Source: Candidatus Altimarinota bacterium
Lineage (GTDB): Bacteria > Patescibacteriota > Gracilibacteria > UBA4473
Reading direction: 5' to 3'
Length of the DNA: 64,000 nt
Assembly (NCBI GenBank): GCA_018608565.1
Contig: JABAZT010000020.1
Location: 60,202-124,201, forward strand
Shown here: positions 1 through 64,000 of the stretch, piece after piece
How positions within the stretch are numbered: the first letter of the stretch is position 1
How the letters are laid out: each line of letters begins with the position of its first letter
The notes under the pieces: generated by a model
What the model saw: the letters and a program-made list of their open reading frames with translations, nothing else
Database searches by the model: none
What the model was told of the DNA's origin: nothing
Program-made: the position numbers and the translations under genes

Positions 1-37
1 TTGTAGCCAAAAATTATCAGCTCTCTACAATTAAAAT

Positions 38-1324
38 ATGAACGATACTCAAAACGTTACCTGTCCATCCTGTAATCATACTTTCGCACTTTCTGAAGCT
101 CTCGCTGAAAAAGCAAAAGCCCAAGAAGCAGCCATAACCGCAAAAGAAAAAGCCCTTAAAAACCAAGAAGAAAATCTAAACAAAGAATTTGAGCAAAAAA
201 TAAAAGAGGCAGAATTAGCCGCCACGGAAAAAGCTCAAAAAAATCTAGAATCTCAAAAGATGGAGATGTGGAAAAAAGCACAGGAAAAAGCTGGAGAAAA
301 ACTTACCGCAGAATTTGAACTCCAAACAAAAGAACTCCTCGAAGCAAATAAAGAAAAAGACGAAAAACTAAAAAAAGCCCAAGAAGAAGAACTCAATCTC
401 AGAAAAAAAGCACGAGCCCTCGAAGACAAAGAAAAAGAAATGGAACTTGAAATGTCACGAAGACTAGACCTACAGCTAAAACAGGAACAAGAGAAACTAA
501 ACAAAAATCTCAAATACCAAGTAGAACAAGAACAAAATCGAATTAAAGAAAGTTTTGAAAAACAAGCACGAGAAAAAGAAACACAACTCGAACAGATGAA
601 AAAAACCATCGAAGACCTTAAACGAAAAAGTGAACAAGGATCAATGCAGGTACAGGGAGATGCTCAAGAACAAGATCTCAAAATAACCCTCAAGATGGCA
701 TACCCAATAGATCAGATTGATGATGTCCCAACCGGAATTAGAGGGGCCGATCTTATCCAAACAGTCCGAAGTAATTTCGGTGGAAGCTGCGGAATAATCC
801 TCTGGGAATCTAAAAGCACCAAAACCTGGTCCAAAGACTGGATCACCAAACTCAAAGACGACCAACGAGAAGCCAAAGCCAATATCTCTATTCTAATAAC
901 CCAAACCCTTCCCGAAGGCATTAAAGATTTTGGAATCATAGATGGAGTATGGGTTTGTGCCTATAGATATGCACTTCCACTAACACAGATGGTACGAAAC
1001 CATCTCATAGAACTTCATAACGCAAAAGCCTCACACGAAGGACAAGACGAAAAAATGGAAGCCCTCTACCGCTACCTCACAGGACCTCAATTTCGAAATA
1101 GAGTCGAAGGCATGGTATCTGCTTTCGAATCGATGAAAGAAGATCTCGAGAAAGAAAAACGAGCCTTTACCAAAATTTGGGCCAAACGAGAAAAAGAAAT
1201 CGATCGTATAATGACCAATACCGTCGGACTTCATGGTGATATGCAAGGAATCGTCGGAGCCGCACTCCCAACTATAGACAAGCTCGAACTTGAGTCCGGA
1301 ACAGATGACCTCACCTTGATCTAG
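38..1324 (+). CDS. DUF2130-like protein (zinc-ribbon-like start, long K/E coiled coil, C-terminal globular nuclease-like domain)
   Basis: 428-aa ORF. N-terminal 'CPSCNHTF', then ~200 aa of K/E-rich coiled coil, then C-terminal 'GADLIQTV...GIILWESKSTKTWSKDWITKLKDD', recalled as typical of DUF2130. Not searched. Confidence 0.55.
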   Translation: MNDTQNVTCPSCNHTFALSEALAEKAKAQEAAITAKEKALKNQEENLNKEFEQKIKEAELAATEKAQKNLESQKMEMWKKAQEKAGEKLTAEFELQTKELLEANKEKDEKLKKAQEEELNLRKKARALEDKEKEMELEMSRRLDLQLKQEQEKLNKNLKYQVEQEQNRIKESFEKQAREKETQLEQMKKTIEDLKRKSEQGSMQVQGDAQEQDLKITLKMAYPIDQIDDVPTGIRGADLIQTVRSNFGGSCGIILWESKSTKTWSKDWITKLKDDQREAKANISILITQTLPEGIKDFGIIDGVWVCAYRYALPLTQMVRNHLIELHNAKASHEGQDEKMEALYRYLTGPQFRNRVEGMVSAFESMKEDLEKEKRAFTKIWAKREKEIDRIMTNTVGLHGDMQGIVGAALPTIDKLELESGTDDLTLI

Positions 1325-2046
1325 TTCCAGGCTTCAACATGTATTACATTCCCCGGAGGGCATTTACGATACCATCGTTCTACATCAGAAAAATAAATTT
1401 TTCGAACTATTGGATCACCAGATGCTTTCATTGTTTTTAGAGCAATCTCTAAACATTTTCGGACATTATCCATGTCATATCCAGCAAGGCTAAAATCAAA
1501 AATAGCATTCTCTGATACTGTTTCTTGTCTATCAAACTCTCTTTTATATACCAAACGAATACAATCCAACCCTGCATCTCTCTGGTGCTGCCCACTGTCA
1601 TTTTCAACCACCTGATTATAGAGATACTCTGCCTCTTTGAGGTTCCCCATTTTCACCGCGATTCCAGCTTTTTCAAAATCATTTTTTTCACGAGGATGCG
1701 CTTCATTCAATAACAACCCTGAAACAGCTAACTGAAATGCATCAGAAACATCAAAAAGTCTTTCAACAATTTCTTCCGCCTTGTTTTTAGGGTCAAATTT
1801 AGCCGGAGGATTATGATGTAGACCTCTTAAACGAACAATTTTTGGATCCCTTATGTCTAAAACCAAGACTTTAAGTTCCTCAAATGCCTCTCTATGAATT
1901 TGATCTTCGAAAACAATTGGATCAAGGGCCTCTAAATGATCCAGAACCTGATGCGCCATAAATCTATCTTCTTTACCCAGAGCTTTCATTGATATCTTTA
2001 TAAATGCGGGAGAAATAAAGTCAAAAATATGTAAACAATCTCTCAA
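1321..2046 (-). CDS. hypothetical protein
   Basis: 241-aa ORF with no recognised motifs. Its stop overlaps the convergent stop of the upstream gene (CTAG at 1321-1324). Confidence 0.45.
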   Translation of the reverse strand: MRDCLHIFDFISPAFIKISMKALGKEDRFMAHQVLDHLEALDPIVFEDQIHREAFEELKVLVLDIRDPKIVRLRGLHHNPPAKFDPKNKAEEIVERLFDVSDAFQLAVSGLLLNEAHPREKNDFEKAGIAVKMGNLKEAEYLYNQVVENDSGQHQRDAGLDCIRLVYKREFDRQETVSENAIFDFSLAGYDMDNVRKCLEIALKTMKASGDPIVRKIYFSDVERWYRKCPPGNVIHVEAWN

Positions 2047-2079
2047 CTACTTCCTCTATTCCCCTTTATAATAAATCAA

Positions 2080-4626
2080 TTACTGACTATCTAAACTCTC
2101 TACTAGCAGCTTCGCAGCAGCAGCCCGACTTAGTTTTTCTTGCGGACGAAACGTACCATCCTCAAATCCAGAAATAATACCCCGACTGTATGCCTCCTCT
2201 ACCCACGGCCTGGCCCAATCCGTCACATCCGGAAAAACCGAAGAATTTATCGGTTCAGTTGCGCTGTTATTCAGTTTTTCCGTTGGCTTCCAACCATCAG
2301 CAGCCAAAAGCACCTTTACCGCCTCAGCCCGAGTCAATCCCAAGTATGGACGAAAGGTACCATCCTCGTACCCTTTGACAACACCAGCACCAGCAAAATA
2401 ATTTACAGCCTCAGAAAAATCATTTTCTTCTACTACATCTGAAAACACCTGACTACCACCAGTTCTCTCAACCTCTCCATCTTTTCCTCCTAACCTATAC
2501 AACATTTTCAAGAAATCAGCTCGATCTACAGGACGACTCGGATGAATTTTTCCATTCGCTTCCGCCTCAAAAACTCCCTCCTCAATCAATCGAGCAAAAT
2601 AAGGATTAGCCCAATGACGAGGATCATAATCTACAAAAAATGAACGATCCGAAGATTCCGGAGTTTTTCTATATCCATATCGAACCGAAATACATCGAAA
2701 CACCGTACAAAATTCAACCTGATCCCCCATCCCAAAAGCCTGAGCCAACATTGGAGCAAACCCAACATACAACGCTCGATGAGCCTCAGAGAAAGGATGC
2801 ACTCCAATCAGTGTATCTCTTTCCGCTCGACCCAAAAAATCCCCTCCTTGCCAAACCTTATCAACCGAAAGATACTCAAACGGCATGTCCCCTACAAAAC
2901 GACCACCAAAATCACTATACGCATACGTCGCCCGCTCCAACTCCAAAATAATTCTCAATAACTGTGAAGCGGTAATCTCTCGCAACGCCAATCTCAAATC
3001 CGCCTGAGCCATCCCTGGAACAAGCAATGAATTACGCACTCCATACCGTCTCGAAATAGACCGAATTGCCGTAAGGCTTTCCTCTTCATAGTCACCACTT
3101 CTCAAAATCTGCCCAATCCGACGAGCCGCCCAAATACGAGGCAAAAATGCTGCAGCACTCGCAAACGAAGGCGAATACATATCAAACGATCTCCCAACAA
3201 AAACAGGCGTCCCCTGAGCCGATCTTCCAGGAAAAAATTCCGGCAAGACCTCCACCTCTCCTTCTCGAGTAGAGATAGAAGAGTTAACGAGCCCCTGCCT
3301 CCATTGCCCCCACTTATCCCAAAACTCTTCCGCCTCTATCAATCGAGGAGGAGCATGAAATAAACGTTGATAAAATCCTCCTGAAAAATAAGAAAGCAAC
3401 TCCAAATAGGACTCCTTCTTCGACGTAAACCCAAGAGAAACAACTGGAGCACTAAGCTCTGAAAAATCTACTGGCACATACTCATCCTGATCCGTAATAA
3501 GTAAAACCGCACGATTATCCACTCCCACAGTCCAACTCTCATCCGTAATAGATTGCAATGCCAATTCCAAATTTCCCTCAGCTAATGGCCGCATGGTATG
3601 TAAATGCTCTATTAATCCTTTTCTAAAATCATGATTATTGATCCTAAAATCAGCTGCATAGGAACGCACCGTTTTATCAAAAAATACAACCTTCACCTTC
3701 TTTTCGTCCAACCGCTCAAGTATAAAATTCACATATTCCTTCGTCCGAATCCAAGGATTCCCAGTCATTGAACCTGATGTATCTATCAAGAGGACCAACT
3801 CCTGAATATCTTTTTGAGGCCCCCAGAGCTGAAAATGTCCATAATACACAGAACCATTAGACGAATACTCCAACGTCGGATACTCAATATGAGACCAGAA
3901 AAAACGCAAATTCTGTTGCGGCTTAAAATCCGTATCAGAATACAACAATACCACCTGATTTTGATTTCTATCCATCAATCCCTCTTGTGGAAGATTCGTA
4001 AAAAAATGCCACAAAGACTTATCCGAAGTAATCGAAAAAGTCAGATCAAAAGATTTGGAAGCAATATCATCATGTAAAAAAATCTCTGAAAAGTGAAAAT
4101 CATTCACAAAATCTGCCTTCATTCTCCATTCAAGTTTTAGTTTCATGGTTTGTTCTGGTGGCAAATCCAAGAGCCGAGACTCAAGTAATTTTTCAAAAGG
4201 AGTGGCCCCCAAACGCAATAGCCGTGCATCCATACTCTTGCTCGCCTGATCAAATAAACGCTCCAGACGATTTTTGCCACTAAAAACCTCAAACGCCTCT
4301 GCCCGAGCATCGACATAAAGACCAATAGAATCCGCGTGCCCAGGCAATGGATAATAATACGTCAGCGACTCTGACTCCAAACTTGTATTCCGAAGAGTAT
4401 CTACCAATGTTACATTGATCGTCTCACTATCCAAAACTTCAATCTGAACTCGTCGTTCATCACGAACCACATTAGGATTTTGATACATAGCATCAGCCGT
4501 GGGAAAAAAGAACAGGCAAAAACTAAAAAATAAGAAGAAAGACTTCAAATACACTAATTGGCTATTGGACTTCTTAACTATTGTACTCATCCCCCCCATA
4601 GTACAAAAAAAGTATTCAAGAGGCAA
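2080..4626 (-). CDS. secreted VIT/vWA-domain protein with C-terminal SLH repeats
   Basis: 848-aa ORF. Probable start is M13 (about 4590), giving signal peptide 'MSTIVKK...FFFPTADA'. MIDAS motif 'LIDTSGSMTG'. C-terminal SLH-like repeats 'FSDV...VKGYEDGTFRP' and 'FPDV...ISGFEDGTFRP', plus a degenerate third. Confidence 0.75.
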   Translation of the reverse strand: MPLEYFFCTMGGMSTIVKKSNSQLVYLKSFFLFFSFCLFFFPTADAMYQNPNVVRDERRVQIEVLDSETINVTLVDTLRNTSLESESLTYYYPLPGHADSIGLYVDARAEAFEVFSGKNRLERLFDQASKSMDARLLRLGATPFEKLLESRLLDLPPEQTMKLKLEWRMKADFVNDFHFSEIFLHDDIASKSFDLTFSITSDKSLWHFFTNLPQEGLMDRNQNQVVLLYSDTDFKPQQNLRFFWSHIEYPTLEYSSNGSVYYGHFQLWGPQKDIQELVLLIDTSGSMTGNPWIRTKEYVNFILERLDEKKVKVVFFDKTVRSYAADFRINNHDFRKGLIEHLHTMRPLAEGNLELALQSITDESWTVGVDNRAVLLITDQDEYVPVDFSELSAPVVSLGFTSKKESYLELLSYFSGGFYQRLFHAPPRLIEAEEFWDKWGQWRQGLVNSSISTREGEVEVLPEFFPGRSAQGTPVFVGRSFDMYSPSFASAAAFLPRIWAARRIGQILRSGDYEEESLTAIRSISRRYGVRNSLLVPGMAQADLRLALREITASQLLRIILELERATYAYSDFGGRFVGDMPFEYLSVDKVWQGGDFLGRAERDTLIGVHPFSEAHRALYVGFAPMLAQAFGMGDQVEFCTVFRCISVRYGYRKTPESSDRSFFVDYDPRHWANPYFARLIEEGVFEAEANGKIHPSRPVDRADFLKMLYRLGGKDGEVERTGGSQVFSDVVEENDFSEAVNYFAGAGVVKGYEDGTFRPYLGLTRAEAVKVLLAADGWKPTEKLNNSATEPINSSVFPDVTDWARPWVEEAYSRGIISGFEDGTFRPQEKLSRAAAAKLLVESLDSQ

Positions 4627-4707
4627 AAACTTTTAAACCAAGTAAAAAAGAGACATTCCAAATGGTAATGCCTCTTATTCGTATTTCTTTTCCTTCACTT
4701 GTCATCC

Positions 4708-6861
4708 CTACCGTCGCTTCACCGTTACTCGTTTCTGAATCTTAGAAACAATTCCTCGATCATTGATCATCTTCAACTGTACCAAATACGTTCCAGGATT
4801 TTCATAGAGATGAATAGGCTTAAACGTCTGAGCTTTTTGCCCATCTCCAAAATCCCAATGATACTCTACCGCTACTCCCTGTGAAGGAGACGCATCAAAC
4901 TGAATCTCAAGTGGCGCAAATCCAGCCTCCGGAAACATACTAAAATCAGCAACCAATGCAGGAGGTCTAACCGATATATAGGTAATAGAGGAAGATTGTT
5001 GTCCAAGCGTATCAATAACCGTAAGTTTTACAGGAAAAGTTCCAAGATTTCGAAACAAGTAAGAAATTTTTGCTCCATAGTGAATAGGGTCTTCCCCTGG
5101 AAATTCCCACACATAATCAATAATTTCACTTGTATCAGTCGCGGAACCAGATCCATCAAACTCAACCGAAAGAGGAACCGAACCAGACAACTGATTCGCT
5201 GTAATTTTGGCTCTTAGTCCGGCTTCTCCCACAATCACTCGTCGAACGGCTTCAAATTCGTCTCCATTCGAAGTTGTAATCCGTAGATGTACTACATATC
5301 GACCTGGAGTTCTATAGATCTTTGTAACTTTTTGACCAAAGTCATCCGAAATCCCATCATCATCAAAATCCCATTGCCAATCAATAGCTCCATCAACCTT
5401 CGAGGTAGAAGCATCAAACTCAACTTCAAATGGAACCCCTCCCTGTAACACATCATCCTTATCCGCAGGAGGATCCGTCACAATAATGACATCTTGAGAC
5501 TTAGCACGATCACGAATATTCACAGTTTCGGTCACTCGATGTCTCTCTCCCAGATCATTTTCTACGGTAAGAGTTACATCATACTCTCCCTCTGTTCGAA
5601 AAATACGACGAATACTAGAACCTAAAGTAGTGTCCTTTTCTCCTTCAATAAACCATTCATACTTGGTAATAACACCATTTTCTACAAATGAATTTTTTCC
5701 TGACATCACCAATACAAACGGAGCCTCTCCATCAAACCCAACCTCAGAAGTAATCTTGGCTTCAATGCTTGGACGCCCTCCTTCTACCACAATTGTTTTT
5801 TGTGTTAGTGAGTAATCTCTCTGACTTCCCGTTACTCGTAATTTCACCACATGTTCGCCAATACTACTAAAATCTCGTGAAATAATTTCGGGACTCGTTT
5901 GTTGAAACTCATAATCCCCGTCATCATCAAAATCCCATTCATAGAGTATTACTTTCCCATCAGGGTCCGTAGAATTAGAAGCTGAAAATTCAACCGAAAG
6001 CGGGGAAACCCCTTGCTCTACATTTGAAGTAATTTCTGCAAATACTCCGACATTTTCAATCACCACCTCACGCGTCGTTTCAAACACTTCTCGCTCTCCA
6101 TTAGCGTTCTGAAATTCGATCTTAGCTAGTACATCAAAAATACCATTATTCTCCCCCTTATCCATAAATCGATTCGCTACTTGATACCCATTGGCATCTA
6201 TAATTCCATCTCCATCAAAATCCCAACTCACCTGACGAACAGAGGAAAGATCCCCCCCAAATTTTGCTTTAAGTCGCTCTTCTAGATCAAAATCAATGGT
6301 AATCGGAGCTTGTAAGCCAATAACACTTGGTGGATCCGTCGCCACCAGAGAGTTATCCTGTTCCACTCGTTTCACCGTATCCGCACTCGCAATAGCAAGA
6401 TACAGACCAATAAACAAACCAAATATCAAAGCAAATATAGTCACATAAAGGACCATTTTCTTCAAAATAGGACCTCTCTTTGGAGATTCCTTTGGCAAGG
6501 TCATATATCGAAAAACATTCGAAAGCGCAAAGAAAAGGAACACCAATGACAAGAAACCAAAAAGACCACTCGTAAACTGTATCAAAACATTCTTTAGACT
6601 CGTCGCATCAATCCCAAGCAAGTCAAATAAAGGATTTGAAACATAGCCTCCAAACAAAGAGAACAATAAAATCCCATAAAAAACAAATAACAACCCAAAG
6701 ATAACCGCCAAAAAGATCCATATATATTTTATCGGACTAGTCCCAGAAGTATCAACCGCCGTAGGAATAACCCGTTCGTTTGGAACTTCATTAGATTCTG
6801 TTTCCTCTGAATCGTCCAAGAGTTCATCATTGTCTTCGTTTGGAGAAGGTAGTTTTGCCAT
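4708..6861 (-). CDS. multi-pass membrane protein with about 6 PKD-like Ig repeats
   Basis: 717 aa. Acidic N-terminus, 3-4 hydrophobic helices (residues ~45-165), then repeats with 'WDFDGDG', 'WDFDDDG', 'WQWDFDDDG', 'WEFPGE', 'WDFGDG' motifs. Confidence 0.8.
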   Translation of the reverse strand: MAKLPSPNEDNDELLDDSEETESNEVPNERVIPTAVDTSGTSPIKYIWIFLAVIFGLLFVFYGILLFSLFGGYVSNPLFDLLGIDATSLKNVLIQFTSGLFGFLSLVFLFFALSNVFRYMTLPKESPKRGPILKKMVLYVTIFALIFGLFIGLYLAIASADTVKRVEQDNSLVATDPPSVIGLQAPITIDFDLEERLKAKFGGDLSSVRQVSWDFDGDGIIDANGYQVANRFMDKGENNGIFDVLAKIEFQNANGEREVFETTREVVIENVGVFAEITSNVEQGVSPLSVEFSASNSTDPDGKVILYEWDFDDDGDYEFQQTSPEIISRDFSSIGEHVVKLRVTGSQRDYSLTQKTIVVEGGRPSIEAKITSEVGFDGEAPFVLVMSGKNSFVENGVITKYEWFIEGEKDTTLGSSIRRIFRTEGEYDVTLTVENDLGERHRVTETVNIRDRAKSQDVIIVTDPPADKDDVLQGGVPFEVEFDASTSKVDGAIDWQWDFDDDGISDDFGQKVTKIYRTPGRYVVHLRITTSNGDEFEAVRRVIVGEAGLRAKITANQLSGSVPLSVEFDGSGSATDTSEIIDYVWEFPGEDPIHYGAKISYLFRNLGTFPVKLTVIDTLGQQSSSITYISVRPPALVADFSMFPEAGFAPLEIQFDASPSQGVAVEYHWDFGDGQKAQTFKPIHLYENPGTYLVQLKMINDRGIVSKIQKRVTVKRR

Positions 6862-6919
6862 AATAGTTTTTTTTATTTGTATTTTTTAAGCCAACAGTAA
6901 AAGTATAATCCAAAGCATC

Positions 6920-9900
6920 TTATTCAGCCAATAACTCTTCGGCCGCTGGGACTTCATCCTCAACGACAGCATCATGATTTACGGTAATAGTAAGAGAATC
7001 TGAAACTTCCACAACTCCGTCACTCACCGTCAACACAACTCTGTATCGTCCTGCTTTTTCATATTGAAAAGAAACATTCTGACCATAAATCTGTCGACCA
7101 TCACCAAGATCCCATTCAAAATCAAGCGCTCTTGGATAATCAACCGGCGCTTCTCCATAAAGGAAGAAGGTGGTAGAAGAACCTCCAGCAATAGACACTG
7201 GCTCAAATTCACCAATATTTGGATCTATTCCTAGGAGAACTTTCAAAGAAACAATATTATTATCAGTACAGTTATATTGAACTGATTCATAAGACGCTAA
7301 CAAAAGTTTTCGTTCTGTTTCCAATGATTTTCGTTTATCACTGATATAATCCAATGTATCAATCTTTTTTCGTAATAAATCAAGTTGCTCATCGGCCAGC
7401 GGTTTAAGGGTTACTAGCTGAGTACATTCTGTATTGGTTTGAAATGTAGAAGAAATACTAACATCTGCCTGATCTAATACTTCTGGTGCAGAAGGATTTT
7501 CCAAAGATATAGCCGCTTCTTCTACCGAGTTAATTGAATCCAAATAATCAATACTTCCAGTCTCTGGATTAAATCGAGCAAACTTATTTATCCGAGTATC
7601 CCACACCGGCATCGTATGAGGCTGTGGTTCATATTGAGCAAGATCCTGTGGACTAATCTTCAAATCCTCTTGCTTGAGAGTTCCTTCCGGAACAATCGTA
7701 ATTCGTTGATCTCTTGATATTTCAATCAAACCATCTGAAACTGTCAGTACCAAATCATATACTCCCACAGAACCATATCGATGTACGGCATGAGGAATAA
7801 GCGCATGATTTCCATCTCCGAAGTCCCATCGATACGATAGATCATCTCCATCTAGATCACTCGCCTGAGAATAAAAACGAATAGGAGTTCCAACCTCAAC
7901 CGTATGAAATGGTAATATTCCATTGATCGCCACTTGTGGAGGAAGATTTGTATCTGTTCCAGCAGTACCTCTATAGTTTTCCGATTCGGTAATATACATA
8001 TTTACTTCTCGAGTCACCGTCTCAATATCATCCGTCACCGTAAGAGCGACCGTATACTCTCCAGGTTCTGCAAATCGATAATTCAAAAATTTACCAAAAC
8101 GTTTTCCATCAGGGAAGTCCCACTCGAAAGTAAGGTGATCTCCATCATTATCTTGCGCCTCAGCTACAAAATTAAAATTAGTATCCGTCGTCCCCGCATT
8201 TCCAGGCACAGCATGAATCGAAATCAACGGCGCTGAATTTGTCAGCCCACTATCCACCGCCAATGATGAGAGTGAACTCATTGAAGTATGTGCATTATCG
8301 TTATCTACCACATTAACTCGAAAATAATAATCAATCACTCCCGGCAATTGCTGTAGATTGAAATACGTATATGGACTTTCTGTAATTTGAGCCAAAATAA
8401 TTTGCTGATTGTGCAGTGCCTCAAACCGATACTGTACAATTTCTCCATCAACATCTCGTGCATCCGCTTCAACACGTACTCGTTGATATCCAAAGTCAGA
8501 ATCTTCATAAAATCGAACATCATCAATCTCAGGAGGAGTATTATTAACTACAACCTTAAAACTCGTTCGATCTCTTAGATTCGCATTTCTTCTATTCGAA
8601 GCAATTAATTCAACATGATACGTTCCAAGATCTTGAAAAAACTGATTAATCTGAAATTTTTCAACGGCTTTCCCGTTAACCAACCACGTTTCTCTCAAGT
8701 TATCAGTCCCACCACTATCATCCAAAGATTTAGATTCAAACTGGATCGGATCTCCTCGATTAATCTGGGTATAAGGAGTCAAAATTTGTTTATCCCCATA
8801 CGTAATATTCATAATAGCCGTCGGTTTTCCTTCGTTTCGAACATAGACAATCTTAGTCAATTCATTTGTTTCTCCTGAAAACTGATCATAGACTTTCAAC
8901 GTAACAGGGAATGCTCCCGCAACATCAAATGTATTCCGAACCCTTGGTCCATAGATCGATCCATCTTCTTGTGGGAAAACCCATTCAAATTCAGTCGCCT
9001 TTGGACTATTCCCCTGAAAATAAACTATATCTCCAGATTTAATTGAATCCAAACCAATCTGAAAATTAAGTCCTAACGTAGACACAACTTCCATATCTTG
9101 ATCAAAAACCTCAGAAGCATAGACCGTAGTTTGTTCTTTTTGAACCACCTGAAGCCCTACTTCTTTCCGACCAGCAGTTCCAAATTCATAAGTAACCACC
9201 GGACTATACGTTTCTACATACTCACCACCAAAATCCCATCGATATAGTAAATTTTCACGCAAACCATCAATATTTACACTTTCATTCGCATCAAATACAA
9301 ACTCTGCTGGTTTAAGCGGGTTAAATGTCGGACGAATTTTAAACTTAGCCACTGGAATATTCCCTTTAATAACAACCGTGATCGTATCTTCATCCACAAT
9401 ACGCAGACTATTCTTGACCTTAAGCCGAACGGTATAAGTCCCAGGCTCTTGAAATACAACTCGAATATTTTCTGAATCAAACGGATCAAAACATCCAGCC
9501 CCCCCCTCACAGGACCATTCATGACTGGCAATAGTTCCAACAATCGTACGAGAGTTATTTCCTGAAAAACGCATCGGCTCATCCACTCTTCCTTGAGTTT
9601 TCACCCCAGAGATAACGGCTTCAAGCGCGCCAACTATAACTTCTTTCGTATACGTTTTTCGTCCCCCATCTACATTTTGTGAGTTAGCTCTGATAATATA
9701 TTTACCAGACTCTCCATAAATATGAGTAAAATCTCCCCTCGATCCATCACTCGTATCGAGATTTCGAGAAGTTCCATCTCCCATATCCATTTTTACATAT
9801 CCAGGAAGCGTAAATTGTATCAAAACGCCTTTCTTCCCAGTCTCCAAAGGAACAGAAACTCCATCCCCATAATCTACTACATCATCACCACTCACTACAA

Positions 9901-10738
9901 TAGGATTGATCCTAAAGATCGAAGTAAATCCCTGACCTCCTGGTTGAACCGGATTCACAGGCACATAGCCACCACCTCCACCTCCAGCACTTGAAGTCGC
10001 AGACTCAAACAACGTAGCCCCAGTGAATCCAGACCCACTATCTATAGGAACAAATTGAGGTCCTCCCGTTGGTTGTTGGGTAAACTGTCCATGAGCAGGA
10101 GAGGTTCCATACCCTCCACCATATCCATGTGTAAGATTTACCCCTGGAGTAAATGCCGCGCCCGGAAGTCGTGCTCCCTTAGGAATAAAGGCAATATCAT
10201 TATAGTATCCATTATCTGTATAAATATCTTGTTTTTCTCCCTGCTGGTCCTTATTAGATACGGTTTTCCAGGTATTTTCAGCATTATTAGCATCATCTTT
10301 AGATTGCTGTTCTCGTTGTCCTGCATAGGTTTCGTCCGTCATCACATTTTTTATCACCGTATTTACTATCGCATAGGAAAGCAGGACAATAATAATCCCC
10401 ACAATCGCATAGATAATCATTTTTTGTGCTTTTTCTTTAGCTCCATCGTCACCTCCGGAAATAATAAGCCTAAATCCTGCAAAAATAATAACCGCCACCG
10501 CCAACACCCCAATAAAGGTTAAGACAAAATTAATCACCTTTATAATCGCCTGTCGAAGAGATGTCTCTCCGGCTAATTCTTTTCCAAATTCTCCCTCAGA
10601 AACCTCCATTGTCTCGATCAAAGACCCCGTTGGAATCTTGGCACTTTCGGTAGAAGCCTCTACCTCATCGACTAATCCTCCAAAATAAAATAATGGAGCT
10701 AACAATACAATAAAACTGAAAATTAATTTTCGCATCAA
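6920..10738 (-). CDS. giant surface protein: signal peptide + TrbC/VirB2-like (T4SS-pilin-like) 2-TM hairpin + PKD repeat array
   Basis: 1272 aa. Hairpin 'VINFVLTFIGVLAVAVIIFAGFRLIISGGDDGAKEKAQKMIIYAIVGIIIVLLSYAIVNTV', a Gly-rich linker, then at least 8 PKD-like repeats ('WDFGGE', 'WDFPDG', 'WDFGDGN', 'WDLGDG'). Confidence 0.8.
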   Translation of the reverse strand: MMRKLIFSFIVLLAPLFYFGGLVDEVEASTESAKIPTGSLIETMEVSEGEFGKELAGETSLRQAIIKVINFVLTFIGVLAVAVIIFAGFRLIISGGDDGAKEKAQKMIIYAIVGIIIVLLSYAIVNTVIKNVMTDETYAGQREQQSKDDANNAENTWKTVSNKDQQGEKQDIYTDNGYYNDIAFIPKGARLPGAAFTPGVNLTHGYGGGYGTSPAHGQFTQQPTGGPQFVPIDSGSGFTGATLFESATSSAGGGGGGYVPVNPVQPGGQGFTSIFRINPIVVSGDDVVDYGDGVSVPLETGKKGVLIQFTLPGYVKMDMGDGTSRNLDTSDGSRGDFTHIYGESGKYIIRANSQNVDGGRKTYTKEVIVGALEAVISGVKTQGRVDEPMRFSGNNSRTIVGTIASHEWSCEGGAGCFDPFDSENIRVVFQEPGTYTVRLKVKNSLRIVDEDTITVVIKGNIPVAKFKIRPTFNPLKPAEFVFDANESVNIDGLRENLLYRWDFGGEYVETYSPVVTYEFGTAGRKEVGLQVVQKEQTTVYASEVFDQDMEVVSTLGLNFQIGLDSIKSGDIVYFQGNSPKATEFEWVFPQEDGSIYGPRVRNTFDVAGAFPVTLKVYDQFSGETNELTKIVYVRNEGKPTAIMNITYGDKQILTPYTQINRGDPIQFESKSLDDSGGTDNLRETWLVNGKAVEKFQINQFFQDLGTYHVELIASNRRNANLRDRTSFKVVVNNTPPEIDDVRFYEDSDFGYQRVRVEADARDVDGEIVQYRFEALHNQQIILAQITESPYTYFNLQQLPGVIDYYFRVNVVDNDNAHTSMSSLSSLAVDSGLTNSAPLISIHAVPGNAGTTDTNFNFVAEAQDNDGDHLTFEWDFPDGKRFGKFLNYRFAEPGEYTVALTVTDDIETVTREVNMYITESENYRGTAGTDTNLPPQVAINGILPFHTVEVGTPIRFYSQASDLDGDDLSYRWDFGDGNHALIPHAVHRYGSVGVYDLVLTVSDGLIEISRDQRITIVPEGTLKQEDLKISPQDLAQYEPQPHTMPVWDTRINKFARFNPETGSIDYLDSINSVEEAAISLENPSAPEVLDQADVSISSTFQTNTECTQLVTLKPLADEQLDLLRKKIDTLDYISDKRKSLETERKLLLASYESVQYNCTDNNIVSLKVLLGIDPNIGEFEPVSIAGGSSTTFFLYGEAPVDYPRALDFEWDLGDGRQIYGQNVSFQYEKAGRYRVVLTVSDGVVEVSDSLTITVNHDAVVEDEVPAAEELLAE

Positions 10739-10745
10739 ATAAACA

Positions 10746-12182
10746 TTACGTTATATAATAAGAGGATTCCTGTTTATAAAGACTAGCCCCTCTTTCACCA
10801 GGCTTCGTCCCTCCTTCTCCATCACCTGGATCAACAGCTCGGACAATCACATTCACAATAGCAAACGCTAGGAACACAACCACCAACCCAACTACACACC
10901 AGATAATAATCTTTTTTGATTTTTCAAGCTGACCATCATCACCAAAGTGAAGAATCATCATAACTCCCGCATAAATAATCGCGATAACGGCAACTATAAC
11001 TATAAACGTTAAGAGATACCGAACCCATCCAATAACAAGTCTTTTTAAATTCGTATTAGTTGTAATACCAGCCCCCTTCCCCTTGTTGACCTCTCCCAAT
11101 TTTTCACCAGTCAACTTTCCTCCTTCTTCTAGACCAATTCCACAGAAAACAGTCTGTCCTTCACAATCCTTTTCTTCCGCAGCCTCTGTATCGACTCCTT
11201 TTATCTCTGCCGACTTATCTCTTCCATCCTCACCTTCTTTACGACCCTCCCCATCATCTTCTGATGGAGCGGCTCCTTGTCCCGCCTCATTCTGCGCAGT
11301 TCCTTTTGGTTGATATTGGTCAAAAAAACCACCAGCCGTACTCCCTTGAGGCCCACTACCATCCGGCATATTATTTCCAGTTCCAAGATCTACCCAGTTT
11401 TGAGTTTTTTGAATATGAGTACTACTCCACTCACTCTCACTTACAGAAGATCCATCTGGATTAATTTTTACACTACTACTTCCACTATACTTCAACGCAC
11501 TAGTAGGAGTTACATATCCTCCCTCATTCTCAGTTCCTGATTCATACCCCGTTCCATATTTGACTGGAACTCCATTTTCATACACAAGCTCTTCTGCTTG
11601 TACATACTCCGTTGCAGGCCTAGATCCAGCAATAGACTCTGTCTTAGAATTCGTTTTTACAGTTTCACCAGTAAATCCATCGTAATACTCACTGTCGGTT
11701 GTCTGAGTTCTGATTACATTTCCATTTTCATCCACTCTATAGGTATTATCTATCTGTTGATTCGTACTCGTTTCTTTGGTTGTCGTTGACACCGTTCCTC
11801 CATGTGTCGTCCCAGTAGCACCCTCAGGAAGCGTCGGCAACTGGCTTCTTCTTCTGATTTCCTGATTGTAGGCCTGTAATCGACTATTGATCCCCTCAAG
11901 CTCAGTTTTATATCGAGATTCAGCCTCAGTATTTCCTCGAGTTTGAGCATCACGAAGCAACTGCGTCTTGATCTCTAGTTCACTTTGATCTAGCTTCAAA
12001 AACTGCCCTAACTGAGAGTCAGACCAACTTTGCAGCTCATCAGACTGAGCCAATAGGGTCCCACCCATCAAGAGCACTAACACTAAACCAAGACGTAAAT
12101 ATCGTAATATCATCTCGTGATTATACCACAGATAAAGCTTTTTATCTAGTCTTTCCTCAATAAAATATTTAATCCAAAACAA
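10746..12182 (-). CDS. secreted G/S/T-rich protein with C-terminal TrbC/VirB2-like 2-TM hairpin
   Basis: 478-aa ORF. Likely start is M24 (about 12113), giving signal peptide 'MILRYLRLGLVLVLLMGGTLLAQS'. C-terminal 'VRYLLTFIVIVAVIAIIYAGVMMILHFGDDGQLEKSKKIIIWCVVGLVVVFLAFAIVNVI' is clearly homologous to the hairpin of the next gene. Confidence 0.7.
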   Translation of the reverse strand: MFWIKYFIEERLDKKLYLWYNHEMILRYLRLGLVLVLLMGGTLLAQSDELQSWSDSQLGQFLKLDQSELEIKTQLLRDAQTRGNTEAESRYKTELEGINSRLQAYNQEIRRRSQLPTLPEGATGTTHGGTVSTTTKETSTNQQIDNTYRVDENGNVIRTQTTDSEYYDGFTGETVKTNSKTESIAGSRPATEYVQAEELVYENGVPVKYGTGYESGTENEGGYVTPTSALKYSGSSSVKINPDGSSVSESEWSSTHIQKTQNWVDLGTGNNMPDGSGPQGSTAGGFFDQYQPKGTAQNEAGQGAAPSEDDGEGRKEGEDGRDKSAEIKGVDTEAAEEKDCEGQTVFCGIGLEEGGKLTGEKLGEVNKGKGAGITTNTNLKRLVIGWVRYLLTFIVIVAVIAIIYAGVMMILHFGDDGQLEKSKKIIIWCVVGLVVVFLAFAIVNVIVRAVDPGDGEGGTKPGERGASLYKQESSYYIT

Positions 12183-12219
12183 CTAGCCCCTTCATTATAA
12201 ATTTTCTATACTCACTTCC

Positions 12220-12801
12220 ATGAAACCTTTCAAAATTCAGTCACAGAAAACCCTTATCAACGTTCCATTTTGTCATGTGGAACACCAAATCGTAGAAATC
12301 CCAAACGGAGAGACTCGAGACTGGTACCTCTATCATAGTAAAGATGCGGTTGTCATCATCCCACAACTTTCTGACGGACAAATCCTACTCCAAAAAAATT
12401 ACAAACACGGATCCGGACAAAATATCATAGAATTTCCCGCTGGAATCATAGATGAACAAGAGCTCTCCTCTTCCAACCAGAAAGAGACTCTGGATGAGGA
12501 TATCACAAAGGCTCAAATACTTTCGGCCGCCACACGGGAACTCGCAGAAGAAACTGGATATACGAGTCAAAAAATGACACTTCTTGGTTCCATGTACGCC
12601 AATCCTACTAGCTCTCCAATGCAGTATCACATCGTCCTCGCACAAGACTGTAAACTCACACAAGAACCAGACAGAGAACCCGAAGAACAGATCGAAACAT
12701 TTCTGGTCAAAGACATCCAAACGGCTAAAAAACTGTTAACACAACCAAAAAACAAATCTTCTGCAGCTACATTGGCATCTTTATCTCTTATGCAAAGATA
12801 A
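12220..12801 (+). CDS. NUDIX hydrolase (ADP-ribose pyrophosphatase-like)
   Basis: 193 aa. Nudix box elements 'GIIDEQE' and 'RELAEETGY' are present but separated by 24 rather than 7 residues. Confidence 0.75.
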   Translation: MKPFKIQSQKTLINVPFCHVEHQIVEIPNGETRDWYLYHSKDAVVIIPQLSDGQILLQKNYKHGSGQNIIEFPAGIIDEQELSSSNQKETLDEDITKAQILSAATRELAEETGYTSQKMTLLGSMYANPTSSPMQYHIVLAQDCKLTQEPDREPEEQIETFLVKDIQTAKKLLTQPKNKSSAATLASLSLMQR

Positions 12802-12858
12802 TTATTGACTTTTTGGTAATTAGGGCGTAAATTGATAAATAATTTAAAAAAATAAAAA

Positions 12859-13263
12859 ATGACAGAAGGCGATCCACTATACACAGATGCCGATAATATT
12901 TTTGAAACAGAAGCAAAGCTAGCGGTTCAGAATATTAGTAATATTGATGCCCCAACATTAAACCAACTATCCAACAATGAAAAATCCAACCTCAGGGCTC
13001 AAATCATAAACAAAGCTATGAACCTGGCTAAAACCGCAGTCCGAGAATATCCATATTCAAAAAACTTAGTTCTTGCCGAGCTAATCATTCGCAAACTTTC
13101 ACAAGCCTATCAACCAAGCGACGAAGTCGAAGCAATAAGAGAAGAAGCTTTTGGGAAAAGTACAGAAAACAATGGTCAAAACAAAAATATTGAAGCTGGA
13201 ATGAGCTATGCAATATATATAGCAAAAACAAAAGAAGCAGTAGAGAAAGAAATCAGCTCTTGA
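12859..13263 (+). CDS. hypothetical protein
   Basis: 134-aa ORF with helical composition and no recognised motifs. Confidence 0.4.
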   Translation: MTEGDPLYTDADNIFETEAKLAVQNISNIDAPTLNQLSNNEKSNLRAQIINKAMNLAKTAVREYPYSKNLVLAELIIRKLSQAYQPSDEVEAIREEAFGKSTENNGQNKNIEAGMSYAIYIAKTKEAVEKEISS

Positions 13264-13289
13264 CACAAAAGAATAAATCGATAAAAACA

Positions 13290-13502
13290 ATGGGAAGTCA
13301 AAGACCGCCAGTATTTTTCATTAGAAAATATGAACCTGGCCGAGACGGAAAGAGTCACTGTTCACTGTAAATTCTACACTGTTCACTCACTCCGGTCGTT
13401 CCTCTCGAATATCAGGTCATTTGTTTCGCACAAAACCTGTTTTTTTACACGCTAATAGCTACTGGCTACAAGCCGAAAAAACAGAATCTAAACCAAAAAA
13501 CC
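13290..13502 (+). promoter_or_regulatory. possible rplJ (L10) leader / regulatory region
   Basis: 213-nt untranslated stretch directly upstream of rplJ. It has GC-rich patches in an AT-rich context and an 11-bp direct repeat 'cactgttcact' at 13356-13366 and 13377-13387. Position matches where L10-leader elements occur; the fold was not verified. Confidence 0.3.
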
Positions 13503-14054
13503 ATGGCAACTACAAAAGCCAAAAAACAAGATCAGCTAACTGCTTTAATCGAAAAATTTAAAGCTTCTCAAGGAGTGGCGTTTATTTCATTTAACCAAGC
13601 TACCGTTATGGACGTGCAAGCGGCCCGACGAGATCTTCGAGAAAATGGAATGAGCTACGTCGTTATCAAGAAAACATTGATGGCGATCGCTGCAAAAGAA
13701 GCTGGAATTTGTGAATTTGATTCAGACGATCTAGAAGGAAATGTAGCCGTAATCGTATCTGAAACAGACGCGATTGCTCCATCTGCAGCCATCAAGAAAC
13801 TCATCAAACTTCACTACAACAAGGTAGAAAAAACTTCTAAGTTTGATTATGCAGGTGCAATTTTTGAAGGAAAATTCCAAGACAAAGCCGCTACGGCAAT
13901 ACTTGCGGAAACTCCAACACGAGAAGAATCACTGGCGAAAATCGTCGGAGCTCTTCGAAGTGGACCTCAAAAACTACACTCTGTATTCCAATCAGGACTC
14001 AGAAAAAATATCAACGTGCTCCAAAATGCAGACAAGTTTGCAAAGGCAGCATAA
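13503..14054 (+). CDS. rplJ: 50S ribosomal protein L10
   Basis: 183 aa with L10-like sequence ('...ISFNQATVMDVQAARRDLRENG...'), immediately upstream of L7/L12. Confidence 0.9.
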   Translation: MATTKAKKQDQLTALIEKFKASQGVAFISFNQATVMDVQAARRDLRENGMSYVVIKKTLMAIAAKEAGICEFDSDDLEGNVAVIVSETDAIAPSAAIKKLIKLHYNKVEKTSKFDYAGAIFEGKFQDKAATAILAETPTREESLAKIVGALRSGPQKLHSVFQSGLRKNINVLQNADKFAKAA

Positions 14055-14122
14055 ATCACTGGCAAAAAGCAATACGCTACCAGCCATTAATCAAAAAACT
14101 AATTACCTAATTTACAATTACC

Positions 14123-14518
14123 ATGTCAGACGAAACAACAACAGTCGAACTATCAAAAACTGAAAAAGCTGTAGTAGACGCTATCGAAAAACTAACTGTT
14201 ATCGAAGCTAACAACGTAGCTAAATACTTTGAAGAAGAATACGGAATCACTGCTGCTGCAGCGCCAGCTGCAGGAGGTGCAGCACCAGCTGCAGAGGAAG
14301 AAGAAGCTAAATCAAGCTACAACGTAGTACTTAAAGATTGTGGAGCTCAAAAAATCGCAGTTATTAAAGTAGTACGAGAAGTTACAGGTCTTGGTCTTGG
14401 AGAAGCTAAAGCACTAGCAGAAGGAGGAGGAACTTTGAAAGAAAACGCTAAACCAGAAGAAGCGGAAGAAATCAAAAAGAAATTCGAAGATGCAGGAGCT
14501 ACTGTTGAACTTCAGTAG
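14123..14518 (+). CDS. rplL: 50S ribosomal protein L7/L12
   Basis: 131 aa. Ala-rich hinge 'AAAAPAAGGAAPAAEEEE' and C-terminal 'VIKVVREVTGLGLGEAKALAEGG...KKKFEDAGATVELQ'. Confidence 0.95.
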   Translation: MSDETTTVELSKTEKAVVDAIEKLTVIEANNVAKYFEEEYGITAAAAPAAGGAAPAAEEEEAKSSYNVVLKDCGAQKIAVIKVVREVTGLGLGEAKALAEGGGTLKENAKPEEAEEIKKKFEDAGATVELQ

Positions 14519-14564
14519 TTTTTATTTTATTACTCTTCTTCAGAAGAGAAATCGAAACAAAACA

Positions 14565-14593
14565 AAAAAACCAGACATATGTCTGGTTTTTTT
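14565..14593 (+). terminator. rho-independent terminator after rplL (bidirectional architecture)
   Basis: 'aaaaaa ccagacatatgtctgg ttttttt': perfect palindromic stem with an A-tract before and a T-tract after. Confidence 0.8.
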
Positions 14594-14601
14594 AGTAGTT
14601 C

Positions 14602-14727
14602 AATCCACCCCCTGCCCCCTCCTTTATCAAGGAGGGGAATCAGCACAAGTCTCCCTTGCTTAAGGTGAATTGTGCTTCTAGCACAAGAGAGTATCCCCTG
14701 GGGGAAAAAGGGAGATTTAGAGGGATT
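14602..14727. repeat. MITE-like dispersed element, copy A
   Basis: Shares the core 'aaggtgaattgtgct.ctag.acaagagag', 'tttatcaagg.ag' and the end motif 'gagatttagagggatt' with copy B (47963-48118) and the partial copy at 15637-15662. ORF 14530..14730 is an artefact of this element. Confidence 0.7.
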
Positions 14728-14730
14728 CAA

Positions 14731-14760
14731 AAAAACCAGATCAATTGATCTGGTTTTTTT
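14731..14760 (-). terminator. rho-independent terminator (bidirectional) after the 14760..15176 ORF
   Basis: 'aaaaaa ccagatcaattgatctgg ttttttt', near-twin of the terminator at 14565-14593. Confidence 0.75.
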
Positions 14761-15176
14761 TATATCCTAAATTCATCAATTTTCCAATCACCACCTTCAT
14801 TTAGATAAGAAAATTGTTCAATAAAACCTGAGTGAGATCTATAAAACTGATCTGCAATAATACAATCTAAATCATATTGTTTCCTCGCTTCCGTTGGAAT
14901 ATCCGAAACATAAATAACAGATCCTTGATCCATAATAATAGGAGTTCCATCCTCCAGAACTGCAACCTGATCCAACTTAACAACATCCCCAATCATTCTA
15001 TCCCAAAACCAAACCGCCGGAGTTTGCTGAAGTCCGTACCATAATAAAAAATTCACAACCATTTCCGGATCTGACTGTTCTTCAAATTCTTGTTCAAACT
15101 CGGCAAAAGACATAACACATAACACAAAATCTAACCGAACCGCCTTAAATTCTACTGTCTCCAAAACAGGCAACAC
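14760..15176 (-). CDS. C-terminal part of a kinase-like (APH/protein-kinase fold) reading frame; begins with GTG in the track
   Basis: 138-aa ORF, in frame with 15228..15668 and separated from it only by a TGA plus 17 open codons. Contains 'FWDRMIGDV' and 'IIMDQGS', resembling degenerate HxD and DFG segments. Confidence 0.45.
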   Translation of the reverse strand: MLPVLETVEFKAVRLDFVLCVMSFAEFEQEFEEQSDPEMVVNFLLWYGLQQTPAVWFWDRMIGDVVKLDQVAVLEDGTPIIMDQGSVIYVSDIPTEARKQYDLDCIIADQFYRSHSGFIEQFSYLNEGGDWKIDEFRI

Positions 15177-15227
15177 ATGAGGAGCTCTAGGCGGAGTATG
15201 AGTTTCAATAAATTCAGAAATTTGAGG

Positions 15228-15668
15228 TCATCGAATCCTTAAAGCCAAATAATCATTACACTTCAAAATCACAGCATTATGACCAGCCCCTAGATATTCA
15301 AATTCAAAAAAACCTTGGTGATCTTCTAAGTAATCTGAAATTTGATCTACAAATCCTGAATTCAAAACAAAATCAGCCGCACGATTATTAGCCTGTGTAG
15401 AAGCATAAGAATTAGAACGAGCAACCTCCAAGCCCTCTTTAAATGTTATTTTCTTAGATTCAATCTCCTTACTACACCGAAATGAAATCAAATTTATAAA
15501 TTTAGACAAAAAACCAGTAAGTCCTTTTTCTTTATTATCTGAATGACAGTCAAACCTTTCCATATAAAACAAAAATAACAACAAATGAGCGAAAAGTAAA
15601 GAGGGATCTTCGCATAAAAAAATCATTTCCTCCTTCTCAAAGGGAGATTTAGAGGGATTTATCTTCAC
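15228..15668 (-). CDS. N-terminal part of the kinase-like reading frame (Gly-rich loop), ends at an in-frame TGA
   Basis: 146-aa ORF. The first 14 codons derive from a repeat fragment, so the likely start is M15 (about 15626). The C-terminus 'YLGAGHNAVILKCNDYLALRIR' resembles the Gly-loop and beta3 of a kinase N-lobe. Confidence 0.45.
   Translation of the reverse strand: MKINPSKSPFEKEEMIFLCEDPSLLFAHLLLFLFYMERFDCHSDNKEKGLTGFLSKFINLISFRCSKEIESKKITFKEGLEVARSNSYASTQANNRAADFVLNSGFVDQISDYLEDHQGFFEFEYLGAGHNAVILKCNDYLALRIR
15637..15662. repeat. partial (end-only) copy of the MITE-like element
   Basis: 'aagggagatttagagggattt', identical to the right end of copy A. Confidence 0.6.
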
Positions 15669-15741
15669 TCCTCTTGCTACTCTCCATTACCGCCCTAAAA
15701 TAATCCAGAAAAAAATATAATCTCTCAACCGACTCAACTGC

Positions 15742-17505
15742 ATGAAAAAAATATGGTACAAATACAAGCAACAGCTCAGATTATGGATGAATGGACAAAC
15801 ATGGGGTGAAATCATAGACCAAGGATTTGGACGTCTTGCCATACTCAAACGAACCGGAGAAGAAAAAGCAGAAATATCCATCAATATCACCGAAACTCTC
15901 AAGCAAAAAAAACTCTACTGGATCGAAATCATTCTCAGTAGCCTCATTGCTACCTTTGGACTCCTCCAGGGATCTGTCGCAGTAATTATCGGAGCGATGC
16001 TAATCGCCCCGCTCATGCAGCCAATACAAGGAATGGCTTTTGCCATATCTACCGGAAGACAAAAAGCCTTTTGGCGTTCAGCCAAAGTACTCGCGGGAAG
16101 TATTGTCATATCAATTTTCCTTTCTTACCTCGTATGCCTTATTGCTCCATTTAAGACTGAAAACAGTGAAATAATAGCCCGAACAGCTCCAAACCTCTTT
16201 GACCTATTTATCGCGATCCTCTCTGCCATTGTTGCCTTTATGGCTATAGGGTACAAAAAACTCTCTGAATCTGTTGCCGGAGTAGCCATGGCCGCATCTC
16301 TCATGCCACCACTCGCCGTCGTTGGAATTGAGATCTGTTTTGGATCTTTGAGCAAATCTTGGGGAAGTTTTCTGCTCTTTTTTACCAATCTCGTAGCCAT
16401 TCTACTAGTAGGAACCATCATGTTCATAATGTATGGATTCAATCCTCACGAAGAACAATCAACCAAAACCGTCAAACGACTCGGGATGATAATCGTGATA
16501 ATAATTATCCTTTGGCTTCCTCTTATGTCTGGGCTTACCCGAATTAGTGAAAAACGAGACATAGAACTCTACTCAAAAGAAACACTGAGCCATACACTCT
16601 CAAAAGTAATACCAGAAGCGCAAATACAAAGGCTCAACATCGTCGACTACACCGAAGACGCTATTCATATCTCAGGAGAAATAAAACTTCCAGAAAATGT
16701 CCAACTCTTCACCGAAATTATCGATGAAATAAATCAACAAATGTCAGAAAAAATAGGGAAAGAAGTCCAACTTGAAATAGATATTATTCGAACCGCGTCA
16801 GTAATCGCAAAACAAAGTGACCCAATCCCTCAGCCCAAAGAAATACTCAAAAAAGCGACACGCGAAATACTGCTCGCCCAAGCCCCAAACACGATTATCC
16901 TTACACTCGAAACACTCGATATTTCAACAGAATTCTTACCAGATCGATGGTCAATAAAAACCGTCTATGCACTTCCTTCTGGAGAATTCATGGAAGAATC
17001 CACAAGAACCAATATTGAATCCACACTAGTAAATCAATTTCCAGGAAAAAAACTCAAATTCCTCTGGTTTCCAGTCTCACAACGAACTATCAGTAAGCCA
17101 AGCACTGAAGTGCATAAACCTTCTCCAGAAGAGATTACACAGACCAAATTAGAACAAAAATGGTCTCAATTTCTAGTCGATCAAGCCACTGATGAGATTA
17201 ATTTTGAAAATTTAAAAATAACCTGGAGTGAAGAAGAAGTAGAAAAAGAAGCCCCGACCGAACCTGATACAAATCAAACAGCAAGTATCATTGAAAATAC
17301 ACGAGAACAAGAACTTAAGGCTCCTTCAGAAAAAGTTCTAGAAAAGAATAATACAACAATTATGAAGATAATAATAAAATTTGATCTTTATACACTTGAA
17401 GGAGCCAATCTAGAAAAATTTAGACAAGAACTAGAAGCACAAAAACAAATCGCTCTCCCTGATGAAGTAAACATACGATACAGAGTATTTGAATACAACA
17501 ACTAA
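15742..17505 (+). CDS. DUF389-family membrane protein with long C-terminal extension
   Basis: 587 aa. Multiple TM helices with 'IGAMLIAPLMQPIQG', recalled as the DUF389 signature, followed by a soluble K/E-rich tail. Confidence 0.55.
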   Translation: MKKIWYKYKQQLRLWMNGQTWGEIIDQGFGRLAILKRTGEEKAEISINITETLKQKKLYWIEIILSSLIATFGLLQGSVAVIIGAMLIAPLMQPIQGMAFAISTGRQKAFWRSAKVLAGSIVISIFLSYLVCLIAPFKTENSEIIARTAPNLFDLFIAILSAIVAFMAIGYKKLSESVAGVAMAASLMPPLAVVGIEICFGSLSKSWGSFLLFFTNLVAILLVGTIMFIMYGFNPHEEQSTKTVKRLGMIIVIIIILWLPLMSGLTRISEKRDIELYSKETLSHTLSKVIPEAQIQRLNIVDYTEDAIHISGEIKLPENVQLFTEIIDEINQQMSEKIGKEVQLEIDIIRTASVIAKQSDPIPQPKEILKKATREILLAQAPNTIILTLETLDISTEFLPDRWSIKTVYALPSGEFMEESTRTNIESTLVNQFPGKKLKFLWFPVSQRTISKPSTEVHKPSPEEITQTKLEQKWSQFLVDQATDEINFENLKITWSEEEVEKEAPTEPDTNQTASIIENTREQELKAPSEKVLEKNNTTIMKIIIKFDLYTLEGANLEKFRQELEAQKQIALPDEVNIRYRVFEYNN

Positions 17506-17765
17506 TACTTTAATTACATATCAAATAAAAGTGATTATTTATGGGAAATAAAAACCTTAAACAAAAAAGAGCCCAAATTAAGGTTGGAATTTATAATAAT
17601 ACTATTAAAATCTTCACGTTCCTGATCCTGTTCAGAATCAGGGCTCCTAAAAATCGTGATTACAAATAAAAAAACCATAGATTTTTGGGAAGAGGAAGAG
17701 ATTACAGAATGTCGAAGAAAGTTTTTGCAAAAAATTATCGAAGACATGCAGTCATCTCTAACGAC

Positions 17766-17841
17766 GGGCCGGTAGCTCAGTGGTTAGAGCAGGGCGCTCA
17801 TAACGCCTTTGTCGCTAGTTCAATTCTAGCTCGGCCCACCA
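17766..17841 (+). tRNA. tRNA with CAT anticodon, elongator type (Ile2-lysidine-like or Met), CCA encoded
   Basis: Manual cloverleaf, 76 nt. Acceptor GGGCCGG/TCGGCCC, D arm gctc-agtggtta-gagc, anticodon loop ctCATaa, T arm gctag-ttcaatt-ctagc. G1-C72 pair and no GGG/CCC anticodon stem, so not an initiator. Closely resembles E. coli ileX, including C4-G69 and C5-G68. Confidence 0.9.
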
Positions 17842-19481
17842 CCATCTTCTAAATCAAGGTTCAAAGTCTCATTAATACCTTTAGAATCAGCATAATCGGT
17901 TCTGACTATGTTTTTGAGCTTCCATTCGTCAGGTTTGAACCTCAACCAGAGGGTAGTAACTACTTTTTTCTTCCCAGCTGTATCGTACTCAGTACAAACA
18001 TTGACTCGATCGACAAGCAATTGCATGATCCAACGCTTTTTATCATGATCTAAATTCTTCATAAGTGTTTTTACTTTGTTTTTTGTATCAGTGATTTCCT
18101 TTACGTTAACGTGTAATTCCGAGAGGGTTTCAAGTTCTTTTTCGAGACCTTCTTGATATTCTATTTGTACTTCAATTTCCGTTTCAAGTTTTGGTGCCTG
18201 CCTTTGAAAGACTTCATCACTAATTTTTCCTTCTATCATCTTATTTTCAAGACTACATCGTTTACTTTGTAGATCTCGTAGTTTTTTCTTAGTATTGTCT
18301 AGTTGTTCTTGAAGCGTTCCTGCTTTGCTTTTTTCAATTTGTTTCCGATAATACTCTTCTACAAAAACGGATGGATCATCAAAAGCCTCTGTAATCCTCC
18401 TCCAGACGAAATCTTCTAGCGGCTTACTAGGAATTTCATTTACTTTTTGCTTTACCCCAAGATGAGTGAATGATTGTCTTCTATAGCTAGAACCTCCTTT
18501 GCTTCGCCCTGCTCCTACAAATTTTTGTGGTGGATCATAATCCATGTCATAGAGCTTTCCAGAGAGGAGGTATGACGTACTCTTCCTTCCTCCAAGGTTT
18601 TGCTTTCGTTGTTCTTGTGCAAAGGAAAACAATGTGTCAGAGATAATTTCAGGACATGCTCCGTATTCCCATTCATCCTCTGGAAGTTTATCTTTAGAGT
18701 CTGAATCCGTATAGGAAACAACATACCTTCCTAAATAGTGTGTACATTTGAGGATTGTTTCTATTTTTTCTGCGTCCCAGATCATGTTCTTTTTTGCTCT
18801 GGTGTGTTTTCCAAGAGGAATAGCCTCAGCATTAAGTTCATTCGATATCATACGTTGCCCTTTGCCTTTATAGACATAAGAATTAAAGATTCGCTCAATA
18901 ACCGCTACTTCTTCAGGAATTGGCTCTAATACGCTCCCTTTTCCCAGAGGGCTTGCCACTTTGTCGTATCCATAAGGAATACTGCTTCCAACGTAGTTTC
19001 CTGATTGGGCTGATGCGATTTTTCCTGTTTGTGTTCTACCCTTAATTAATTCTCTCTCAAATTCAGCAAGAGCTCCAAATATTTGGAATATCAACCTTCC
19101 CATTGGACCGTGGAAATCAATGTTTTCTTGAAGAGAAATAAAGCTTGTTTCGTTTTTCTTAAGCTCATCTAAGAACTGGAGAAGATGCCTGAGATTTCGG
19201 CTCATACGATCAATTTTCCATACAAGCACTGCATCTACTTTTCTAGCCTTTACGAGTTCCATCATTTTTTGATAGGCGGGACGATTTAGATCCGATCCAG
19301 AACCAGTATCTTGAAAAACCCATTCGTCTTTTGTAATAAGATTGAGTGCGGGGTTATTTTCAACGTAATCAATCAGCTTATTCTGCTGATCACCAAGACT
19401 GTAACCATCTCGTTGTTGTTCTTGCGTAGAGACTCGTATGTATATCGCTACTCTCCGTTTAGATTCATTATTTGATAACAT
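17826..19481 (-). CDS. large serine recombinase (integrase)
   Basis: 551 aa. N-terminal resolvase domain 'VAIYIRVSTQEQ...', a recombinase domain and a C-terminal coiled coil. The last 5 codons plus the stop overlap the tRNA 3' end by 16 nt. Confidence 0.9.
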   Translation of the reverse strand: MLSNNESKRRVAIYIRVSTQEQQRDGYSLGDQQNKLIDYVENNPALNLITKDEWVFQDTGSGSDLNRPAYQKMMELVKARKVDAVLVWKIDRMSRNLRHLLQFLDELKKNETSFISLQENIDFHGPMGRLIFQIFGALAEFERELIKGRTQTGKIASAQSGNYVGSSIPYGYDKVASPLGKGSVLEPIPEEVAVIERIFNSYVYKGKGQRMISNELNAEAIPLGKHTRAKKNMIWDAEKIETILKCTHYLGRYVVSYTDSDSKDKLPEDEWEYGACPEIISDTLFSFAQEQRKQNLGGRKSTSYLLSGKLYDMDYDPPQKFVGAGRSKGGSSYRRQSFTHLGVKQKVNEIPSKPLEDFVWRRITEAFDDPSVFVEEYYRKQIEKSKAGTLQEQLDNTKKKLRDLQSKRCSLENKMIEGKISDEVFQRQAPKLETEIEVQIEYQEGLEKELETLSELHVNVKEITDTKNKVKTLMKNLDHDKKRWIMQLLVDRVNVCTEYDTAGKKKVVTTLWLRFKPDEWKLKNIVRTDYADSKGINETLNLDLEDGGGPS

Positions 19482-19502
19482 CCAATGAATTATAGGAGAT
19501 TT

Positions 19503-19542
19503 TTTATAAAAATAAACCGCCCTTAAGAAATCTTAAGGACGG
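19503..19542 (-). terminator. rho-independent terminator (minus strand)
   Basis: Hairpin 'ccgcccttaag-aaat-cttaaggacgg' (one mismatch), followed on the minus strand by 'tttattttta'. Confidence 0.6.
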
Positions 19543-19562
19543 CTTTGAAAGACTGTTTAAAA

Positions 19563-19754
19563 CTAGCTTTTACTTGTTTTCTTGGGGAGACTATCAAACA
19601 CCCCACAGTGATCCAAAATATCTGTTATTTGAGAAACAGAAACTGCTTCTTTGTCAGACGAATAGCGCGTGTGAAACTGATAGGTTGTTCCACGGTTGGT
19701 TGTGAAGGACTCTTCACATTTGCCCAGATCAGGTTTGATTGGGACCGATCGCAC
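19563..19754 (-). CDS. small hypothetical protein
   Basis: 63-aa ORF followed directly by the terminator at 19503-19542. No motifs. Confidence 0.25.
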   Translation of the reverse strand: MRSVPIKPDLGKCEESFTTNRGTTYQFHTRYSSDKEAVSVSQITDILDHCGVFDSLPKKTSKS

Positions 19755-20285
19755 TCCAGTATCTTTTTTCTGCTTAGAAATGTGATAGGAGATTAGCGTT
19801 ATTTGGACGTATCAAGATATTATCTATCTTTCAAAATCCATGTTGAAGATCTTACTCTTTTTTTATTAAGATGCAAAGGTACAATACTTTGTCTACTCCG
19901 TCAATTCGTCTACTCTGCGTATTCGTGTAACTTTTTCTTTACCAGAGGGTTGAACTACTCTCTTCCACCCCCTTTAAATAGCTCATATTCTCTCTCTAGA
20001 AGATTTTTAATGTGCTATGGTGGAAAATTATTATTTTATTCAGGGTTTGTATCAAGAGTAGAGGCTAAAGATCGGTTATTGAGATTGCCCTAAGTAGTAT
20101 ATCTAAGTTGTCCCCCCTGCCTTGAACAAGGGGGATTTTTTCCTACTTACCACATTTTTTCCTGAGAGGGGCAGGTGTGCTTCTCTTGTGTGTCTTTACT
20201 GTGACTGTTTTTCGTCCTGGTTTGCCTCCGACTCTTGTCGGTCGGCATTTAGTCTTTGTTGCCATCGTTCTTGGTTTTTAATGAA

Positions 20286-20313
20286 TTAAGAAAAGCCCCT
20301 CAACTGAGGGGCT
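20286..20313 (-). terminator. rho-independent terminator after the YegP-like gene
   Basis: Stem 'agcccctc/gaggggct' with loop 'aact', then a short U-run on the minus strand. Confidence 0.55.
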
Positions 20314-20321
20314 GATTGTTT

Positions 20322-20501
20322 CTACTTTATCTCGTAGATTTTGGCAGAGGAAGCATTTTTTTTGAGTAGAGCAATACCATTTAAGGCATTCTGCTTAGTG
20401 GTATAGCCTTCGCCGCTATCTGCTATTATCTCTCCGTTACCGGCTTTTAAGTGCCACCGGTATTCTTTGGAATTGTCTTTGTATATAGAGAACCTAAACA
20501 T
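20322..20501 (-). CDS. DUF1508 / YegP-like small protein (59 aa, below the ORF-track cutoff)
   Basis: Hand translation gives 'MFRFSIYKDNSKEYRWHLKAGNGEIIADSGEGYTTKQNALNGIALLKKNASSAKIYEIK'. This matches the YegP repeat pattern (F..y.d..g.yRf.LKA.NGE.I..SegY..k..a..GI). Confidence 0.75.
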   Translation of the reverse strand: MFRFSIYKDNSKEYRWHLKAGNGEIIADSGEGYTTKQNALNGIALLKKNASSAKIYEIK

Positions 20502-20828
20502 GATTGAAATTTGTTTCTAAAATATCCTGTTAAAACAGGTAGTTAGCAGGAAGAGAAAAAAGATCCTGCTTTGCGAAGACAAATAAACTGCACCAGGTTT
20601 CTGGTGTTGAAATTTGCTTGCGCTTTCCGCAGAACCTCTTATCGTGAGGGGCGTAGCCGTCCAAAACTACACGAAGAAACTTTTTCTCGGTCACCTGTTC
20701 AAGCAGGCGGGATGAGGTTTCTTTTTAGATGATTCTGATGGTTTTTCGTTTGCTCATACCATAATTATCAGAATCCATTCGACTTTGTCAAACCTTATTA
20801 ACAACTTTCGAATTTCTGTTGAATCTTG

Positions 20829-20856
20829 TTGACAACTTTTGTGTTCAGGATAGGAT
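20829..20856 (+). promoter_or_regulatory. candidate sigma70-type promoter giving a leaderless XRE-ImmA mRNA
   Basis: TTGACA (20829-20834), 16-nt spacer, TAGGAT (20851-20856). The ATG at 20864 lies 7-8 nt downstream. Related half-sites: TTGTCAA (20785), TTAACAACTTT (20798), TTGACAACTTT (20829). Confidence 0.4.
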
Positions 20857-20863
20857 TTAGACA

Positions 20864-21721
20864 ATGGAAGATCGAAAAAAAGAAATCGGTAAAAATATTC
20901 GAAACACTCGAGAACAGTTGGGGCTTTCGCAGAGCCAGCTTGCTGAAAAGGTTGGGAAGAAATCGACAGCATTTATTGCCTACGTAGAAGCAGGAGAGCG
21001 TAATATAAGCACTTTAGATCTACTCACGATCGCACGAGTACTAGAAACAACAGTTTCAGAGTTGGTAGGAGAAGTCGAAACCAGCGATGCAAAAGTATCA
21101 ATGGCTCTTCGATCTGATCTTGGCCTCAATTCTAAAAATCGAGAAAAGGTGATTGGATATTATGAATTTTTACGATCGAAAGAGGACTCTGGGGATAATG
21201 AAAAAGTATCCATCACAGATCCTCGATACAAGGAAGCTGAAGCAAAGGCTCATGAGGTATGGAAGGAATTAGGCGAGTCGGAGGTGCCTACCAATCTACA
21301 GTCGATAGTTAAAAAACTGGGAATTCCTGTAAAAAAAGTGGAAGGAATTGATATTGAAGGACTTGCTTTTTCTTCTCGGGGAGGAGAAGTTTTTATTATG
21401 TTCAATGGGAGCGATCCATTAGCTCGTCGTCGCTTTACCGTGGCTCATGAAATTGGTCATTTTCTCTTGGATCACATTCCTATTGAAGGAGCGACTGAAC
21501 AAATCTCTCAAAACGCACAAGAAAAAGAAGCCAATACTTTTTCTAGCCACCTACTTGTTCCTCGAGCTGATCTTAAAGAATTTGTTAAAAATAAGAATAA
21601 AACACTTGAGGATATTGTTGGTCGCTACAATGTGAGCAAGGAAGTTGCGACTTATGCAGTTTTAAATACCCGAGGGATACTTGATAAACTTGCCCTAGAT
21701 CCTGATTCAGGAGGGTTTTAA
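20864..21721 (+). CDS. XRE-family HTH fused to ImmA/IrrE-type (M78) zinc metallopeptidase
   Basis: 285 aa. N-terminal 'IGKNIRNTREQLGLSQSQLAEKVGKKSTAFIAYVEAGERN' and C-terminal 'VAHEIGHFLLDH' (HExxH). Confidence 0.85.
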   Translation: MEDRKKEIGKNIRNTREQLGLSQSQLAEKVGKKSTAFIAYVEAGERNISTLDLLTIARVLETTVSELVGEVETSDAKVSMALRSDLGLNSKNREKVIGYYEFLRSKEDSGDNEKVSITDPRYKEAEAKAHEVWKELGESEVPTNLQSIVKKLGIPVKKVEGIDIEGLAFSSRGGEVFIMFNGSDPLARRRFTVAHEIGHFLLDHIPIEGATEQISQNAQEKEANTFSSHLLVPRADLKEFVKNKNKTLEDIVGRYNVSKEVATYAVLNTRGILDKLALDPDSGGF

Positions 21722-21795
21722 TTCATGATGATAAACAAAAATGGACGGCCTTCGAAATTTAGTGGATAAGTTCAGTTAAGAATTTTTGCTTAGTA

Positions 21796-22830
21796 TTATT
21801 CATCCATAAGACGTTGCCCCTCTGTTGCTTGAGCTTGAAAACGATTTATAAAAGGCTGAAGAGTTCGTGTATTGATTTGCTGTGGACTCGGAACGCCTTC
21901 TGTAAAAAGATCGTATATCTTCTCTTTCCAATTGTTACACTTAATTTGATCTGTACAGCTTTTTTGGTATTCCGACGACCATTCTTTACCAGTCTTTTGT
22001 TCTAGGAAATTTTCTATTCCCTTCCCTTGAGATGAAGAAATATTATTAATTTCGTCTATTAATTTTTGCTCTTTTGGTGGCACATCACCACTAGCGGTAT
22101 TTACATAGTAATAAAACTCAAGACGGTAAATGAAATCACTAATTTCATCAAAATTAAAAACTTTTTTAAATTCATCAGAGCGTTTATCCTGCATGTAAAT
22201 TAAAATTTCATCTGCTCTCTTATAAACCTGAAAGGCTTGCAAGGCTTCGTCAACTTCTAATGGCGAATACTTTTTATCGACCGTGATTTTTACGTCTATC
22301 ACTAAATCTGATGTAATTTTCTCAATTAACGAATTATCACAATCATCAGTAAACTTAGGGAGACAAGCTTCTTTGAATTCATTTTCATACAAAGAGAGGC
22401 GGATTTCGTTAATCCATCTTGTTATTTTCGTCTGATAGTCCTTTTGATAAGCGATAAAGTTCGACTGACTTATTACCTCTATAGCCTCGGCCACCTCTTC
22501 ATCGTATTTCAAAAAAGATTCCAAAACATCTGCCATTTCTTTCTCTTTATACACTTTCGCATGGCTTTGTTTTACTTGCTTTAAAAGCTTAACATTCAAA
22601 GCCTCTCGAATATCTGATTTAAAACGAAGAAATCCCACACGAGCTTGTCTTGCTTGTTCTTCTTGTTCTGCTTTTTGTACTGCTACTTTTGCTTGTTCTT
22701 CTCCTGCCTTCTGCCGTTCATAGCGGGAATTTAGTAGAAATGCACCACCCAAAATAAGTATTAGCAAACCAAGAGCATACCATTTGATGTTCTGTTGCTT
22801 GGTCTTGGTTACGCGAGTTTTGTTAGCCAT
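21796..22830 (-). CDS. membrane-anchored coiled-coil hypothetical protein
   Basis: 344 aa with one N-terminal TM ('WYALGLLILILGGAFLL') and helical E/K-rich remainder. Confidence 0.5.
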   Translation of the reverse strand: MANKTRVTKTKQQNIKWYALGLLILILGGAFLLNSRYERQKAGEEQAKVAVQKAEQEEQARQARVGFLRFKSDIREALNVKLLKQVKQSHAKVYKEKEMADVLESFLKYDEEVAEAIEVISQSNFIAYQKDYQTKITRWINEIRLSLYENEFKEACLPKFTDDCDNSLIEKITSDLVIDVKITVDKKYSPLEVDEALQAFQVYKRADEILIYMQDKRSDEFKKVFNFDEISDFIYRLEFYYYVNTASGDVPPKEQKLIDEINNISSSQGKGIENFLEQKTGKEWSSEYQKSCTDQIKCNNWKEKIYDLFTEGVPSPQQINTRTLQPFINRFQAQATEGQRLMDE

Positions 22831-22855
22831 GATTTTTAAAGGTTAATAAGAAAAA

Positions 22856-23284
22856 TTATCGAGTACAAACGAAGGAAACATAGTTACGACTGTCGCTGTT
22901 TTGGGTTGCCCAGTTACTTCCTCCTCCGTCAAAATGTTCAACCCACGCATACGGAGAATCTTCTTTTGAATCGTTAGTCCACAGGTGCGAAATACTACTA
23001 TTTTGTGCCTTGTAGTATTGCTTCAGCTCTTCAATAACAGGAAGTACTTGCTCTTTCTTCGCTAGATATCCATTACTCTCTCTGCAGTGCATTTTAGCTC
23101 GTGCCCAGGTTAGGTTTGTTATCGCTCCCTTGGGATCAAAAAAGCACTTATTGTTGTGTGAAAGTAGGCAGTTTACTTCTACTTTTTCGGGTTCTGAATT
23201 ATTTTCAGGTTCATCTGAACTAAAAAATACTGCGTACAAAATTGCGGGGAGAAGAACTATCACGAAGAATAAATTTTTTGGCAT
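22856..23284 (-). CDS. small secreted protein, possible C-type-lectin-like fold
   Basis: 142 aa. Signal peptide 'FFVIVLLPAILYAVF'. 'LTWARAKMHCRESNGYLAKKEQ...IEEL' and 'WATQNSDSRNYVSFVC' resemble the CTLD pattern (W.eA...C...G..La...s.eE ... W....fvC). Confidence 0.4.
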   Translation of the reverse strand: MPKNLFFVIVLLPAILYAVFFSSDEPENNSEPEKVEVNCLLSHNNKCFFDPKGAITNLTWARAKMHCRESNGYLAKKEQVLPVIEELKQYYKAQNSSISHLWTNDSKEDSPYAWVEHFDGGGSNWATQNSDSRNYVSFVCTR

Positions 23285-23324
23285 GCTGTAGGGGGGTTAG
23301 GAATACCCCACGCATAAGCAAAAG

Positions 23325-23486
23325 CGGGGCATAGTGGTCGCTACAACCTTACACGCTTTACCAGTCCACAAGTGGAAATCAAAACGGGTACTATGCCCCG
23401 TATTACTGACTCCCACTAAAAAATAGCAGTACTGGTAAATTAAATAAAAACGATGTAAAGGTTGTAGCTATTTCATTGTAATAGCT
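23325..23486. other. cluster of crossing inverted repeats (structured RNA or recombination/replication site)
   Basis: A 23325-23335 pairs with 23390-23400 (11/11). B 23340-23349 pairs with 23459-23468 (10/10, extendable past a bulge). C 23357-23365 pairs with 23431-23439 (9/9). A hairpin forms at 23466-23472/23480-23486. A-A' crosses B-B' and C-C'. Confidence 0.5.
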
Positions 23487-23599
23487 TTCCGTAACGGTGA
23501 AAAGAGTTTTTCTCTGAATTTCTCTTTCTAGAGAGATTCTTTGCTTGTCCATAACAAACTCCAAAGTAGAATATTCAATAGTATTGAGAGCAAAGATTC

Positions 23600-23848
23600 A
23601 TGCCAAAACGTCAGAAGTCTATTATCTATGATACTTTCTTTGGAAGAGGATATGAACTAGATATCTTTTGTGAACTACACAAAGAAGACGGAGTAATAGC
23701 GAGTATTACCCTTGAAGACAAAAAACAGGACAAGTCCGCTTATATTAAAATCGAAGGAGATGATTTAAAGAAAATTATTCAATTTATGAGCCGTATGGCG
23801 AATAAGAGTGAAAAAGGCCATAAGAGGTATTGGAAAGAGAAACAATAG
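23600..23848 (+). CDS. small hypothetical protein
   Basis: 82-aa ORF, convergent with the tyrosine recombinase. Confidence 0.4.
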   Translation: MPKRQKSIIYDTFFGRGYELDIFCELHKEDGVIASITLEDKKQDKSAYIKIEGDDLKKIIQFMSRMANKSEKGHKRYWKEKQ

Positions 23849-23858
23849 GAATCTTCTA

Positions 23859-24872
23859 TTAAGTTCGCTCCACAGCCTCTTGCAGATCCTCAATCCTATG
23901 CTGAGTATAAATAGCCGTCGTATTGATATTCGAATGTCCTAGGATTTGAGCTAGTCCAACCATATCATTGGGATTGGCTTGTAAGTATCGATAGGCGAAA
24001 GAATGTCGTAGTTTGTGTGGGCTACAGGGGATTCCTACTTTCTTTGAGTACTTTTCAACGATCTTATTCGTAGCCAGAACCGTCAATATCCCCCTCTGAC
24101 CAATAAAAAGAAATCCCTCGTTCTTTTGAATTTGATTTTCATAGAACTCTAGATGCTGTCTAACGAGAGATCTCAGTCGGTTGTTAAGCGGAACCGTTCG
24201 AGTTTTATTTCCTTTCGTATTTTGGATCAGGAGCGTTCCTTTTCTCTCAGATAGATCAACATGCCTTTTCTCAATAGAAACCACCTCAGAGGCTCGTAAA
24301 CCAGCAGAGAGCATGAGTTCTATCATGCATAGGTCTCGAATATTTCCAATCAGCTCTACCTCCTTTATTAATTTACGAGATTCTTGAGAGGACAGACCTT
24401 TTGGAGATAGGCTCTGTTGAGGAATAGATCGAATTCCATCCGTTGGATCATTTTGAAGGATCTTCTGTTTTAAAGCAGTCTTAAAGAATATTCTCAGGTG
24501 TGTAAGCCTCCGATTAATCGTAGCGGGCAAGAGTTCTTTGTTTTGGCAGGAAGTCCGATATTCGATAATGTCTCGAGGTATAACTCGCTGAAATTCAAAG
24601 CTTTCTCCGTTCATGGACTCATACCAGCTTAAAAAATCTTTCAGATCGTTCGAGAGAGCAATAAAGGTGTTGTCTGAAAAATCCCTCTGCGAAAGACTCT
24701 GTAAGACTGTTTCTAGATCTTTTGATTGAATACACTTGGAGATTTTCTGAGGACTTAGAATTAAGTTCATGAGACAAAGGGTTATTTGATCTATTTTAAA
24801 GCCTTGAAAGGGCTTTTGGCTACCAAATAACGACAAACTATTCTCTTCTCCGAGCGAGTGGGTGCGCCTCAA
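23859..24872 (-). CDS. tyrosine recombinase / integrase (XerC/D-like)
   Basis: 337-aa ORF. 'LSAGLRASEV' (Arg I), 'HKLRHSFA' (HxxR), 'LGHSNINTTAIYTQ' (His and catalytic Tyr). The true start may be the internal M35. Confidence 0.9.
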   Translation of the reverse strand: MRRTHSLGEENSLSLFGSQKPFQGFKIDQITLCLMNLILSPQKISKCIQSKDLETVLQSLSQRDFSDNTFIALSNDLKDFLSWYESMNGESFEFQRVIPRDIIEYRTSCQNKELLPATINRRLTHLRIFFKTALKQKILQNDPTDGIRSIPQQSLSPKGLSSQESRKLIKEVELIGNIRDLCMIELMLSAGLRASEVVSIEKRHVDLSERKGTLLIQNTKGNKTRTVPLNNRLRSLVRQHLEFYENQIQKNEGFLFIGQRGILTVLATNKIVEKYSKKVGIPCSPHKLRHSFAYRYLQANPNDMVGLAQILGHSNINTTAIYTQHRIEDLQEAVERT

Positions 24873-24876
24873 TAGA

Positions 24877-24976
24877 TTATTTAGAGAGTTTTCTATCCCT
24901 TAATTCCCTAAAAAACACCCTAGGGGTATTCAGATTCCCCAATAGTCTCTAAAGAATGGTTATTATTTAGAGAGTT
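24877..24976 (+). repeat. two direct copies of 'ttatttagagagtt' plus one inverted partial copy upstream of the integrase
   Basis: Exact 14-mers at 24877-24890 and 24963-24976. Inverted 'tctctaaa' lies near 24946. Confidence 0.6.
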
Positions 24977-25110
24977 CTTTTTTAAGCGAGTTCTTTAATT
25001 TTCATGATCTAAGCTCTATTTTATTTCATTTAAATTGGAAAATAATGTTCAATTTATCCTCTCCCCCCCCATACCCCCAATTTCGACTCGGTATACAATA
25101 TTTTGAAGCA

Positions 25111-25163
25111 TTTCAACGAGTTAACAGAGGACACTATTAAACGAATTAGGAATAAAAACTACT
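25111..25163 (+). repeat. direct repeat, left copy (36 bp perfect, about 52 bp with 3 indels/mismatches)
   Basis: 'tttcaacgagttaacagaggacactattaaacgaat' is identical to 29051-29086. The extension '..agga.t.aaaaactact' is also shared. Confidence 0.85.
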
Positions 25164-25292
25164 CACTTGTTCGCTATAGTTTGCGGATTGAAATTTTGAG
25201 TGTGAAGCTATAAGGGATTATTTCGATTCAAGATTGACACAGGGGGCTTGAGAGGTAGTCAACAGGGGATGAAGTAATAAATAGACGATGTA

Positions 25293-26216
25293 TCAGCAAT
25301 TTTTAAGTCCACAATCTTCACCGATGACTTCTAATTCGAGGGTTACATGCCCTACGTTATATGATGAGAATACTTTCCTGATACGATCTTTCATCTCTTT
25401 TTGGTTCTCCCATTGTCCTTTCCGAACAACGATGTGACAAGAGCCAATATTATTCGCTCCATCGAGTGACCAGATATGCAAATCATGAACTTCAGAAATT
25501 GCTTTATCGCTCTGTAACCCTCTTATAATTGCTGTATCATCCACATCATTAGGTACTCCTTGCAAGAATAGATGTGTTGCCTTACTCCCGCTCCGAATAC
25601 CATGGAAGAATATCCAGATAGAAATTCCTAAAGCTAGCAAGGGATCGATGATATACCACTCCGTAAAATAAATAATGATACTTCCAACTAAAACCACGCA
25701 CCACCCCAGCAGATCTTCTAGCAAGTGAAGAGAGATAACTTTTTCATTCATCGTTTTTCCCTTTTGGATTTTCCATACAGCAATCCCATTAATAAGGACT
25801 CCGAATACCGCAAAAATAAACATAATTTTACTTTGTACTTCCGCTGGCTCTTGAAGCCTCCCAATCGCTAAGTATCCCATAAAAACTGCTCCTATAATAA
25901 GTATCAAGCTATTAATCAATGCACTGAGGAGAGAGAACCGTTTATATCCATAGCTAAAAGACTTACTCCGCTTTCGTTGTCCTATCTTGGCAAAGAGCCA
26001 GGCGAAGGCTATCGCCAAGGCATCTCCCATGTCATGCAGTGCATCTGAAAGTAGTGCAATGCTGTTACTGAGGATTCCTCCTATCAACTCGATGATAGCA
26101 AAGCTGAAATTGAGACAGAACGCGATTCCAAGATTCTTAGTCTCCTCCGATTCTTGATGATGATTCGAGCAACTACAGGGCATTTTTTTTCTTTTTAAAT
26201 GGACAAGGAAGAGCAA
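25293..26216 (-). CDS. cation diffusion facilitator (CzcD/ZitB-like) metal efflux transporter
   Basis: 307-aa ORF with probable start at 'MPCSCSNHHQESEE' (about 26183). TM helices with 'LLSDALHDMGDA' and the C-terminal 'HDLHIWSL...HVTLELE' CDF signature. Confidence 0.85.
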   Translation of the reverse strand: MLFLVHLKRKKMPCSCSNHHQESEETKNLGIAFCLNFSFAIIELIGGILSNSIALLSDALHDMGDALAIAFAWLFAKIGQRKRSKSFSYGYKRFSLLSALINSLILIIGAVFMGYLAIGRLQEPAEVQSKIMFIFAVFGVLINGIAVWKIQKGKTMNEKVISLHLLEDLLGWCVVLVGSIIIYFTEWYIIDPLLALGISIWIFFHGIRSGSKATHLFLQGVPNDVDDTAIIRGLQSDKAISEVHDLHIWSLDGANNIGSCHIVVRKGQWENQKEMKDRIRKVFSSYNVGHVTLELEVIGEDCGLKNC

Positions 26217-26727
26217 GGAAGATAAGTACGGTTGGAATTAGATTGGCGATAAAATGCCACCAAACCCGAAAATTGGTCAGTGCGACCCTATCATATATAT
26301 CGGTTCCATACGGTTGGAAATATCCAAAGAGAGTACTCATTCCAATAGGTTGGTGTAAATAGTATGCAGTACAAAATAACATTATGTGTTCAAATAGATG
26401 AATAACTTGAATCCAAAATGCCCATTTAGTGTATTTGTTGCGAATAAAAATCTGAAGTCCGATTATTCCTATTAAAAACAAGGTATTTCCAATTAAATGT
26501 AACGACTCAACGCCAAGACGAAAAACACGATGATAATCCTCTTCTCCTGGAGCAATTCGTTCCCCAAGCATCCAAACAAGTTCTGTTGCCCAAGGGGTCA
26601 TATATGGCATATTTCGAAATCCTCGAAACCATTCCCAAAGTTGGATAAAATGTTCTGCAAAATGAAAAAGTTGAAATATGAGCAATGCAGATACAAAACT
26701 CGCCACGATTATTTTTACGGTCTTCAT
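26173..26727 (-). CDS. polytopic membrane protein with paired His motifs
   Basis: 184 aa. 'HFAEH' and 'HLFEH' lie within TM segments. Start overlaps the upstream gene's stop (ATGA). Confidence 0.5.
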   Translation of the reverse strand: MKTVKIIVASFVSALLIFQLFHFAEHFIQLWEWFRGFRNMPYMTPWATELVWMLGERIAPGEEDYHRVFRLGVESLHLIGNTLFLIGIIGLQIFIRNKYTKWAFWIQVIHLFEHIMLFCTAYYLHQPIGMSTLFGYFQPYGTDIYDRVALTNFRVWWHFIANLIPTVLIFLALPCPFKKKKNAL

Positions 26728-27167
26728 CGTGAATTAGAGTTAGGGCTATTAGAGAGGTGAGCCATGAAATCACTCATAAGAACTCCAGACACTGTTTTTT
26801 GATGACTTCCATCTGCTTCAAAAAATATCCCTGTATGCTTGACGGTTACGCCATAGGTTCTTCGTAATTCTAGCTCTGTATCAAAATCGGCTATGAGAAT
26901 TGCTGTGTTTTTTGGCAAAATTTGCTGATTTGAAGTGATTTGTTCAGCAAGACGCTTACATCCAGGACACCAACTTGCTCCTGCGAATACAGCAAATTTA
27001 TTACCTGATTTTTTCAAAGATTCCAACCTGTCGGCAGAATAGTTCTCCGCATATCCATGAGCCTTGCTTTTGATGGCAATTGATGACTGGTTTGATGTTG
27101 AAGTAGTGCTTTCTGTTCCACAGCCAGTAAAGATAAGAACGGTTAAGATTAATAGTAAGTATTTCAT
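26724..27167 (-). CDS. thioredoxin-fold lipoprotein (TlpA-like)
   Basis: 147 aa with lipobox 'LIFTGC' and active site 'WCPGC'. Confidence 0.75.
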   Translation of the reverse strand: MKYLLLILTVLIFTGCGTESTTSTSNQSSIAIKSKAHGYAENYSADRLESLKKSGNKFAVFAGASWCPGCKRLAEQITSNQQILPKNTAILIADFDTELELRRTYGVTVKHTGIFFEADGSHQKTVSGVLMSDFMAHLSNSPNSNSR

Positions 27168-27238
27168 ATAAAAGGTGGTTATAATAGTTAAAAGAATAAG
27201 GGGCAGAAAAAGATTCTGCCCGAGTACATATAGCTATA

Positions 27239-27568
27239 TTAAGATTCTTCCTTGAGGGTGAAGTTATAAATTCCTGTACTAATCACTCCGAAAAGAAAAA
27301 ATAATATAAATACTAGTAAAATTCCAAAGAGATCCATAGAAAAAGGAACATGAGGACTAAATATCGATGAAATATCAAAACCATGTAAAAGTAGGTTTAT
27401 CAGTCCTGTATATGCACGATCAGTCATCATGAGGACAAGAAGAATTGAAAGAATATAAAACAAGCTTCCTGTAGTCCCTAATGCAAAGCCAAACTGAAAA
27501 GAATTAATTTTTTTCATTTTTAATTTAGATGTGAGTAATACTGAAACGCTATTGAAGCATTTGATCAA
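27239..27568 (-). CDS. small membrane protein
   Basis: 109-aa ORF with likely start at M18 (about 27517) and 2-3 TM helices. Confidence 0.4.
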   Translation of the reverse strand: MIKCFNSVSVLLTSKLKMKKINSFQFGFALGTTGSLFYILSILLVLMMTDRAYTGLINLLLHGFDISSIFSPHVPFSMDLFGILLVFILFFLFGVISTGIYNFTLKEES

Positions 27569-28328
27569 TTTGCCCTTTTATCTGTGCAAAAGGGAGTGCG
27601 CCAGGTACGAATGAAATATCACCTGTTTTGTTATTTACGATAAAACTTCCTGGAGTACCAGTTACACCTGCTTTCGCTCCTTCTGCCATATCTTTTTTCA
27701 CTTTGGCAACAAATTTTTCTGATTCATAACACTCATTAAAAGCTCCAACATCCACCCCAATCTGCTGTGCAAGTACTGGAAGTTGGTTTGCATCAAGCCC
27801 CCCGTTGGATTTGGTTGTTTCGTAGACTAGATCTGTATATTCCCAAAATTTATCACCTCCTGCTATATCTCCTACACACTCAACGGCAGCCGCTTCTTGA
27901 GTAGCAAGAGGATCATGAAATCCAAGTGGGAAATGTCGATAGACCCAATTTACTTGTTCTTTATACTCTTCCATAACCTCCTTCATGGTGTTATGAAATC
28001 TCTTACAGTAAGGACACTCAAAATCAGAATATTCAATGATCGTGACAGGTGCATCAGGATTTCCTCTTACATATTCCCCATCCGTTTCTTTTTTAAGGTT
28101 CTTCTGAGCCATCTCTTGTTGGGCTTTTTCTTTCTCGATTTGTGCTTGTTGAGATTTTTTCTGCTGTTCCTGTGCATATTTTTCCATTGCAGCGCCTAGG
28201 TCCTCCTGAGAAAGCTCTCCTCCCTTGCTACCTCCCATCTGAAGTCCTAAAAACACAAGAGATCCAGTGATTAAAAGAGTAGCAAAAATAATGCTGTAAA
28301 TAAGATTGTTGTTTGATTTATCTGACAT
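27549..28328 (-). CDS. membrane-anchored DsbA-family thiol:disulfide oxidoreductase
   Basis: 259 aa. N-terminal TM, Q/E-rich linker, 'FECPYC' CxxC motif and 'GTPGSFI' cis-Pro loop region. Confidence 0.8.
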   Translation of the reverse strand: MSDKSNNNLIYSIIFATLLITGSLVFLGLQMGGSKGGELSQEDLGAAMEKYAQEQQKKSQQAQIEKEKAQQEMAQKNLKKETDGEYVRGNPDAPVTIIEYSDFECPYCKRFHNTMKEVMEEYKEQVNWVYRHFPLGFHDPLATQEAAAVECVGDIAGGDKFWEYTDLVYETTKSNGGLDANQLPVLAQQIGVDVGAFNECYESEKFVAKVKKDMAEGAKAGVTGTPGSFIVNNKTGDISFVPGALPFAQIKGQIDQMLQ

Positions 28329-28382
28329 AGTAAAAATACTTAAAGAAATAATTGACGTTTAACATTGTGTGCGAAAATATTT

Positions 28383-28814
28383 TCAAAGCCTCATTACTAC
28401 GGTTTTTGCAATTATTGAGACCCAAGGATCTGGTCTTTTTATAGTGATGATTATAGGTTTTTCATTCACCAGATAATTTTGATTCTGGTTTTTGATAACA
28501 AGACTCTCTCTTGGCTCTGGTGAATCCTTTAGATACTCTTCTTCTTTATTCTGACTATTCGCAAGATTCATATTCCATGCCTTATCAGTAATCTGGCACA
28601 TACTACACTCTTCAGAATGATGGTGTCCCATCTCGTGACAAGGAGTATCCATCTGATGCGGGATTGCATAACAACTCAAACAACCAAGGGTAAGGAGGTT
28701 TACGAGTAATATGAGAACGGAACTAGCCCAGCGAAATACCTTCATGTACCACCATATTAAGCATGAGAGAAATTGGGGCAAATTATAGCGATCTAAAAGA
28801 ATTATTGTTCTCAA
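28383..28814 (-). CDS. His/Cys-rich putative metal-binding lipoprotein
   Basis: 143-aa ORF with likely start 'MKVFRW' (about 28745). Lipobox-like 'LTLGC' and 'CHEMGHHHSEECSMC'. Confidence 0.45.
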   Translation of the reverse strand: MRTIILLDRYNLPQFLSCLIWWYMKVFRWASSVLILLVNLLTLGCLSCYAIPHQMDTPCHEMGHHHSEECSMCQITDKAWNMNLANSQNKEEEYLKDSPEPRESLVIKNQNQNYLVNEKPIIITIKRPDPWVSIIAKTVVMRL

Positions 28815-29050
28815 GAAAAATAGAATCGCCTTACTAAATAGGTCTCTAGGGAAAGATTAACTATGAAAAACCTTCCCAGAATTCGAGAACGGATTTTTAA
28901 ATCAGAGAGGATAAAGCACTATTTTAACCATTATAGAGTTAAACAGTGAATAAAAAAGCCCAAACAAGCTGTATTAAATCTGTTTTGAAGCAAATTTAAT
29001 GCCCCCCTATACCTAATATAAACGACCCGAAAACAGATGATTTAGGATTA

Positions 29051-29102
29051 TTTCAACGAGTTAACAGAGGACACTATTAAACGAATAGGATTAAAAACTA
29101 CT
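29051..29102 (+). repeat. direct repeat, right copy
   Basis: Identical 36-mer at 29051-29086, with the shared extension to 29102. Ends about 50 nt before the first ATG of the next gene. Confidence 0.85.
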
Positions 29103-29117
29103 TTAATTGTTCTTTCG

Positions 29118-30050
29118 TTGAGAAAAATCAAAAGATATACTAGGTTCTATTATATGAAAGAACTATTTCAAACATACCGACCGGGAAGAGACCGAGCTCA
29201 GATAATATCTCGAGCGGAAGATGTGCTACAAAGCTATCAACGACAAGGTTATAAGCTATCCCTCAGACAGTTGTATTATCAGCTAGTAGCTAAAAATCAC
29301 ATTGAAAACTCTGATCGTTCATACAAAATACTCTCTGAGACGATCATGAGAGCGAGAAATGGAGGTCTAATCGACTGGGACTCCATTGAAGATCGAACTC
29401 GAGGAATACGCCAACCAGCTAAGGTTGACGGATTTTCTCAGGCATTGACCAAGACAATGATGAATTATCGACTCGATAGAATGAAAGGACAAGACTACTA
29501 TTTAGAGGTTTGGATCGAAAAAGATGCTGTATCTAATATTGTCTACCGTGTTACCCAAAAGTATGGGATACCTCTAATGGCTAACAAGGGCTACAGTTCT
29601 GCGAGTGCTATGTATGAAGCCCAACAACGATTCAAGAATAAACTGTCAGATAATCCAGCAGAAAATAGGACTTCTAAGGTTTTATATCTTGGGGATCATG
29701 ATCCATCGGGGATGGATATGTTTCGTGATATTACTCAAAGAAATAGGCTTTTTAACGGTTATACTTTTTTTGAACGATTGGGGCTTAACATGGATCAGAT
29801 AGAGGACTTAAAACCACCAGAAAATCCTGCTAAGCTGAAAGATACTAGAGCAAAAGAGTACATAAAAGAGTTTGGACGATCTAGCTGGGAATTAGATGCC
29901 CTTACCCCAAACTACCTAGAAACACTCTTAGAGAATGCGATTTTACAGCATATAGACATAGGTAAATACAACGGGGTACTTGAAGAAGAAAAACAGGACA
30001 AGGCTCGGATGAGCGAAATAATAAAAAAGAACGAAGAAGAGGCTCTGTAG
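29118..30050 (+). CDS. stand-alone Topo VI-A / Spo11-like protein (5Y-CAP + Toprim), Mini-A-like
   Basis: The track ORF starts at TTG; the first ATG is at 29154 (298 aa). Motifs: 'LSLRQLYYQLV' (R-x-x-Y-Y), 'VWIEKDAV' (Toprim Glu), 'LGDHDPSGMDM' (DxDPxG). Confidence 0.6.
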   Translation: MRKIKRYTRFYYMKELFQTYRPGRDRAQIISRAEDVLQSYQRQGYKLSLRQLYYQLVAKNHIENSDRSYKILSETIMRARNGGLIDWDSIEDRTRGIRQPAKVDGFSQALTKTMMNYRLDRMKGQDYYLEVWIEKDAVSNIVYRVTQKYGIPLMANKGYSSASAMYEAQQRFKNKLSDNPAENRTSKVLYLGDHDPSGMDMFRDITQRNRLFNGYTFFERLGLNMDQIEDLKPPENPAKLKDTRAKEYIKEFGRSSWELDALTPNYLETLLENAILQHIDIGKYNGVLEEEKQDKARMSEIIKKNEEEAL

Positions 30051-30403
30051 GTGAAAGGGGGGGCGATAGTAAGAGCTATCTAAGTCTCTCTTCTATCTCT
30101 TTCTCCATTACTAAGCTCTTTTTTAATATCTATAGCTCCCTTATAAGGCTCTTTGACCTATTGAGGTTCAATTCAAGGGGATGCTAGCACTAAAGAATCA
30201 AGAAAATCCTTATTTTATAAGGACATTCTTTTCAACTACTTTGTATCTACGGATCATCAAATACCGATCACCATGCCACTCTTTTTCTCTCTGCATCTGA
30301 TACTGGGCATGAAAGATGTAGAGGTTCTGTTTACTTGGGGTTGTATTACCACATCGTCATAACCTAGATGAAGTTTTATACTTCGTCTTTTTTATAAAAC
30401 ATC

Positions 30404-31024
30404 TCACCATATAAACATTCCATACCAGAGATTAGCCAATACCTCTCTCCAAAAAAAGTAATCCTCCTTCCAATACCGACCATAGTGATACTCTGCTGCA
30501 TGCAACTCAAAAGAATCATCTAAAAACTTCCATCCCAACAACCGAATCCTCGCTAAATGAAAATCATTAGACACCAATACAAAGTCTATTTCATTCTTTT
30601 CATCTATCCAAGAACGATCCACTACCTCTTTCAAATCATTAATAGTTGCCAAAGTTTTAACTCCTTCATAGTCCAAAACAAGATCCTTCTCGGGAATGCC
30701 AACCTCCAGTGCCAATTTCTTCATCACATCCGTCTCATGAGCTCCCTGAGTCGAAGCTCCACCAGAAAACACCAGACAGTCCACCTGATCGTTTTGATAG
30801 AGTTTCAGAGCCGTAACAGTCCGATCATAGAGTGCATGAGATGGAACATCATCTCTCCACACCGCCGCCCCAAAAACAACTGCACAATCAGCCTTCCCTA
30901 CAAAAGATTCATCATAATGACTCAATACCCAAAAAACAGAAATTCCTATCAAAATCACTCCCCCCAACAAACTCAAAATACTCAACTTCAGCAAGACCTT
31001 CATATTTACATTGTCTCCAAACAA
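30404..31024 (-). CDS. DUF218 (SanA/YdcF/ElyC-like) membrane-anchored protein
   Basis: 206 aa. N-terminal TM, then 'DCAVVFGAAVW...PSHALYDRT...LVFSGG...HETDVMK...VSNDFHLAR'. Confidence 0.7.
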   Translation of the reverse strand: MFGDNVNMKVLLKLSILSLLGGVILIGISVFWVLSHYDESFVGKADCAVVFGAAVWRDDVPSHALYDRTVTALKLYQNDQVDCLVFSGGASTQGAHETDVMKKLALEVGIPEKDLVLDYEGVKTLATINDLKEVVDRSWIDEKNEIDFVLVSNDFHLARIRLLGWKFLDDSFELHAAEYHYGRYWKEDYFFWREVLANLWYGMFIW

Positions 31025-31051
31025 AACTATGAAGCAATTAATTAGTGTAGC

Positions 31052-31246
31052 CTAATCATTCCTCCGTTCCTTTACCACCTCTAAAACAATCAATATCCCA
31101 GTCACTAAAACCACCATCCCAACAACAGCTCTTCCTCGATCAAAAGACAGCCCAAGAACAGGATCTTTCAGTAAATCTACAATATTATTGAACTCCTCAA
31201 TGGATAACATTATATTCACAAATAAACCAGAAAAGAAAAAAATCAA
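31052..31246 (-). CDS. small hypothetical membrane protein
   Basis: 64-aa ORF with hydrophobic ends. Confidence 0.3.
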   Translation of the reverse strand: MIFFFSGLFVNIMLSIEEFNNIVDLLKDPVLGLSFDRGRAVVGMVVLVTGILIVLEVVKERRND

Positions 31247-31345
31247 ATCATTATCTTAACCAAAATGAAATACATCACTCTAAACTAAAAGAAAAGGGCC
31301 CTAAAGCCCTCTAATATTTACTTCATAACACATCATACTTTCCGA

Positions 31346-33715
31346 TTATTTCTTCTTCGCCGCTTTTCGTCTTGGCTTCGCAGCCGGGGCTTCTTTGATA
31401 ATCTTCTGACAAGCCTCTAGATCCAATTCTTCAGGTTTTTCAATATCCTTTGGAATTCTTACATTCTTTTTATCATGTTTGATATAGATCCCATATGGAC
31501 CACGTAATAGACTAATTTTTTCTTCTGGCCATTCAGCCACAAAACGTTTGGCATCCGCTTCTTTTTTATCCTTCAAAAGTTCTAACGCTCTTTCAAGCGT
31601 AACACTCGATGGATCATCCCCAGGAATCTCATTTCCATCCTCATCCTCTGTTTTCTTTTTCAGAGAAGCATAGGTTTTTCCTTCTTTCACATACGGACCA
31701 AATTTCCCCAATCCAACAGAAATTTCTTCTCCTTCTGGAGATTTCCCCAATAGCTTTGGAAACTTAAACTGCTCCATCGCCACCTCAAACGTAATAGACT
31801 CAATCGTCTCACCATCTGGAATAGAAGCAAACTTTGGTTTATCTTCATCATCCTTGGTCCCAATCTGGATCATCGCCCCAAATCGTCCAAGTCGAGCAAT
31901 CACAGGTTTCCCAGACTTAGGATCTGTTCCCAACTCTCGTTGTCCACTCGCAGTAGATCTATCTATACCACCAGATTCAACCACAAGGGAGTGAAATCCT
32001 TTATAAAAATCCCCAATCATCTTATTCCACTTTGTTTTTCCTTCTGCAATATTATCAAACTCTTCTTCCACTTTCCGTGTAAATCCATAATCCACAACTT
32101 CAGCAAAATGCTCAACCAAGAAATCATTTACAATCGATCCCGTATCGGTTGGAAAAAGCTTATTTTTCTCCGCTCCAAAATTTTCCTTCACCGTTTCTTC
32201 CGAAATAGTATCCGGAACCAACGTCAATGTTCGCACATCTCGCTTCTCCGCATCTTTTCCTCGTTTTTCGACATAACCTCTATCTTGAACCGTAGAGATC
32301 GTAGGCGCGTACGTAGATGGACGACCAATCCCTCGTTTTTCCAGTTCTTTTACAAGACTCGCCTCCGTATATCTGGCAGGAGGCCGAGCATAGGTTTCTC
32401 GAGATACCATTTCTGTTAGATCCAATTTTTGACCTTCGTTCAATGGCGGAAGCATTTTTTCTTCTCCCTTTCCATCCTCCTCTTCCTCTTCATCATCATT
32501 TCCTTCTAGATACACCTTGAGAAATCCATCAAATTTCAACACTTCTCCTTGTGCCACTAGATTTTCCTCAACCGTAGAGATACCAATAGTCGCCACTGTT
32601 TTCTCCAGCTTTGCCTGAGCCATCTGTGACGCAATCGCTCGCTTCCAAATAAGTTCATAGAGTCGTTGATGATTTCGTTCTCCATCCACCGCCGATTTTG
32701 CAAAATCAGTAGGTCGGATCGCTTCATGTGCTTCTTGTGCATCTCCTGACTTCGTCTTATATTTTCTAATTTCGAGATACTCCGATCCATAGCTTTTCTC
32801 TATCTCTATTTTGGCTTGATCCAGTGCCGTATCCGAAAGATTTACCGAATCAGTTCTCATATAGGTAATGTGACCTCCTTCATACAGTTTCTGTGCCACG
32901 CTCATGGTTTGCTTTACCGAAAATCCAAGCTTACGAGACGCTTCTTGTTGGAGCGTAGAAGTCGTAAACGGAGCCGCAGGACTCTTCTTTGCTGGTTTCG
33001 TCTCCAGTGCATCTACCGTAAAATCAGCCCCCACCACACTCTCAAGCCAAGACTTAGCCGTATCATAATTATCAAATTTTTTCGGAAGTTCCGCTTTCAG
33101 TATTACCTTCTTCCCAAGATCAAAATGAGCCACAACCTTAAAACTAGAAACACGATCAAATCCTTGGATTTCTCGTTCTCGTTCTACGATCAGACGAACC
33201 GTCACAGACTGAACTCGTCCAGCCGAGAGACCTCCTTTTATCTTCTGCCAGAGCACCGGACTGAGCTCATATCCAACCAGTCGATCCAACACTCGTCGAG
33301 CTTGCTGTGCATCCACCATATCCATATCTACAAGACCAGGATTTTTGATCGCATCCGTCACTCCTTTTTTGGTTACCTCACGATAGACAATTCGTGCCGT
33401 CTTCTTTTCATCCAATTTCAAAGCCTTACATAGGTGCCACGCAATGGCTTCTCCTTCACGATCGGGATCTGCTGCGAGCCATACTTTATCTACCTTTTTT
33501 GCGGCAGCCTTGAGTTCATTGACGACTTTCTTCTTATCGTCAGTAACGACATAAGTAGGTTCAAATCCATTTTCAATATCGATCGACATATCTTTCTTCG
33601 GAAGATCCCGAATATGCCCATAACTAGATTTCACAATATAGTCCTTCCCAAGATATTTTTCCAACGTCTTAGCCTTAGCCGGAGACTCCACGATAACGAG
33701 ATTTTTTGCACTCAT
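31346..33715 (-). CDS. topA: DNA topoisomerase I
   Basis: 789 aa. 'LVIVESPAKAKTLEKYLG...SSYGHIRDLP' and 'ITYMRTDS'. C-terminal Cys-less repeats ('LGRFGAMIQIG', 'GKFGPYVKEG', 'GPYGIYIKH') and a Lys-rich tail. Confidence 0.95.
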   Translation of the reverse strand: MSAKNLVIVESPAKAKTLEKYLGKDYIVKSSYGHIRDLPKKDMSIDIENGFEPTYVVTDDKKKVVNELKAAAKKVDKVWLAADPDREGEAIAWHLCKALKLDEKKTARIVYREVTKKGVTDAIKNPGLVDMDMVDAQQARRVLDRLVGYELSPVLWQKIKGGLSAGRVQSVTVRLIVEREREIQGFDRVSSFKVVAHFDLGKKVILKAELPKKFDNYDTAKSWLESVVGADFTVDALETKPAKKSPAAPFTTSTLQQEASRKLGFSVKQTMSVAQKLYEGGHITYMRTDSVNLSDTALDQAKIEIEKSYGSEYLEIRKYKTKSGDAQEAHEAIRPTDFAKSAVDGERNHQRLYELIWKRAIASQMAQAKLEKTVATIGISTVEENLVAQGEVLKFDGFLKVYLEGNDDEEEEEDGKGEEKMLPPLNEGQKLDLTEMVSRETYARPPARYTEASLVKELEKRGIGRPSTYAPTISTVQDRGYVEKRGKDAEKRDVRTLTLVPDTISEETVKENFGAEKNKLFPTDTGSIVNDFLVEHFAEVVDYGFTRKVEEEFDNIAEGKTKWNKMIGDFYKGFHSLVVESGGIDRSTASGQRELGTDPKSGKPVIARLGRFGAMIQIGTKDDEDKPKFASIPDGETIESITFEVAMEQFKFPKLLGKSPEGEEISVGLGKFGPYVKEGKTYASLKKKTEDEDGNEIPGDDPSSVTLERALELLKDKKEADAKRFVAEWPEEKISLLRGPYGIYIKHDKKNVRIPKDIEKPEELDLEACQKIIKEAPAAKPRRKAAKKK

Positions 33716-33739
33716 ATGTTTCTATATTTATTAAAGGGG

Positions 33740-33772
33740 AAATAAAAAGCTCCCCGTACTCTAAGGGGAGCT
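33740..33772 (-). terminator. rho-independent terminator just upstream of topA
   Basis: Stem 'agctcccc/ggggagct' (8 bp), followed on the minus strand by 'tttttattt'. Confidence 0.55.
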
Positions 33773-33914
33773 ATCAAAAGCCTAACAATGCTTTGATCAA
33801 ACAAATTCCCTCTTAGTGTTCCAAGCCATACTAGGCAGGAGTAAAAAGGATTCAAATGAAAGAGTTATTTATTACGTAAAAAGACTCTAACTCAAAAGAA
33901 AACAAATATTACGA

Positions 33915-34154
33915 CTATTCACTTCCAACCTCCAATACAGATTGTCTCATATAATTTCTTATATCTAGAACGTGATGGGCAGGTACATCTGTATTTCCGG
34001 TATCAGCTTGTTCCAATAAACAAGCATCACATTCACATCCAACCTCTACCTCATTTTCATTCATATCAACTGAAGCATTAAATGTTTCCCCCCCACTATC
34101 TTGATTTATATATCGAGCTGATTTCAGAACCGGTTGAAAGAGTACAAATTTCAT
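33915..34154 (-). CDS. small hypothetical protein
   Basis: 79-aa ORF with a 'CECDAC' motif. Confidence 0.35.
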   Translation of the reverse strand: MKFVLFQPVLKSARYINQDSGGETFNASVDMNENEVEVGCECDACLLEQADTGNTDVPAHHVLDIRNYMRQSVLEVGSE

Positions 34155-34327
34155 AGATCTATGTATTAAAGTAAGATGTTTTTAATTTATTTTAAGGATT
34201 TGTCAAATTTAAATAAAATGTTAACACATAACTAATACAAATTCTGATACAAATCACAAATAAAAAGATTCAGAAACAATTAATGTAACCAAATCTTAAA
34301 ATAACCTTAAACAAAAACTCAAAACAT

Positions 34328-34585
34328 CTAGGCACTTACTAAGTCTCGAGTAAATCGTTCCTGAACTTGAGCCGAAAGAGAAGACTCAAAAACAATCTGT
34401 TCTCCTTGATACCGAGCCACTAGACGATCAAAACGTTTCCAGTAACTCATATCCTTCGAATGAACAAATAACAGAAAACGTGATCGAAATTCTTCGATGC
34501 TTCCAACCCCATCCAGATTGATAAAAGGAGTTAGATCTTGCTCATTAAGGGTAGTAGTTGTAATCGAAGCGTAAGTAGTAGACAT
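34328..34585 (-). CDS. small hypothetical protein
   Basis: 85-aa ORF. Confidence 0.35.
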   Translation of the reverse strand: MSTTYASITTTTLNEQDLTPFINLDGVGSIEEFRSRFLLFVHSKDMSYWKRFDRLVARYQGEQIVFESSLSAQVQERFTRDLVSA

Positions 34586-34895
34586 AAATCTGGTTAAAAA
34601 AATCAGATCATTATAGCAGATTTTAATACAAAAAACAACGCCTCAAAATATAATAAATAACACCTCCAGAGAAGCTCCTAAATCTCAAAATGGTATTATT
34701 CCTTAACTTTAAACACAAAAAGAATCCTATAGCTAAAAAAAGAGAGTTTAGCACAAACAAGAAGATAAAAGCCCTAAAAAAAATCATCTTTCAATCAAAA
34801 ACGAGGAAAAAAAATAAATCAAAAATAAAAACCCTTCAAACTCAAAAAAACATCCATTAAATAAATAATGAATGCTTAGAATTGATAACTAAAAA

Positions 34896-35023
34896 GACTT
34901 CGTGTTGATCTCGACCTACTCTCCCAGGATAACTCCAAGTACCATCGGCGCTAGCGGGCTTAACTTCTGTGTTCGGGATGAGAACAGGTGTACCCCCACT
35001 GCTACTAAGATCAACACGAAGCC
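34896..35023 (-). rRNA. rrf: 5S rRNA (ends approximate; includes an extended terminal helix)
   Basis: The reverse complement contains '...ccgaacacagaagttaagcccgctagcgccgatggtacttgg...cctgggagagtaggtcg...'. Terminal helix is 'cttcgtgttgatc/gatcaacacgaag'. Confidence 0.85.
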
Positions 35024-35171
35024 TTTTTAGACGTTCGGTGACATAAGGTTCATGTAAACAACCATCTTTTTTTATCTCTCAAAGAGAGATGAAGTAAAGA
35101 ATATAAAAACTTGCAAAGATATCGTTTTCTTAAGCTTGCTCTTCCAGCAAAATATTAAGCATGAAAGAAAA

Positions 35172-38056
<2,885 letters not shown>

Positions 38057-38304
38057 ATTTCATACTTAAAGCCTGCTAAAAGAAGCAAGCTCAAGAAAAC
38101 TCAGTTTTGTAGACTTCTAAGGAACAAAGAAGTTCTACAGGTTTAATTGCAAATTTTTACGCTAAGAGATTTTTTACAATCTCTAGTAAATTTTGGAAAG
38201 ATATAATTAATTTTGAATTAATTAGACTTATTTTAATTTGTTTGTTGTTTACACAAACCGATCTGTCAAAGAACTTTTTCGCCTCTGTTGGAGAGGCTCG
38301 GCAG

Positions 38305-38332
38305 ACATTAGTCACCCACACATTTATGTCAA
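38305..38332 (-). promoter_or_regulatory. candidate rRNA promoter
   Basis: On the minus strand: TTGACA (38332-38327), 16-nt spacer, TAATGT (38310-38305). About 250 nt upstream of the 23S 5' end. Confidence 0.3.
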
Positions 38333-38802
38333 ACTCTTTTTAGGACTTTTTTTAGAGAATCCACTCACTCTTTTCAGGAACCTTTTTGTAGACTCATTTT
38401 CGTAAATCTCAATATTTTGAATATCCCCTATTCCCTATTCACTATATAAGCAATCACAAAACCAAGGTCATCCAAAACACATCCCATTCTATTGAAAATA
38501 TTAGCTCTTCGGTTCTTATAAAAAGAAAGATTAAAATCTCAATCATACAAAAAACTAAAACACATCTATTATCCAGAAACAAACAACCCACTCTTATCCA
38601 TCACCATCCAACACAGATACAACTATTCGTCCTCAAGGACACTACAAGGTCAAAGCCATCATCAGGACACGCCATCCTTAAATCAAATAATCTCTATTAA
38701 TTACTAGCAAACTCAAAGAACCTCATCCTCAACAAGAACCCCACGCAAAAAAAATCCAATAAAAGTAAGGATTTAAACAAAAGTGAACATAACCTTCAAA
38801 GA

Positions 38803-40908
38803 CTAAGCATTTCTTCGACTCCCAATCCCAATCATCAAAAACAATCCTCCTATAACAGCAATAACAATAGCCCAAACATTACTTCCCCCCGTCGGCTCCA
38901 GATCATCAGCTGCAGGATAAAGATCTAACGTAGTAGCATCCACCAGATTACTCGGAACACTCGTAAGATCATCGGTATCCACCGCAATCACTCGAAAGTA
39001 ATAATGAGTCCCCTCCGTCAGCCCATCTATATACCATTGCGTTCTATTATCCGGTAAATCATTAAATCTATCCAAATTCGCGGCATTCTCGCCATATTCA
39101 ATACGATAGTGATCGATCCCCTTATCATCCGTACTAGGAGACCAGGTTAGCGTAACCTTATGCTCCGCCACAGACTTCACCGACAGATTAACCACCGCCG
39201 TAGGAGCCAATAACCCATCTCCAATTCCATCATCCACAGAATCTATAGGCTGAAGCTCTCCATCACCACCAGTCCCGCCATCAATAACAATTTCTGTTAA
39301 TGGTTTACAAACAGTAATTTTAGCGGCATTTGGCTCATCCAACTCATTCCCAAGCGTATCAGCAATTTTACATCCGATAATATACTCTCCACACTCCTCA
39401 GGCGCCTGCATGATCGTGACAAACTTATCACCAGAGGCCGATAAATCATACCGTACGTCCTCCAACACACACTGAGCACTAGAGAGCGGCTCACTTGCCT
39501 TAATAGAAAGCTCAAAATCTTGGTTTGGATCATAAGGCGGCGGCGGCGTAAGCTGAACCGCAATAACTCGAGGCGGAAGGCGATCTATCGTAATAATAAC
39601 CTCCTGACTATTTACCGTATCACCAGTATCAAAAGCCTGAAACTGATGCACCCCATTTGCCAACGCAGGAGTCTGATACACAAAATTACCGCTCTCATCC
39701 ACCGGCAAATCATCCACCAACAACGTCTGTCCATCAACAATTCTAAGTGTCTCTACTCCATAAGCTTTTCCCGTAATAGAAACTCGAGCTGATCGATACG
39801 TCCCAGGAGTTGGAGTTAGTATTTCAATACTCGGTCCTTCACCATTTCCGCTATTTCCACCTTCTCCCACTACCTGAAAATCAGTCTCTCCCGTAATCCG
39901 AAAATCCGATAGATCAATAACTGTAAGACTATGCTTCCCTGGAGTATTAAACGTAAACGCCAAAGAAAACTGATGCGTCCCTTGATCCTGTTCATCATAC
40001 CGATAATCCGCTGGCAACTGCCCCTTCGAGTCAGTTGAAGTAAATCTAACATTTCCAAAATAATTAGGAACCACATTCCCATCCAGATCAATCGCCTTTA
40101 CCGTAAAAGTATAGGTTTCCCCTGCCTTCAATGGACCTGCTGGTTTTTCAAACTCAAAACGAGCAATTGCATCACTCTCTGTATCATCAAACAACTGCGC
40201 CTTGAGAAATCGCCCCAACCCAAGATCATCATCCGCACCTACCGAATCAAGATCTGAATCCGAAAGGTAAAATACAAGCTCTGGTTTTTCAAATACAACA
40301 ACGTCGTCCACCAACGCCGTCAATGTACTAATACCTGGAGTAGCACTTATCACCTGCCCTAAAGCAATACCATTTTCATCAGACACCAAATCATGCGTCA
40401 CCACATCATCATTTCGAGAAGAAATAATCTGCACAGAAGCACCAGAAACCGAATTCCCGAACCCATCTTGTAGACGCACTCTAAAAACCGCCACACTCTC
40501 TCCATCCGCTGGGGCCGTAGCATCCACCAACTCTATAGCCGAACGATACGATGACACCCCTCCAGAAACAACCTCAAACGGATATACCGCTACATCATTA
40601 GCTCGCAAGTCTCGAGTCACATTGAGCCTATAATTACCTATGTATTTTAGATGCGCCCCATATAATTCCCCTCTATACTGCCCCCACTCATCCGATTTAG
40701 CTGAAAACTTGATATGACTTCCATCTGGACGAATCAGATCAAAACCAAGCGATTCATCAGACAATAATCCCGAAACAGAAAAACCAGCCGCCTCCCCTGA
40801 CATAACGGTATCAGGACCTGATACATAAAAATCACTCGCAACCACAACCCCAAACAGAAAGGGAAGCAACAATACAGACAAGGAAATCTTTCTAAGTAAA
40901 TCAAACAT
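38803..40908 (-). CDS. cell-surface protein with Ig-like (Big/invasin-type) domains, FN3 domain and C-terminal membrane anchor
   Basis: 701 aa. Signal peptide, FN3 'LTWSPSTDDKGIDHYRIEYG...THYYFRVIAVD', C-terminal 'LEPTGGSNVWAIVIAVIGGLFLMIGIGSRRNA'. Confidence 0.7.
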   Translation of the reverse strand: MFDLLRKISLSVLLLPFLFGVVVASDFYVSGPDTVMSGEAAGFSVSGLLSDESLGFDLIRPDGSHIKFSAKSDEWGQYRGELYGAHLKYIGNYRLNVTRDLRANDVAVYPFEVVSGGVSSYRSAIELVDATAPADGESVAVFRVRLQDGFGNSVSGASVQIISSRNDDVVTHDLVSDENGIALGQVISATPGISTLTALVDDVVVFEKPELVFYLSDSDLDSVGADDDLGLGRFLKAQLFDDTESDAIARFEFEKPAGPLKAGETYTFTVKAIDLDGNVVPNYFGNVRFTSTDSKGQLPADYRYDEQDQGTHQFSLAFTFNTPGKHSLTVIDLSDFRITGETDFQVVGEGGNSGNGEGPSIEILTPTPGTYRSARVSITGKAYGVETLRIVDGQTLLVDDLPVDESGNFVYQTPALANGVHQFQAFDTGDTVNSQEVIITIDRLPPRVIAVQLTPPPPYDPNQDFELSIKASEPLSSAQCVLEDVRYDLSASGDKFVTIMQAPEECGEYIIGCKIADTLGNELDEPNAAKITVCKPLTEIVIDGGTGGDGELQPIDSVDDGIGDGLLAPTAVVNLSVKSVAEHKVTLTWSPSTDDKGIDHYRIEYGENAANLDRFNDLPDNRTQWYIDGLTEGTHYYFRVIAVDTDDLTSVPSNLVDATTLDLYPAADDLEPTGGSNVWAIVIAVIGGLFLMIGIGSRRNA

Positions 40909-41037
40909 TTAATATCTATTTTTAGTATTCTAGTTTCTTCGCGTTTTCAAGTAAAGCAAAGACTAATACTCACAAATTGTAGCACAAAACAAGAAAGAAC
41001 AAATTTTTTTATCAAGAAGGAGATCTAATTCAAAAAA

Positions 41038-41367
41038 TTAAGATTTTAAAAACTCTTCTCTCATTAATTCAAACGCAGCTTCCAACTCTCCAAATTCTTC
41101 CGCCCCAAGCATTGAAGCTTTTTCCGGATTAGCATATTTGGAAATGACATTCTTCACTTTAGTTTGAGCCGTCACCCCCTCCAGCACTGCCAAAAACTCA
41201 CCAGCCTTCTCTGGATCATTCGTATTCGGACAATGCCCAATACTACGTCCATCTTTATCATGAACAGACATAATTTTAGTCCTTTCAGTATTGATATATC
41301 TATACACAGAAATAGAATCACACATTATAACCAAATTAAATAAACACAAAACATAAGTCAAAAGCAA
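41038..41367 (-). CDS. small hypothetical protein
   Basis: 109-aa ORF. More likely starts at 'MSVHDKDG' (about 41271). Confidence 0.4.
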   Translation of the reverse strand: MLLTYVLCLFNLVIMCDSISVYRYINTERTKIMSVHDKDGRSIGHCPNTNDPEKAGEFLAVLEGVTAQTKVKNVISKYANPEKASMLGAEEFGELEAAFELMREEFLKS

Positions 41368-41429
41368 AATTACCGCAACCAGTGCGGGAATTCATTCTCA
41401 TCTATACGAGCTCTCCAACTCAATTATTT

Positions 41430-41451
41430 CCCCCTCTTAATAAAGAGGGGG
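41430..41451 (-). terminator. strong hairpin downstream of fba (no clear U-tract)
   Basis: 9-bp perfect stem 'ccccctctt/aagaggggg' with loop 'aata'. Confidence 0.35.
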
Positions 41452-41513
41452 TTAGAAGGAGATTCCGACCAACAGACAAATTCTTATTCTTAATTCTTAT
41501 TCTTATACATTCT

Positions 41514-42560
41514 CTACCCCAATACATTCAATCCATTCAACCACCCATAACTTTCTAAAATTCTTGCCGTCATAGCTTTTTCAGCTCCTGACAAGACAAC
41601 TCGTGGATCATATTTTTTCTTATTTGGAGCATCTGGATCTGAGCTATTTCCTACCTGTGTATTGAGGAAATCCTCATTTGCTCGCACATATTCCACAATA
41701 GCTTTACTAAATGCCCACTGCGTATCTGTATCAATATTTTGCTTAATCGTTCCATGCTCAAGCGCTTCTTTCATCTGATCAGGCGTACACCCAGAACCAC
41801 CATGAAAAACAAGATCCATTGGATTTTGCTCTGAAAGTCCATGCTCTTCTCGAATTTTTGCCTGACAAGCTCCAAGGATATCTGGCCGAAGATCAAAATT
41901 TCCTTTATAGACTCCGTGTACATTTCCAAACGTAAGAGCCGCCGTAAAGAGATCCGAAATCTGGATCAACTCACCATACACCTTCGAACACTCTTCTGGA
42001 GAGGTATAACTCGCCGTTCCCGTCACCCCATCCTCTTCTCCCCCCGTTTCTCCGAGTTCAAACTCAAGAATCATTCCCAGATCCGCATGTCGTTTGAGTA
42101 GATCTTTATAGATTGGAAGCGCTTCATCGATAGGACTCGCCGACAGATCCGCCATATGACCAGACCAGAGCGCAGATCCTGTCTTATCAAACTCAGCCTG
42201 ATCAATCTCGAGCATTTTCTCCAGCCATGGAAGATTCTCCATGCTACAGTGATCCGTCGCCACAATCACCGGAACTCCATAGAACGGAGCCATGATCTTG
42301 ATATGCCGCGCGATAGACTCAGCACCAGCCGCCCAGATCGTCGGATCTTTTGGAAGCGTTTTCCCCGCGTTGAAATACCCACCACCAAAACTAGCCAAGA
42401 TAATGATCGGACTATTCGCCTCTGCCGCCGCAGCCATCGCCGCATTCGCCGTCCCCGTAGAGGACACACATACCGCAGGCAATGCCGCCTTCTTTTCCTT
42501 AAGAATTACATTGAGCTCTTGCCATTGTTGACCGGTGAGAACGCCTGCAGGGAGATTCAT
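41514..42560 (-). CDS. fba: class II fructose-1,6-bisphosphate aldolase
   Basis: 348 aa. '...ALPAVCVSSTGTANAAMAAAAEANSPIIIL...', 'ATDHC', 'FGNVHGVYK', 'LVFHGGSG'. Confidence 0.9.
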   Translation of the reverse strand: MNLPAGVLTGQQWQELNVILKEKKAALPAVCVSSTGTANAAMAAAAEANSPIIILASFGGGYFNAGKTLPKDPTIWAAGAESIARHIKIMAPFYGVPVIVATDHCSMENLPWLEKMLEIDQAEFDKTGSALWSGHMADLSASPIDEALPIYKDLLKRHADLGMILEFELGETGGEEDGVTGTASYTSPEECSKVYGELIQISDLFTAALTFGNVHGVYKGNFDLRPDILGACQAKIREEHGLSEQNPMDLVFHGGSGCTPDQMKEALEHGTIKQNIDTDTQWAFSKAIVEYVRANEDFLNTQVGNSSDPDAPNKKKYDPRVVLSGAEKAMTARILESYGWLNGLNVLG

Positions 42561-42657
42561 GAGAGAGGAAATTTAGAAAATGTAAAAGTGAGAAAATATT
42601 CTTCCCCTTCAGCATAAAAAACTATCCAAATTTTGGAACTAAAAAAAACAACAATGA

Positions 42658-43296
42658 TTGACAAATAAAGCAAATGAAATAAACAAAGAGCTAATGAGAA
42701 AAGAGAAAATAGAATCAATATCCGTTGCAATATTTGATCCAAAGGGAGATCTAGAAAAAGAATCAGAACTGTTTCAGACCATCGAACACGTAGGCGATAT
42801 AACTTTTATTGGAGAACAAAATGAAATCTCAGAAGACGAATATGGAGTCATAGCTAATTTTAAAAAACCAGAAATAAAACTAAAAAGCATACTAGAAACC
42901 GTAAGAACATCTGTTGCTCGAATATATAATGCCAGAGAAGCGGTAACCCAAAGCTTCAATTGTTTAATAGAAAATCAAATCACCGAAGCACAAGAAGCAA
43001 TTATAACAGTGAAGGAACTTGAATACTTACCTCTCAGTATTCATCGATTAATATTTGCAATGAGAGGAGTACTAAAACTAACCGACAACCAAGACACACT
43101 CAAATCCCTCTCTCAAGATCAACTTGAATTAATTCGAAGAATACCGCAGTTAATCAATAATCCATACAAAGGAATGTCAGAAGAAATTAGAACAATAATT
43201 CAAAAAATAGAACAAACAAAGGTCTTAACAACGCCACGACCTAATCTTGAAGAAGTACTAGACATAATGAAACTACCACACAGTGGAAATAATTAG
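42658..43296 (+). CDS. hypothetical protein
   Basis: 212-aa ORF from TTG. The first ATG is at about 42694. Confidence 0.4.
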   Translation: MTNKANEINKELMRKEKIESISVAIFDPKGDLEKESELFQTIEHVGDITFIGEQNEISEDEYGVIANFKKPEIKLKSILETVRTSVARIYNAREAVTQSFNCLIENQITEAQEAIITVKELEYLPLSIHRLIFAMRGVLKLTDNQDTLKSLSQDQLELIRRIPQLINNPYKGMSEEIRTIIQKIEQTKVLTTPRPNLEEVLDIMKLPHSGNN

Positions 43297-43451
43297 AAAG
43301 CCATAAAACAAAAGAAGCTCTTTAGTTTAAATTTTTAGAACCAAAATCCAAAAAATTTCGAAGACCTCTCAAGACTAACTCACACAAAAAGTTCGAGGAT
43401 AGATATTTATATTCAAATACTTATCTCCCCCTAGAAACTAGCAACTACCCC

Positions 43452-44267
43452 CTATCTCCTAATACTCACCTCCACCACTTCCGATCCATGCTTGGCATTG
43501 GTCAGAGAAACCGCTCGAAACTTATGTACTCCAGGAGTCAAAAATTTAGTCATAAACATAAAAGTTCCATTATCATTTACCTCAACCTCATCCGCAATAA
43601 CAATTCCTCCATCATAAATTCGAACCACATCAATCCCAGAATCAACCTCTCCACGGATCACAAGTTGTAGATCTGCATATACCCCCGGCTGAGGAAGTAG
43701 GAGCTCAATAGGCTGTTTTATCGCCATCACCTCAAAAGAAACTTCTCCAAAAACATTTAAATCATCAACTGAAAAAACTGAAACCGTATGAATCCCCGGA
43801 GTATTAAAAACACCAGAAACAAATCCACCATTCGTTTCCATAAGATTTAGATCCTCGGGTAAAACCGCATCCGTATCCGTAGAAGCAAAACGAACATTAA
43901 ACGAATCTAACTCCAAATCTCCACCATTTTCGTCCAGAGGCAATACCGAGAAAGCAACTTCCTCTCCCTGCTGAACCTTGAGCGGAAGACCATAGATAGA
44001 AATAAAACTAACTTCTAAAACCTCCTCCTCAGAAACAACCGGCACAATATCATCCACCATCTCATCCCCAAGTCCTTCTAAAGGAGCTGATTCATAAAAA
44101 CCTAATACATCGGCCTCTACCTCTACCTTCACATTTTGATTGGCGCGAGTCGATCCATCCACCTCAAACGATCGAAAAAACAAAAGAATATAATACAACA
44201 TCACTCCCGCAAAAATAAGAAGTAATACTGTCAGCAACGCTTTTCGAATCCATCCAAGTGTTTTCAT
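43452..44267 (-). CDS. membrane-anchored Ig-like-domain protein, paralogous to part of 38803..40908
   Basis: 271 aa with an N-terminal TM. 'FNTPGIHTVSVFSVDD...' and 'VRIYDGG...VNDNGTFMF...TPGVHKFRAV' parallel 'FNTPGKHSLTVIDLSD...' and 'LRIVDGQ...VDESGNFVY...ANGVHQFQAF'. Confidence 0.6.
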   Translation of the reverse strand: MKTLGWIRKALLTVLLLIFAGVMLYYILLFFRSFEVDGSTRANQNVKVEVEADVLGFYESAPLEGLGDEMVDDIVPVVSEEEVLEVSFISIYGLPLKVQQGEEVAFSVLPLDENGGDLELDSFNVRFASTDTDAVLPEDLNLMETNGGFVSGVFNTPGIHTVSVFSVDDLNVFGEVSFEVMAIKQPIELLLPQPGVYADLQLVIRGEVDSGIDVVRIYDGGIVIADEVEVNDNGTFMFMTKFLTPGVHKFRAVSLTNAKHGSEVVEVSIRR

Positions 44268-44384
44268 GTAATTTTTTTTAGATATAAATCAGACTATTAT
44301 AACAGAAAACAAACTAAAACACAATCACTTACGACTTCTTAAACAGGAAAATAAGTGGTACAATAGAGAGAATAATCAAAATAC

Positions 44385-45638
44385 ATGTCTTTCTCTGACC
44401 CAACACATCATCTCCTCTACGTAGACACCAAAAACAAGCTGTATCTATTTTTAAATTCCGCGATCAGGACATTTGCTTATTCCCTTGTCAGCATATTTCT
44501 TCCCGCATTCATCATTCATGAAATGGGACAACCTTTATGGGTTGTCTTTGGATTTTTTGGAGCCTATTATGGAATTGGAACGCTACTCTGTATCCCTATA
44601 GCAAAAGTCACCAGCCTCTACGGATCAAAGATTGGAATGTTGATAGGATCACTATTTCTCATTCCCTATCTCTACTGCATGGGATTACTAGTCGAAGATA
44701 CTTCATGGCTTTGGATTGGAGTCATTTTTGGGGGAATTTTTGAAGGAATATTCTGGATTCCGTTTCATCACGACATGAGCCAGATCTGCAATAGTAAAAA
44801 ATCAGGACAATCAATCGCCTGGCTCAATATTATCATGATAATCGCCACAGCACTCGCACCACTAGTAGGAGGAATATATATCGATACCTTTTCGGCCAAG
44901 AGCTTATTATTTGTGGCGGCAGGACTCACCGCACTATCTATCATCCCACTCCTACTAAGTCCCAAGAGCCACCATCCCAAAAAATATTCATTCAAAATAT
45001 CGATAAATCGAATACAAAAAAATTCAATATCCAAAGACATATTCATCGCATACGTAGGTGCCTCCCTTGTTTGGCTTGTAGGATCTACTACCTGGCCACT
45101 AATCATGTATCTCAAACTCGAAAACTACACACTACTAGGAACCATAACCTCATTCACCACCATTGCTATCATCGTCCTTATTCACTATGCCGGAAAAAGA
45201 ATCAACAAAACCAGAGGTATAAAGATACTTCCAAAAATCGTAAAAACAGATCAAGCCACCTGGGCAGGAATTGCACTTACCACGTTCCTAGGATTCATGT
45301 CACTTCCACTCATTATTATACTCGATACAGTTCGAAGAGCCTGTAGTGCCGTCAGCTGGACTACCCTCGACCACACCCTCTACCACGAAGCCAATAAACA
45401 CAAGACAAATCCAATCTATCCAATATTCACCAGACAGATTGCTATAAATGCAACGGTGACCCTCTACTGTGGATTATTTGCTTGGATTTTCTACTATCAT
45501 ACTGACATGCGACTCCTCGCCGTCTCGATCATCCCAATGCTGGTCACTATAGGATTCCAACGAGATATATTTGATCATGAAAAACACCAAAATCTAAATA
45601 TTGGAGACGAAGTTCAAGAAATACAAAATATAAACTAA
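44385..45638 (+). CDS. MFS-type transporter
   Basis: 417 aa with about 12 hydrophobic helices. Confidence 0.7.
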   Translation: MSFSDPTHHLLYVDTKNKLYLFLNSAIRTFAYSLVSIFLPAFIIHEMGQPLWVVFGFFGAYYGIGTLLCIPIAKVTSLYGSKIGMLIGSLFLIPYLYCMGLLVEDTSWLWIGVIFGGIFEGIFWIPFHHDMSQICNSKKSGQSIAWLNIIMIIATALAPLVGGIYIDTFSAKSLLFVAAGLTALSIIPLLLSPKSHHPKKYSFKISINRIQKNSISKDIFIAYVGASLVWLVGSTTWPLIMYLKLENYTLLGTITSFTTIAIIVLIHYAGKRINKTRGIKILPKIVKTDQATWAGIALTTFLGFMSLPLIIILDTVRRACSAVSWTTLDHTLYHEANKHKTNPIYPIFTRQIAINATVTLYCGLFAWIFYYHTDMRLLAVSIIPMLVTIGFQRDIFDHEKHQNLNIGDEVQEIQNIN

Positions 45639-45679
45639 AAAGAAACAAAAAAACTTAGAAAATCATTCACAACCAATGT

Positions 45680-46069
45680 CTAAGTAACTTGACCTAGCGC
45701 ACGCGTTTGAATTCCAGATTGAATCTCAATTAACTTATCAACGGCACTCGTTCTTATTGATTTCAAGCTTTCAAATGGAACAAACATCGTCTCTCCTCCC
45801 GATTTATTTATAAATACTGATCGATCATCACTATTATCCGAAATTACATTATCTTGGGCATCCCCGAGAGTAACAACACCCTTTTCATCCACCCCCAAGA
45901 CAAATAGAACATCCACACTATATCTTCCACTAAAATCATTAACAGGTCTAGGAAATTTACAGGCAACAGCTTGATGCTGAACCGATTCAACAGACTTCCC
46001 ATTTTCAGGGTCAATCGCAAGCAATTCTGACCTTGAAACAAATAAATCTTTTAATCGTGGATCACTCAT
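45680..46069 (-). CDS. hypothetical protein
   Basis: 129-aa ORF. Confidence 0.4.
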   Translation of the reverse strand: MSDPRLKDLFVSRSELLAIDPENGKSVESVQHQAVACKFPRPVNDFSGRYSVDVLFVLGVDEKGVVTLGDAQDNVISDNSDDRSVFINKSGGETMFVPFESLKSIRTSAVDKLIEIQSGIQTRALGQVT

Positions 46070-46158
46070 TAACCTAGTTTTTATAAAACAATAACAATAC
46101 GATTAATACAGAATATTAAATAAAAAATCAAATAAGCAACATCTATAAAGATTCGCAA

Positions 46159-47247
46159 TCATCGTTTCATCATAAACCGCCCTCCAACAAAAACAACACA
46201 AACCACAACGACACCAAGAGCCATCATTTTTACCATCCCAGACAAAAACACCGCAATTACTCCCAACAACACCGTTACTCCTACCAATACAACCGTAGCG
46301 CGTTTTTCCCCTTTCTCAGAATGATAAATAACAATTCCATCCTTTCCCTTATTTTCATTAGAAATCCCTCCCAACACTCGCATCAAATGATGATGCAAAT
46401 GACCTCCATCTCCAATCGCCATAGATCTCTTTTCTAGTATCACCCTACGAAATACCACCAAACCAAAATCAATCACCGGCAACGCCAAAACAATCAACAA
46501 CGTCATGATCTTAGCCCCACTCCAGATAGCCATTACTCCAAGAAGAAAACCAAGCACCTGCGCCCCAGTATCACCTAATATAATTTTTCCTTTCCAATAC
46601 AACCACCATCCCCCCAGACAAACTCCCGCCAGATAAAAATTAACCACCGTCAATCCCGCATGACTCATATCAAAAAATAACTCAGGCTTCACCAACCCAA
46701 GTACTCCAAGCGTCAAAAAACCAACCCCAGAAACCCCAGTACACAGCCCCTTCAAACCATCAAACCAATTCATCGCCTGCTGCAACACCACGATCCACAG
46801 AACCGTCGCCCCAAGACTCAACCAAAAATAATTCACCAACTCAAAATTGGTTTCTCTCCACGGAATACCAATAAAATCAATACTCACTCCACTCCAAAAA
46901 ACCCAAACCCCACAAATAAAATAAACCAACAATCTCAAAGAAGCGGAGATAGATCTTCTATCATCCACAAAACTAACCAATCCAATCAATAACACGGCAG
47001 GAATAATTTTCAAAAACTCTTTCCCTCCCACGAGCCACATCCCACACCCTAATAATAAAATCACCAATCCCCCTGGATACGGAATCCTTTCTCGATCCAA
47101 TCCATACCGCTGTGGAAAATCCAATAATCCAAGTTTCGGAAATACCTTCAACGCCAAAAACGTCAGCCCCAGACTCAACACAAAACCCAAGATCAAATAT
47201 TCGTACCACATCAGAGAGAAATTTAGCATATTCATAACTATTGTCAT
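46159..47247 (-). CDS. GT4-family polyprenyl-phosphate sugar-1-phosphate transferase (WecA/MraY-like)
   Basis: 362 aa, polytopic. 'FVDDRRSIS', 'NWFDGLKGL', 'LGDTGAQVLGF'. Confidence 0.75.
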   Translation of the reverse strand: MTIVMNMLNFSLMWYEYLILGFVLSLGLTFLALKVFPKLGLLDFPQRYGLDRERIPYPGGLVILLLGCGMWLVGGKEFLKIIPAVLLIGLVSFVDDRRSISASLRLLVYFICGVWVFWSGVSIDFIGIPWRETNFELVNYFWLSLGATVLWIVVLQQAMNWFDGLKGLCTGVSGVGFLTLGVLGLVKPELFFDMSHAGLTVVNFYLAGVCLGGWWLYWKGKIILGDTGAQVLGFLLGVMAIWSGAKIMTLLIVLALPVIDFGLVVFRRVILEKRSMAIGDGGHLHHHLMRVLGGISNENKGKDGIVIYHSEKGEKRATVVLVGVTVLLGVIAVFLSGMVKMMALGVVVVCVVFVGGRFMMKR

Positions 47248-47340
47248 CCTGAACTTGTTTCAGGATCTTGGAAAACATAATTTTAATCAGTATTAGAAGA
47301 TCCCGACTCAATCCTCAAATAACACAAATAGAAAATTCCT

Positions 47341-47988
47341 CTAAATCTCCAATAATTTCATAATCTGTTTTTTCAATTCTGGAAATTCAATACCTCCAAA
47401 ATGTCCTTTGTCTTGATAAATAGTAGGAGAAACACCCAATTTACCTGCTAAAAATTCAACTTCCTCCACCGGAACATGAGGATCATCCATAGATCCCATA
47501 ACCACAATTGTATCTACTTTCGACTCAATCGCCTCCCAATCAAACCCATCTCTCATCTCAAGAATAGGAATAATCCGTTTCGCAAGTCCCTTTTTTTCAG
47601 TTTCAAAAACACGAGCATAAGAGGCTACTAAAAGTAAAAATTTAAGTGGCGCCCCCTCATAAGACTCTAACGCACGCAACAAAGCAATTCCCCCTACCGA
47701 ATGTCCTACCACTCCTACCCTCGAATCAAGATATTGAGCCGCAAAGTTTTCCCATTCGTCTGGATTTTTAAGCAGAGACCCCCTTCGTCCTTTTTCAGGA
47801 TCTATAGACCTTCTATCAACAGAAACATCAACAACAGACAATTCCGCCTCTAACCACGGGAAACATTCCCAATCCTTATCCGCCCCCATTCCATGAACCA
47901 ATCCTACCTTTAATTTCCCATTCATTAATAAACTAATAACAATGAAGCACACAATGTCAAAAAATCCCTCTAAATCTCGTTTTATCAA
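47341..47988 (-). CDS. alpha/beta hydrolase (YdeN/RBBP9-like serine hydrolase)
   Basis: 215-aa ORF. The first 21 codons come from the repeat element, so the likely start is M22 (47925). Nucleophile elbow 'GHSVGG'. Confidence 0.6.
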   Translation of the reverse strand: MIKRDLEGFFDIVCFIVISLLMNGKLKVGLVHGMGADKDWECFPWLEAELSVVDVSVDRRSIDPEKGRRGSLLKNPDEWENFAAQYLDSRVGVVGHSVGGIALLRALESYEGAPLKFLLLVASYARVFETEKKGLAKRIIPILEMRDGFDWEAIESKVDTIVVMGSMDDPHVPVEEVEFLAGKLGVSPTIYQDKGHFGGIEFPELKKQIMKLLEI

Positions 47989-48118
47989 GGGAGACCTTTA
48001 AACCTATAACTAAGCCGAATTCTTCTAATTCAACATTCCCTTCCTTGTGAAGGTGAATTGTGCTCCTAGTACAAGAGAGGCTCCCCTGGAGGACAAAGGA
48101 AGGGGTAGGGATGGATTT
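47963..48118. repeat. MITE-like dispersed element, copy B
   Basis: Left end 'aatccctctaaatctc' is the inverse of 'gagatttagagggatt'. Core 'ccttgtgaaggtgaattgtgctcctagtacaagagag' matches copy A with few mismatches. Confidence 0.7.
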
Positions 48119-48121
48119 CAT

Positions 48122-49033
48122 CTACCCACCCATCTCACCAACCGCCCACACTAGCCGTTCCTTCACTGCACTATCACTCGAGCTATGTCCCGCCGGAACA
48201 AAGAATAATTCACTATGAGGATTTACCTCATGCAGCTTCCACGCATGTAACGGAGGACAAATCACATCTCGCCTTCCGTGTACAATAATCATTGGGATAT
48301 CTTTTAGCTTATTAGCATTCTTTACGATATATCCATTTTCCAAAAAACAATCATTCGCCAGATAATTACACTCCATCAACGCAAAAGATTCCGCCGGACA
48401 ATCGGCAATCACCTCATTTAGTTCCTCCTCACTCCATCCCTTATCCATCAAACTCAATTCATACCGCACCATCTCATACGCAAATTTCTGACGAATAGCC
48501 CCATCCTCAGATTTTAGCTGTGCCAAATAGTAATCCAATACATCCTTCCCCTCAGGAACCATCGAAGCAAAACGTCGATACGCCTCTGGAAAGAAAAGCT
48601 CCGTCCCTCCTCCTGTGTAATACGCCCGATCCCATCCTTCAGCGAGAAAGATTCCACGCAAAATCAATCCATTCACCATCTCTGGATACTTAATCGCAAA
48701 ACAAAGCCCCAGCGTCGACCCCCAAGACCCACCGAATACAATCGATTTCTCAAATCCAAATTCATTCATCAATTCCTTCTGATCCTCGACCAAAAAAGAC
48801 GTTTCATTTTCCCTCAGATCACAATATGGAGTGCTTCTACCAGATCCACGCTGCTCATAGAACAAGACCCGATGCTTCGCAGCATCAAAAAAATCATAAT
48901 CTTTTTCTCCAAACCCAGCTCCAGGCCCACCATGTACAAATACAAATGGAATTCCATTTGGATTTCCCCAGAGCTCATAATATAACTCATGCACCTCACT
49001 TACTCGATAATGACCAGATTTATAAACACTCAT
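48122..49033 (-). CDS. pip: proline iminopeptidase (S33 family)
   Basis: 303 aa. 'FVHGGPGAG' and 'GGSWGSTL' (GxSxG). Confidence 0.85.
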   Translation of the reverse strand: MSVYKSGHYRVSEVHELYYELWGNPNGIPFVFVHGGPGAGFGEKDYDFFDAAKHRVLFYEQRGSGRSTPYCDLRENETSFLVEDQKELMNEFGFEKSIVFGGSWGSTLGLCFAIKYPEMVNGLILRGIFLAEGWDRAYYTGGGTELFFPEAYRRFASMVPEGKDVLDYYLAQLKSEDGAIRQKFAYEMVRYELSLMDKGWSEEELNEVIADCPAESFALMECNYLANDCFLENGYIVKNANKLKDIPMIIVHGRRDVICPPLHAWKLHEVNPHSELFFVPAGHSSSDSAVKERLVWAVGEMGG

Positions 49034-49144
49034 AAACCAATCATAAAATTAAAAATTAGAAATTAAAGATTAAAAATTATACACTGAAGAAAAATTAGGA
49101 ATTCTCTCAGCCTCTCCATCCTTCAACCTCTCGCCCTCCTCCTC

Positions 49145-49525
49145 ATGAAAAATGTCCTTACCCTTATCGTCGTACTCCTGATTGCCACTATTGCCGCGCT
49201 CTTTGCATTTCAAAACAGCCAACCTATGGATGTTGTCTTCTACAAATGGAAATTTGAAAGCGTAGAAGCCGTTATTTTACTTATGGCTATGGGGATCGGA
49301 GTCATTATGACGTTACTCGCATTTATTCCCAGTCGAATGGCAAGAAGCATTCACATCGCTTCACTTAAATCAAAACTCAAAAAATCAGAAAAAGCCTGTG
49401 AACAACACAAAACAGAACACGCTAAAACCACAGAAGAAAAAACTAAAACAGAAAAAGAACTAGAAGATATTGCACAAAAGAAAGCTAAAACAGAGGCAGG
49501 GATAGAAGAAATAAACGCGGAATAA
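49145..49525 (+). CDS. LapA-domain (DUF1049) membrane protein with coiled-coil tail
   Basis: 126 aa. Two TM helices with 'FQNSQPMDVVFYKWKFE' between them, then a K/E-rich tail. Confidence 0.55.
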   Translation: MKNVLTLIVVLLIATIAALFAFQNSQPMDVVFYKWKFESVEAVILLMAMGIGVIMTLLAFIPSRMARSIHIASLKSKLKKSEKACEQHKTEHAKTTEEKTKTEKELEDIAQKKAKTEAGIEEINAE

Positions 49526-49526
49526 A

Positions 49527-51362
49527 TCAAAATTGATCCGCATAATAAGGAGCCAAAACTTTTCTAAGTTTTTTTTCAATCGTTGCGAGTCGACTCGCAA
49601 TAGCCTGATGAGAATAAGGCTCATTTCGTTTATCCTCTTGAGCTAGAATAATTCCAGCCTGAACCTGTGTTTCATCATCCACGAAAACCAACTGCACCGT
49701 CCTCCATTGCTGCTCAGAAAGATGCTCACGCACCAGATTCCAATCAAATTCAAAACCCAAATCTTCAGACTCCTTGGTCACAAACGCATGTAACTCCGTA
49801 GGCCCTGTTCCCACTGAGTCATCTAGATATACCTTTTTCGTAGCTCTCAAAAGATTCAACACATTATTCAATCGTCTCTTTCTCCATGGATCTTCTCGTG
49901 TATCAATAGAATTCATCGTCTCCAGCAAAACCTCATCTGCACTCTCTGTAGGAGATCGTCCCAATCGCTTCAATGCCTCACCCAAAATATAAACATCAAG
50001 CTTATCCGCCTCCCGCCTCAAAACATCTTTGTGCAACGGAGCCAAGCCACGAATTTTCCGATTGATTGATTGATTTTTAAAATTTCGAAAAGAGGAAGCA
50101 ACAGGAGCACACTGATTCATCTTACTCAACTGACAATTAAATATTTTTTTCATAAGTAATAAATCCAACTCTTGATACATATCCATCTTATCAGTCACTG
50201 AAATGCCAGGAAATTCTTGCTCAACCATATAACGATTATACTTAATCTCTTCTCCATAAATTCGACTAAAACGAAGATCATACGAGCTTGAAACAGCACT
50301 TGGCAGTGTGGCTGTCGCCTCATTAAGTCGTGGATCTAATAAATCATCTATCCCCAATTGTTTAGACAGATAGAGTCTCACCGCACTAATAAAATAAATA
50401 TCTTCTGACATCTGGAGATATTTTTTGGCTTCATCTTCATCATAAATCCCAACTTTTACCGAAACTGGATAAGGCACTATATCTAGAACTCCTTCACAGA
50501 AATCATCACCTATCCCAAAAAATTGAAAAACATTCTTACACTCCAACGAAGACAAGAACTTACTAATATCTCCCTCCAAGACCTCCATTCTTCGTTCAAA
50601 AAACAATCGACTACCAACACTTGGAATCAATGGATCCCCCCAACCAAAATGATCACTCAGCTGCAAGAACACCTTTTTAGTTTCAACAAAATCATCTTCC
50701 ACCCCTACATCAGAAGAAAACACCTCATCACTAACGACATCAACCACTCCCTTCTTCTCATCCCTCTCATTAACCAATCGTTTGGGAGCCTCCAAATCAT
50801 ACTCATCCCCAAAAACATAAAAAACCACCAAAGGAAGCTCATCTTTCTTCAAAATCGAGAGGATTCCCCAGGTCTTAAACAAAACACCCCAATGCGAAGA
50901 TTCAATAAATTTCTTTCGCTCTTTCCATATTGGATCTGATTTTTCCGGCACCGTCTCCCATCCCAAACGCCCCAATATAAAATCCTTTGCCACCTTCCGA
51001 GAAACATCCACATCCTTTGCCCAGCTAAATCGACCCGTCGCCCAACCCTCTGGACGAAAACCATCTACTTCTCGACATGATTCAATATAGATCGCCTTTT
51101 GAGCATCAGTTCTTACTTTACGAACTTGTGTATCAGACGGCTTCCACTCAACTCCTACAAGTATTTCATCCACACGCCTACACAGATCCCCCATCCCATA
51201 AAACGATTCTGGCAAGCTTTCTCCCAAAAACATTTTCTCTAATTGACAATATATATCTGGATTCCACTGATCTGCAGCCGAAGCCAATAGAACCCGATCC
51301 ACCACCGCCCAGACAGAGTGAGAACCCTCATCTACATCCTGACGACAATCAACAACTTTCAT
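49527..51362 (-). CDS. large hypothetical protein with C-terminal sigma-70 region-4-like HTH
   Basis: 611 aa. The tail 'LSEQQWRTVQLVFVDD...SHQAIASRLATIEKKLRKVL' resembles sigma region 4.2 carrying an insertion. Confidence 0.45.
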   Translation of the reverse strand: MKVVDCRQDVDEGSHSVWAVVDRVLLASAADQWNPDIYCQLEKMFLGESLPESFYGMGDLCRRVDEILVGVEWKPSDTQVRKVRTDAQKAIYIESCREVDGFRPEGWATGRFSWAKDVDVSRKVAKDFILGRLGWETVPEKSDPIWKERKKFIESSHWGVLFKTWGILSILKKDELPLVVFYVFGDEYDLEAPKRLVNERDEKKGVVDVVSDEVFSSDVGVEDDFVETKKVFLQLSDHFGWGDPLIPSVGSRLFFERRMEVLEGDISKFLSSLECKNVFQFFGIGDDFCEGVLDIVPYPVSVKVGIYDEDEAKKYLQMSEDIYFISAVRLYLSKQLGIDDLLDPRLNEATATLPSAVSSSYDLRFSRIYGEEIKYNRYMVEQEFPGISVTDKMDMYQELDLLLMKKIFNCQLSKMNQCAPVASSFRNFKNQSINRKIRGLAPLHKDVLRREADKLDVYILGEALKRLGRSPTESADEVLLETMNSIDTREDPWRKRRLNNVLNLLRATKKVYLDDSVGTGPTELHAFVTKESEDLGFEFDWNLVREHLSEQQWRTVQLVFVDDETQVQAGIILAQEDKRNEPYSHQAIASRLATIEKKLRKVLAPYYADQF

Positions 51363-51425
51363 TTAATAAAAAATTAAGAACAACTAACAAAAAATAGAAC
51401 TAAAATCACAGCCTAAAAAAAATTC

Positions 51426-53273
51426 CTAAACAAAATCCTGTTCTTCCAATACCTCAAAAGTTTTCAATACATCTGCCGCAAAAGTTTCATGCGTCTCACG
51501 AGACATATGTTCAGCCGTGACAATACTCACCGACTGAGAAAGCAATGTTCCGATACGTTGAACTTTTTCTCGAAGCTCAATTTTATCATCTCCAAAAAAT
51601 GGATGCATTTGTAATCCCAAGGCAATAGATTTCAAAATACTTGCTGAAAGAACCTGTCGACTTGCTTCTGGACTTTTTGCAAGTGGTTCGGCCGTTCCCG
51701 CGGCAGGATTACACAGAGTTACAAGCGCTTTCCCAAGATCATCAATCGCCTGATCTACACTCGGAGGAATCCCAAGACTTTTTCCATTTGGTAATCCCGC
51801 CAGAGTAAGTCCTGCATTAAAATCACTCATAAAATCTCCTCCAACATTATCCCCCATATCTGTAACACTCCCTTTTGATGGATCTCGTAACAAATTCGCC
51901 ATATTATCTCCAATCGTAATAACTTCATACGGACATCCTTTTTCTTTCATAACCCCAATACAAATTCCAGCCAAATACTCATCCATAGGGTTGTCTCCAG
52001 TCGCCATAAGAATAGTAACCGATCGCTTTTCAGAATCTGTTTCCTTTAGTGCAAGATCCGCAGCTACACGAGCACTAGCCACCAGCTCTTTCTCTGGCAG
52101 TGAATACGTTTCTGCAATATACCCATCTTTTTCGAACGACTTCTCTCCATACCCAGAACCCACCGGAACTCTAATAAAATGTCGAGAAGGAATAGAACCT
52201 GGATCAATATCCGCCACATCATCTCGACTCATATTTTTAACCCCTTCCAACATCTTTGCATTCACGGGCAAACAAGACACAATCCGATCCCCCACAGCCC
52301 CACGTGCCACTAGGTCCAAGAAACTATCAAAAAGTTGTTCTTCTACCTCAACCCCTGCCGCTTGAGCTACTTTCTTAATATGATCGGTAAACACAGCATC
52401 AAAACTACTAATCGTATCTTTCGAAGTAAGCAATATCGGTTTCCCCGTAGAACTAGCATGACCTACTAGCTCAGCCGCATACATTCTCAGATCGCTTTGT
52501 CTCAACTGACGAATAAATTCCCCTGACCCAGTTTCAACAAAACTTTTCATATCCTTCCAAGATATTCCTTCTGGCTCAAAAACCTCAAAAGGCTTTAGAT
52601 CTGGTTTCTGATATCCTCCCTCCACTGGATCAAGCGGACGATATATCGCGGTCAACCCAAGCCCTTTTCGCAACAAAGCATTTGGAGACGATCTCCATCC
52701 TTTATACACCTCAAGGATCTGAGCTGGCTCAAGATCCCGACGTCGATTCCAAATCATAGCTAAAATCTGTTTTTGATCTGAAGACAAAGACTGAATACCA
52801 AATTCCCCCAAGAGATCCGAAGGAAAAAATTGTGCAGAAGTAAGACGTTCCACCTCTTCGTTAGCGGGAACAGGAAAAGTCACAGGTTCGAACGCTCCCA
52901 AAAACTCAATAATCTGAGCATCCTTAAGCGTACGTCCTGGAAATTTAACCGCAAAACCGCCTCCCTCCAAGACATCACGACTCACTCGATCATGATATTC
53001 TTTGATCCCTCCTGGCTTACTAATCCTCAAACGTTTTTCGGTCGTCAGCGAATGTTCTCGTATCTCCAACTCAATTCCAATCGCCTGAAGTCTATCCCTC
53101 AAGCCTTCAAAAATTTCCAAGGCACTACTCGTCAAAAAATTAAACTCTGGATCAGTATTTGCTCCAATTCCATCACCTTCCATCCAATGGACTACCAGTG
53201 CTTCCATTTCTTCATTTTCTTCCAAACACACAAATCGACTTATTTCATCCGCAACATATTTCAATAACTTCAT
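51426..53273 (-). CDS. divergent isocitrate/isopropylmalate dehydrogenase-superfamily protein with large insertions
   Basis: 615 aa. 'EGDGIG' (cf. PGDGIG), 'LLRKGLGLTAIYRP' (cf. LRKHFKLFSNLRP), 'IGDNMANLLRDPSKGSV' (cf. YIDNATMQLIKDPSQFDV), 'GGDFMSD' (cf. GDILSD), 'NPAAGTAEPLA' (cf. EPAGGSAPDIA). Confidence 0.5.
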   Translation of the reverse strand: MKLLKYVADEISRFVCLEENEEMEALVVHWMEGDGIGANTDPEFNFLTSSALEIFEGLRDRLQAIGIELEIREHSLTTEKRLRISKPGGIKEYHDRVSRDVLEGGGFAVKFPGRTLKDAQIIEFLGAFEPVTFPVPANEEVERLTSAQFFPSDLLGEFGIQSLSSDQKQILAMIWNRRRDLEPAQILEVYKGWRSSPNALLRKGLGLTAIYRPLDPVEGGYQKPDLKPFEVFEPEGISWKDMKSFVETGSGEFIRQLRQSDLRMYAAELVGHASSTGKPILLTSKDTISSFDAVFTDHIKKVAQAAGVEVEEQLFDSFLDLVARGAVGDRIVSCLPVNAKMLEGVKNMSRDDVADIDPGSIPSRHFIRVPVGSGYGEKSFEKDGYIAETYSLPEKELVASARVAADLALKETDSEKRSVTILMATGDNPMDEYLAGICIGVMKEKGCPYEVITIGDNMANLLRDPSKGSVTDMGDNVGGDFMSDFNAGLTLAGLPNGKSLGIPPSVDQAIDDLGKALVTLCNPAAGTAEPLAKSPEASRQVLSASILKSIALGLQMHPFFGDDKIELREKVQRIGTLLSQSVSIVTAEHMSRETHETFAADVLKTFEVLEEQDFV

Positions 53274-53350
53274 TTCAAAAAAATATTAAATATTAAAAAC
53301 ACGCAAGATACTGCGTAAAAAGTTTTTATTTTTATTTCTCATCTATTTTC

Positions 53351-53470
53351 CATATTTGACAAGATATGACAAAAAACCAAGAACCAAAACAAGTAAAACT
53401 TCAAAAAAAGCGCATAAAAAGAAGATAAAAAACTGCCAACAACGCATTGACACTTTGCAAATAATCTATG
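53351..53470. repeat. intergenic module R1, similar to 56449-56562
   Basis: Shared ends 'cat.tttgacaa.a.atgacaa' and 'aaaaactg.caacaac...ttgacacttt', with an A-rich spacer of similar length. Confidence 0.6.
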
Positions 53471-54200
53471 AAAACATCTCTATTTCGTCATACAATCTTA
53501 CTGATATGATTTCGGTTTCCGGCAAACACAAATCCTTCAACCGTTGAGGCAACACATGGCCTTCCGGATTTTTCCATATGACAAATCTCGGACCAAACCG
53601 AATAAGTGACTCTAACCCAGACCAAGAATCCTCAAACCCGATACAACGCAACCGATTATCAACCCCAAGCCTCTTCATCCCAAGATCATAAGGGGCCTGA
53701 CTCGGCTTTAGATCTTCCCGATCCATATCCTCCTTACAAACCAAAGCTCCAAAAAAAGACTCCAATCCATTTAATCTGCAAAAACCGGCAAGCTGATCTC
53801 GCGTACTAGAAGTGACCACTGACCTCAAAATCCTAAGTGATTCCACTTGATCCAAAATCCTTCGAGCGTCATCCATCAACACCGCTACCTCTTCAAATAT
53901 ATACCGCCGATTATCAAGAAAACACTCATAGAAATATTCATATATTTTTCTACGCAAATCATGATCATCACCAACCACTTCATCAATCCAAGGCTGAAAA
54001 ACCTTGATCGTGCTTACTCCCGGCTGGTGCTCCAGATGATTCAAATCTAGACCAAACTGATTGGCTGTTTGATCTCTCGATTTATTATACGCCGAGGAAA
54101 AATGAGGTTCTGTATCCGTCAACGAACCATCCATATCAAACTGAACCGCTTCAATCTCATGCTCCGAAATACTGATAACACGAGGAAAAGACATATACAA
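53466..54200 (-). CDS. HAD-superfamily (subfamily IA-like) phosphatase
   Basis: 244 aa. Motif I 'FDMDGSLTDTE', motif II 'VVTSS', motif IV-like 'GFEDSWSG'. Confidence 0.8.
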   Translation of the reverse strand: MYMSFPRVISISEHEIEAVQFDMDGSLTDTEPHFSSAYNKSRDQTANQFGLDLNHLEHQPGVSTIKVFQPWIDEVVGDDHDLRRKIYEYFYECFLDNRRYIFEEVAVLMDDARRILDQVESLRILRSVVTSSTRDQLAGFCRLNGLESFFGALVCKEDMDREDLKPSQAPYDLGMKRLGVDNRLRCIGFEDSWSGLESLIRFGPRFVIWKNPEGHVLPQRLKDLCLPETEIISVRLYDEIEMFS

Positions 54201-54230
54201 TTTCGATATACTAAAAAAAATAAACAGAAA

Positions 54231-56414
54231 TCAGGAAACCCCTTTCAATTCTACAGGACCCGCACCAAAACCACCTTTAAGCATCTCAAACAAATCTTCA
54301 ATCCCCGGCAACTGTCGTCCCCTGAAATGAATTTCATACTCTGGATATTCATCCAAAATTTTTCGTATTTGCTTTTGATTGAGTGCTGGATCCGCTGCGA
54401 TTGCTCCAACCAGGACTCCTCGCTGCACCTCATCACAATGAGGAAACAACCGCATCCAATACGACAATTTTTCTCCATCACGGGCTGCATACAACATCTC
54501 TACTGCCTCCGTCCGAAACGGAGTATCTGACTCTGCAATCTCCCATATATGATCCCAGGATCGATACCCTAGACGGTTATACTTCATCGATACAATCTCC
54601 CAGACCCGCTTGCGATTAGATATCTCAACCACTTCAGACTGTACAATCCTCAGACACAACACCTGTAACCAGTGGGTAATCTTGTACCAGTCATTTGAAT
54701 GCAATGTTGGTTCCATCGCAGGATCACACAGAGCCTCCACCACATATCTTACAATCTGATTTTTTGGATACCGGTCTGCCTGTTCCCCTTCGATAAGATC
54801 AATCAACTGTGTATATCGCTTATGAAAATCCTCTTCTTGATGATAACTCTGTAGCGCACATTCTTCACGATCACGCGACAGCATCCCCTGTATATGCGTT
54901 ATACATTGGGATGCCATCTCAGGAGCCACTCGCATAATATCCACAAACCTCCCACTATCACGATCGCTATATGATTGCTGACTCAGCACATGCTGCCAGA
55001 GGGCTTTCCGATCCTTGGGAAAATGTTCAAAGATCAGCAGTCTATTACTATGATGATAGTCGTAGCTTTCACTCGCAAAAGCAATATTCCTCTGTCGATC
55101 ATATGAAAATTTAAACAACGAACTCCTTGAGGACTCCGTCTCAAAAACCAATTGATCCAACTGCAACTCTCCAGCATAGTGCTCATGCTGCCCTAACATC
55201 AGAGGCCAGAGTAATTGCCGATCTTTAGGATGATCATTCCAAATCCGATAGAGAAACCCTCGCATCTCTTTCGTATATCCAATATTCCCCAACTCCCACG
55301 CCCCCATCCCTACCACGATACGTGTACGATTTTTTGGAAATTCAGTCCAAATATCGGTAAGCAAGCCTAATTGCTCCGATAGGATCCAGGTACTATTCCA
55401 TTTAGCATTACCAGAGTCATCGTACATATTACGAGCTCCAGGCGGACGCAGTGCAATCTCCAACACTTGATCAATCTTAGCTGGATCTGACATATATTTC
55501 TCAGAAAGGTACGCGCGGACATTTGCTCCATTAAGATTTCCTCCCACTATCTTTCCATCTGTATGAAACTTTGAGACTAACCCCCAAATCTGACCTTCAT
55601 ATTGTGGATATTTCAGGCGAATCTTATTAAAACAACGCATAACAGACTCTACATCCATATATTTATATTGATCACAATCCTGAAAGGTGAGACTCTTTTT
55701 CCCTTCCTCCAAAAAAAGCTCCACAGCCCCATCCACCTTTTCTGAAAAATTCGGAAACTCTGCTCTAATCTGGAGGAGGAGATCCAATCGATCCATAAGT
55801 GAATTCCCACCACGAGCTCTACCTGAGATCCACTTCCAACTCAGACTCCATTCGAGGGCCGCCTCAGCCGCTTTGAGTCGATAGGGATGATCTCGATACA
55901 CATCTTCTGTAAGATATACCATCATATCTCCCTGCAATTGCATCTGAGCCATACCCTCAAAAGCTTGATCAACTCCATCCGGGTAGGACTCAAGCCACAT
56001 ACGTTGAGACACATCTCGAGATCGTCCTTCAGCAGGCTCAACCTGACCAGTAAATAAAGCTTGCAAGGCCAACTCACGCACTCTTCCTGAAAATGCTATA
56101 ATAGATCTCAACTGTGTCTCCCCTGGTGCATATCGATCAAATTCATGAGCCGAAAGATAGATATTCCCTACCCAAATTTCAAAAGCCACTTTCGCAACCG
56201 TATCAGACTCGGCATGACGAACGAAGTCTATCAATTGATCTCGATCAAGTCCTAAATTTCGTTGCCCCGAACGCGTATCATCTTCTTTGCGTTCTACAAT
56301 CTTCCTAAATAGCAACGCTTCCTCTGGAGTAAGCGCCGCAATCAATAATTCATCTTCTTCTCTTTTAGTATGTAGTACTTCCCGATCAGGCTCCAAATTA
56401 GATTTCATAGGCAT
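54231..56414 (-). CDS. large alpha-helical repeat protein of unknown function
   Basis: 727 aa. The motif [EHKRD]-[FYH]-P-[KNQE]-[DNYF]-[RSEQ] recurs about 7 times: 'EFPNFSE', 'KYPQYEGQIW', 'EFPKNRTRIV', 'DHPKDRQLLW', 'HFPKDRKALW', 'RYPKNQIVRY', 'EYPEYEIHF'. Confidence 0.5.
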   Translation of the reverse strand: MPMKSNLEPDREVLHTKREEDELLIAALTPEEALLFRKIVERKEDDTRSGQRNLGLDRDQLIDFVRHAESDTVAKVAFEIWVGNIYLSAHEFDRYAPGETQLRSIIAFSGRVRELALQALFTGQVEPAEGRSRDVSQRMWLESYPDGVDQAFEGMAQMQLQGDMMVYLTEDVYRDHPYRLKAAEAALEWSLSWKWISGRARGGNSLMDRLDLLLQIRAEFPNFSEKVDGAVELFLEEGKKSLTFQDCDQYKYMDVESVMRCFNKIRLKYPQYEGQIWGLVSKFHTDGKIVGGNLNGANVRAYLSEKYMSDPAKIDQVLEIALRPPGARNMYDDSGNAKWNSTWILSEQLGLLTDIWTEFPKNRTRIVVGMGAWELGNIGYTKEMRGFLYRIWNDHPKDRQLLWPLMLGQHEHYAGELQLDQLVFETESSRSSLFKFSYDRQRNIAFASESYDYHHSNRLLIFEHFPKDRKALWQHVLSQQSYSDRDSGRFVDIMRVAPEMASQCITHIQGMLSRDREECALQSYHQEEDFHKRYTQLIDLIEGEQADRYPKNQIVRYVVEALCDPAMEPTLHSNDWYKITHWLQVLCLRIVQSEVVEISNRKRVWEIVSMKYNRLGYRSWDHIWEIAESDTPFRTEAVEMLYAARDGEKLSYWMRLFPHCDEVQRGVLVGAIAADPALNQKQIRKILDEYPEYEIHFRGRQLPGIEDLFEMLKGGFGAGPVELKGVS

Positions 56415-56448
56415 TTACAAATACAAGATTATATCAAAAACATTTTCA

Positions 56449-56562
56449 CATTTTTGACAAAACATGACAATTAACTACAAACAAAAAGACACAAAACAAA
56501 CAAGAAACCACTTAAACAAAAGAACAAAAACTGACAACAACACTTTGACACTTTCTCCAATG
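56449..56562. repeat. intergenic module R2, similar to 53351-53470
   Basis: See R1. Sits in the divergent region between the 727-aa gene and the TrmB-like gene. On the minus strand it also contains an extended -10 'tgatataat'. Confidence 0.6.
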
Positions 56563-57363
56563 AATCAAGAATTTACAAAACAACTCCAAGAACTAGGACT
56601 CTCTGACAAAGAATCCCTCATATACATTCAATCACTTCAAATTGGATCAGCACCTGCATCAATTCTAGGGAAAAGGGGCACCATCAACCGATCAACAGCT
56701 CAATACATCTGTCAATCCCTGACACAAAAAGGACTCATGAACGTTCTCCAAAAAAACAACGCCTATATCTACACCGCAGAATCACCAGAAAAACTAAAAA
56801 TATTACTCCAACGAGAACAAAAAAAACTAGACCAAAAAAGCTCTAATCTAGAACAAACAATCAAATCACTACATACCTTTCAGGGAACCGCACTAAATGA
56901 ATCAACCGCAAAATACTACCAGGGAAGTCATGGAATCATCGAGATGTTTGAAGACGTAATACAAGAAAACAAGCCCCTCTATGCCGCAACACGAATCACT
57001 CAAGACTCAGACCCAACCGTACACCACTACATCCAAAACGACTATCAACTCAAACGACAAAAAATTAAAAATCCAGTCTGGGCTCTCTTCAACGACAACC
57101 CTCAAACCAGAAAATACAAAACCCAAGACGCCTCCGTAAATCGAATTTCACTCCTCATCCCAAAAGACACCTTTCCTTTTGACGTCTGCCTTCACATCTA
57201 CGGAGAAAAAGTAGCGTTCTATTCCTACAAAAAAAATGATCTCACCGGAGTCATAATACAAAATAAACACATCCAAAACACGATGTTTTCATTGTTTAAA
57301 CTTTCATGGGAAGCCGCCAAGAAACTCCCTCAAAACAGTTCATACACGGACGTACAAATCTAA
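56464..57363 (+). CDS. TrmB-family transcriptional regulator
   Basis: 299-aa ORF with likely start at M33 (56560). 'LQELGLSDKESLIYIQSLQIGSAPASILGKRGTINRSTAQYICQSLTQKGLM' is a typical TrmB wHTH. Confidence 0.7.
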   Translation: MTINYKQKDTKQTRNHLNKRTKTDNNTLTLSPMNQEFTKQLQELGLSDKESLIYIQSLQIGSAPASILGKRGTINRSTAQYICQSLTQKGLMNVLQKNNAYIYTAESPEKLKILLQREQKKLDQKSSNLEQTIKSLHTFQGTALNESTAKYYQGSHGIIEMFEDVIQENKPLYAATRITQDSDPTVHHYIQNDYQLKRQKIKNPVWALFNDNPQTRKYKTQDASVNRISLLIPKDTFPFDVCLHIYGEKVAFYSYKKNDLTGVIIQNKHIQNTMFSLFKLSWEAAKKLPQNSSYTDVQI

Positions 57364-59882
57364 AGACCTTCCCAAACAATATAACACTGCCCCTCAAACT
57401 CAAAACACTCCGTAATCATTCGCTCATCATCAAATCTTGCCTGTAAATCATCACTCTCAAGAGACTCAAAACTATCAAATCGTTCTATCAAAACACCATC
57501 AATCATTTCTCCAGAATTATATGCCTGAACAATAGATTCCTGGTTTCGTTGAAAACAATCTCTACTTTCCAATTTCTCTTCATAACCATATCGAAAGAGC
57601 CACATCGGCTTACTATCTCCAATTTTTGTTAAACCTACCCCCACAGCACCTCTATCTGAAACATAATGACAAAAGGCTTTGTTTCTCAGTGACGCATAAG
57701 AGTGAATAACCGCATCATCCTCCACCAACTCAAACCGAGCCAAATGGGTAATCGCTCCAATTCGAAACTTTTGCTGACAATCAGGGTTCACATAGTTGGA
57801 CACAAACACAGAGGCATCCTCCCCTCTATCACGATCAGGACGGATCACCGACATTCCCTCTGGGATTCGATCTTCCCCCTCTTTCCGGAACACCAAGATG
57901 ATCTGTGACTCAGGATCTTCCAGAGTAGTTACAATTCCCGCCGACAAAGAAGGAATCAACCCTGGATCAATTTCCCGATGGGCATTTCCCGCCCCATATC
58001 GCCAGAGTCGATACGCCCGAATATCAAATTTTTCAGGCTGAAGATAATTATCCGGATTATCCATATCTTCAGACGATCGGATCAAACTTCCTCCATTGAT
58101 CACCTCCACCTCAAGACGATCTTCAAAAGACTCCACTTTATCCCAATCAATTTTTCCCACCGAATCCACACAGTTTCGAACAGACATCCCAAACGCCATC
58201 AAATCCAACCCAAAATAATCTTCTTCCAACACGGCACCTCCTTTTGCTAAAAATTTACGAAACAACTCAATTCCCCTTTGTATCAGTATTTGGTATGAAC
58301 TACTATCTTCATTCTCTTTCTCAAATGATTCTCCCAACACAATCATCTCTCCAAACCGCTCCAACAACGTCATAATTTCCTGAGAATCCTCCATCTCTCC
58401 AATAGAAAAAATAAGATCTCGAACAAAACTCCCATCCCCCTGAGAACAGATCAAAAAGGCACGTAACAGATTTGATCTCCCCCCTACCGTATTAAACCGA
58501 GATAATACCTTCCTCAACCGATCAAACGTCTCATCTGACTGATCCTGCAACGCAATAACCAGCCAAACCCGTATCTCCTGCGGCAACACCATAAAAGGAC
58601 AAACACTATACATATCCTGATTCGGAGTCAGTTTGTACGACAACGCCGCCATAGTACTGGCTGTATCGAGCTCTCTCGCCACATATCCAATTTCTCTTGG
58701 AACATCAGCCCCAAATTTTGTAGCAATTCGCTGACCAAAATCCGCATAAGAAAAAACTTCACCAGTATTCATATCCCGTAAATGTTGAGGTTCTCCTTTG
58801 TCATTCGAAATAGTTTGAAAACCCTCCTCAGGTTTACCTTCAACTTCAAAATTAGCATCCCCAGCCCGAAAACTTCTCTGTCGACGAATTATATCTCTCG
58901 CGTCTTCTGGAGTATTCACCGATTGTAACTGCATCATTCCGCCCAAAATTCTATGCATTCCATCCGCTGGATCATCTTCAAAAGTGATTTTTCTAACAAT
59001 CTTCTGAACGAGCCAATTATCAGGAATTCTCATTTTACAAACCTTCATAATATCCATCATTCCTGGTTGTTCTCCATGATGAACCATAATATCTCGAATC
59101 ACCTGCAAAAACCCCACCATCTTCAGAACTCCAAATTTTTCTCGCAACAAGACCTCAGCCCCAGCCATTAACTCAATCCTAAAACCACCACTCAACTTCC
59201 CTCTATCCTCACTATTCATCAAAAAAGCCACACTGGCCATTCCAGTTTCATACCTTTCCTCTACTAATTCCGTTCTCTCTATATTTATAACCGCCAATGA
59301 CTCAATCGCTTTCGCAACCAATCTTGAACCCTCTAGATTTTCGAACTCATCTCCCATAACGGTGGATACCAAATCTTTCAAATACACAAGTACCGATTCT
59401 GAAACTGATTCTTTCAACCCTTCTAATTCCTGAAGCACTAAATCTTCTTCTTTATCTATAATTTCAGCCTCAACCAAAACTTCACCCTTATAATTTCTAG
59501 CATTAACATACCAGTCCTCCATTTTCCAAAGAAGCATTTCCTCTCTTTCTAAGGATTCTAGAATTATATGTCGAACCACCTGGCAATAAAGCAAGAAGTG
59601 AACTTGATCTTCTGAATTACATCCACTACTCAAAACCTCCACCTCTACCTGAGTCAAAAATTCCTTCCAATAAATAACCTCTAACACCTTTTTCTTCATC
59701 TCATATTGCACTTTTTTTCCTGAGATAAGCGACTCAGCTTGCTCCTCTTCTAAAACTTCACCAGAAACCAAAACAGGCAAAATATCATCAACCAGCAAAG
59801 CCTCCCCCCGCTCTAAAACCAAATTCTGCCGCTGTTCAGCAAGCCCTCCAATCAACTGTCCTCCTGATCTAAAAACACTCAT
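57360..59882 (-). CDS. large hypothetical protein
   Basis: 840-aa uninterrupted ORF with no confidently recognised domain. Its stop overlaps the convergent TrmB stop. Confidence 0.5.
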   Translation of the reverse strand: MSVFRSGGQLIGGLAEQRQNLVLERGEALLVDDILPVLVSGEVLEEEQAESLISGKKVQYEMKKKVLEVIYWKEFLTQVEVEVLSSGCNSEDQVHFLLYCQVVRHIILESLEREEMLLWKMEDWYVNARNYKGEVLVEAEIIDKEEDLVLQELEGLKESVSESVLVYLKDLVSTVMGDEFENLEGSRLVAKAIESLAVINIERTELVEERYETGMASVAFLMNSEDRGKLSGGFRIELMAGAEVLLREKFGVLKMVGFLQVIRDIMVHHGEQPGMMDIMKVCKMRIPDNWLVQKIVRKITFEDDPADGMHRILGGMMQLQSVNTPEDARDIIRRQRSFRAGDANFEVEGKPEEGFQTISNDKGEPQHLRDMNTGEVFSYADFGQRIATKFGADVPREIGYVARELDTASTMAALSYKLTPNQDMYSVCPFMVLPQEIRVWLVIALQDQSDETFDRLRKVLSRFNTVGGRSNLLRAFLICSQGDGSFVRDLIFSIGEMEDSQEIMTLLERFGEMIVLGESFEKENEDSSSYQILIQRGIELFRKFLAKGGAVLEEDYFGLDLMAFGMSVRNCVDSVGKIDWDKVESFEDRLEVEVINGGSLIRSSEDMDNPDNYLQPEKFDIRAYRLWRYGAGNAHREIDPGLIPSLSAGIVTTLEDPESQIILVFRKEGEDRIPEGMSVIRPDRDRGEDASVFVSNYVNPDCQQKFRIGAITHLARFELVEDDAVIHSYASLRNKAFCHYVSDRGAVGVGLTKIGDSKPMWLFRYGYEEKLESRDCFQRNQESIVQAYNSGEMIDGVLIERFDSFESLESDDLQARFDDERMITECFEFEGQCYIVWEGL

Positions 59883-59937
59883 TTTACATATTTAATACTT
59901 ATTTTAAATTAAATATCAAGTATTGCTACACACAATA

Positions 59938-59974
59938 AAAAAGAAGCCTGGGCCCAAAGGGCACAAACTTCTTT
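59938..59974 (-). terminator. terminator after the tRNA pair
   Basis: On the minus strand, an imperfect hairpin 'gaagtttgtgccctttgggcccaggcttc' is followed by 'tttttt'. Confidence 0.5.
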
Positions 59975-60049
<75 letters not shown>

Positions 60050-60053
60050 TTCA

Positions 60054-60144
60054 TGGTGCGCAAGAGAGGACTCGAACCTCCACGAGAAAAAATGATCTCA
60101 CTAGCCCCTCAAGCTAGCGCGTCTACCAATTCCGCCACTTGCGC
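60054..60144 (-). tRNA. tRNA-Leu (GAG), class II with long variable arm, CCA encoded
   Basis: The reverse complement is 'gcgcaagtggcggaattggtagacgcgctagcttgaggggctagtgagatcattttttctcgtggaggttcgagtcctctcttgcgcacca'. Anticodon loop ttGAGgg; 91 nt. Confidence 0.9.
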
Positions 60145-60322
60145 GTGTACTTAAATAGTTGGTAAGAGCCGACACAAACTAATCGTTTTTAATCTGAAGT
60201 CAATATTCGTAATTAGATTCTATTTAAATAGGCCTTTAAACAAATCAAATATAAGTCGCCCAATATTACAGATACCCATAAACTAAACACCAGTAATTAC
60301 AACTCCTCCCTCATGTCAAAAT

Positions 60323-63028
60323 TTAAATTTTTTGACTCAATTCTGTTCTATCTATTTGAGCTCCAAATTCTCTTTTTTCGTCATCAGACATAGAAGAATC
60401 GTTTTCTATCAGATAAAGGACAAAAGCTCTCATGTAGTCGTTAATTCCTATTTCTTCTCCATTACTTCCTATATAAGCAGGAAGATATCCAGTAATGGCT
60501 TCATGTCTATAGAGTTGCCTGAGTCTTATGATTGCGGCGGCTCTTTTTGTAGTATCGTCTTGAGAAAAAGAAGCTCGCTGAGAAGGAGTAAGTTTTCTCC
60601 ACGCACCCAATAGATGATTATTTTGTAGTGGGATTGTCCAAACAAGACGCTGACTCTCGTAGATTTCATCAGAATTTTGTTCTAATTCTTTTCTAAATAA
60701 TAATAAAAATCTTTTTTGTATTTCTTCTACTTCCTCAACATCAAGATGAAATTTTGTTACAAGTTCCCTAAATGCAGTTGAACGTAGGTGCTCCGGGGTA
60801 TTAGTAATTATGAATTGAATTTCTTGGCTCGGAAAAATTCCTTCGTTTTCATCTAAATAGTCTTCTTTAATATCTTCAGGAGGCAGTTCATTTGTATTTC
60901 TCATTACCGCATTTTGTTTGAGCCGAGCCACATAGAGTTGTTGTGTTTTTTTTGTTTCTGGGTCTATATGTCCTAGTCTTACTCCTGCTTCATTATTCAT
61001 GACTTTTTTAACTTTTGCGATTCGACGCATAGTTGCTTGTTCTTCAGATGAAAGACTCGCAAAAGTGGTATTATTATCAACTTGAGCCTTTGCCATTCTG
61101 AGTACTTCCAGTTTTTCTTTAGGACCTTTGTTTTTGTAGGTAGATAAGAATATTGAGTATTGTTTCATGATAGTATCAACTCTTGGGTCTTTTTTAATGA
61201 CCTCTAACATATATTCAAATGCTTGTGTATATCTCTCGGTTTCAGTTTTTGATTCGTCTTTTATTATCTTAGTTAGAGTCATAGCATCATCCTCTGTCAT
61301 AAAATTCAAGTCACCACTAGAGATATCCGTGATAGAAGAATCTGCAATAACTGATCTTCGCTTTAGCACGGCTCTCCCAAATTGACCGTGTTGGTATGGA
61401 ACTCCATGAGGGAGATTAATTCGTTCTGCTTCTGTGGAGACTGTTGCGCTTCCCCAATAATCTCCATCATAAAATACGTCAATTTGTGTAGGAATAAACC
61501 GTGTTTTTGCTAATTGCCCAAATTTTACTCCCTCTCTTACTTGTTGTTTTTCAGGAGTTCTGGTTATAAATTTAATTCGTTTTGGATCCATTTTGTTTAT
61601 CCGGAATTGTTCTCGGATGGCGTTTTTTTGTGCTTCTAAATCCTCTTTGAATCGTATTCGAATATTTCCGGGAAGTTCGACTCCATGCATATTAACCCAT
61701 TTGTCACCAACATCTTGCGCATGTTTTACTCCCGAAGCCCCTTGTCTGAGATCTTGGAGAGTAAATTGAGTGGCCATTTTTTGGGATTTTACAACAGCAT
61801 TCTCTAAATGAATAGCCCTTCTAATAATTTCACTTTTAAGCTTTGTATCGATGGGAGTTCTCATAATACTTGTTGATTCTTCATAACGAGATTTTTCTTG
61901 CTCTTGCTTCTCTGCTTCGATGGCTTGAGTTTGAGCCTCGTGTAGTGCTATATCTTCTTCAAGTTTATTGAGTGTTGTTGTTATATCTTCTTTTATTGGC
62001 TCAAATCCTTCTAGGTTTGGTGTGTATCCACTTGCAAGTATTTGTTGTGCGGCTTGCTTGCTTTTTCTTATTCGGTCTATTTGTTCGGTTGTTATTTTGA
62101 CCAGGTCTTTATGATGGTCATATTCAGCAAATGATTGCCCAAGCTTCCCTTGGGTCGGACGTTCTTTTCCTTGAAAGTGATTTCCCTTTTTTAGATTTCC
62201 TTTATCATCGGCTACAAAAGTTCTGAGAATTCCATTGTTATCTTCTGCAGAAAATATTATTTTCCCTATCTTTCCTCCCTCAAATGTATTTCTTGGATAG
62301 ATATTTATGATCATGAGATCCGCATTTGGATTATTAACTCCATATTCTGCAAATATTTTCAGATTAAAGGCCTTTACATGCGCTAGTCTCTCGAATTGAG
62401 AAGTTTTATTAGTCGTTTGTAATGCTTTAATTTTGCGTATCAGATCTATCTTACTTAGTGTTACTAGCTTTTGGGCTGCTTCGAGAACTTCTTCTGAGTT
62501 AAGTTGTTTCTCTGTATCATTTTGTTTTATACCAGTGATATCATGATCTAACCCTTGGCTTTGAAGTAATTCGAGATTATGCATTGCATTGCTGTCAATG
62601 TTTCTTCTATCAAAGGTTATGGATCCGTCACCCAAAACCACAACATCACTAACAGATCCTGTATCAGAAAGAAGACTGAGATAATCGTCTACAGATTTGG
62701 GAATTACTGCGTAGACCATTTCAGGTCTCGCTTGATACGGACTATAAACCGGTTCAACAGGAGCAATATTGGATGATCCGGTTTTCCCTTTCCCCTTTCC
62801 TCCCATCTGCTGACCAATAGTTGTATGTGGTTGAGGCCTTTCTGAATTTTTAAAGATTCCAATATTTCCTTGCCCAATAACAGGCTCTACTATCAAACTT
62901 AAAATTAAACAAACAAAACATCTAGCTAACCTTTTTGATTTAAGATCTGTTGGCAAGGCTTCCCATGCCTGATATATAATGTCTTCTATTTTACCATGGT
63001 TTGACTCCTCGCCCAAAGATAATGACAT
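60323..63028 (-). CDS. large secreted hypothetical protein (AT-rich gene)
   Basis: 901 aa. Signal-like 'LARCFVCLILSLIVEPVIGQG', a 'GGKGKGKTGSS' linker, mostly helical with K/E-rich stretches, no recognised domain. Confidence 0.55.
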   Translation of the reverse strand: MSLSLGEESNHGKIEDIIYQAWEALPTDLKSKRLARCFVCLILSLIVEPVIGQGNIGIFKNSERPQPHTTIGQQMGGKGKGKTGSSNIAPVEPVYSPYQARPEMVYAVIPKSVDDYLSLLSDTGSVSDVVVLGDGSITFDRRNIDSNAMHNLELLQSQGLDHDITGIKQNDTEKQLNSEEVLEAAQKLVTLSKIDLIRKIKALQTTNKTSQFERLAHVKAFNLKIFAEYGVNNPNADLMIINIYPRNTFEGGKIGKIIFSAEDNNGILRTFVADDKGNLKKGNHFQGKERPTQGKLGQSFAEYDHHKDLVKITTEQIDRIRKSKQAAQQILASGYTPNLEGFEPIKEDITTTLNKLEEDIALHEAQTQAIEAEKQEQEKSRYEESTSIMRTPIDTKLKSEIIRRAIHLENAVVKSQKMATQFTLQDLRQGASGVKHAQDVGDKWVNMHGVELPGNIRIRFKEDLEAQKNAIREQFRINKMDPKRIKFITRTPEKQQVREGVKFGQLAKTRFIPTQIDVFYDGDYWGSATVSTEAERINLPHGVPYQHGQFGRAVLKRRSVIADSSITDISSGDLNFMTEDDAMTLTKIIKDESKTETERYTQAFEYMLEVIKKDPRVDTIMKQYSIFLSTYKNKGPKEKLEVLRMAKAQVDNNTTFASLSSEEQATMRRIAKVKKVMNNEAGVRLGHIDPETKKTQQLYVARLKQNAVMRNTNELPPEDIKEDYLDENEGIFPSQEIQFIITNTPEHLRSTAFRELVTKFHLDVEEVEEIQKRFLLLFRKELEQNSDEIYESQRLVWTIPLQNNHLLGAWRKLTPSQRASFSQDDTTKRAAAIIRLRQLYRHEAITGYLPAYIGSNGEEIGINDYMRAFVLYLIENDSSMSDDEKREFGAQIDRTELSQKI

Positions 63029-63216
63029 TTTAAATAAATTAATTAAAATAATATCAACATCTTGTATAATAATATTAAAAATCAGTGCAAATGATTTTTA
63101 ATAAAAAACACAATGTATATTTGACAACTATTTTAATTGCAATTCTTTTGAGCTATAGAAAAAACTCTATAGCCCATCCATCACGAATAAAACAAAATCC
63201 TAACCTTTCCCTCTTT

Positions 63217-63999
63217 CTAACTTTCTCCCCCCAACCTCAACGCATACCGAGTATGCCGTCGCTCCCCCGTCCGACTCAGTATCCCCATATCCGTCAGTCG
63301 CTGTAGATCCCGCGTAGCGGTACTCGAAGTCGTATCCGTGATCGAAATGTATTTCTCTGCACTCAGTCCTCCCTCAAATCCTTCAGGCTCCGCCGCAAAA
63401 AGTTTTTCAATCACCTTCACCTGTCGCTCATTGAGCTTATGTTCGTCATAGATCTGTGTTTTTTTGAGCGTGAGTTCTATCTTCCGGAGCGTATATTTCT
63501 GCGCACTCAGGATCGTCTGCCCCAGATACAAGATCCAATCAGTTACCTCCATCTGCTGATTATTTCGTTCCAACGCCTGATAGTAGTCCGATTGCTTGAG
63601 TCGGATAATATGGGAGAGATTGGTGAGAGCAGGAGTTTTTTGATATTGAGACAAAGCCTTCTCTACCAACGCCCGAGAAACCCGTCCATTTCCATCCTCA
63701 AACGGATGAATCGAAACAAAATACAAATGCGCCAGACTCGCCCGAACCAGAGGAGAAAGCGTCGCCTCCGTCGAATTAAACCACGCAATAAAACCCTCCA
63801 TCTCATCATCCATCTGCACAGATGGAGGTGCTTCAAAATGAACCTTGGGATTGCCATACGGTCCACTGATGATCTGCATCGGTTCCACACTCGTCCGATA
63901 CGCCCCGACCTGTTCGAGGTGTTCATAACCACTCGTGATCTGCTCATGCCAGAGACAGAGCATCGTATGACTTAGCGGTTTCTTAAACTCCTGAAACAC
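63217..63999 (-). CDS. Fic-domain protein (AMPylase family) with C-terminal wHTH; 5' end probably beyond the window
   Basis: Canonical motif 'HPFEDGNGRVSRAL' and C-terminal 'ATRDLQRLTDMGILSRTGERRHTRYAL'. The ORF runs to the window edge. Confidence 0.85.
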   Translation of the reverse strand: MFQEFKKPLSHTMLCLWHEQITSGYEHLEQVGAYRTSVEPMQIISGPYGNPKVHFEAPPSVQMDDEMEGFIAWFNSTEATLSPLVRASLAHLYFVSIHPFEDGNGRVSRALVEKALSQYQKTPALTNLSHIIRLKQSDYYQALERNNQQMEVTDWILYLGQTILSAQKYTLRKIELTLKKTQIYDEHKLNERQVKVIEKLFAAEPEGFEGGLSAEKYISITDTTSSTATRDLQRLTDMGILSRTGERRHTRYALRLGGES

Positions 64000-64000
64000 A

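Follow-up and report, generated by a model that had tools for sequence, protein, structure and literature searches.

An operon of an ultra-small bacterium that probably builds a VirB2-like pilin hairpin into three large surface proteins

Genes of the cassette

The window analyzed in this study, that is, the whole stretch of 64,000 nucleotides taken from contig JABAZT010000020.1 (assembly GCA_018608565.1, positions 60,202 to 124,201), belongs to an uncultured ultra-small bacterium of the Peribacteria/Gracilibacteria within the candidate phyla radiation (CPR). The list of open reading frames (ORFs) contains three minus-strand frames at 10746-12182 (478 aa), 6920-10738 (1272 aa), and 4708-6861 (717 aa), here called genes A, B, and C; they are followed by gene D, and all features of the window described below lie on this strand. 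The stop codon of gene A is separated from the start of gene B by 7 nt, and the reading frames of the fused genes are not interrupted. A promoter-like site (TAGATA, 17 nt, TG-TATAAT; 12120-12148) lies upstream of gene A, its end 7 nt from the ATG; it is no more than a consensus match, and sites of this kind are not more numerous in the region than expected from shuffling. The database name of these genes is only "PKD domain-containing protein", so that their connection with pilins is invisible to routine annotation.

Gene A (10746-12113) encodes a pilin-family protein of 455 aa with an expanded N-terminal ectodomain. The ORF is open up to a TTG at 12182, giving 478 aa; most likely, translation starts at the ATG at 12113, since the signal-like segment begins at M24. 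This predicted Sec signal peptide, MILRYLRLGLVLVLLMGGTLLAQS (12042-12113), is suggested by hydropathy and charge pattern. The ectodomain (11049-12041) has a helical N-terminal part followed by a low-complexity region rich in G, E, T, and S (13%, 11%, 11%, and 9% of the ectodomain, respectively); a Pfam search found no domain in it, and one protein, P0014, is homologous to a part of it. The VirB2-like hairpin, identified by Pfam and BLASTP, occupies residues 379-450 (10833-11048) and is followed by a 28-aa tail. It matches PF18895, the T4SS_pilin family of VirB2/TrbC-like CPR pilins, with 35.9 bits at residues 386-446 (cut-off 26.6) and the TrbC/VirB2 family PF04956 with 21.8 bits, below the cut-off of 27.9. 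A tblastn search with this hairpin against 72,556 plasmids gave no match. The order of signal peptide, low-complexity ectodomain, and C-terminal hairpin is normal for the PF18895 family, with a longer N-terminal part. In relatives, gene A often encodes an ordinary pilin of 149-200 aa, to which the copy in the window adds a long N-terminal insert.

Gene B (6920-10738) encodes a signal peptide, a pilin hairpin, a G-rich linker, and a PKD/Ig array, as delineated from the ORF, Pfam, and homologues, and the homologues P0006-P0012 have the same domain layout. The predicted signal peptide, MRKLIFSFIVLLAPLFYFGGLVDEVEA (10655-10735), is consistent with hydropathy and with an AF2 helix at residues 2-18. 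The VirB2-like hairpin (residues 59-136, 10331-10564) matches PF18895 with 30.9 bits at residues 59-127 (cut-off 26.6) and PF04956 with 14.5 bits, below the cut-off of 27.9; AF2 models helices at residues 58-92 and 97-147 (pLDDT 77-88). It is 65% identical to a free 139-aa pilin of the same genome (C34:15585-15800). Next comes a low-complexity linker rich in G, T, Q, and P (residues 137-313, 9800-10330), defined by composition and without a match in the Pfam search. The rest is an array of about nine PKD/Ig-like units (residues 314-1256, 6971-9799), interrupted by a non-PKD insert at residues 1019-1174 (7217-7684). Pfam PKD_4 covers seven stretches of the protein (E 8.7e-65), and an iterated local HMM recovers nine Ig-like units, two of them weak, in line with the at least eight PKD repeats reported for this gene in the initial annotation. 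When the genome contigs were scanned with the whole protein, no relative was confirmed.

Gene C (4708-6861) is the best-conserved marker of the cassette and is present in a single copy in the genome. Its product starts with an acidic cytoplasmic N-terminus and a transmembrane (TM) helix, TM1 (residues 44-72, 6646-6732), predicted to be an uncleaved signal-anchor from hydropathy and an AF2 helix with pLDDT of about 90; the conserved loop SNPLF..LGI, a cryptic hairpin, and five to six PKD units follow. The gene had been described as encoding a TM segment with PKD repeats, and both are indeed present, but the protein probably has its own divergent hairpin besides (residues 80-164, 6370-6624). The alignment of gene C with the hairpin alignment by hhalign has a probability of 95% and E 3.6e-8, with 81 columns in register. 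TM composition can inflate profile-profile scores, but the reversed (score 18) and block-shuffled (13.4 +/- 2.9) controls, against 33.7 for the real alignment, argue against such inflation here. Further, an HMM built from gene C alone cross-matches gene B hairpins, three of 19 gene C members have weak matches to PF18895 (best E 0.002), and AF2 places helices of 36 and 31 aa in this region with a 7-aa loop between them. These comparisons suggest that gene C probably hides a third pilin-like hairpin. In the PKD/Ig array (residues 175-717, 4711-6339), Pfam PKD_4 covers five stretches (E 3.1e-60) and the iterated local HMM finds six Ig-like units, one of them weak. The matches of the first of these domains in the AF2 and Foldseek analysis are PKD/Ig folds, and in the gene C N-terminus this Ig domain alone was matched.

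Gene D (2080-4626), with which the cassette ends in closer relatives, encodes a secreted VWA protein with three C-terminal SLH repeats (Pfam VWA_2, E 9.3e-9, and VWA; SLH, three stretches, E 4e-29). The motif DTSGS at residue 282 is a MIDAS motif of the DxSxS type.

The hairpin family and its distribution

By composition-corrected BLASTP, residues 45-132 of gene B align with residues 364-450 of gene A at 41% identity over 88 aa (E 2e-14), and this similarity is, judging by the alignment, far beyond that of generic TM segments. Thus the original description of two adjacent same-strand genes with homologous two-TM hairpins holds, and the ORFs, BLASTP, and Pfam together confirm the frames, the hairpin homology, and the fusion. 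The idea that the hairpins belong to a pilin family was borne out as well, since those of genes A and B exceed the curated cut-off of PF18895. The emphasis on hairpins at opposite ends of tandem genes needs tempering: the positions are correct, but the oddity was overstated, since these pilins canonically begin with a signal peptide and have the hairpin at the C-terminus.

All 32 related hairpins match PF18895, and 17 of the 32 match TrbC/VirB2 PF04956 (best E 7.4e-9); the window copies do not reach the gathering score of PF04956, and some relatives score better. A profile search of the hairpin alignments against PDB sequences gave nothing significant, with a TrbC/VirB2 chain at E 5.1. The AF2 model of the gene B N-terminus found in Foldseek only generic helical hairpins with E above 1, so this search does not discriminate pilins from other helical hairpins. 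The proposed tie of the hairpins to conjugative pilins comes from the Pfam profiles only, because neither the PDB profiles nor Foldseek gave a VirB2-type pilin. Hydropathy predicts for both A and B an N-terminal signal-like segment and two strong TM helices with a short charged loop. The small stand-alone size of about 100-170 aa applies to the free pilins of the same genome (138-167 aa), but not to the products of genes A (455-478 aa), B (1272 aa), and C (717 aa).

The A-type and B-type hairpins form separate clusters, each spanning taxa, with 40-55% identity across genera. Natural proteins with up to 11 hairpin modules exist, which suggests that the hairpins work side by side. The same hairpin fusion was found in at least 26 of 40 related genomes. 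The metagenome homologue L001 has the same four genes, with 59% identity for gene B and 69% for gene C. Thus the question of whether related genomes carry the fusion is answered in the affirmative. Among 20 loci of relatives, 18 have an A-type gene, directly upstream of gene B, 19 have a B-type gene, 17 have a C-type gene that retains the conserved TM region, and 6 have gene D; these counts are biased upwards, since the loci were picked by hairpins in long ORFs. In loci chosen by gene C alone, gene B is directly upstream in four of seven, and gene C occurs without gene B in three of seven. Gene D is syntenic in L001, L042, L052, L053, L060, and L061 and lies nearby in L056. Gene C was found in 11 of 16 genomes of the same class; about 284 other Patescibacteria yielded none. 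The A-B-C core is conserved class-wide, gene D is added in closer relatives, and the cassette is restricted to one class; this distribution, the domain order, and the homology of the hairpins to the pilin family were obtained directly.

The lengths of the orthologues vary widely, from 149 to 957 aa for gene A and from 540 to 3627 aa for gene B, one of the latter having no recognisable domain. In L053, L054, and L061, the distal PKD part is encoded by a separate gene (B2) with its own signal peptide and without an anchor. Two more hairpin genes were found on contig C2 of the same genome. A second cassette on this contig was rejected, as there is no gene C there.

A hairpin-rooted adhesion complex and its alternatives

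Profile searches found no VirB4, VirD4, or TrbL match on the window's contig, so the reported lack of a T4SS ATPase gene in the window extends to the contig as a whole; PF03135 and TrbL had no match in the entire genome. This genome encodes a VirB4-like ATPase on contig C30 (PF19044, 106 bits), two coupling-protein-like (T4CP-like) ATPases on contigs C28 and C9, an array of four small pilins on contig C34, and two triple-hairpin pilins. The cassette and VirB4 are both present in all five complete or near-complete relatives checked, in which they are about 100 kb or more apart or on different contigs. Genetic linkage of the cassette to the T4SS genes was rejected on account of these locations.

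The operon probably encodes an attachment structure. Our best reading, which we rate slightly above even, is that A-B-C-D form a single operon for a cell-surface adhesion complex, Sec-inserted, heteromeric, and rooted by hairpins, that reuses pilin modules of the T4SS. The membrane core would consist of the three paralogous VirB2/TrbC-type hairpins of A, B, and C. Each protein would be inserted by Sec, with the hairpin spanning the membrane out-in-out and the charged loop GDDG..EK.KK in the cytoplasm, a topology consistent with the signal-like segments, paired TM helices, and K/R-rich loops seen in hydropathy. With such a hairpin, both the N-terminal fusion of A and the C-terminal fusions of B and C would end up extracellular, where the repeated PKD/Ig-like domains of B and C are predicted to be. 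The hairpins most likely pack laterally with each other, and probably also with free pilins and triple-hairpin pilins, into a hetero-oligomeric root; projecting outward from it would be the PKD/Ig arrays of B and C together with the flexible region of A. The SLH repeats of gene D may bind a wall polymer, and its metal-dependent VWA site could be offered to the arrays or to a target. We infer topology, lateral association, and adhesion from sequence features; the domain content and conservation make a role in attachment, to a host cell or a particle, likely.

One rival view is that the fusion arose from an error of assembly or a frameshift, or that the hairpins resemble each other by chance as TM segments. 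The probability of this is negligible, and nothing was found in its favor: an artefact was rejected, since the same fusion recurs in independent ENA, Logan, JGI, and NCBI assemblies, and the open frames and the BLASTP E-value of A and B also speak against it. Another alternative is that the hairpin is a pure two-pass anchor and A, B, and C are independent adhesins, with neither hairpin assembly nor a T4SS link. It agrees with the absence of T4SS genes nearby, with ectodomains made of typical adhesin modules in Pfam, and with structure searches that show nothing pilin-specific. However, plain anchors are rarely kept at such a level of identity across genera while their cargo changes fully, and constant hairpins with variable ectodomains fit an assembly role better. 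The fixed A-B-C order, the distinct A and B hairpin clades, the B2 proteins, which would be lost from the cell unless they bind other components, and the poly-hairpin fusions, which are widespread, point to a joint function, and we regard the plain anchor as very unlikely. Rather improbable, too, is that the hairpin of gene B is a cleavable carrier, cut just outside TM2 to release an ordinary-sized pilin and a free PKD protein, with the fusion serving only co-expression and co-localisation. The separate B2 genes with their own cleavable signal peptides would suit such a carrier, and so would the ends of the free pilins and gene A, 5-28 aa after TM2, where the extension of gene B begins, and the small residues (..AG/..AGS then GGDD) that many gene B orthologues have shortly after TM2. 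Against it, the hairpin genes of the split loci keep about 400-500 aa past the hairpin, which places the split away from the hairpin boundary; immediately behind TM2 (KNVMTDETYAG) the window copy shows no obvious small-x-small site, and the cassette contains no protease gene.

Alternatively, A, B, and C might be modular minor pilins, extracted by the VirB4-like ATPase and polymerised with free pilins so that PKD domains are displayed on the surface or tip of a pilus. In F- and T-pilus structures both pilin termini are on the pilus exterior, and a fusion at either end is topologically compatible with a pilus. The ATPases and the C34 array in the genome, the close similarity of the gene B hairpin to a free pilin of that array, and the co-occurrence of cassette and VirB4 in all relatives checked are in favor of this scheme. 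We nevertheless consider it unlikely: the cassette is never near virB4, the extra N-terminal TM and cytoplasmic tail of gene C would resist extraction, and arrays of 1100-3500 aa are sterically hard to place on every subunit, leaving these proteins at best as rare or tip subunits. In the literature searched, moreover, such a pilus has not been imaged in this lineage. Equally tentative is a mixed filament, in which the hairpins of A, B, and C, the two triple-hairpin proteins, and the free pilins co-polymerise with the help of the distant VirB4-like ATPase and the giant PKD arrays would cover the filament or stalk on its outside. If true, these would be the first modular T4SS-type pilins, and the Patescibacteria "pilin arrays" would list the components of one mixed structure instead of variants that can replace each other.

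Relation to known systems

Only one Patescibacterium is genetically tractable, and in it the VirB2-like pilin arrays, whose product is a puzzle, are essential (PMC10633639, PMC12857230). Under the preferred reading of a hairpin-rooted adhesion complex, the natural fusions would settle the topology, since both ends of the hairpin would be extracellular, and indicate which proteins act together, namely A-B-C-D and the unanchored B2 of some relatives. A whole class of ultra-small bacteria that probably depend on hosts could then use the hairpin as a general module to root or assemble adhesin arrays of very large size, and studies of cell attachment gain concrete targets in the three hairpins, the two PKD arrays, and the VWA-SLH partner. 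No description of the A-B-C(-D) operon was found in the literature searched; new here are the probable third hairpin in gene C, the A-B-C conservation, and the class restriction.

The described Patescibacteria T4SS pilin arrays consist of 2-11 small stand-alone pilins, usually adjoining virB4 (PMC10633639, PMC12102498), and PKD-hairpin fusions are mentioned in neither paper. The cassette shares with these VirB2-like arrays (Wang et al. 2023; Quinonero-Coronel et al. 2025) the match to PF18895 and the weaker one to PF04956, tandem paralogues of low identity, and a monoderm CPR genome with VirB4-like and T4CP-like ATPases. In contrast, the proteins that contain its hairpins measure 455-1272 aa here and up to 3627 aa in relatives and include PKD arrays, and the cassette has a fixed A-B-C(-D) order, lies far from virB4, and occurs in one class only. 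Among the giant surface proteins of the Gracilibacteria/Absconditabacteria, which like the cassette belong to this CPR super-lineage, Vampirococcus lugosii has large PKD-, VWA-, and integrin-type proteins proposed for host attachment, whereas neither a pilin-type hairpin nor an A-B-C-D operon was reported there (PMC8080830). Pam pili are CPR-specific filaments of Ig-like domains assembled by donor-strand exchange (PMC13278184). Unlike the cassette proteins, Pam pilins have no VirB2-like hairpin, and a relation to them was rejected, as the only NCBIfam PamR matches are insignificant ones in the PKD regions, at E 7e-4 to 3e-3 and far below the cut-off of 300 bits.

Gram-negative VirB2, TrbC, and TraA have in common with the cassette proteins the signal peptide, the two-helix hairpin, and the short charged loop. 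However, the window copies are below the PF04956 cut-off, have no significant match to solved pilins, are neither small nor located beside virB genes, and belong to a monoderm organism. Modular type IV pilins, for instance PilB and PilC of Streptococcus sanguinis, carry an extra adhesin module. Their fold and machinery are unrelated to those of the cassette, but by analogy the same principle, a pilin module carrying an adhesion domain, may apply to genes A, B, and C.

Organization of the pilin-hairpin genes

Four consecutive genes on the minus strand, here named A to D, are separated by gaps of 7 nt (A/B), 58 nt (B/C) and about 80 nt (C/D). The most likely start of gene A (10746-12182, 478 aa as a long ORF) is the ATG at position 12113, where the predicted signal peptide begins, and not the TTG opening the long ORF (12113-12182). 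A TG-extended TATAAT -10 box, called by consensus match only, ends 7 nt upstream of this ATG and points to an mRNA with no leader or a very short one. The gene A ectodomain of about 330 aa consists of a helical part and a G/E/T/S-rich part, has no Pfam domain, and is followed at the C-terminal end by a two-TM VirB2/TrbC-like pilin hairpin and a 28-aa tail.

Gene B (6920-10738, 1272 aa) encodes a signal-like N-terminus, a short acidic stretch, two strong TM helices connected by the loop SGGDDGAKEKAQK, a G/T/Q/P-rich linker (residues 137-313) and about nine PKD/Ig units, interrupted by a non-PKD insert (residues 1019-1174). Thus the hairpin indeed lies behind the signal-like segment and ahead of the PKD array, as described in the initial annotation. 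The gene C product (4708-6861, 717 aa) starts with an acidic N-terminus, predicted to be cytoplasmic, followed by TM1, a strongly conserved external motif (SNPLF..LGI), a further pair of TM helices and five to six PKD units. In the loop after TM1 (window positions 6625-6645, residues ~73-79) the motif SNPLFE(T)LGI is almost invariant: N49, P50, L51 and F52 are the same in 17 sequences (alignment A4), and the motif is conserved more strongly than the PKD units. Gene D (2080-4626, 848 aa), next after gene C, encodes a VWA protein that is predicted to be secreted; its MIDAS motif, DTSGS, is intact, and it carries three SLH repeats. VirB2-type pilins have their hairpin loop in the cytoplasm; if the same holds here, every large part of the A-D proteins would be located outside the cell.

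The proposed homology of the hairpins encoded by the adjacent genes A and B is borne out by composition-corrected BLASTP: residues 45-132 of B and 364-450 of A share 41% identity in an alignment of 88 aa (E = 2e-14). Both proteins match the T4SS_pilin family PF18895 (30.9 bits for B and 35.9 bits for A) above the Pfam cut-off of 26.6. Their matches to the TrbC/VirB2 family PF04956 are weaker and under the cut-off. The NCBIfam model Mbov_0395, 'pilin-like conjugal transfer protein', is also matched by both below its cut-off.

Gene C probably carries a third, cryptic pilin-like hairpin, since its TM2-loop-TM3 segment aligns in register with the pilin hairpins. Comparison of 19 gene C segments with 32 hairpins by hhalign yielded a probability of 95% and an E-value of 3.6e-8 over 81 columns; in a separate run the real score was 33.7, whereas reversed controls scored 18 and block-shuffled ones 13.4 +/- 2.9 (maximum 22.2). 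In other genomes, an HMM built from gene C only cross-matches B hairpins and, in triple-hairpin proteins, the third module; PF18895 is weakly matched by three of the 19 gene C members. The AF2 model of the N-terminal part of gene C, with a mean pLDDT of 83, shows two helices (36 and 31 aa) with a loop of 7 aa between them, the same geometry as in the B hairpin model (helices 58-92 and 97-147). Foldseek matched the B hairpin model only to generic helical hairpins (E above 1) and the gene C model only through its Ig domain, and profile searches of PDB sequences with the hairpin alignments yielded no significant match. We grade the gene C hairpin as probable and not proven, since scores of this kind can be inflated by TM composition.

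Conservation and variation of the cassette

The closest homologue of B (P0006, 59% identity) is encoded on an ENA contig whose neighbourhood matches that of the window: after a divergent NUDIX gene come genes for a pilin protein (410 aa), a pilin-PKD protein (1243 aa), a PKD protein (710 aa) and a VWA-SLH protein (836 aa). Hairpin matches were found in all 40 related genomes surveyed, and in at least 26 of them the hairpin lies within an ORF of at least 500 aa (up to 3635 aa). The fusion is therefore present in relatives, and an artefact is the least credible of all the explanations considered, at a probability close to nil.

Twenty loci were fetched for having hairpins in long ORFs, a sample biased towards this feature. 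Among them, 19 have a B-type gene of 540-3627 aa with the hairpin around residues 60-240, 17 have a C-type gene with the conserved TM region, and six have gene D; in 18, the gene directly upstream is of A type, 149-957 aa long with the hairpin at its very C-terminal end. When loci were selected by gene C alone, B was directly upstream in four of seven, with two triple-hairpin genes before B in place of A. Of the 16 genomes sampled from the same class, 11 had gene C, and so did none of about 284 sampled from other Patescibacteria classes. In a short alignment with modest support, the A-type and B-type hairpins form separate clusters spanning genera, and the A-type hairpins cluster with the last module of the triple-hairpin proteins.

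The hairpin of A is C-terminal, as the initial annotation had it, but this place is the normal layout of the family and not an unusual one. In several relatives gene A is an ordinary pilin of 149-200 aa, so the A protein of the window represents this layout with an expanded N-terminal insert. The ectodomains are far more variable than the hairpins. For instance, the hairpin is the sole recognisable domain of one 3627-aa B protein, and no Pfam domain was found in the N-terminal parts of A-type proteins. Two genes take the place of gene B in three relatives (L053:7108-10599, L054:7225-9624 and L061:6823-10329). The first encodes the hairpin and about 400-500 aa, and the second, distal one encodes a PKD protein with its own predicted cleavable signal peptide and no membrane anchor. 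To remain on the cell, the latter would need to bind partners.

In more distant relatives, several giant pilin-PKD homologues and neighbouring PKD proteins end with the conserved motif (I/V)PDWLK (C-termini of P0009-P0011; L048:7385-9595; L059:6466-8799). In P0009-P0011 a C-terminal TM helix and then a charged tail precede the motif, which is absent from the proteins of the window.

Pilins, secretion ATPases and genomic context

The genome (1.66 Mb in 43 contigs, completeness about 99%) contains 16 matches to PF18895. Among them is a four-gene array of small free pilins (138-156 aa) on C34, adjoining genes for a RecG-like helicase and UvrA (region C34:14078-21498), and the hairpin of B is 65% identical to one of these pilins. 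Two adjacent genes of 349 and 351 aa with three to four tandem hairpins each are located at C38:26759-28817; in other families of the class (L045, L058, L062-L065) the B-C cassette is immediately preceded by such a pair, which forms a separate locus here.

The initial annotation had noted that the window lacks a T4SS ATPase, and this extends to its whole 159-kb contig: the VirB4-like ATPase (PF19044, 106 bits) is encoded on contig C30, and two coupling-protein-like ATPases on C28 and C9. In relatives assembled in one or few contigs, the VirB4 orthologue (56-69% identical) is about 100 kb to several hundred kb away from the cassette or on another contig. Thus the cassette is unlinked to virB4.

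The topoisomerase I of the window (31346-33715) has its best matches, at 69% and 68%, in MAGs labelled Candidatus Gracilibacteria and Candidatus Peribacteria, respectively. Outside CPR its closest matches are from Chlorobiota, Ignavibacteriota and Bacteroidota MAGs (53-57% identity), as close as some Saccharibacteria (53-54%). On the minus strand, 17826-19481 encodes a large serine recombinase of 551 aa with Resolvase and Recombinase domains. Its gene adjoins tRNA-Met on the plus strand (17766-17841), with a slight overlap, and this junction (17766-19481) may be the edge of an integrated element. The 23S (35175-38051) and 5S (34903-35015) rRNA genes are both on the minus strand and there is no 16S gene anywhere in the window, hence the rRNA genes appear unlinked.

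Possible role and relation to known pilin systems

The hairpin observation is confirmed, and the original reading of the locus as a pilin-hairpin fusion in a possible adhesin-like surface apparatus finds support, amended as to the layout of A and the probable hairpin of C. The reading that we favour, with moderate confidence, is a heteromeric surface complex that would be inserted by Sec, rooted through its hairpins and used for attachment. The hairpins would supply specific lateral assembly, and the PKD, VWA and SLH parts would give the complex reach, binding and a tether to the wall. The A, B and C proteins could instead be modular minor pilins truly built into a VirB4-made pilus. The genome does encode a VirB4-like ATPase and a free pilin similar to the B hairpin, and the cassette is unlinked to virB4; we regard this as unlikely. 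Cleavage of B after TM2 with release of the array is less likely still, and slightly below it we place a plain anchor without assembly, against which speak the separate clustering of A-type and B-type hairpins and their lower variability compared to the ectodomains.

Hairpin fusion, either to each other or to large ectodomains, is common in nature. A search of 1.84 billion proteins with a profile of the B-type N-terminus yielded matches to 67,986 representative proteins at E up to 1e-3. The best-scoring matches (P0015 to P0160) are poly-hairpin proteins with up to 8-11 modules, e.g., P0015 (820 aa, 8 modules) and P0045 (1147 aa, 11 modules), and single-hairpin giants of 1228-2070 aa are also among the matches. 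In NCBI, homologues of gene C are named only 'PKD domain-containing protein'.

VirB2-like pilin arrays are known in Patescibacteria and are essential in Southlakia epibionticum (PMC10633639). The 441 catalogued Patescibacteria arrays contain 2-11 small pilins each. Neither the hairpin fusion to PKD giants nor the A-B-C-D operon is mentioned in the Patescibacteria pilin-array papers (PMC10633639, PMC12102498), and the Peribacteria genome paper, the Vampirococcus paper (PMC8080830) and the Gracilibacteria metaproteogenomics paper describe no such fusion or operon. We conclude that VirB2-like pilins of CPR bacteria serve as fusion modules in a conserved, putative adhesin operon. The Pam pili (PMC13278184), which are Ig-like with donor-strand exchange, are unrelated to the hairpin cassette. 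The free-pilin array with its recG neighbour, on the other hand, agrees with the recG co-localisation reported for the T4SS components of CPR bacteria (Quinonero-Coronel et al. 2025, PMC12102498).

Follow-up and report, generated by a model that had tools for sequence, protein, structure and literature searches.

The window analysed here, a 64,000-nt stretch of a Candidatus Altimarinota bacterium genome, carries a tRNA(CAT) gene whose 3' end is entered by the convergent gene for a large serine recombinase (LSR; Table 1). The tRNA is one of three different CAT tRNAs that the whole-genome tRNA list shows in single copy each. The LSR ends in ...LEDGGGPS, its TAG stop codon lies at 17826-17828, and the overlap with the tRNA gene amounts to 16 nt covering the last LSR codons and the stop; ARAGORN, Rfam and the ORF coordinates agree on this, which corroborates the reading of an earlier note on this DNA that GGGPS and the stop fall within the tRNA. 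Residues 11-162 of the LSR matched the Resolvase domain (PF00239, E 1.1e-39) and residues 189-295 the Recombinase domain (PF07508, E 9.1e-17) in Pfam, and R16, S18, D91, and R92 are among the invariant columns in the clade alignment. CcrB was the best NCBIfam match, below its cutoff, and solved structures were matched by the catalytic domain only in a sequence search. The zinc ribbon model PF13408 had no Pfam match in the LSR, and neither the window protein nor the clade consensus has a cysteine at residues ~296-400; a zinc-less ribbon is possible.

Table 1. Features of the island and its borders (coordinates in the window).
Feature	Position	Strand	Basis or remark
Host tRNA(CAT), integration target	17766..17841	+	ARAGORN, Rfam, whole-genome tRNA list
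LSR, integrated short form, 551 aa	17826..19481	-	Pfam, phrog_95 integrase
attL core CACCA (discriminator-proximal C, A73, CCA), probable crossover region	17837..17841	+	End of identity in 94%-identical LSR elements; same 5-mer at proposed attR
ORF-poor 1.4-kb region	19482..20863		ORF list
YegP/DUF1508-like gene, 59 aa	20322..20501	-	phrog_1422, E 8.5e-15
XRE-type HTH fused to ImmA/IrrE M78 metallopeptidase	20864..21721	+	Pfam HTH_3, Peptidase_M78; phrog_2439
Two genes: 344-aa with N-terminal TM segment; 142-aa secreted, lectin-like pattern	21796..23284	-	Function not assigned
Xer-like tyrosine recombinase	23859..24872	-	Pfam Phage_integrase, SAM-like N domain
Two direct copies of TTATTTAGAGAGTT, upstream of tyrosine recombinase gene	24873..24980	+	Motif comparison
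Left copy of ~65-nt direct repeat, 36-nt perfect core	25100..25165	+	Repeat search, alignment
Cargo cassette: CDF cation efflux, DUF6008, thioredoxin, DUF5676, DsbA-like, 143-aa protein without assignment	25293..28814	-	Pfam, NCBIfam
Right copy of ~65-nt direct repeat	29040..29104	+	Just upstream of 310-aa gene
Phage/plasmid protein phrog_6247, Toprim-like E and DxD motifs	29154..30050	+	PHROG E 3.5e-89, full length
Proposed orphan LSR C-terminal tail: GDRYLMIRRYKVVEKNVLIK, then stop	30210..30272	-	Six-frame reading, tail motif
Proposed attR core CACCA	30269..30273	+	Host DNA from 30274
Host intergenic remainder	30274..30403		Bidirectional terminator hairpin 30366-30388 before DUF218 gene

The modules that the earlier note had listed behind the LSR (a YegP-like gene, an XRE-ImmA fusion, a second recombinase, and a repeat-flanked cassette) proved to be real by Pfam, PHROGs, and repeat searches. 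The XRE-M78 fusion is likely the regulator of the element. The ORF-poor region had no Rfam match, while the 344-aa and 142-aa genes gave sub-threshold Pfam matches only and no PHROG match; the non-coding DNA next to them (23285-23599) is structured, and neither a repeat of the tRNA end nor an LSR tail turned up around 23.3-23.6 kb. No capsid, terminase, tail, relaxase, T4SS, or coupling-protein family was detected among the island ORFs searched with Pfam and PHROGs, as was to be expected from the initial impression that capsid, tail, and conjugation genes are missing, nor did these searches return a second small serine recombinase, a ParB, or a Mom homologue. No recognisable directionality factor (RDF) and no recognisable replication genes (primase, helicase) were found in the island.

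The tyrosine recombinase was matched by the XerC, XerD, and XerA models below their cutoffs. Specific homologues (44-45%) occur only in genomes G016, where the gene adjoins an LSR gene at a distance of 4.4 kb, and G012, where on contig C106 it neighbours a homologue of the 310-aa Toprim-like gene; in both, a pair of TTATTTAGAGAGTT motifs likewise lies upstream of the recombinase. The ~65-nt direct repeat has only two copies in the genome. In the cassette between them, the CDF, DUF6008, thioredoxin, DUF5676, and DsbA-like genes span 25293-28328, and the cassette genes point towards the tyrosine recombinase; a paralogous CDF/Trx/DUF6008 cluster is present elsewhere on the contig. An integron was considered and rejected: the integron integrase model scored 75.8 against a cutoff of 265, and the flanking repeats are not attC-like. 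The island is a mosaic, in which this 3.9-kb metal/thiol cassette separates a recombinase/Toprim-like pair that is neighbouring in another genome (G012:C106), and the suggestion of a composite island is borne out to that extent.

The Toprim-like protein has 298-310 aa, with a start at 29118 or 29154 and its end at 30050. Proteins of the phrog_6247 type, labelled 'DNA topoisomerase', occur in 84 records of phages and 50 of plasmids; among more than 8000 homologues, none bears a source name more specific than 'hypothetical protein'. The family shows no variation in the E and DxD motifs. The likeness to Topo VI-A claimed in the earlier note stands as far as these motifs and the PHROG label go; for a confident AlphaFold model (pLDDT 89.5), all PDB fold matches had E values of 0.009 or worse, and no PDB sequence was matched by the profile of the protein.

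The island had been described as visibly more AT-rich than its flanks; its GC content is 38.0% versus 38.7% for the genome (19.5th percentile of same-size windows) and its tetranucleotide distance is at the 88th percentile only, and the compositional argument fails. Conserved synteny with host-like composition had been named as what would speak against an insertion: the GC content is host-like and the tetranucleotide usage only mildly atypical, while the island genes were not found at the tRNA locus in 40 relatives, where they are missing or scattered. To the right of the island, TopA and the DUF218 gene are host genes and are adjacent in relative G014. The absence of the genes at the locus and the host identity of TopA and DUF218 support the view that a mobile element is integrated at the tRNA.

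The tRNA overlap is a trait of the LSR family. At 49 of 73 homologous LSR loci from Peregrinibacteria/Gracilibacteria, with many anticodons, the ORF runs into a convergent tRNA gene, and in 45 of these 49 the overlap equals 1 mod 3 (one frame), a pattern that the 16 nt of the window fit. The window LSR itself is divergent: it shows 40-46% identity to more than 100 clade proteins over 89-100% of the length and no more than 46% to any other, it branches at the base of the main clade, and its cargo is not common to LSR relatives. Where no tRNA adjoins, the LSR ORF extends 40-70 codons further, and attP therefore probably lies inside the LSR gene. The reconstructed attP frames are open for 33-57 codons, a GG..GY..F tail motif is common to long-form LSR proteins in databases, and in the pair L077/L108 changes fell mostly at third codon positions (11/9/22). 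Both tRNA-Met and tRNA-Phe are targets of LSRs 94% identical to one another, whose DNA identity stops after TGGTG (CACCA); the crossover is therefore probably in or adjoining the CCA, with the tRNA barely touched rather than 'restored'.

Traces of right ends were also found in the family. Six LSR loci carry, 6-10 kb inside, a second copy of 10-17 nt of the tRNA end that is anchored precisely at the CCA; this corresponds to 6 of 35 family loci within the sequence fetched, with ~2.3 expected from controls. These attR sites share a P-arm consensus, TGG-N16-RGKTAY-N4-5-TBTTC, with attP in a copy that lacks a tRNA. Given an element/host boundary at CACCA, the five C-terminal LSR codons with their stop are probably antisense host tRNA, and integration probably swaps the C-terminal tail of the LSR.

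For the window copy, the right end is rather more probably than otherwise the CACCA at 30269-30273 with its orphan LSR tail, a call based on a 5-nt core and a tail motif partly defined after the candidate had been seen. The candidate tail has 19 codons in frame after this second CACCA, and its motif is common to long-form LSRs. TGGTG followed by an in-frame motif tail occurs once in the 353-nt bracket (5e-4 expected, for a pattern defined partly post hoc) and is rare genome-wide. CGGTAT is found 7-12 nt from the proposed core, as is CGATAT in the basal relative L078, while RGKTAY-N4-5-TBTTC at 19 nt from a core did not occur on the island's minus strand and the predicted attP showed no clear dyad symmetry. 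The element length can tentatively be put at ~12.43 kb (17842-30273), and in the excised circle the tail is proposed to join the LSR in frame at G547/G548. A genome-wide search for a further copy of the tRNA 3' end (16-28 nt, with 2-4 mismatches tolerated) found none, which together with the family boundary at the terminal CACCA speaks against the initial view that the overlap signals a rebuilding of this end. For the island, neither an empty site nor a circular junction nor a close relative was found.

I consider it probable that 17842-30273 is an integrated mobile element, neither viral nor conjugative, of a Peregrinibacteria/Peribacteria-like CPR bacterium, inserted by its LSR at the 3' end of tRNA(CAT); membership of the LSR in a large CPR clade whose specialty is the 3' end of tRNAs is part of the same judgement and held with the same good confidence. 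The CcrB/DsiB-like LSR would insert the element at the extreme 3' end of the tRNA(CAT) gene, with attP inside the 3' end of its own gene and the crossover in or adjoining the tRNA CCA. On integration, the tRNA would stay essentially intact, while the LSR would exchange its tail for a few codons of antisense tRNA that end at a stop in the T-arm; in the window copy, the 19-residue tail would be what was left at the element's distant end. The mosaic comprises the LSR with a regulator module (YegP-like gene, XRE-M78 fusion), the Xer-like tyrosine recombinase with the phage-type Toprim-like protein, and the cassette with its ~65-nt direct repeats, inserted within that pair. The tyrosine recombinase may resolve or exchange modules at its own sites and is presumably not the chromosomal integrase. 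In this reading, the overlap geometry, its recurrence across the family, the mosaic make-up, and the host flanks are direct observations; the positions of the crossover and of attR, the tail swap in the window copy, and the parts played by the two recombinases are deduced.

The host-like composition raises the question of whether the insertion is old and no longer mobile: after entry through the LSR, a functional attR or the directionality factor would have been lost, leaving a fossil fixed in the chromosome. This is somewhat unlikely. The mildly atypical tetranucleotide usage, the absence of a long attL/attR repeat and of a recognisable RDF, and the short tail (19 codons versus 30-57 in relatives) are all consistent with decay, but the LSR, tyrosine recombinase, and regulator ORFs are all intact, LSR sites do not need a long repeat, and host-like composition is expected if such elements circulate within one lineage.

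The mosaic could also have arisen from two separate integrations side by side, an LSR element of ~5.7 kb (17842 to ~23600) and a tyrosine recombinase element (~23600-30270) with the cassette and the Toprim-like gene, which appears rather improbable. The structured non-coding DNA at 23285-23599 could mark a junction, but shows neither of the end signatures sought there; LSR relatives do not have their cargo in common, and the recombinase and 310-aa gene on G012:C106 sit on a contig with phage-like genes with no LSR in view, although that contig stops inside the recombinase gene and an adjoining LSR is therefore possible. In G016, an LSR and a tyrosine recombinase homologue do occur together, and the orphan LSR tail in the window (30210-30272) lies beyond the tyrosine recombinase module.

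A very improbable alternative gives the integrase role to the tyrosine recombinase and makes the LSR a resolvase or invertase abutting the tRNA by chance: tRNA genes are classic targets of tyrosine integrases and, according to the Islander paper (PMC4383910), serine integrases were not known to target them, but the recombinase is Xer-like, lies 6 kb inside the island with no tRNA fragment nearby, and has a homologue at only one (G016) of the 49 loci, out of 73, with the LSR/tRNA geometry. An ordinary, vertically inherited gene block beside the tRNA would account for the host-like composition but is refuted for practical purposes by the patchy distribution in the 40 relatives, the conserved flanking DUF218 and TopA genes, and hallmark genes of mobile elements (LSR, Xer-like recombinase, phrog_6247, XRE-M78 fusion).

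Within the preferred reading of an LSR-inserted element, a more specific model is conceivable and is offered tentatively. The LSRs of the clade may recognise a generic tRNA 3' end (T-arm and CCA) and cross over in the CCA, while a conserved C-terminal mini-domain spanning attP may be cut off on integration as a switch of activity or direction; here, this would be joined with an Xer-like recombinase, for which the ~65-nt repeats would serve as sites for exchanging cargo modules. Generic recognition and a CCA crossover would allow near-identical enzymes to colonise different tRNA genes undamaged, and the LSR would be full-length only on the free circle. If so, the tail switch would replace or supplement a separate directionality factor and would give a testable model for direction control.

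In textbook practice, the targeting of tRNA genes is assigned to tyrosine integrases; here, a whole serine integrase clade appears to target many different tRNAs across Patescibacteria, and LSR/tRNA insertion seems to be a main way for these tiny genomes to acquire cargo, for example metal and redox genes. In genome engineering, serine integrases are the preferred tools, and targeting of a universal motif (the tRNA CCA end) combined with an integration-state-dependent tail would interest tool builders. For the window genome, 12.4 kb are marked as accessory DNA and an empty site is predicted.

With the canonical phage/ICE LSRs (phiC31, Bxb1, A118/LI, TP901-1, SPbeta SprA, and SCCmec CcrAB), the window LSR shares the Resolvase and Recombinase domains, a long C-terminal region that includes a helical (coiled-coil-like) stretch, short att sites without long homology, and an integrase gene at the element edge. 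In contrast, canonical LSRs use protein-coding or intergenic targets instead of tRNA ends, attP lies outside their genes rather than within them as it appears to in the window clade, and they carry a Cys4 zinc ribbon where the window clade has no cysteines. The tycheposons of Prochlorococcus resemble the island as small, cargo-carrying integrative elements at tRNA genes of streamlined genomes; 27 of the 937 elements surveyed (tycheposons and related cryptic elements; 10.1101/2020.12.28.424599) have an LSR instead of a tyrosine recombinase, and the text consulted reports no gene-spanning attP. Tyrosine recombinases predominate in tycheposons, which leave behind partial tRNA copies and often encode a primase or helicase, unlike the window island with no recognisable replication genes. 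The SSV1-type ('suicidal') integrases of archaeal viruses and plasmids (PMC7253208) also have the recombination site inside the integrase ORF, and integration at a tRNA would thus change the integrase gene in both cases; there, a tyrosine recombinase gene is split into two large halves, whereas the window LSR would lose a short C-terminal tail only.

The closest published precedent is the ssrA islands of Dehalococcoides, where the CcrB-like LSR DsiB is encoded at the island edge by a gene that always overlaps attL at the ssrA 3' end (McMurdie et al. 2011, PMC3146451). The DsiB stop codon is present only in the target, and the authors raised the possibility that only the circular form holds a complete gene; the islands are mobilisable, without transfer genes, and variable in cargo (PMC3146451). 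An edge LSR over the 3' end of a structured RNA, a stop codon in the target, and CcrB likeness are common to both systems, and the parallel is drawn on these features. The differences lie in the host phylum, in the target (a tmRNA gene with a direct repeat of the 20-nt class versus many tRNA genes with ~5 nt in common in the window copy), and in the fixed six-gene module of Dehalococcoides with the small serine recombinase DsiA, which the window island lacks. An LSR gene lying across the insertion site is common in CPR bacteria and, in the literature found, is described only for Dehalococcoides.

[quoted passage not shown] A Pfam search found Resolvase and Recombinase domains in the LSR but no match to the zinc-ribbon domain, and in the clade alignment the four zinc-ribbon cysteines are absent clade-wide (residues ~296-400 of the window LSR). 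PHROGs files the protein among integrases, while its top NCBIfam match, CcrB, fell under the cutoff. The whole-genome tRNA list (1.66 Mb in 43 contigs) holds three different CAT tRNAs at one copy each, so that the tRNA beside the LSR belongs to the host and is not cargo of the element.

Positions of features discussed in the text (in the window unless a locus or contig is named)
Feature	Position	Strand	Remark
tRNA, anticodon CAT	17766-17841	+	ARAGORN and Rfam
LSR ORF, 551 aa	17826-19481	-	ends ...LEDGGGPS; TAG stop 17826-17828
attL core CACCA	17837-17841		
Non-coding stretch	23285-23599		complementary segments
TTATTTAGAGAGTT direct pair	24873-24892 and 24958-24980		upstream of Xer-like recombinase gene
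TTATTTAGAGAGTT direct pair, L035	529-548 and 618-631		upstream of Xer-like recombinase gene
TTATTTAGAGAGTT direct pair, L029	14096-14111 and 14182-14195		upstream of Xer-like recombinase gene
310-aa protein gene	29154-30050	+	phrog_6247
Bracket of right end	30051-30403		
attR core CACCA	30269-30273		proposed
Bidirectional terminator	30366-30388		
23S and 5S rRNA genes	34903-38051		1.2 kb from topA
Tandem attR-type repeats, L069	1323, 1488, 1661		with P arm
Tandem attR-type repeats, L090	3187, 5864		with P arm
Paralogous CDF/thioredoxin/DUF6008 cluster	G000:C40:156727-158745		near contig end

The overlap is a trait of the LSR family. Among 73 surveyed loci encoding homologues of the window LSR, the ORF enters the 3' end of a convergent tRNA gene at 49, and a tRNA lies within about 110 nt or less at another four; 11 loci are cut by a contig end and nine have no tRNA. 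Related loci carry the names Peregrinibacteria, Peribacteria and Gracilibacteria, and the tRNAs have Met, Ile, Leu, Phe, Thr, Val, His, Lys, Ala, Arg and Tyr anticodons. The length of the overlap equals 1 modulo 3 in 45 of the 49 overlapping loci, which fixes the LSR frame relative to the CCA end of the tRNA. LSRs of the family usually stop at a TGA that the T-loop TTCAA supplies when read antisense; in the window LSR, the TAG lies in the T-stem and precedes it.

Among the tRNA-free loci, four (L075, L078, L085 and L095) have LSR ORFs that are 40-70 codons longer than the integrated ones, and when attL and attR of five integrated loci were joined in silico, the ORF stayed open for a further 33-57 codons in four of them. 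In a public protein collection, long-form LSRs have a tail motif in common, G-x-[S/G]-G-Y-x-[LIVF]-F, which follows a Gly-Gly encoded by the CCA. Between loci L077 and L108, most differences in the tail extension fall at the third position of codons (11/9/22), with 14 synonymous versus 15 non-synonymous codon changes, and similarity stops about 15 nt past the LSR stop. The site on the free circle, attP, is probably located inside the LSR gene, and the conserved motif together with the open joined frames argues that the LSR seems to have its conserved tail only while the element is free.

Pairs of closely related LSRs at different tRNAs bear on the position of the crossover. The LSRs of L072 (tRNA-Met) and L073 (tRNA-Phe) are 94% identical, and identity is 86-90% among those of L061 (Met), L064 (Phe) and L095, which is in the free form. 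The DNA of these pairs matches across the LSR tail as far as TGGTG, the antisense of CACCA, and the match ends directly after it. For three attP sites, the dyad centre was estimated to lie no more than about 4 nt from the CCA end. These comparisons are most simply read as placing the crossover in the tRNA CCA or beside it, which would hardly alter the tRNA, and which would make the tRNA-encoded codons and the stop of an integrated LSR host sequence. Such similar LSRs at different tRNAs also suggest that tRNA 3' ends are targeted generically rather than by a specific sequence.

At six loci, a 10-17-nt copy of the tRNA end is found 6-10 kb into the element, with its anchor exactly at CCA. The consensus beside these copies, TGG-N16-RGKTAY-N4-5-TBTTC...TTCC, is found directly after the LSR gene in L075, which has no tRNA, and was interpreted as the attachment site's P arm; with a crossover at or beside CCA, the tRNA-end repeats at some loci would be P arms resembling the tRNA arm. 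Loci L069 and L090 show two to three tandem attR-type repeats with a P arm, which resemble the scars that insertions one after another at a single tRNA would leave.

The right end of the window island, which the earlier note had left undefined near 30.05-30.40 kb, could be bracketed and tentatively placed. The DUF218 gene and topA on the right flank are adjacent in the relative G014 (49% and 68% identity) and are therefore host genes, so that the island must end between 30051 and 30403. A direct repeat of the tRNA 3' end that could serve as attR is absent from the window and from the genome, and a crossover in or next to CCA would explain why no tRNA fragment is present at the far end. The 353-nt bracket has one CACCA whose antisense TGGTG is framed as at attL and is followed by an open frame, GDRYLMIRRYKVVEKNVLIK and then a stop, that matches the family tail motif. 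CGGTAT lies 7-12 nt from this core and compares with CGATAT in L078, the nearest basal relative. The composite of TGGTG and tail occurs five times genome-wide on both strands, with 5e-4 occurrences expected in the bracket. As this pattern was defined partly after the candidate had been seen, confidence in the right end is moderate: this CACCA is somewhat favoured as the attR core. If so, the element would quite plausibly span 17842-30273 (12.43 kb), its free-form LSR is predicted to have 567 aa and to end in ...LEDGGDRYLMIRRYKVVEKNVLIK, and the predicted empty site consists of tRNA-CCA, 130 nt with the bidirectional terminator, and then the end of the DUF218 gene.

Other candidates for attR fared less well. 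A T-loop-like GTTCAATTC at 30166, with CA spaced as in the tRNA (ungapped score 15/24, expected about 0.1 times in the bracket), was the first candidate and was superseded by the CACCA core. The 9-mer GGCCCACCA at 48924 lies within an ORF on the far side of TopA and the 23S/5S rRNA genes and is thus a chance match, as a T-loop-like match at 25047 was also judged to be. Comparison of the left end with the right intergenic regions showed no convincing inverted repeats, and a search for attR in G016, a relative with a homologous LSR, found none. Comparison with relatives, proposed earlier for defining the empty site, was unsuccessful: DUF389 and TopA are unlinked in them, and the CAT tRNA that G014 carries beside DUF218 is not the same one. 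Looking up the exact proteins of both flanks gave no near relative, and neither did two scans of metagenomes and one of viral contigs; an empty site or a circle was not found either.

The island is not visibly richer in AT, contrary to what had been noted: its GC content is 38.0% versus 38.7% genome-wide (19.5th percentile among same-size genome windows), and its tetranucleotide distance, also suggested as a check, reached the 88th percentile only. The reported lack of capsid, tail and conjugation genes did hold, as no island ORF searched in Pfam and PHROGs matched capsid, tail, terminase, relaxase or secretion families. Conservation of the whole block beside the tRNA, which would have spoken against an island, was not seen in 40 relatives; a comparable locus with island genes was not found there, and the homologues that do occur are isolated. 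The island carries a 59-aa YegP-like gene in an ORF-poor stretch of 1.4 kb, an XRE HTH fused to an M78 (ImmA/IrrE) peptidase, two function-unknown proteins (the pattern of one is weakly lectin-like), an 82-aa ORF, a Xer-like tyrosine recombinase gene, and a six-gene cargo operon (unknown protein, DsbA-like, DUF5676, thioredoxin, DUF6008 and a CDF metal exporter). In the non-coding regions of the island, one of which contains long-range complementary segments, GGGGCATAGT ... ACTATGCCCC, a permissive Rfam search returned no RNA family. Beyond the island, the window includes 23S and 5S rRNA genes but no 16S gene, which points to an unlinked rRNA operon.

The tyrosine recombinase is Xer-like by NCBIfam, and a more typical copy is encoded on another contig (C6). 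Specific homologues (44-45% identity) occur in two places only: in G016, 4.4 kb from the LSR of that genome, the same spacing as in the window, and on contig C106 of a further relative, G012, 1.8 kb from a homologue of the 310-aa protein gene and in divergent orientation. In the window, the 3.9-kb cargo operon stands between these two genes, flanked by direct repeats that are similar over about 65 nt in all, match perfectly in a core of 36 nt, occur nowhere else in the genome and were not found in the G012 or G016 elements. Recombination between the ~65-nt repeats would restore a G012-like arrangement, which argues that the cassette is a secondary insertion, which the tyrosine recombinase may or may not have made. 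A paralogous cluster on the same contig, at a distance of 66 kb (CDF 73%, thioredoxin 56% and DUF6008 71% identity, in a different gene order) may mean that the cassette derives from, or exchanges with, a chromosomal or other mobile copy. Reading the tyrosine recombinase and the cassette as an integron was rejected: the integron integrase model scores 75.8 against a cutoff of 265, the cassette genes point towards the recombinase, and the repeats on either side are direct copies of ~65 nt that are not attC-like. The TTATTTAGAGAGTT pair precedes the recombinase gene in all three of three otherwise unrelated elements, and is a candidate for binding or recombination sites, or for an operator.

The gene described earlier as Topo VI-A-like encodes a protein of 298-310 aa that matches phrog_6247 ("DNA topoisomerase") over its full length (E 3.5e-89), and the family has an invariant acidic E and an invariant DxD motif. 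The AlphaFold model is confident (pLDDT 89.5), but Foldseek found no significant PDB fold neighbour (best E 0.009, TM about 0.2) and the family profile no PDB sequence match, so the label was kept at "phage-type Toprim-like protein", with Topo VI-A membership as a possibility. No Pfam model covers the family; one member has an incidental Pfam match. Homologues were found in 84 phage and 50 plasmid records, and the family of >8000 proteins, for which no source gives a name beyond "hypothetical protein", is common in phages and plasmids and has no structural assignment.

The window locus is a real integrative island of a kind common in CPR genomes; new in this copy are a second, Xer-like recombinase and a cargo module flanked by repeats. 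According to the Islander paper (PMC4383910), serine integrases were not known to target tRNA genes, and the tycheposon preprint (10.1101/2020.12.28.424599) gives 27 of 937 elements with an LSR. A published description of this kind of island was found for Dehalococcoides only (McMurdie et al., 2011; PMC3146451); these islands, whose integrase was proposed to be perhaps fully functional only on the circular element, are the closest published precedent found.

Follow-up and report, generated by a model that had tools for sequence, protein, structure and literature searches.

A metal-efflux and thiol-redox gene module bounded by direct repeats beside a tyrosine recombinase in a tRNA-docked island of a Gracilibacteria genome

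The DNA analyzed is a 64,000-nt stretch (the window) from the genome of a Candidatus Altimarinota bacterium of the Gracilibacteria. It contains a 12.5-kb island, docked at the 3' end of a tRNA gene by a large serine recombinase. The left anchor is tRNA-Met (CAT; 17766..17841, + strand; ARAGORN, 67 bits in Rfam). The serine recombinase gene (17826..19481, - strand; PF00239, PF07508, PHROG 95 integrase) overlaps the tRNA 3' end with its last 16 nt, and the same overlap, with other tRNAs, is found in seven related loci. The best NCBIfam models for this recombinase are CcrB/CcrC, both below cutoff. The island regulator is an HTH-XRE/ImmA (M78) protein (20864..21721, + strand; Pfam HTH_3 and Peptidase_M78), and a DUF218 host gene (30404..31024, - strand; PF02698) marks the right border. 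Island borders were set by synteny, because tRNA-Met adjoins DUF218 in relatives: DUF218 is present in 26 of the 42 genomes of the family, adjoins tRNA-Met in several, and lies in relatives 35-110 nt from the tRNA, with no island in between. The nesting of the whole structure described below in a serine-recombinase island is a feature of which an earlier note on this DNA, made from the sequence, had made no use.

Nested in the island, between the genes for a tyrosine recombinase and Mini-A, are six genes, all on the - strand, bracketed by direct repeats. The first in the direction of transcription (28383..28745) encodes a Cys/His lipoprotein, 120 aa as called, carrying the motif PCHEMGHHHSEECSMC; no family was found for this lipoprotein (CHEMGHHHSEECSMC motif) in Pfam, PHROG or NCBIfam. 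It is followed by a membrane-anchored DsbA-like oxidoreductase (CPYC; 27549..28328; PF13462 and PF01323, DsbA/Thioredoxin_4), a two-TM DUF5676 protein (92 aa as called; 27239..27517; PF18926), a thioredoxin-fold lipoprotein (WCPGC; 26724..27167; PF00085, the lipobox being read from the sequence), a His-rich DUF6008 membrane protein (26173..26727; PF19471, E 1.9e-27), and a ZitB/CzcD-like CDF cation efflux pump (296 aa as called; 25293..26183; PF01545, and TIGR01297 at 213 bits). Assignments by Pfam and NCBIfam agree with the six same-strand cargo genes as first listed in the earlier note, and neither database revealed a transposase among them. The exact products of the CDF, DUF5676 and PCHEMGHHHSEECSMC lipoprotein genes (296, 92 and 120 aa, respectively) are present in the collection. 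The cargo seems to bring its own expression signals. A promoter-like site, a weak match to the consensus, is located inside the module 5' of the first gene (28921..28950, - strand), and a terminator-like hairpin (27201..27221, - strand) would split the module into two transcription units of three genes each (Cys/His lipoprotein, DsbA, DUF5676; thioredoxin lipoprotein, DUF6008, CDF pump). Judging from the protein families, the module would serve in the efflux of divalent metal ions and in maintaining the proper redox state of extracytoplasmic cysteines under metal stress.

Relatives of the cargo reside in an operon of another serine-recombinase island (L199), in which the middle module is different. 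The CDF pump is 92% identical to its L199 counterpart in protein (86% in DNA), DsbA is 83% identical to those of L119 and L199 (76% in DNA), DUF5676 is 74% and the PCHEMGHHHSEECSMC lipoprotein 38% identical to the L199 proteins. Paralogues native to the same genome are 73% identical for CDF, 73% for DUF6008 (vs. 67% for the G021 protein), and 56% for the thioredoxin lipoprotein. The cargo is foreign and modular, a mosaic, with CDF and DsbA matching L199 at 92% and 83%, and own-genome paralogues reaching only 56-73%. Homology to L199 ends exactly at the CDF stop codon, and repeats of the type found in the window are absent from the L199 island.

The flanking genes had been recognized as a tyrosine recombinase on the left and a Topo VI-A-like gene on the right, in agreement with the matches to PF00589 and PHROG 6247. 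The recombinase (23859..24872, - strand; PF00589, PF02899) is Xer-like and, judging by its sequence, retains the Arg/His-x-x-Arg/His/Tyr motifs. In the public annotation the gene begins at 24770 (303 aa, P0121); a conserved NSLNNL motif is found in frame just upstream of 24872. XerC and XerD are the best models, with scores of 172 bits (cutoff 335) and 163 bits (cutoff 330); the IntI model TIGR02249 gave 75.8 bits (cutoff 265). Identity with the host XerC/XerD was rejected, the protein scoring below both cutoffs and its gene being part of the island; the likelier host Xer would be another tyrosine recombinase, 31% identical, encoded on contig C6. The clade to which the window recombinase belongs is island-borne, with variable cargo alongside (CBASS, RelA/SpoT, methylases). 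Mini-A (29154..30050, + strand; PHROG 6247, E 3.7e-89; 298-aa form P0001), a stand-alone Topo VI-A-like protein, is encoded by the last gene of the island, and its homologues sit in phage contigs carrying terminase genes. Recombinase and Mini-A genes are linked and divergent also in contig C106 of genome G012, with a different gene in between, and no similarity to the repeat was found in the Mini-A upstream region of this genome. In none of nine related islands with a homologous tyrosine recombinase does a repeat pair adjoin the recombinase gene.

The repeats are located at 25110..25163 (copy A, + strand) and 29050..29102 (copy B, + strand), the latter ending 52 nt 5' of the Mini-A ATG. A perfect 37-mer (25110-25146 and 29050-29086) is followed in copy A by a 1-nt insertion and 16 nt; past the indel, 16/17 positions match up to 25163 and 29102. 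The resulting blocks of 53/54 nt differ by one indel and one mismatch. Identical 36-mers extendable to about 52 bp had been reported earlier; the repeat is real, but the perfect match is one base longer leftward, and the full block is 53/54 nt. Directly repeated identity blocks are thus found at both junctions, with the recombinase gene starting 238-340 nt from copy A. The chance expectation for the repeat is 0.00 (100 shuffles). No further copy exists in the 1.66-Mb genome, and exact matches were found in none of genome_contigs, metagenome_contigs and viral_contigs. The idea that it could be a common promoter or regulatory element, put forward in the earlier note as a possible refutation, fails since there are two genomic copies only. 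Copy A is separated from the CDF stop codon by a non-coding spacer of 129 nt (25164..25292) matching only itself in the genome.

Similarity extends to the left of the repeats. The left arms of site copies A (25063..25109, + strand; C-run plus ATACC) and B (29002..29049, + strand; C-run plus TATACC) share 33 identities over 47/48 nt, or 52 alignment columns, and 3 of 5000 shuffles score as well. The duplicated site measures about 101 nt, a diverged left arm (~69% identity) abutting a near-identical 53-nt block. The difference between core (52/54 identical) and arms (33/52 columns) is marked (Fisher p = 1.7e-5). The C-run plus ATACC motif occurs three times in the 1.66-Mb genome, two of the occurrences being 47 and 48 nt left of the repeat copies. 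Blocks 5' of the repeats had been described as shared but permuted. The C-run/ATACC block is indeed shared, but is collinear, and therefore not permuted; the other one, ttttgaagca, is a 10-mer found at differing offsets, and is within chance. The right flanks of the two repeat copies are not related to each other.

No dyad symmetry above chance was found in the repeat, the best dyad being 7/11 with a 9-nt spacer, a value of at least 7 (usually 7-8) being reached by shuffles in 457 of 500 trials; dif-type sites are 28-30 nt in length, with two inverted arms of ~11 nt and a 6-8-nt spacer. DNA folding of the two strands of each copy gave energies from -3 to -6.5 kcal/mol (z -0.01 to +0.93 vs. shuffles) and no attC-type hairpin. 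Inverted repeats above chance were detected at neither the inner nor the outer ends of the segment. The repeats are neither integron attC sites, nor transposon ends or dispersed regulatory elements, and are probably not dif-like sites. The earlier statement that the locus is not integron-like holds true, given the lack of attC-type hairpins and an IntI score of 76 bits, the cutoff being 265.

At the sequence level, the contrast in identity between arm and core points to an exchange between two pre-existing related sites. Because a diverged arm abuts a near-identical 53-nt block, recombination between two related sites would account for the structure, and target-site duplication would not; the collinear motif and the unrelated right flanks agree with this view, and a single duplication would not fit. 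The 3.9-kb segment is best explained as a passenger module inserted by site-specific reciprocal recombination at a dedicated site, a reading given about an even chance of being correct. The entry point would be the intergenic region of the tyrosine recombinase and Mini-A genes, and the exchange would involve two related sites of ~100 nt, one resident, about 240-340 nt upstream of the Xer-like recombinase gene, the other on the incoming DNA, probably circular and devoid of a recombinase of its own. Crossover within the 53-nt block common to both sites would have produced two directly repeated hybrid sites, the left arms of which, coming from different parents, are still unlike. Reversible excision of a 3,940-bp circle is predicted, and the adjacent tyrosine recombinase would be the most likely catalyst. 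Insertion of a cassette between recombinase and Mini-A had been proposed in the earlier note, and is in line with the position of the cargo in a mobile island; the additional view that the core was duplicated is too simple, as an arm of 69% identity lies beside a near-identical block.

Several points count against insertion by site-specific recombination. The repeat has no dyad above chance, unlike the usual simple core of Cre/Xer type, repeat pairs adjoin the recombinase homologue in 0/9 islands, and the 53-nt identity could also support a RecA-dependent crossover. An empty site, a circular junction and a second insertion were all missing from the sequences covered, in which the nearest relatives of the recombinase and Mini-A are ~54% and ~52% identical, respectively. 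A circle could have been inserted, in a Campbell-type event, by RecA-dependent homologous recombination at a short conserved non-coding stretch common to related elements, as the leader or promoter of Mini-A, neither a dedicated site nor the tyrosine recombinase being involved. This route is regarded as unlikely. The identical block (37-53 nt) is near the minimum for RecA exchange and is flanked by weaker homology on one side, the repeat lacks dyad symmetry, and the 52 nt between copy B and the Mini-A ATG place this copy where a promoter or leader is expected. Yet the homology, besides being very short, ends abruptly on the right side, the location immediately 5' of a recombinase gene would be coincidental, and the region upstream of Mini-A in G012 is unlike the repeat, giving no evidence of a conserved leader.

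Repeat-bounded cargo is found also in three related islands. In G349 the repeats are a 73-nt pair (72/73), the last 13 nt of which belong to the tRNA-Asp 3' end. In G388 they are a 74-nt pair within which the arm beside tRNA-Thr recurs inverted over 21 nt. In G281, six 82-nt repeats bound five single-gene cassettes and feature an 18/20 inverted match to the arm beside tRNA-Val. All these repeats were positive for marks of serine-recombinase attachment sites by the tests applied to the window. Such islands, with copies of the attachment site stacked at the distal end, and an alike geometry (genes reading toward the tRNA, one repeat 50-90 nt upstream of a gene), favor the view that the repeats are older than the cargo, marking cassette boundaries or leading genes in this island family, and that the metal/thiol module replaced earlier content. 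The window repeat, however, is similar neither to the tRNA-Met 3' end and adjoining sequence, nor to the serine recombinase gene tail or the island right end. Copies A and B, in either orientation, gave no significant match to 17780-17960 or 30040-30420, only 8-11-nt chance matches, and no inverted 21-mer matching at 16/21 or more was found in the serine attachment-arm test. Since uneven arm/core identity is also more in keeping with recent exchange than with a pair of old array repeats, an older origin of the repeats looks rather improbable. It is very improbable that the structure results from misassembly, from chance or from target-site duplication by a transposase. The assembly is of metagenome type, in 43 contigs; against an artefact, exact repeats of 37 nt are shorter than the k-mers usual in final assembly, flanks are unique at both junctions, the contigs contain no other copy of the repeat, and chance expectation is 0.00. 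A transposon with target-site duplication was rejected, as transposase and terminal inverted repeats are missing, the copies differ in history along their length, and 53 nt is well beyond known target duplications.

The locus has partial parallels in known systems. Recombinase-less cis-mobilizable elements (CIMEs) are reportedly accreted site-specifically next to integrative elements, as in ICESt1/ICESt3 of Streptococcus thermophilus. CIMEs are similarly recombinase-less cargo bounded by direct attachment-type sites beside a tyrosine recombinase element, predicted to excise alone or with the neighbor, but the window site is internal to a serine-recombinase-docked island, not at a tRNA or gene 3' end, and is a candidate site predicted from sequence. 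Integrons (IntI, attI, attC) share a platform beside a tyrosine recombinase gene and cargo without its own recombinase. Their cassettes are mostly promoterless, single-gene and oriented away from intI, whereas the window module is a single unit of six genes with an internal terminator-like hairpin and its own promoter-like site, reads toward a recombinase which is not IntI (76 vs. 265 bits), and is bounded by repeats without an attC fold (z about 0). The host island resembles SCC/SCCmec composite islands, its large serine recombinase overlapping a tRNA 3' end and having CcrB/CcrC as best NCBIfam models, and relatives carrying stacked repeat-bounded cassettes; unlike in SCC, the window repeats lack any serine attachment-site mark and adjoin a second, tyrosine-type recombinase. 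Xer-dependent modules (IMEX elements, and the pdif modules of Acinetobacter plasmids, which include metal-resistance cargo) are alike in the Xer-like recombinase (best XerC/XerD) and the short repeated sites bounding the cargo. Here, however, repeats are direct, ~100 nt long, with a best dyad of 7/11 and a 9-nt spacer rather than 11-6-11 as in dif, and the recombinase is island-borne and under the XerC/XerD cutoffs. Tycheposons of Prochlorococcus are reportedly tRNA-docked islands of a streamlined genome, with environment-related cargo in repeat-bounded units; they differ in host lineage, and in having tRNA fragments as repeats, which the window repeats are not.

It is conceivable, though doubtful, that in tRNA-docked serine-recombinase islands of Gracilibacteria/Peribacteria-type bacteria the Xer-like tyrosine recombinase and the neighboring ~100-nt site act together as a second platform of cargo capture, internal to the island, taking up and releasing multi-gene modules with a matching site. 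Were this true, islands would gain cargo at two levels, by two different recombinase chemistries. Few routes of gene exchange are recognized in ultra-small (CPR/Patescibacteria) bacteria. The locus is a complete adaptive operon, combining metal efflux and envelope thiol redox, set as a discrete repeat-bounded unit in a tRNA-docked island, and elsewhere another island carries a near-identical pump and DsbA. Should the unit be moved by the adjacent recombinase, the locus would provide a simple test system for the trade of accessory functions in such organisms; otherwise, it would still illustrate cleanly how the cargo of such islands turns over as a mosaic.

The six minus-strand genes of the metal/thiol module (25164-29049) lie between two direct repeats, copy A (25110-25163) and copy B (29050-29102), an arrangement already described in an earlier note and confirmed here. 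The copies share a perfect repeat of 37 nt (25110-25146 and 29050-29086), followed in copy A by one extra T and, in both, by 16 further bases with one mismatch, ending at 25163 and 29102. The repeat is found only at these two places in the window in a pattern search allowing three mismatches (0.00 expected), and BLAST against the whole genome (1.66 Mb, 43 contigs), with the site and every adjoining non-coding piece as queries, gives no further match. The exact repeat, searched as a 37-mer or a 25-mer, has zero matches in the genome_contigs, metagenome_contigs and viral_contigs collections, which thus yielded neither an empty site nor a further copy; a DNA search of 60 relatives returned a single marginal match (33 nt in genome G024, E 4.4e-4). 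Having only two copies in the whole genome, the repeat does not qualify as a dispersed element, whether regulatory or MITE-like, and the common regulatory element against which the earlier note had cautioned is thereby set aside. Just one other exact direct repeat of at least 18 nt is present in the 64-kb window (14707-14727 and 15639-15659), and is part of a MITE-like element.

Gene starts in the module are those of the public gene calls, verified by exact look-up. The encoded proteins are a lipoprotein of 120 aa that carries the motif PCHEMGHHHSEECSMC and matches no family, a membrane-anchored DsbA (CPYC), a two-TM DUF5676 protein, a thioredoxin-fold lipoprotein (WCPGC), a His-rich DUF6008 membrane protein and a ZitB/CzcD-like CDF pump. 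A terminator-like hairpin (27201-27221) separates the DUF5676 and thioredoxin lipoprotein genes, and a weak promoter-like site, also within the module, is located 5' of the first gene.

Similarity of the two copies extends to the left beyond the 53-nt block. Six to eight consecutive Cs and then (T)ATACC, a motif present only three times in the genome with both strands counted, precede copy A by 47 nt and copy B by 48 nt; the flanking blocks described earlier as permuted are thus not permuted, and the offsets of a second supposedly shared block, ttttgaagca, differ between copies, within chance. The left arms (25063-25109 and 29002-29049) show 33 identities in alignment, a score equalled in 3 of 5000 shuffles, and the right-hand flanks of the block are unrelated. 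Identity is about 69% in the arm vs. 52/54 in the block (Fisher p = 1.7e-5). The products of a single duplication, be it a target-site duplication or a copied promoter, should diverge uniformly, and match this pattern poorly; the uneven identity fits an exchange between two related pre-existing sites, the arms of which had diverged beforehand, with the crossover within the shared block. The equal distances from repeat to gene start (236 and 238 nt) vanish with the publicly called starts (28745 and 24770).

The site was compared with known types. Integrons are excluded, as the earlier note had anticipated, the tyrosine recombinase (23859-24872, minus strand) reaching 76 bits on the integron-integrase model, whose cutoff is 265; neither strand of copy A or B folds better than shuffled sequence, which rules out attC sites. 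Dyad symmetry of the dif/lox type is not above chance in the repeat. A transposon is ruled out, as both inverted ends and transposase are missing. Searches for Rfam-type known RNA families over 17.0-31.5 kb detected nothing but the tRNA, and no conserved leader of Mini-A emerged, the corresponding upstream region in genome G012 having no similarity to the repeat.

The module resides in an island. A large serine recombinase gene (17826-19481, minus strand) runs with its 3' end into tRNA-Met (17766-17841), and in same-family relatives tRNA-Met is 35-110 nt from a DUF218 gene, itself preceding topA; the DNA from 17842 to ~30400 is therefore a 12.5-kb insertion. The island contains the serine recombinase, an HTH-ImmA regulator, unknown genes, the tyrosine recombinase left of copy A, the module and, right of copy B, Mini-A (29154-30050, plus strand), a member of a Topo VI-A-like family borne by phages and proviruses (PMC7671362). 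Mini-A corresponds to PHROG 6247, and homologues are found in phage contigs that also carry terminase genes. The lineage is of the Gracilibacteria/Peribacteria type, homologues being labelled Candidatus Peribacteria or Candidatus Gracilibacteria, and TGA is a sense codon in some members of the class.

In eight loci (window 17826-17841, L031, L032, L034-L037 and L199) the serine recombinase ORF ends within the 3' part of a tRNA gene on the opposite strand; six of the overlaps (Asp, Asn, Arg, Val, Thr, Lys) were scored by a serine-recombinase-sized ORF. The tRNAs mostly differ (Met, Asp, Asn, Arg, Val, Thr, Lys, Asn), and the overlap implies that the C-terminus of the recombinase is encoded across the attachment junction. 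In another locus (L216, contig C60 of genome G283) a serine recombinase homologue (37% identical) sits beside DUF218/topA and overlaps a tRNA called tRNA-Val, so docking at this host locus may be recurrent. Similar islands contain homologues of the tyrosine recombinase (41-54% identical), in five of the loci (L032, L034-L037) at 3.6-6 kb from a serine recombinase homologue (tblastn); their surrounding cargo is variable, with CBASS, RelA/SpoT and methylase genes among it. In G012, too, the recombinase and Mini-A are linked, divergent genes, there separated by a different gene, of 421 aa, an arrangement which supports the interval between the two genes as the place where variable DNA sits. Small genes preceding the recombinase in relatives have no homologues in the window. 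The collections contain no close relative of the island: the best matches are 52% identical to Mini-A and 54% identical to the recombinase. When proteins are clustered at 90% identity, these two and five of the six cargo proteins each stand alone.

Since related islands carry repeat-bounded cargo, a serine-recombinase attachment site had to be considered as the source of the repeat. In genome G349, a 73-nt direct-repeat pair (72/73; L031 12489-12561 and 14821-14893) flanks a 689-aa gene at the distal island end, and terminates in 13 nt of the tRNA-Asp 3' end. In G388, a 74-nt pair (L036 14904-14977 and 16434-16507) flanks a 435-aa gene, again at the distal end; the repeat includes a tRNA-like core and 21 nt that match the arm beside tRNA-Thr perfectly in inverted orientation, from which a palindromic attP can be reconstructed. 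In G281, six direct 82-nt repeats alternate with five single-gene cassettes (L222, G281:C1:98000-106500, at 3554-7896; also L035 565-2887), the genes of which (278, 293, 100, 92 and 349 aa) each start 65-90 nt past a repeat; the repeat has an 18/20 inverted match to the arm beside tRNA-Val, where the island serine recombinase gene ends, and this SCC-like, integron-like stack is ~6 kb from a tyrosine recombinase homologue. All three repeats are confined to these clusters, save one arm-adjacent match in G388. They bear the marks of serine-recombinase attachment sites; in contrast, the window repeat fails the same tests, showing no match to the 3' end of tRNA-Met, to the sequence adjoining tRNA-Met in either orientation, to the tail of the serine recombinase gene or to the right end of the island.

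A native CDF-thioredoxin lipoprotein-DUF6008 cluster lies on the same contig but outside the window, ~70 kb from the module (G000:C40:156733-158750, or L012 9734-11755). Protein identity to the module is 73%, 56% and 73%, respectively, and gene order is different, which excludes a recent internal duplication of this cluster as the origin of the module. In a marine metagenome contig of 16.9 kb (L199; L119 too), lipoprotein, DsbA and DUF5676 genes, three different membrane/thioredoxin-like genes and CDF follow one another in this order. Protein (DNA) identity to the module is 92% (86%) for CDF and 83% (76%) for DsbA, protein identity 74% for DUF5676 and just 38% for the lipoprotein, and the similarity breakpoints coincide with gene boundaries. 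The L199 operon is the cargo of another island, in which the serine recombinase overlaps tRNA-Asn and neither Mini-A, nor a detectable tyrosine recombinase homologue, nor the window repeat is present; the repeat thus does not belong to the regulatory DNA of the operon. The metal/thiol operon is a mosaic, circulating among islands of this kind. At L199 3396-5292 three genes stand in place of the thioredoxin lipoprotein and DUF6008 pair (window 26173-27167); they encode two membrane proteins of 284 and 181 aa and a CPHC thioredoxin-like protein of 162 aa, all lacking Pfam matches. Functionally analogous modules appear to have been exchanged here, a hint that DUF6008 may be the membrane redox partner of the thioredoxin lipoprotein. 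In the same contig (11922-12278), 43 nt of tRNA-Asn recur 314 nt away, beyond the tRNA, which would fit a small insertion at this tRNA, or a remnant.

Two direct, related sites of ~101 nt, unequal in identity along their length, thus enclose a cargo unit that has possibly its own promoter and no recombinase gene. The unit sits in a mobile island, next to a tyrosine recombinase gene that appears intact. The best reading, in our judgement evenly poised, is that recombination at a dedicated site brought the module in. On this model, a circular intermediate with a single site would recombine with a resident site, in a presumably reversible exchange which the adjoining tyrosine recombinase would catalyse. 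The interpretation in the earlier note is supported in part: insertion by recombination is favoured by the uneven sites, and its attribution to the adjacent recombinase is tentative. Counted against this mechanism are the repeat itself, which does not have the dyad look of a simple core site, the finding of a repeat pair adjoining the tyrosine recombinase gene in none of nine related islands, and the uncertain native start of that gene. In the region 24873-24978, the conserved N-terminal NSLNNL motif of the tyrosine recombinase family lies in frame directly 5' of the first possible start (TTG 24872), with an in-frame stop three codons ahead of the motif; the 15-nt NSLNNL coding string (ATTATTTAGAGAGTT) is found again 86 nt further upstream in another frame, and the gene may have undergone rearrangement at its 5' end. 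A RecA-dependent homologous crossover in the short shared block would produce the same topology, and is considered an improbable though serious contender; that the repeats are older than the cargo is also a live rival.

Recombinase-less cargo between attachment-type repeats beside a tyrosine recombinase is of an already known kind, and the module, on the reading of insertion at a dedicated site, belongs there. Unusual are the ~100-nt site, bearing no mark of any described site class, and the nesting of such cargo in the serine-recombinase island of a CPR bacterium.

Follow-up and report, generated by a model that had tools for sequence, protein, structure and literature searches.

Topo VI and Spo11 act by an established chemistry, tyrosine transesterification with metal held by the acidic residues of the Toprim domain. 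Topoisomerase VIII enzymes are plasmid-borne, fused B-A type IIB enzymes with a Bergerat-fold ATPase and a transducer. Mini-A, the closest described system to the gene analysed here, was defined by Takahashi et al. (2019/2020; PMC7671362) and is marked by RxxY/FY, a Glu in the Toprim domain, DxDxxG, and, near the C terminus, a 'T2BI box' that reads xWELDAL, the corresponding box of Topo VIII being RVELNAM (PMC7671362). Genes of this family have no B subunit nearby and are viral or proviral (PMC7671362). Mini-A is the only candidate replication protein encoded by the skuldviruses, for which a role as a rolling-circle-type initiator has been proposed. In the literature up to 2026, its function is listed as unknown, a role in replication is proposed, and there is no demonstration of DNA cleavage by any Mini-A.

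Within the window (the whole stretch of DNA analysed, 64,000 nucleotides), a single + strand ORF of 310 amino acids, counted from a TTG, is listed at 29118..30050. The three motifs for which it was singled out in the first-pass annotation, LSLRQLYYQLV, VWIEKDAV, and LGDHDPSGMDM, are all found in its translation and in that order. The start has been refined. In all 37 of the aligned homologues the start matches the internal ATG at 29154 (MKELFQ...), therefore the product is most likely 298 amino acids; the 12 extra N-terminal residues that follow from the TTG at 29118 are supported by no homologue in the same alignment. As had been suggested, the protein is shorter than canonical Topo VI-A, with ~60-70 N-terminal residues fewer than Top6A. 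The gene is full length and retains each of the 54 columns that are invariant in a 38-sequence alignment (54/54).

The profile phrog_6247 ('DNA topoisomerase', PHROG 6247) matches residues 2-295 of the window protein (E=3.5e-89), and all four of the published Mini-A signatures are present (4/4). Because of this match, the four signatures, and the homologues in phages, membership of Mini-A is secure and, judged from its sequence, the window gene is almost certainly an intact member. The earlier proposal of a short stand-alone Mini-A-type protein, similar to Topo VI-A/Spo11 and without a B subunit, is therefore supported by the signatures and the phrog_6247 match. A chance ORF was rejected based on the same match and on the thousands of homologues.

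The family is large. From a 5.8-billion-protein set, 7,997 out of 8,000 scored candidates reached E<=1e-3, and a profile search of 1.84 billion representatives (50% identity) identified 12,558 representatives at E<=1e-3 and 3,178 at E<=1e-30. The best relatives of the window protein have about 49-52% identity, and in the 50%-identity clustering that was searched the protein represents its own cluster. Homologues were found by tblastn in 84 phage records (identity 37-44%), with hosts including Flavobacterium, Listeria, Xylella, Pseudomonas, Salmonella, Roseobacter, and Microbacterium; many of these are named 'DNA topoisomerase' in RefSeq. Cultivable phages with the gene include Xylella phage Sano, Pseudomonas phage NP1, Salmonella phage BP12C, and Listeria phage LWP01.

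Like other Mini-A proteins, the window protein has ~300 amino acids, RxxYY, the Toprim Glu, DxDxxG, and xWELDAL, and is without the Top6B-binding N terminus or a B subunit nearby. It differs in being only 49-51% identical to other members and in its location: the family is described as viral/proviral, but the 12.4-kb insert here carries no virion genes. In addition, its host is probably Gracilibacteria-like (CPR), although this assignment is tentative; 'Candidatus Gracilibacteria' is the source of the only named homologues of a surface protein encoded nearby. Mini-A was named in 2019 and is very common; the window copy is an ordinary family member and no new kind of system is indicated.

Table 1. 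Features of the Mini-A gene and of the insert that carries it (positions in the window).
Feature	Position	Strand	Remarks
tRNA-Met (CAT)	17766..17841	+	Probable integration target
Large serine recombinase	17826..19481	-	Probable left border of the insert; 3' end overlaps 3' end of tRNA-Met
XRE helix-turn-helix fused to M78/ImmA-type metalloprotease domain	20864..21721	+	Domain scan
Tyrosine recombinase (Phage_integrase domain)	23859..24872	-	Start codon 228 nt from left repeat copy
Direct repeat, left copy	25100..25163	.	35-nt core identical, ~91% over 63-64 nt
Cargo block	25293..28814	-	Metal/redox cargo: a cation-efflux (CDF) transporter, a DUF6008 membrane protein, a thioredoxin-like lipoprotein and a DsbA-like protein; also two small ORFs with no assigned family
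Direct repeat, right copy	29040..29102	.	The Mini-A TTG follows after 15 nt and the ATG after 51 nt; looser from ~29001
Mini-A coding sequence	29154..30050	+	298 aa + TAG stop; ATG start backed by homologues, listed ORF from TTG 29118
RxxYY = R38-Q-L-Y41-Y42	29265..29279	+	Putative catalytic tyrosine Y42; pairs with R-E-A-Y-Y of Top6A
VWIEKDAV, first Toprim strand	29508..29531	+	Acidic E122 (29517-29519); pairs with IETS Glu of Top6A
DxDxxG = D181-H-D183-P-S-G186	29694..29711	+	Predicted Toprim metal-binding motif; pairs with DGDPYG of Top6A
P-E-N-P-A-K-L-K-D-T-R	29817..29849	+	Family-invariant (N224, K227, D230, R232); pairs with Top6A hPLK..D..R
S-W-E-L-D-A-L, 'T2BI box', residues 244-250	29883..29903	+	Mini-A-defining form (xWELDAL); PMC7671362 definition and alignment
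tRNA-Met-like stretch (anticodon loop to T arm)	30139..30177	+	Possible decayed right border, 89 nt past Mini-A stop

Eight residues of these motifs (R38, Y42, E122, D181, D183, G186, E246, and D248) are invariant in 192/192 sequences, an invariance that is partly biased in that 80 of the 192 sequences were retrieved by patterns containing TLRQLYYQ and NPAK. Conservation of the putative catalytic Tyr, Glu, and Asp among homologues had been put forward as a check on the assignment, and in this partly biased set Y42, E122, D181, and D183 do not vary in any of the 192. In the AlphaFold2 model of the window protein, which is confident (pLDDT 90.8, pTM 0.84), Y42 is inside a predicted helix (37-46) of the N-terminal helical (5Y-CAP-like) part and the tyrosines are placed on the second helix of a three-helix unit. 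Inteins usually interrupt functionally critical sites of DNA-metabolism enzymes. Some Mini-A homologues contain an intein, for example P0294, one residue ahead of the Toprim Glu, and P0336, within the NPAK motif, which hints that these sites are functionally critical.

Mini-A resembles Topo VI-A/Spo11 (TP6A_N + TOP6A-Spo11_Toprim) in the order of its motifs, with RxxYY first, then the acidic residue of Toprim, DxDPxG, and finally a C-terminal box close to the tyrosine, and in a Toprim half that is significant in profile-profile comparison. It differs in the N terminus, which is ~60-70 residues shorter, in having no Top6B/GHKL partner, in scores below the Pfam thresholds, in giving no Foldseek match, and in the box, which is WELDAL instead of the Topo VI form. 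The profile searches that had been recommended (TP6A_N, Toprim, DUF2399/JetD) were borne out in part. The window protein itself has no match in Pfam, NCBIfam, or PADLOC, even at E<=10, but when 38 members were scanned singly against Pfam there were matches, all sub-threshold, to DUF2399 (7 members), JetD_C (5), TP6A_N (5), and TOP6A-Spo11_Toprim (3), the best being E=0.043 for TP6A_N and E=0.0067 for TOP6A-Spo11_Toprim, and the hhalign comparison of the Toprim half was significant.

For that comparison, Top6A/Spo11 sequences from PDB alignments were combined with 120 full-length Top6A to give a set of 123 sequences. Alignment of 192 Mini-A sequences to this set with hhalign gave E=6.2e-5 (probability 65%), against E=0.4-0.7 for reversed-alignment controls; an earlier result with a four-sequence Top6A alignment (E=0.005) is superseded by it. 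The Toprim (C-terminal) half alone gave E=6.7e-5 (reversed controls 0.39-0.7), whereas the N-terminal (5Y-CAP) half alone was weak (E=0.066, control 0.44), with LTLRQLYY paired with aTkREaYY. Under relaxed settings (mact 0.1) there are 234 colinear columns, from RxxYY to the C-terminal region, which include the pairs LTLRQLYY/aTkREaYY, LGDHDPSG/FTDgDPYG, and NPAK..D.R/hPLK..D..R. Only in the smaller, four-sequence alignment is the Toprim Glu matched to its Top6A counterpart; in the 123-sequence one it is a few columns out of register. R38 and Y42 pair with REAYY of Methanocaldococcus Top6A, at ~residues 99-103, therefore ~60 N-terminal residues are missing from Mini-A. Toprim homology between Mini-A and Top6A is reproduced in these sequence comparisons. 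The link to Topo VI-A as a whole is only partly reproduced, the 5Y-CAP assignment resting on motif position, colinearity, and the published analysis (PMC7671362).

A structural comparison with Topo VI-A had also been recommended, and searches with the model did not lend support. A Foldseek search of the PDB with the pLDDT 90.8 model returned nothing at E<=1e-3, and the Top6A/Spo11 chains (1D3Y, 2Q2E, 2ZBK, and 8URQ) are absent among the 50 matches listed, in which RecR, at rank 34, is the sole recognisable Toprim protein. A profile of 38 sequences likewise found no PDB chain at E<=10. In the viral structure library (BFVD) nothing resembled a topoisomerase, and a single weak match (E=4.4e-4) was to an unnamed entry. 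The PDB and BFVD matches from Foldseek were otherwise generic Rossmann-like or weak. Topo VIII is similar to the window protein in being borne on mobile elements and in having an A-type cleavage core that is also without the N-terminal 5Y-CAP part. However, the window protein has no Bergerat ATPase, transducer, or RVELNAM box; with 298 amino acids, no ATPase region, and the box WELDAL, identity with Topo VIII was rejected.

No GHKL domain was found in island ORFs of >= ~140 amino acids, nor in ten other large ORFs of the window, an absence that is not proven for four large ORFs outside the island, none of which matches any Pfam model. At archaeal top6A loci taken as a control, top6B is directly upstream of top6A. 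An HMM for Top6B derived from two such archaeal genes gave no match at E<=10, either among the 290 ORFs of the window or among 9,684 ORFs from the surroundings of homologues. The statement in the first-pass annotation that there is no GHKL partner in the window therefore holds for the ORFs covered by the domain scans and the HMM. Likewise, blastp clustering of 1,734 ORFs from ~80 loci found no gene that travels with Mini-A, and a conserved partner is absent among 144 immediate neighbours scanned against PHROG and Pfam.

Taken as a whole, the locus is probably best explained by Mini-A being a DNA-cleaving homologue of the type IIB A subunit that processes the DNA of its element. Based on the conservation pattern and the chemistry of Topo VI/Spo11, Mini-A would act as a homodimer, in which the Y42 of each protomer would attack one DNA strand, with Mg2+ held by E122/D181/D183, and the product would be a resealable, 5'-phosphotyrosyl-linked break. 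As there is no ATPase gate, full strand passage would not be expected, but rather ATP-independent cleavage/religation or nicking. By analogy with these enzymes, cleavage of DNA by Mini-A through tyrosine and Mg2+ is considered marginally probable.

The insert, ~12.4 kb long, adjoins tRNA-Met and has Mini-A as its final gene (Table 1). Regulators that combine XRE and M78/ImmA-type domains are typical of temperate elements, and between the regulator of this type and the tyrosine recombinase are genes for two secreted or membrane proteins with no assigned family. GC skew is flat from 17-30 kb and strongly negative elsewhere in the window, the flatness being partly due to mixed gene orientation. 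Past Mini-A, the window continues with a DUF218 gene, topA, and a pair of rRNA genes (23S and 5S). A related contig, L090, stops at the rRNA operon, short of the island. At the right end, the tRNA-Met-like stretch has a local alignment score of 14, which equals the best of 200 shuffles (mean 9.5); that it may mark the right border is suggestive only. There is no long direct repeat matching tRNA-Met, as would be expected for a serine integrase.

The direct repeat occurs in two copies in the window (0 in 100 shuffles), with similarity that loosely extends over ~100 nt, and its 30-nt core has no occurrence in metagenome_contigs. The copies bracket a 3.9-kb cargo block, which has the look of a segment inserted site-specifically, with the tyrosine recombinase gene on one side and Mini-A on the other. 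DNA structure upstream of Mini-A is not significant (z=-0.84; only short inverted repeats), and promoter and terminator matches near the gene are at shuffle level. Domain scans identified no virion, packaging, or lysis genes (capsid, portal, terminase, tail) in the insert. The island described previously, beside a recombinase and att-like repeats, is real, with serine and tyrosine recombinases and the direct repeat, its right border being only suggested. The insert is a mobile-element context and not demonstrably viral. With recombinases, a regulator, and cargo, and with no virion genes, it would be either a non-viral integrative element or a reduced prophage of which Mini-A is a surviving gene.

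The second of these would make the window gene an intact leftover of a decayed prophage, with no role now for the insert or the host. This would fit an insert without any virion, packaging, or lysis gene when the closest relatives are in complete phage contigs, the insertion of the repeat-flanked 3.9-kb block directly upstream of the gene, and the ~1.4 kb (19.5-20.9 kb) across which there is no long ORF. However, the Mini-A ORF is full length with all 54 invariant columns kept, and the two recombinases and the XRE/M78 regulator are intact too. A gene without a present role is considered unlikely.

The preferred reading, in which Mini-A processes the DNA of its element, draws on the surroundings of the homologues. 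Seventy-five genomic loci were sampled from many bacterial phyla and from Nitrososphaerota archaea. Recurrent within 10 kb of Mini-A are tyrosine integrases (17 loci), XRE regulators (11), a ~1,000-aa DnaG-type primase (7), SF2 helicases (6), SNF2 helicases (6), ParM-like proteins (6), large serine recombinases (6), and DNA methylases (5). The two closest relatives, at 51-52% identity, are on phage contigs with terminase, portal, and tape-measure genes, and in annotated phages the Mini-A gene is in early/replication regions. The DNA of the element would be processed as part of this early/replication programme, in initiation, in relief of topological stress, or in resolution. A role in replication or processing of element DNA is put forward tentatively, as possible rather than probable, because the homologues are among the integrases, repressors, primases, helicases, and partition genes of phages and prophages.

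More specifically, Mini-A could be the replication initiator of the element, a site-specific nickase that becomes 5'-linked via Y42 and primes rolling-circle or similar replication. The location of homologues in early/replication modules is in keeping with this, as are the skuldviruses, which encode Mini-A and no other candidate replication protein, and the window insert, in which Mini-A is the sole DNA-metabolism gene besides the two recombinases. Many phages with Mini-A, however, also encode full replication modules (DnaB, primase-helicase, or DNA polymerase), therefore it is not a universal initiator, and there is no conserved hairpin or iteron-like origin beside the window gene, where z=-0.84 and only short inverted repeats are present. 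An initiator of this kind is distinctly unlikely.

The first-pass annotation had also raised a relationship to JetD-like defence nucleases. JetD (Wadjet)/DUF2399 proteins are similar to Mini-A in that a CAP-like N-terminal part precedes a Topo VI-A-type Toprim and that the protein itself has no ATPase domain, and there are the weak Pfam matches of homologues. In such a reading, Mini-A would be a hydrolytic Toprim nuclease used in defence or inter-element competition, with the tyrosine serving in DNA binding; the sub-threshold matches to DUF2399 (7/38) and JetD_C (5/38) are as frequent as those to TP6A_N, and the protein stands alone, with no ATPase. The family differs from JetD, however, in its invariant tyrosine motif, R38 and Y42 being conserved in 192/192 sequences, which fits transesterification; JetD is not known to have a catalytic tyrosine. 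In addition, there is no PADLOC match, JetABC, SMC, and other defence partners are not recurrent among the neighbours, and the genes belong to early operons of phages, not to defence islands of hosts. A nuclease of this type is very improbable. With no PADLOC match, no Wadjet-like (jetABC/SMC-like) neighbours, and the invariant tyrosine motif, identity with JetD/Wadjet was rejected. That the likeness to Topo VI-A is a motif-level coincidence in an unrelated Toprim protein is scarcely credible: the negative Foldseek (50 matches listed) and PDB profile searches and the N-terminal half (E=0.066) would agree with it, but the Toprim half (E=6.7e-5, controls 0.4-0.7) is significant, the relaxed alignment stays colinear from RxxYY as far as the C-terminal region, independent weak Pfam matches converge on two Topo VI-A domains, and published phylogeny and modelling agree with the Topo VI-A link (PMC7671362).

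Mini-A as a DNA-processing enzyme is of interest foremost at the level of the family, which is among the largest with a Spo11/Topo VI-A cleavage core and no known activity. Its function bears on the origin of type IIB topoisomerases and Spo11 and on the handling of DNA by phages. The window copy is a divergent but typical member and adds little to these questions; the cultivable Mini-A phages (Sano, NP1, BP12C, and LWP01) are a far better experimental entry. What is special to it is the context without virion genes, the probable CPR host, and the repeat-flanked cargo just upstream. A more speculative reading, which is improbable, takes the insert for a small integrative element of non-viral nature, carried by a CPR-type bacterium, with Mini-A as its only enzyme for DNA processing; by ATP-independent, tyrosine-linked breaking and rejoining, Mini-A would start or resolve replication of the excised circle. 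If this were true, the Spo11/Topo VI-A fold would have given rise to a new class of replication initiators in mobile elements.

The Mini-A gene, which encodes a stand-alone Topo VI-A/Spo11-like protein, is preceded by a 3.9-kb block carrying genes for metal efflux and thiol redox; on its other side the block has the tyrosine recombinase gene. The block is bracketed by a direct repeat of ~64 nt with an identical core of 35 nt. This core occurs twice in the whole window and no more, and a search for it in metagenome_contigs returned no match. The block looks like a cassette put in by site-specific recombination.

Block and Mini-A belong to an insert at tRNA-Met. The last 16 nt of this tRNA gene are overlapped by the stop-proximal end of the large serine recombinase gene, and its 3′ end appears to be supplied by the insert. 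Beyond Mini-A, the last gene of the insert, a tRNA-Met-like stretch may be a decayed insert border; its alignment score is equal to the best of 200 shuffles. Within the insert, the ~1.4 kb from the serine recombinase to the XRE/M78 regulator contain only short ORFs (<100 aa) and may harbour small regulators or decayed genes.

Features of the window and their positions.
Feature	Window position	Strand	Details
Surface-type protein	within 2080-12182		848 aa; SLH plus VWA
Surface-type protein	within 2080-12182		717 aa; five PKD domains
ORF	within 2080-12182		1,272 aa
Protein	within 2080-12182		478 aa; C terminus T4SS-pilin-like
tRNA-Met	17766-17841		
Large serine recombinase gene	17826-19481	-	
Gap with short ORFs	19482-20863		
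Direct repeat, left copy	25100-25163		looser similarity from about 25061
Direct repeat, right copy	29040-29102		looser similarity from about 29001
tRNA-Met-like stretch	30139-30177		anticodon-loop-to-T-arm part; 89 nt past Mini-A stop
23S and 5S rRNA genes	34903-38051	-	
Ig/fn3 surface protein gene	38803-40908	-	701 aa
Large ORF without Pfam match	49527-51362		
Large ORF without Pfam match	54231-56414		
Large ORF without Pfam match	57360-59882		
Large ORF without Pfam match	60323-63028		

Elsewhere in the window, there is no 16S gene beside the 23S and 5S pair, and the rRNA genes appear to be unlinked, because upstream of the 23S the neighbouring gene encodes a protein. This Ig/fn3 surface protein has as its sole named homologues those of 'Candidatus Gracilibacteria' (41-52 % identity), and each of six tested window proteins is a singleton cluster at 90 % identity. 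The standard code gives long ORFs, therefore UGA is not a sense codon here. One region carries a series of large surface-type proteins, and at E<=1e-5 nothing in Pfam matches another four large ORFs, which are 611-901 aa long.

Some Mini-A homologues contain Hint/LAGLIDADG inteins. In homologue P0294 the intein lies one residue ahead of the Toprim Glu (ELW-intein-CEKDA), the interruption of P0348 falls at about this point of the profile, and in P0336 the intein is within the NPxK-SDSR motif. Another homologue, P0278, has a DUF1643 domain fused at the N terminus; several others, themselves 400-490 aa long, carry extensions for which Pfam gives no match.

At four loci from Nitrososphaerota MAGs (L012, L018, L027, and L080), an actin-like (ParM/ALP_N) partition gene directly adjoins Mini-A, which suggests that these are episomal, plasmid-like elements of ammonia-oxidising archaea.
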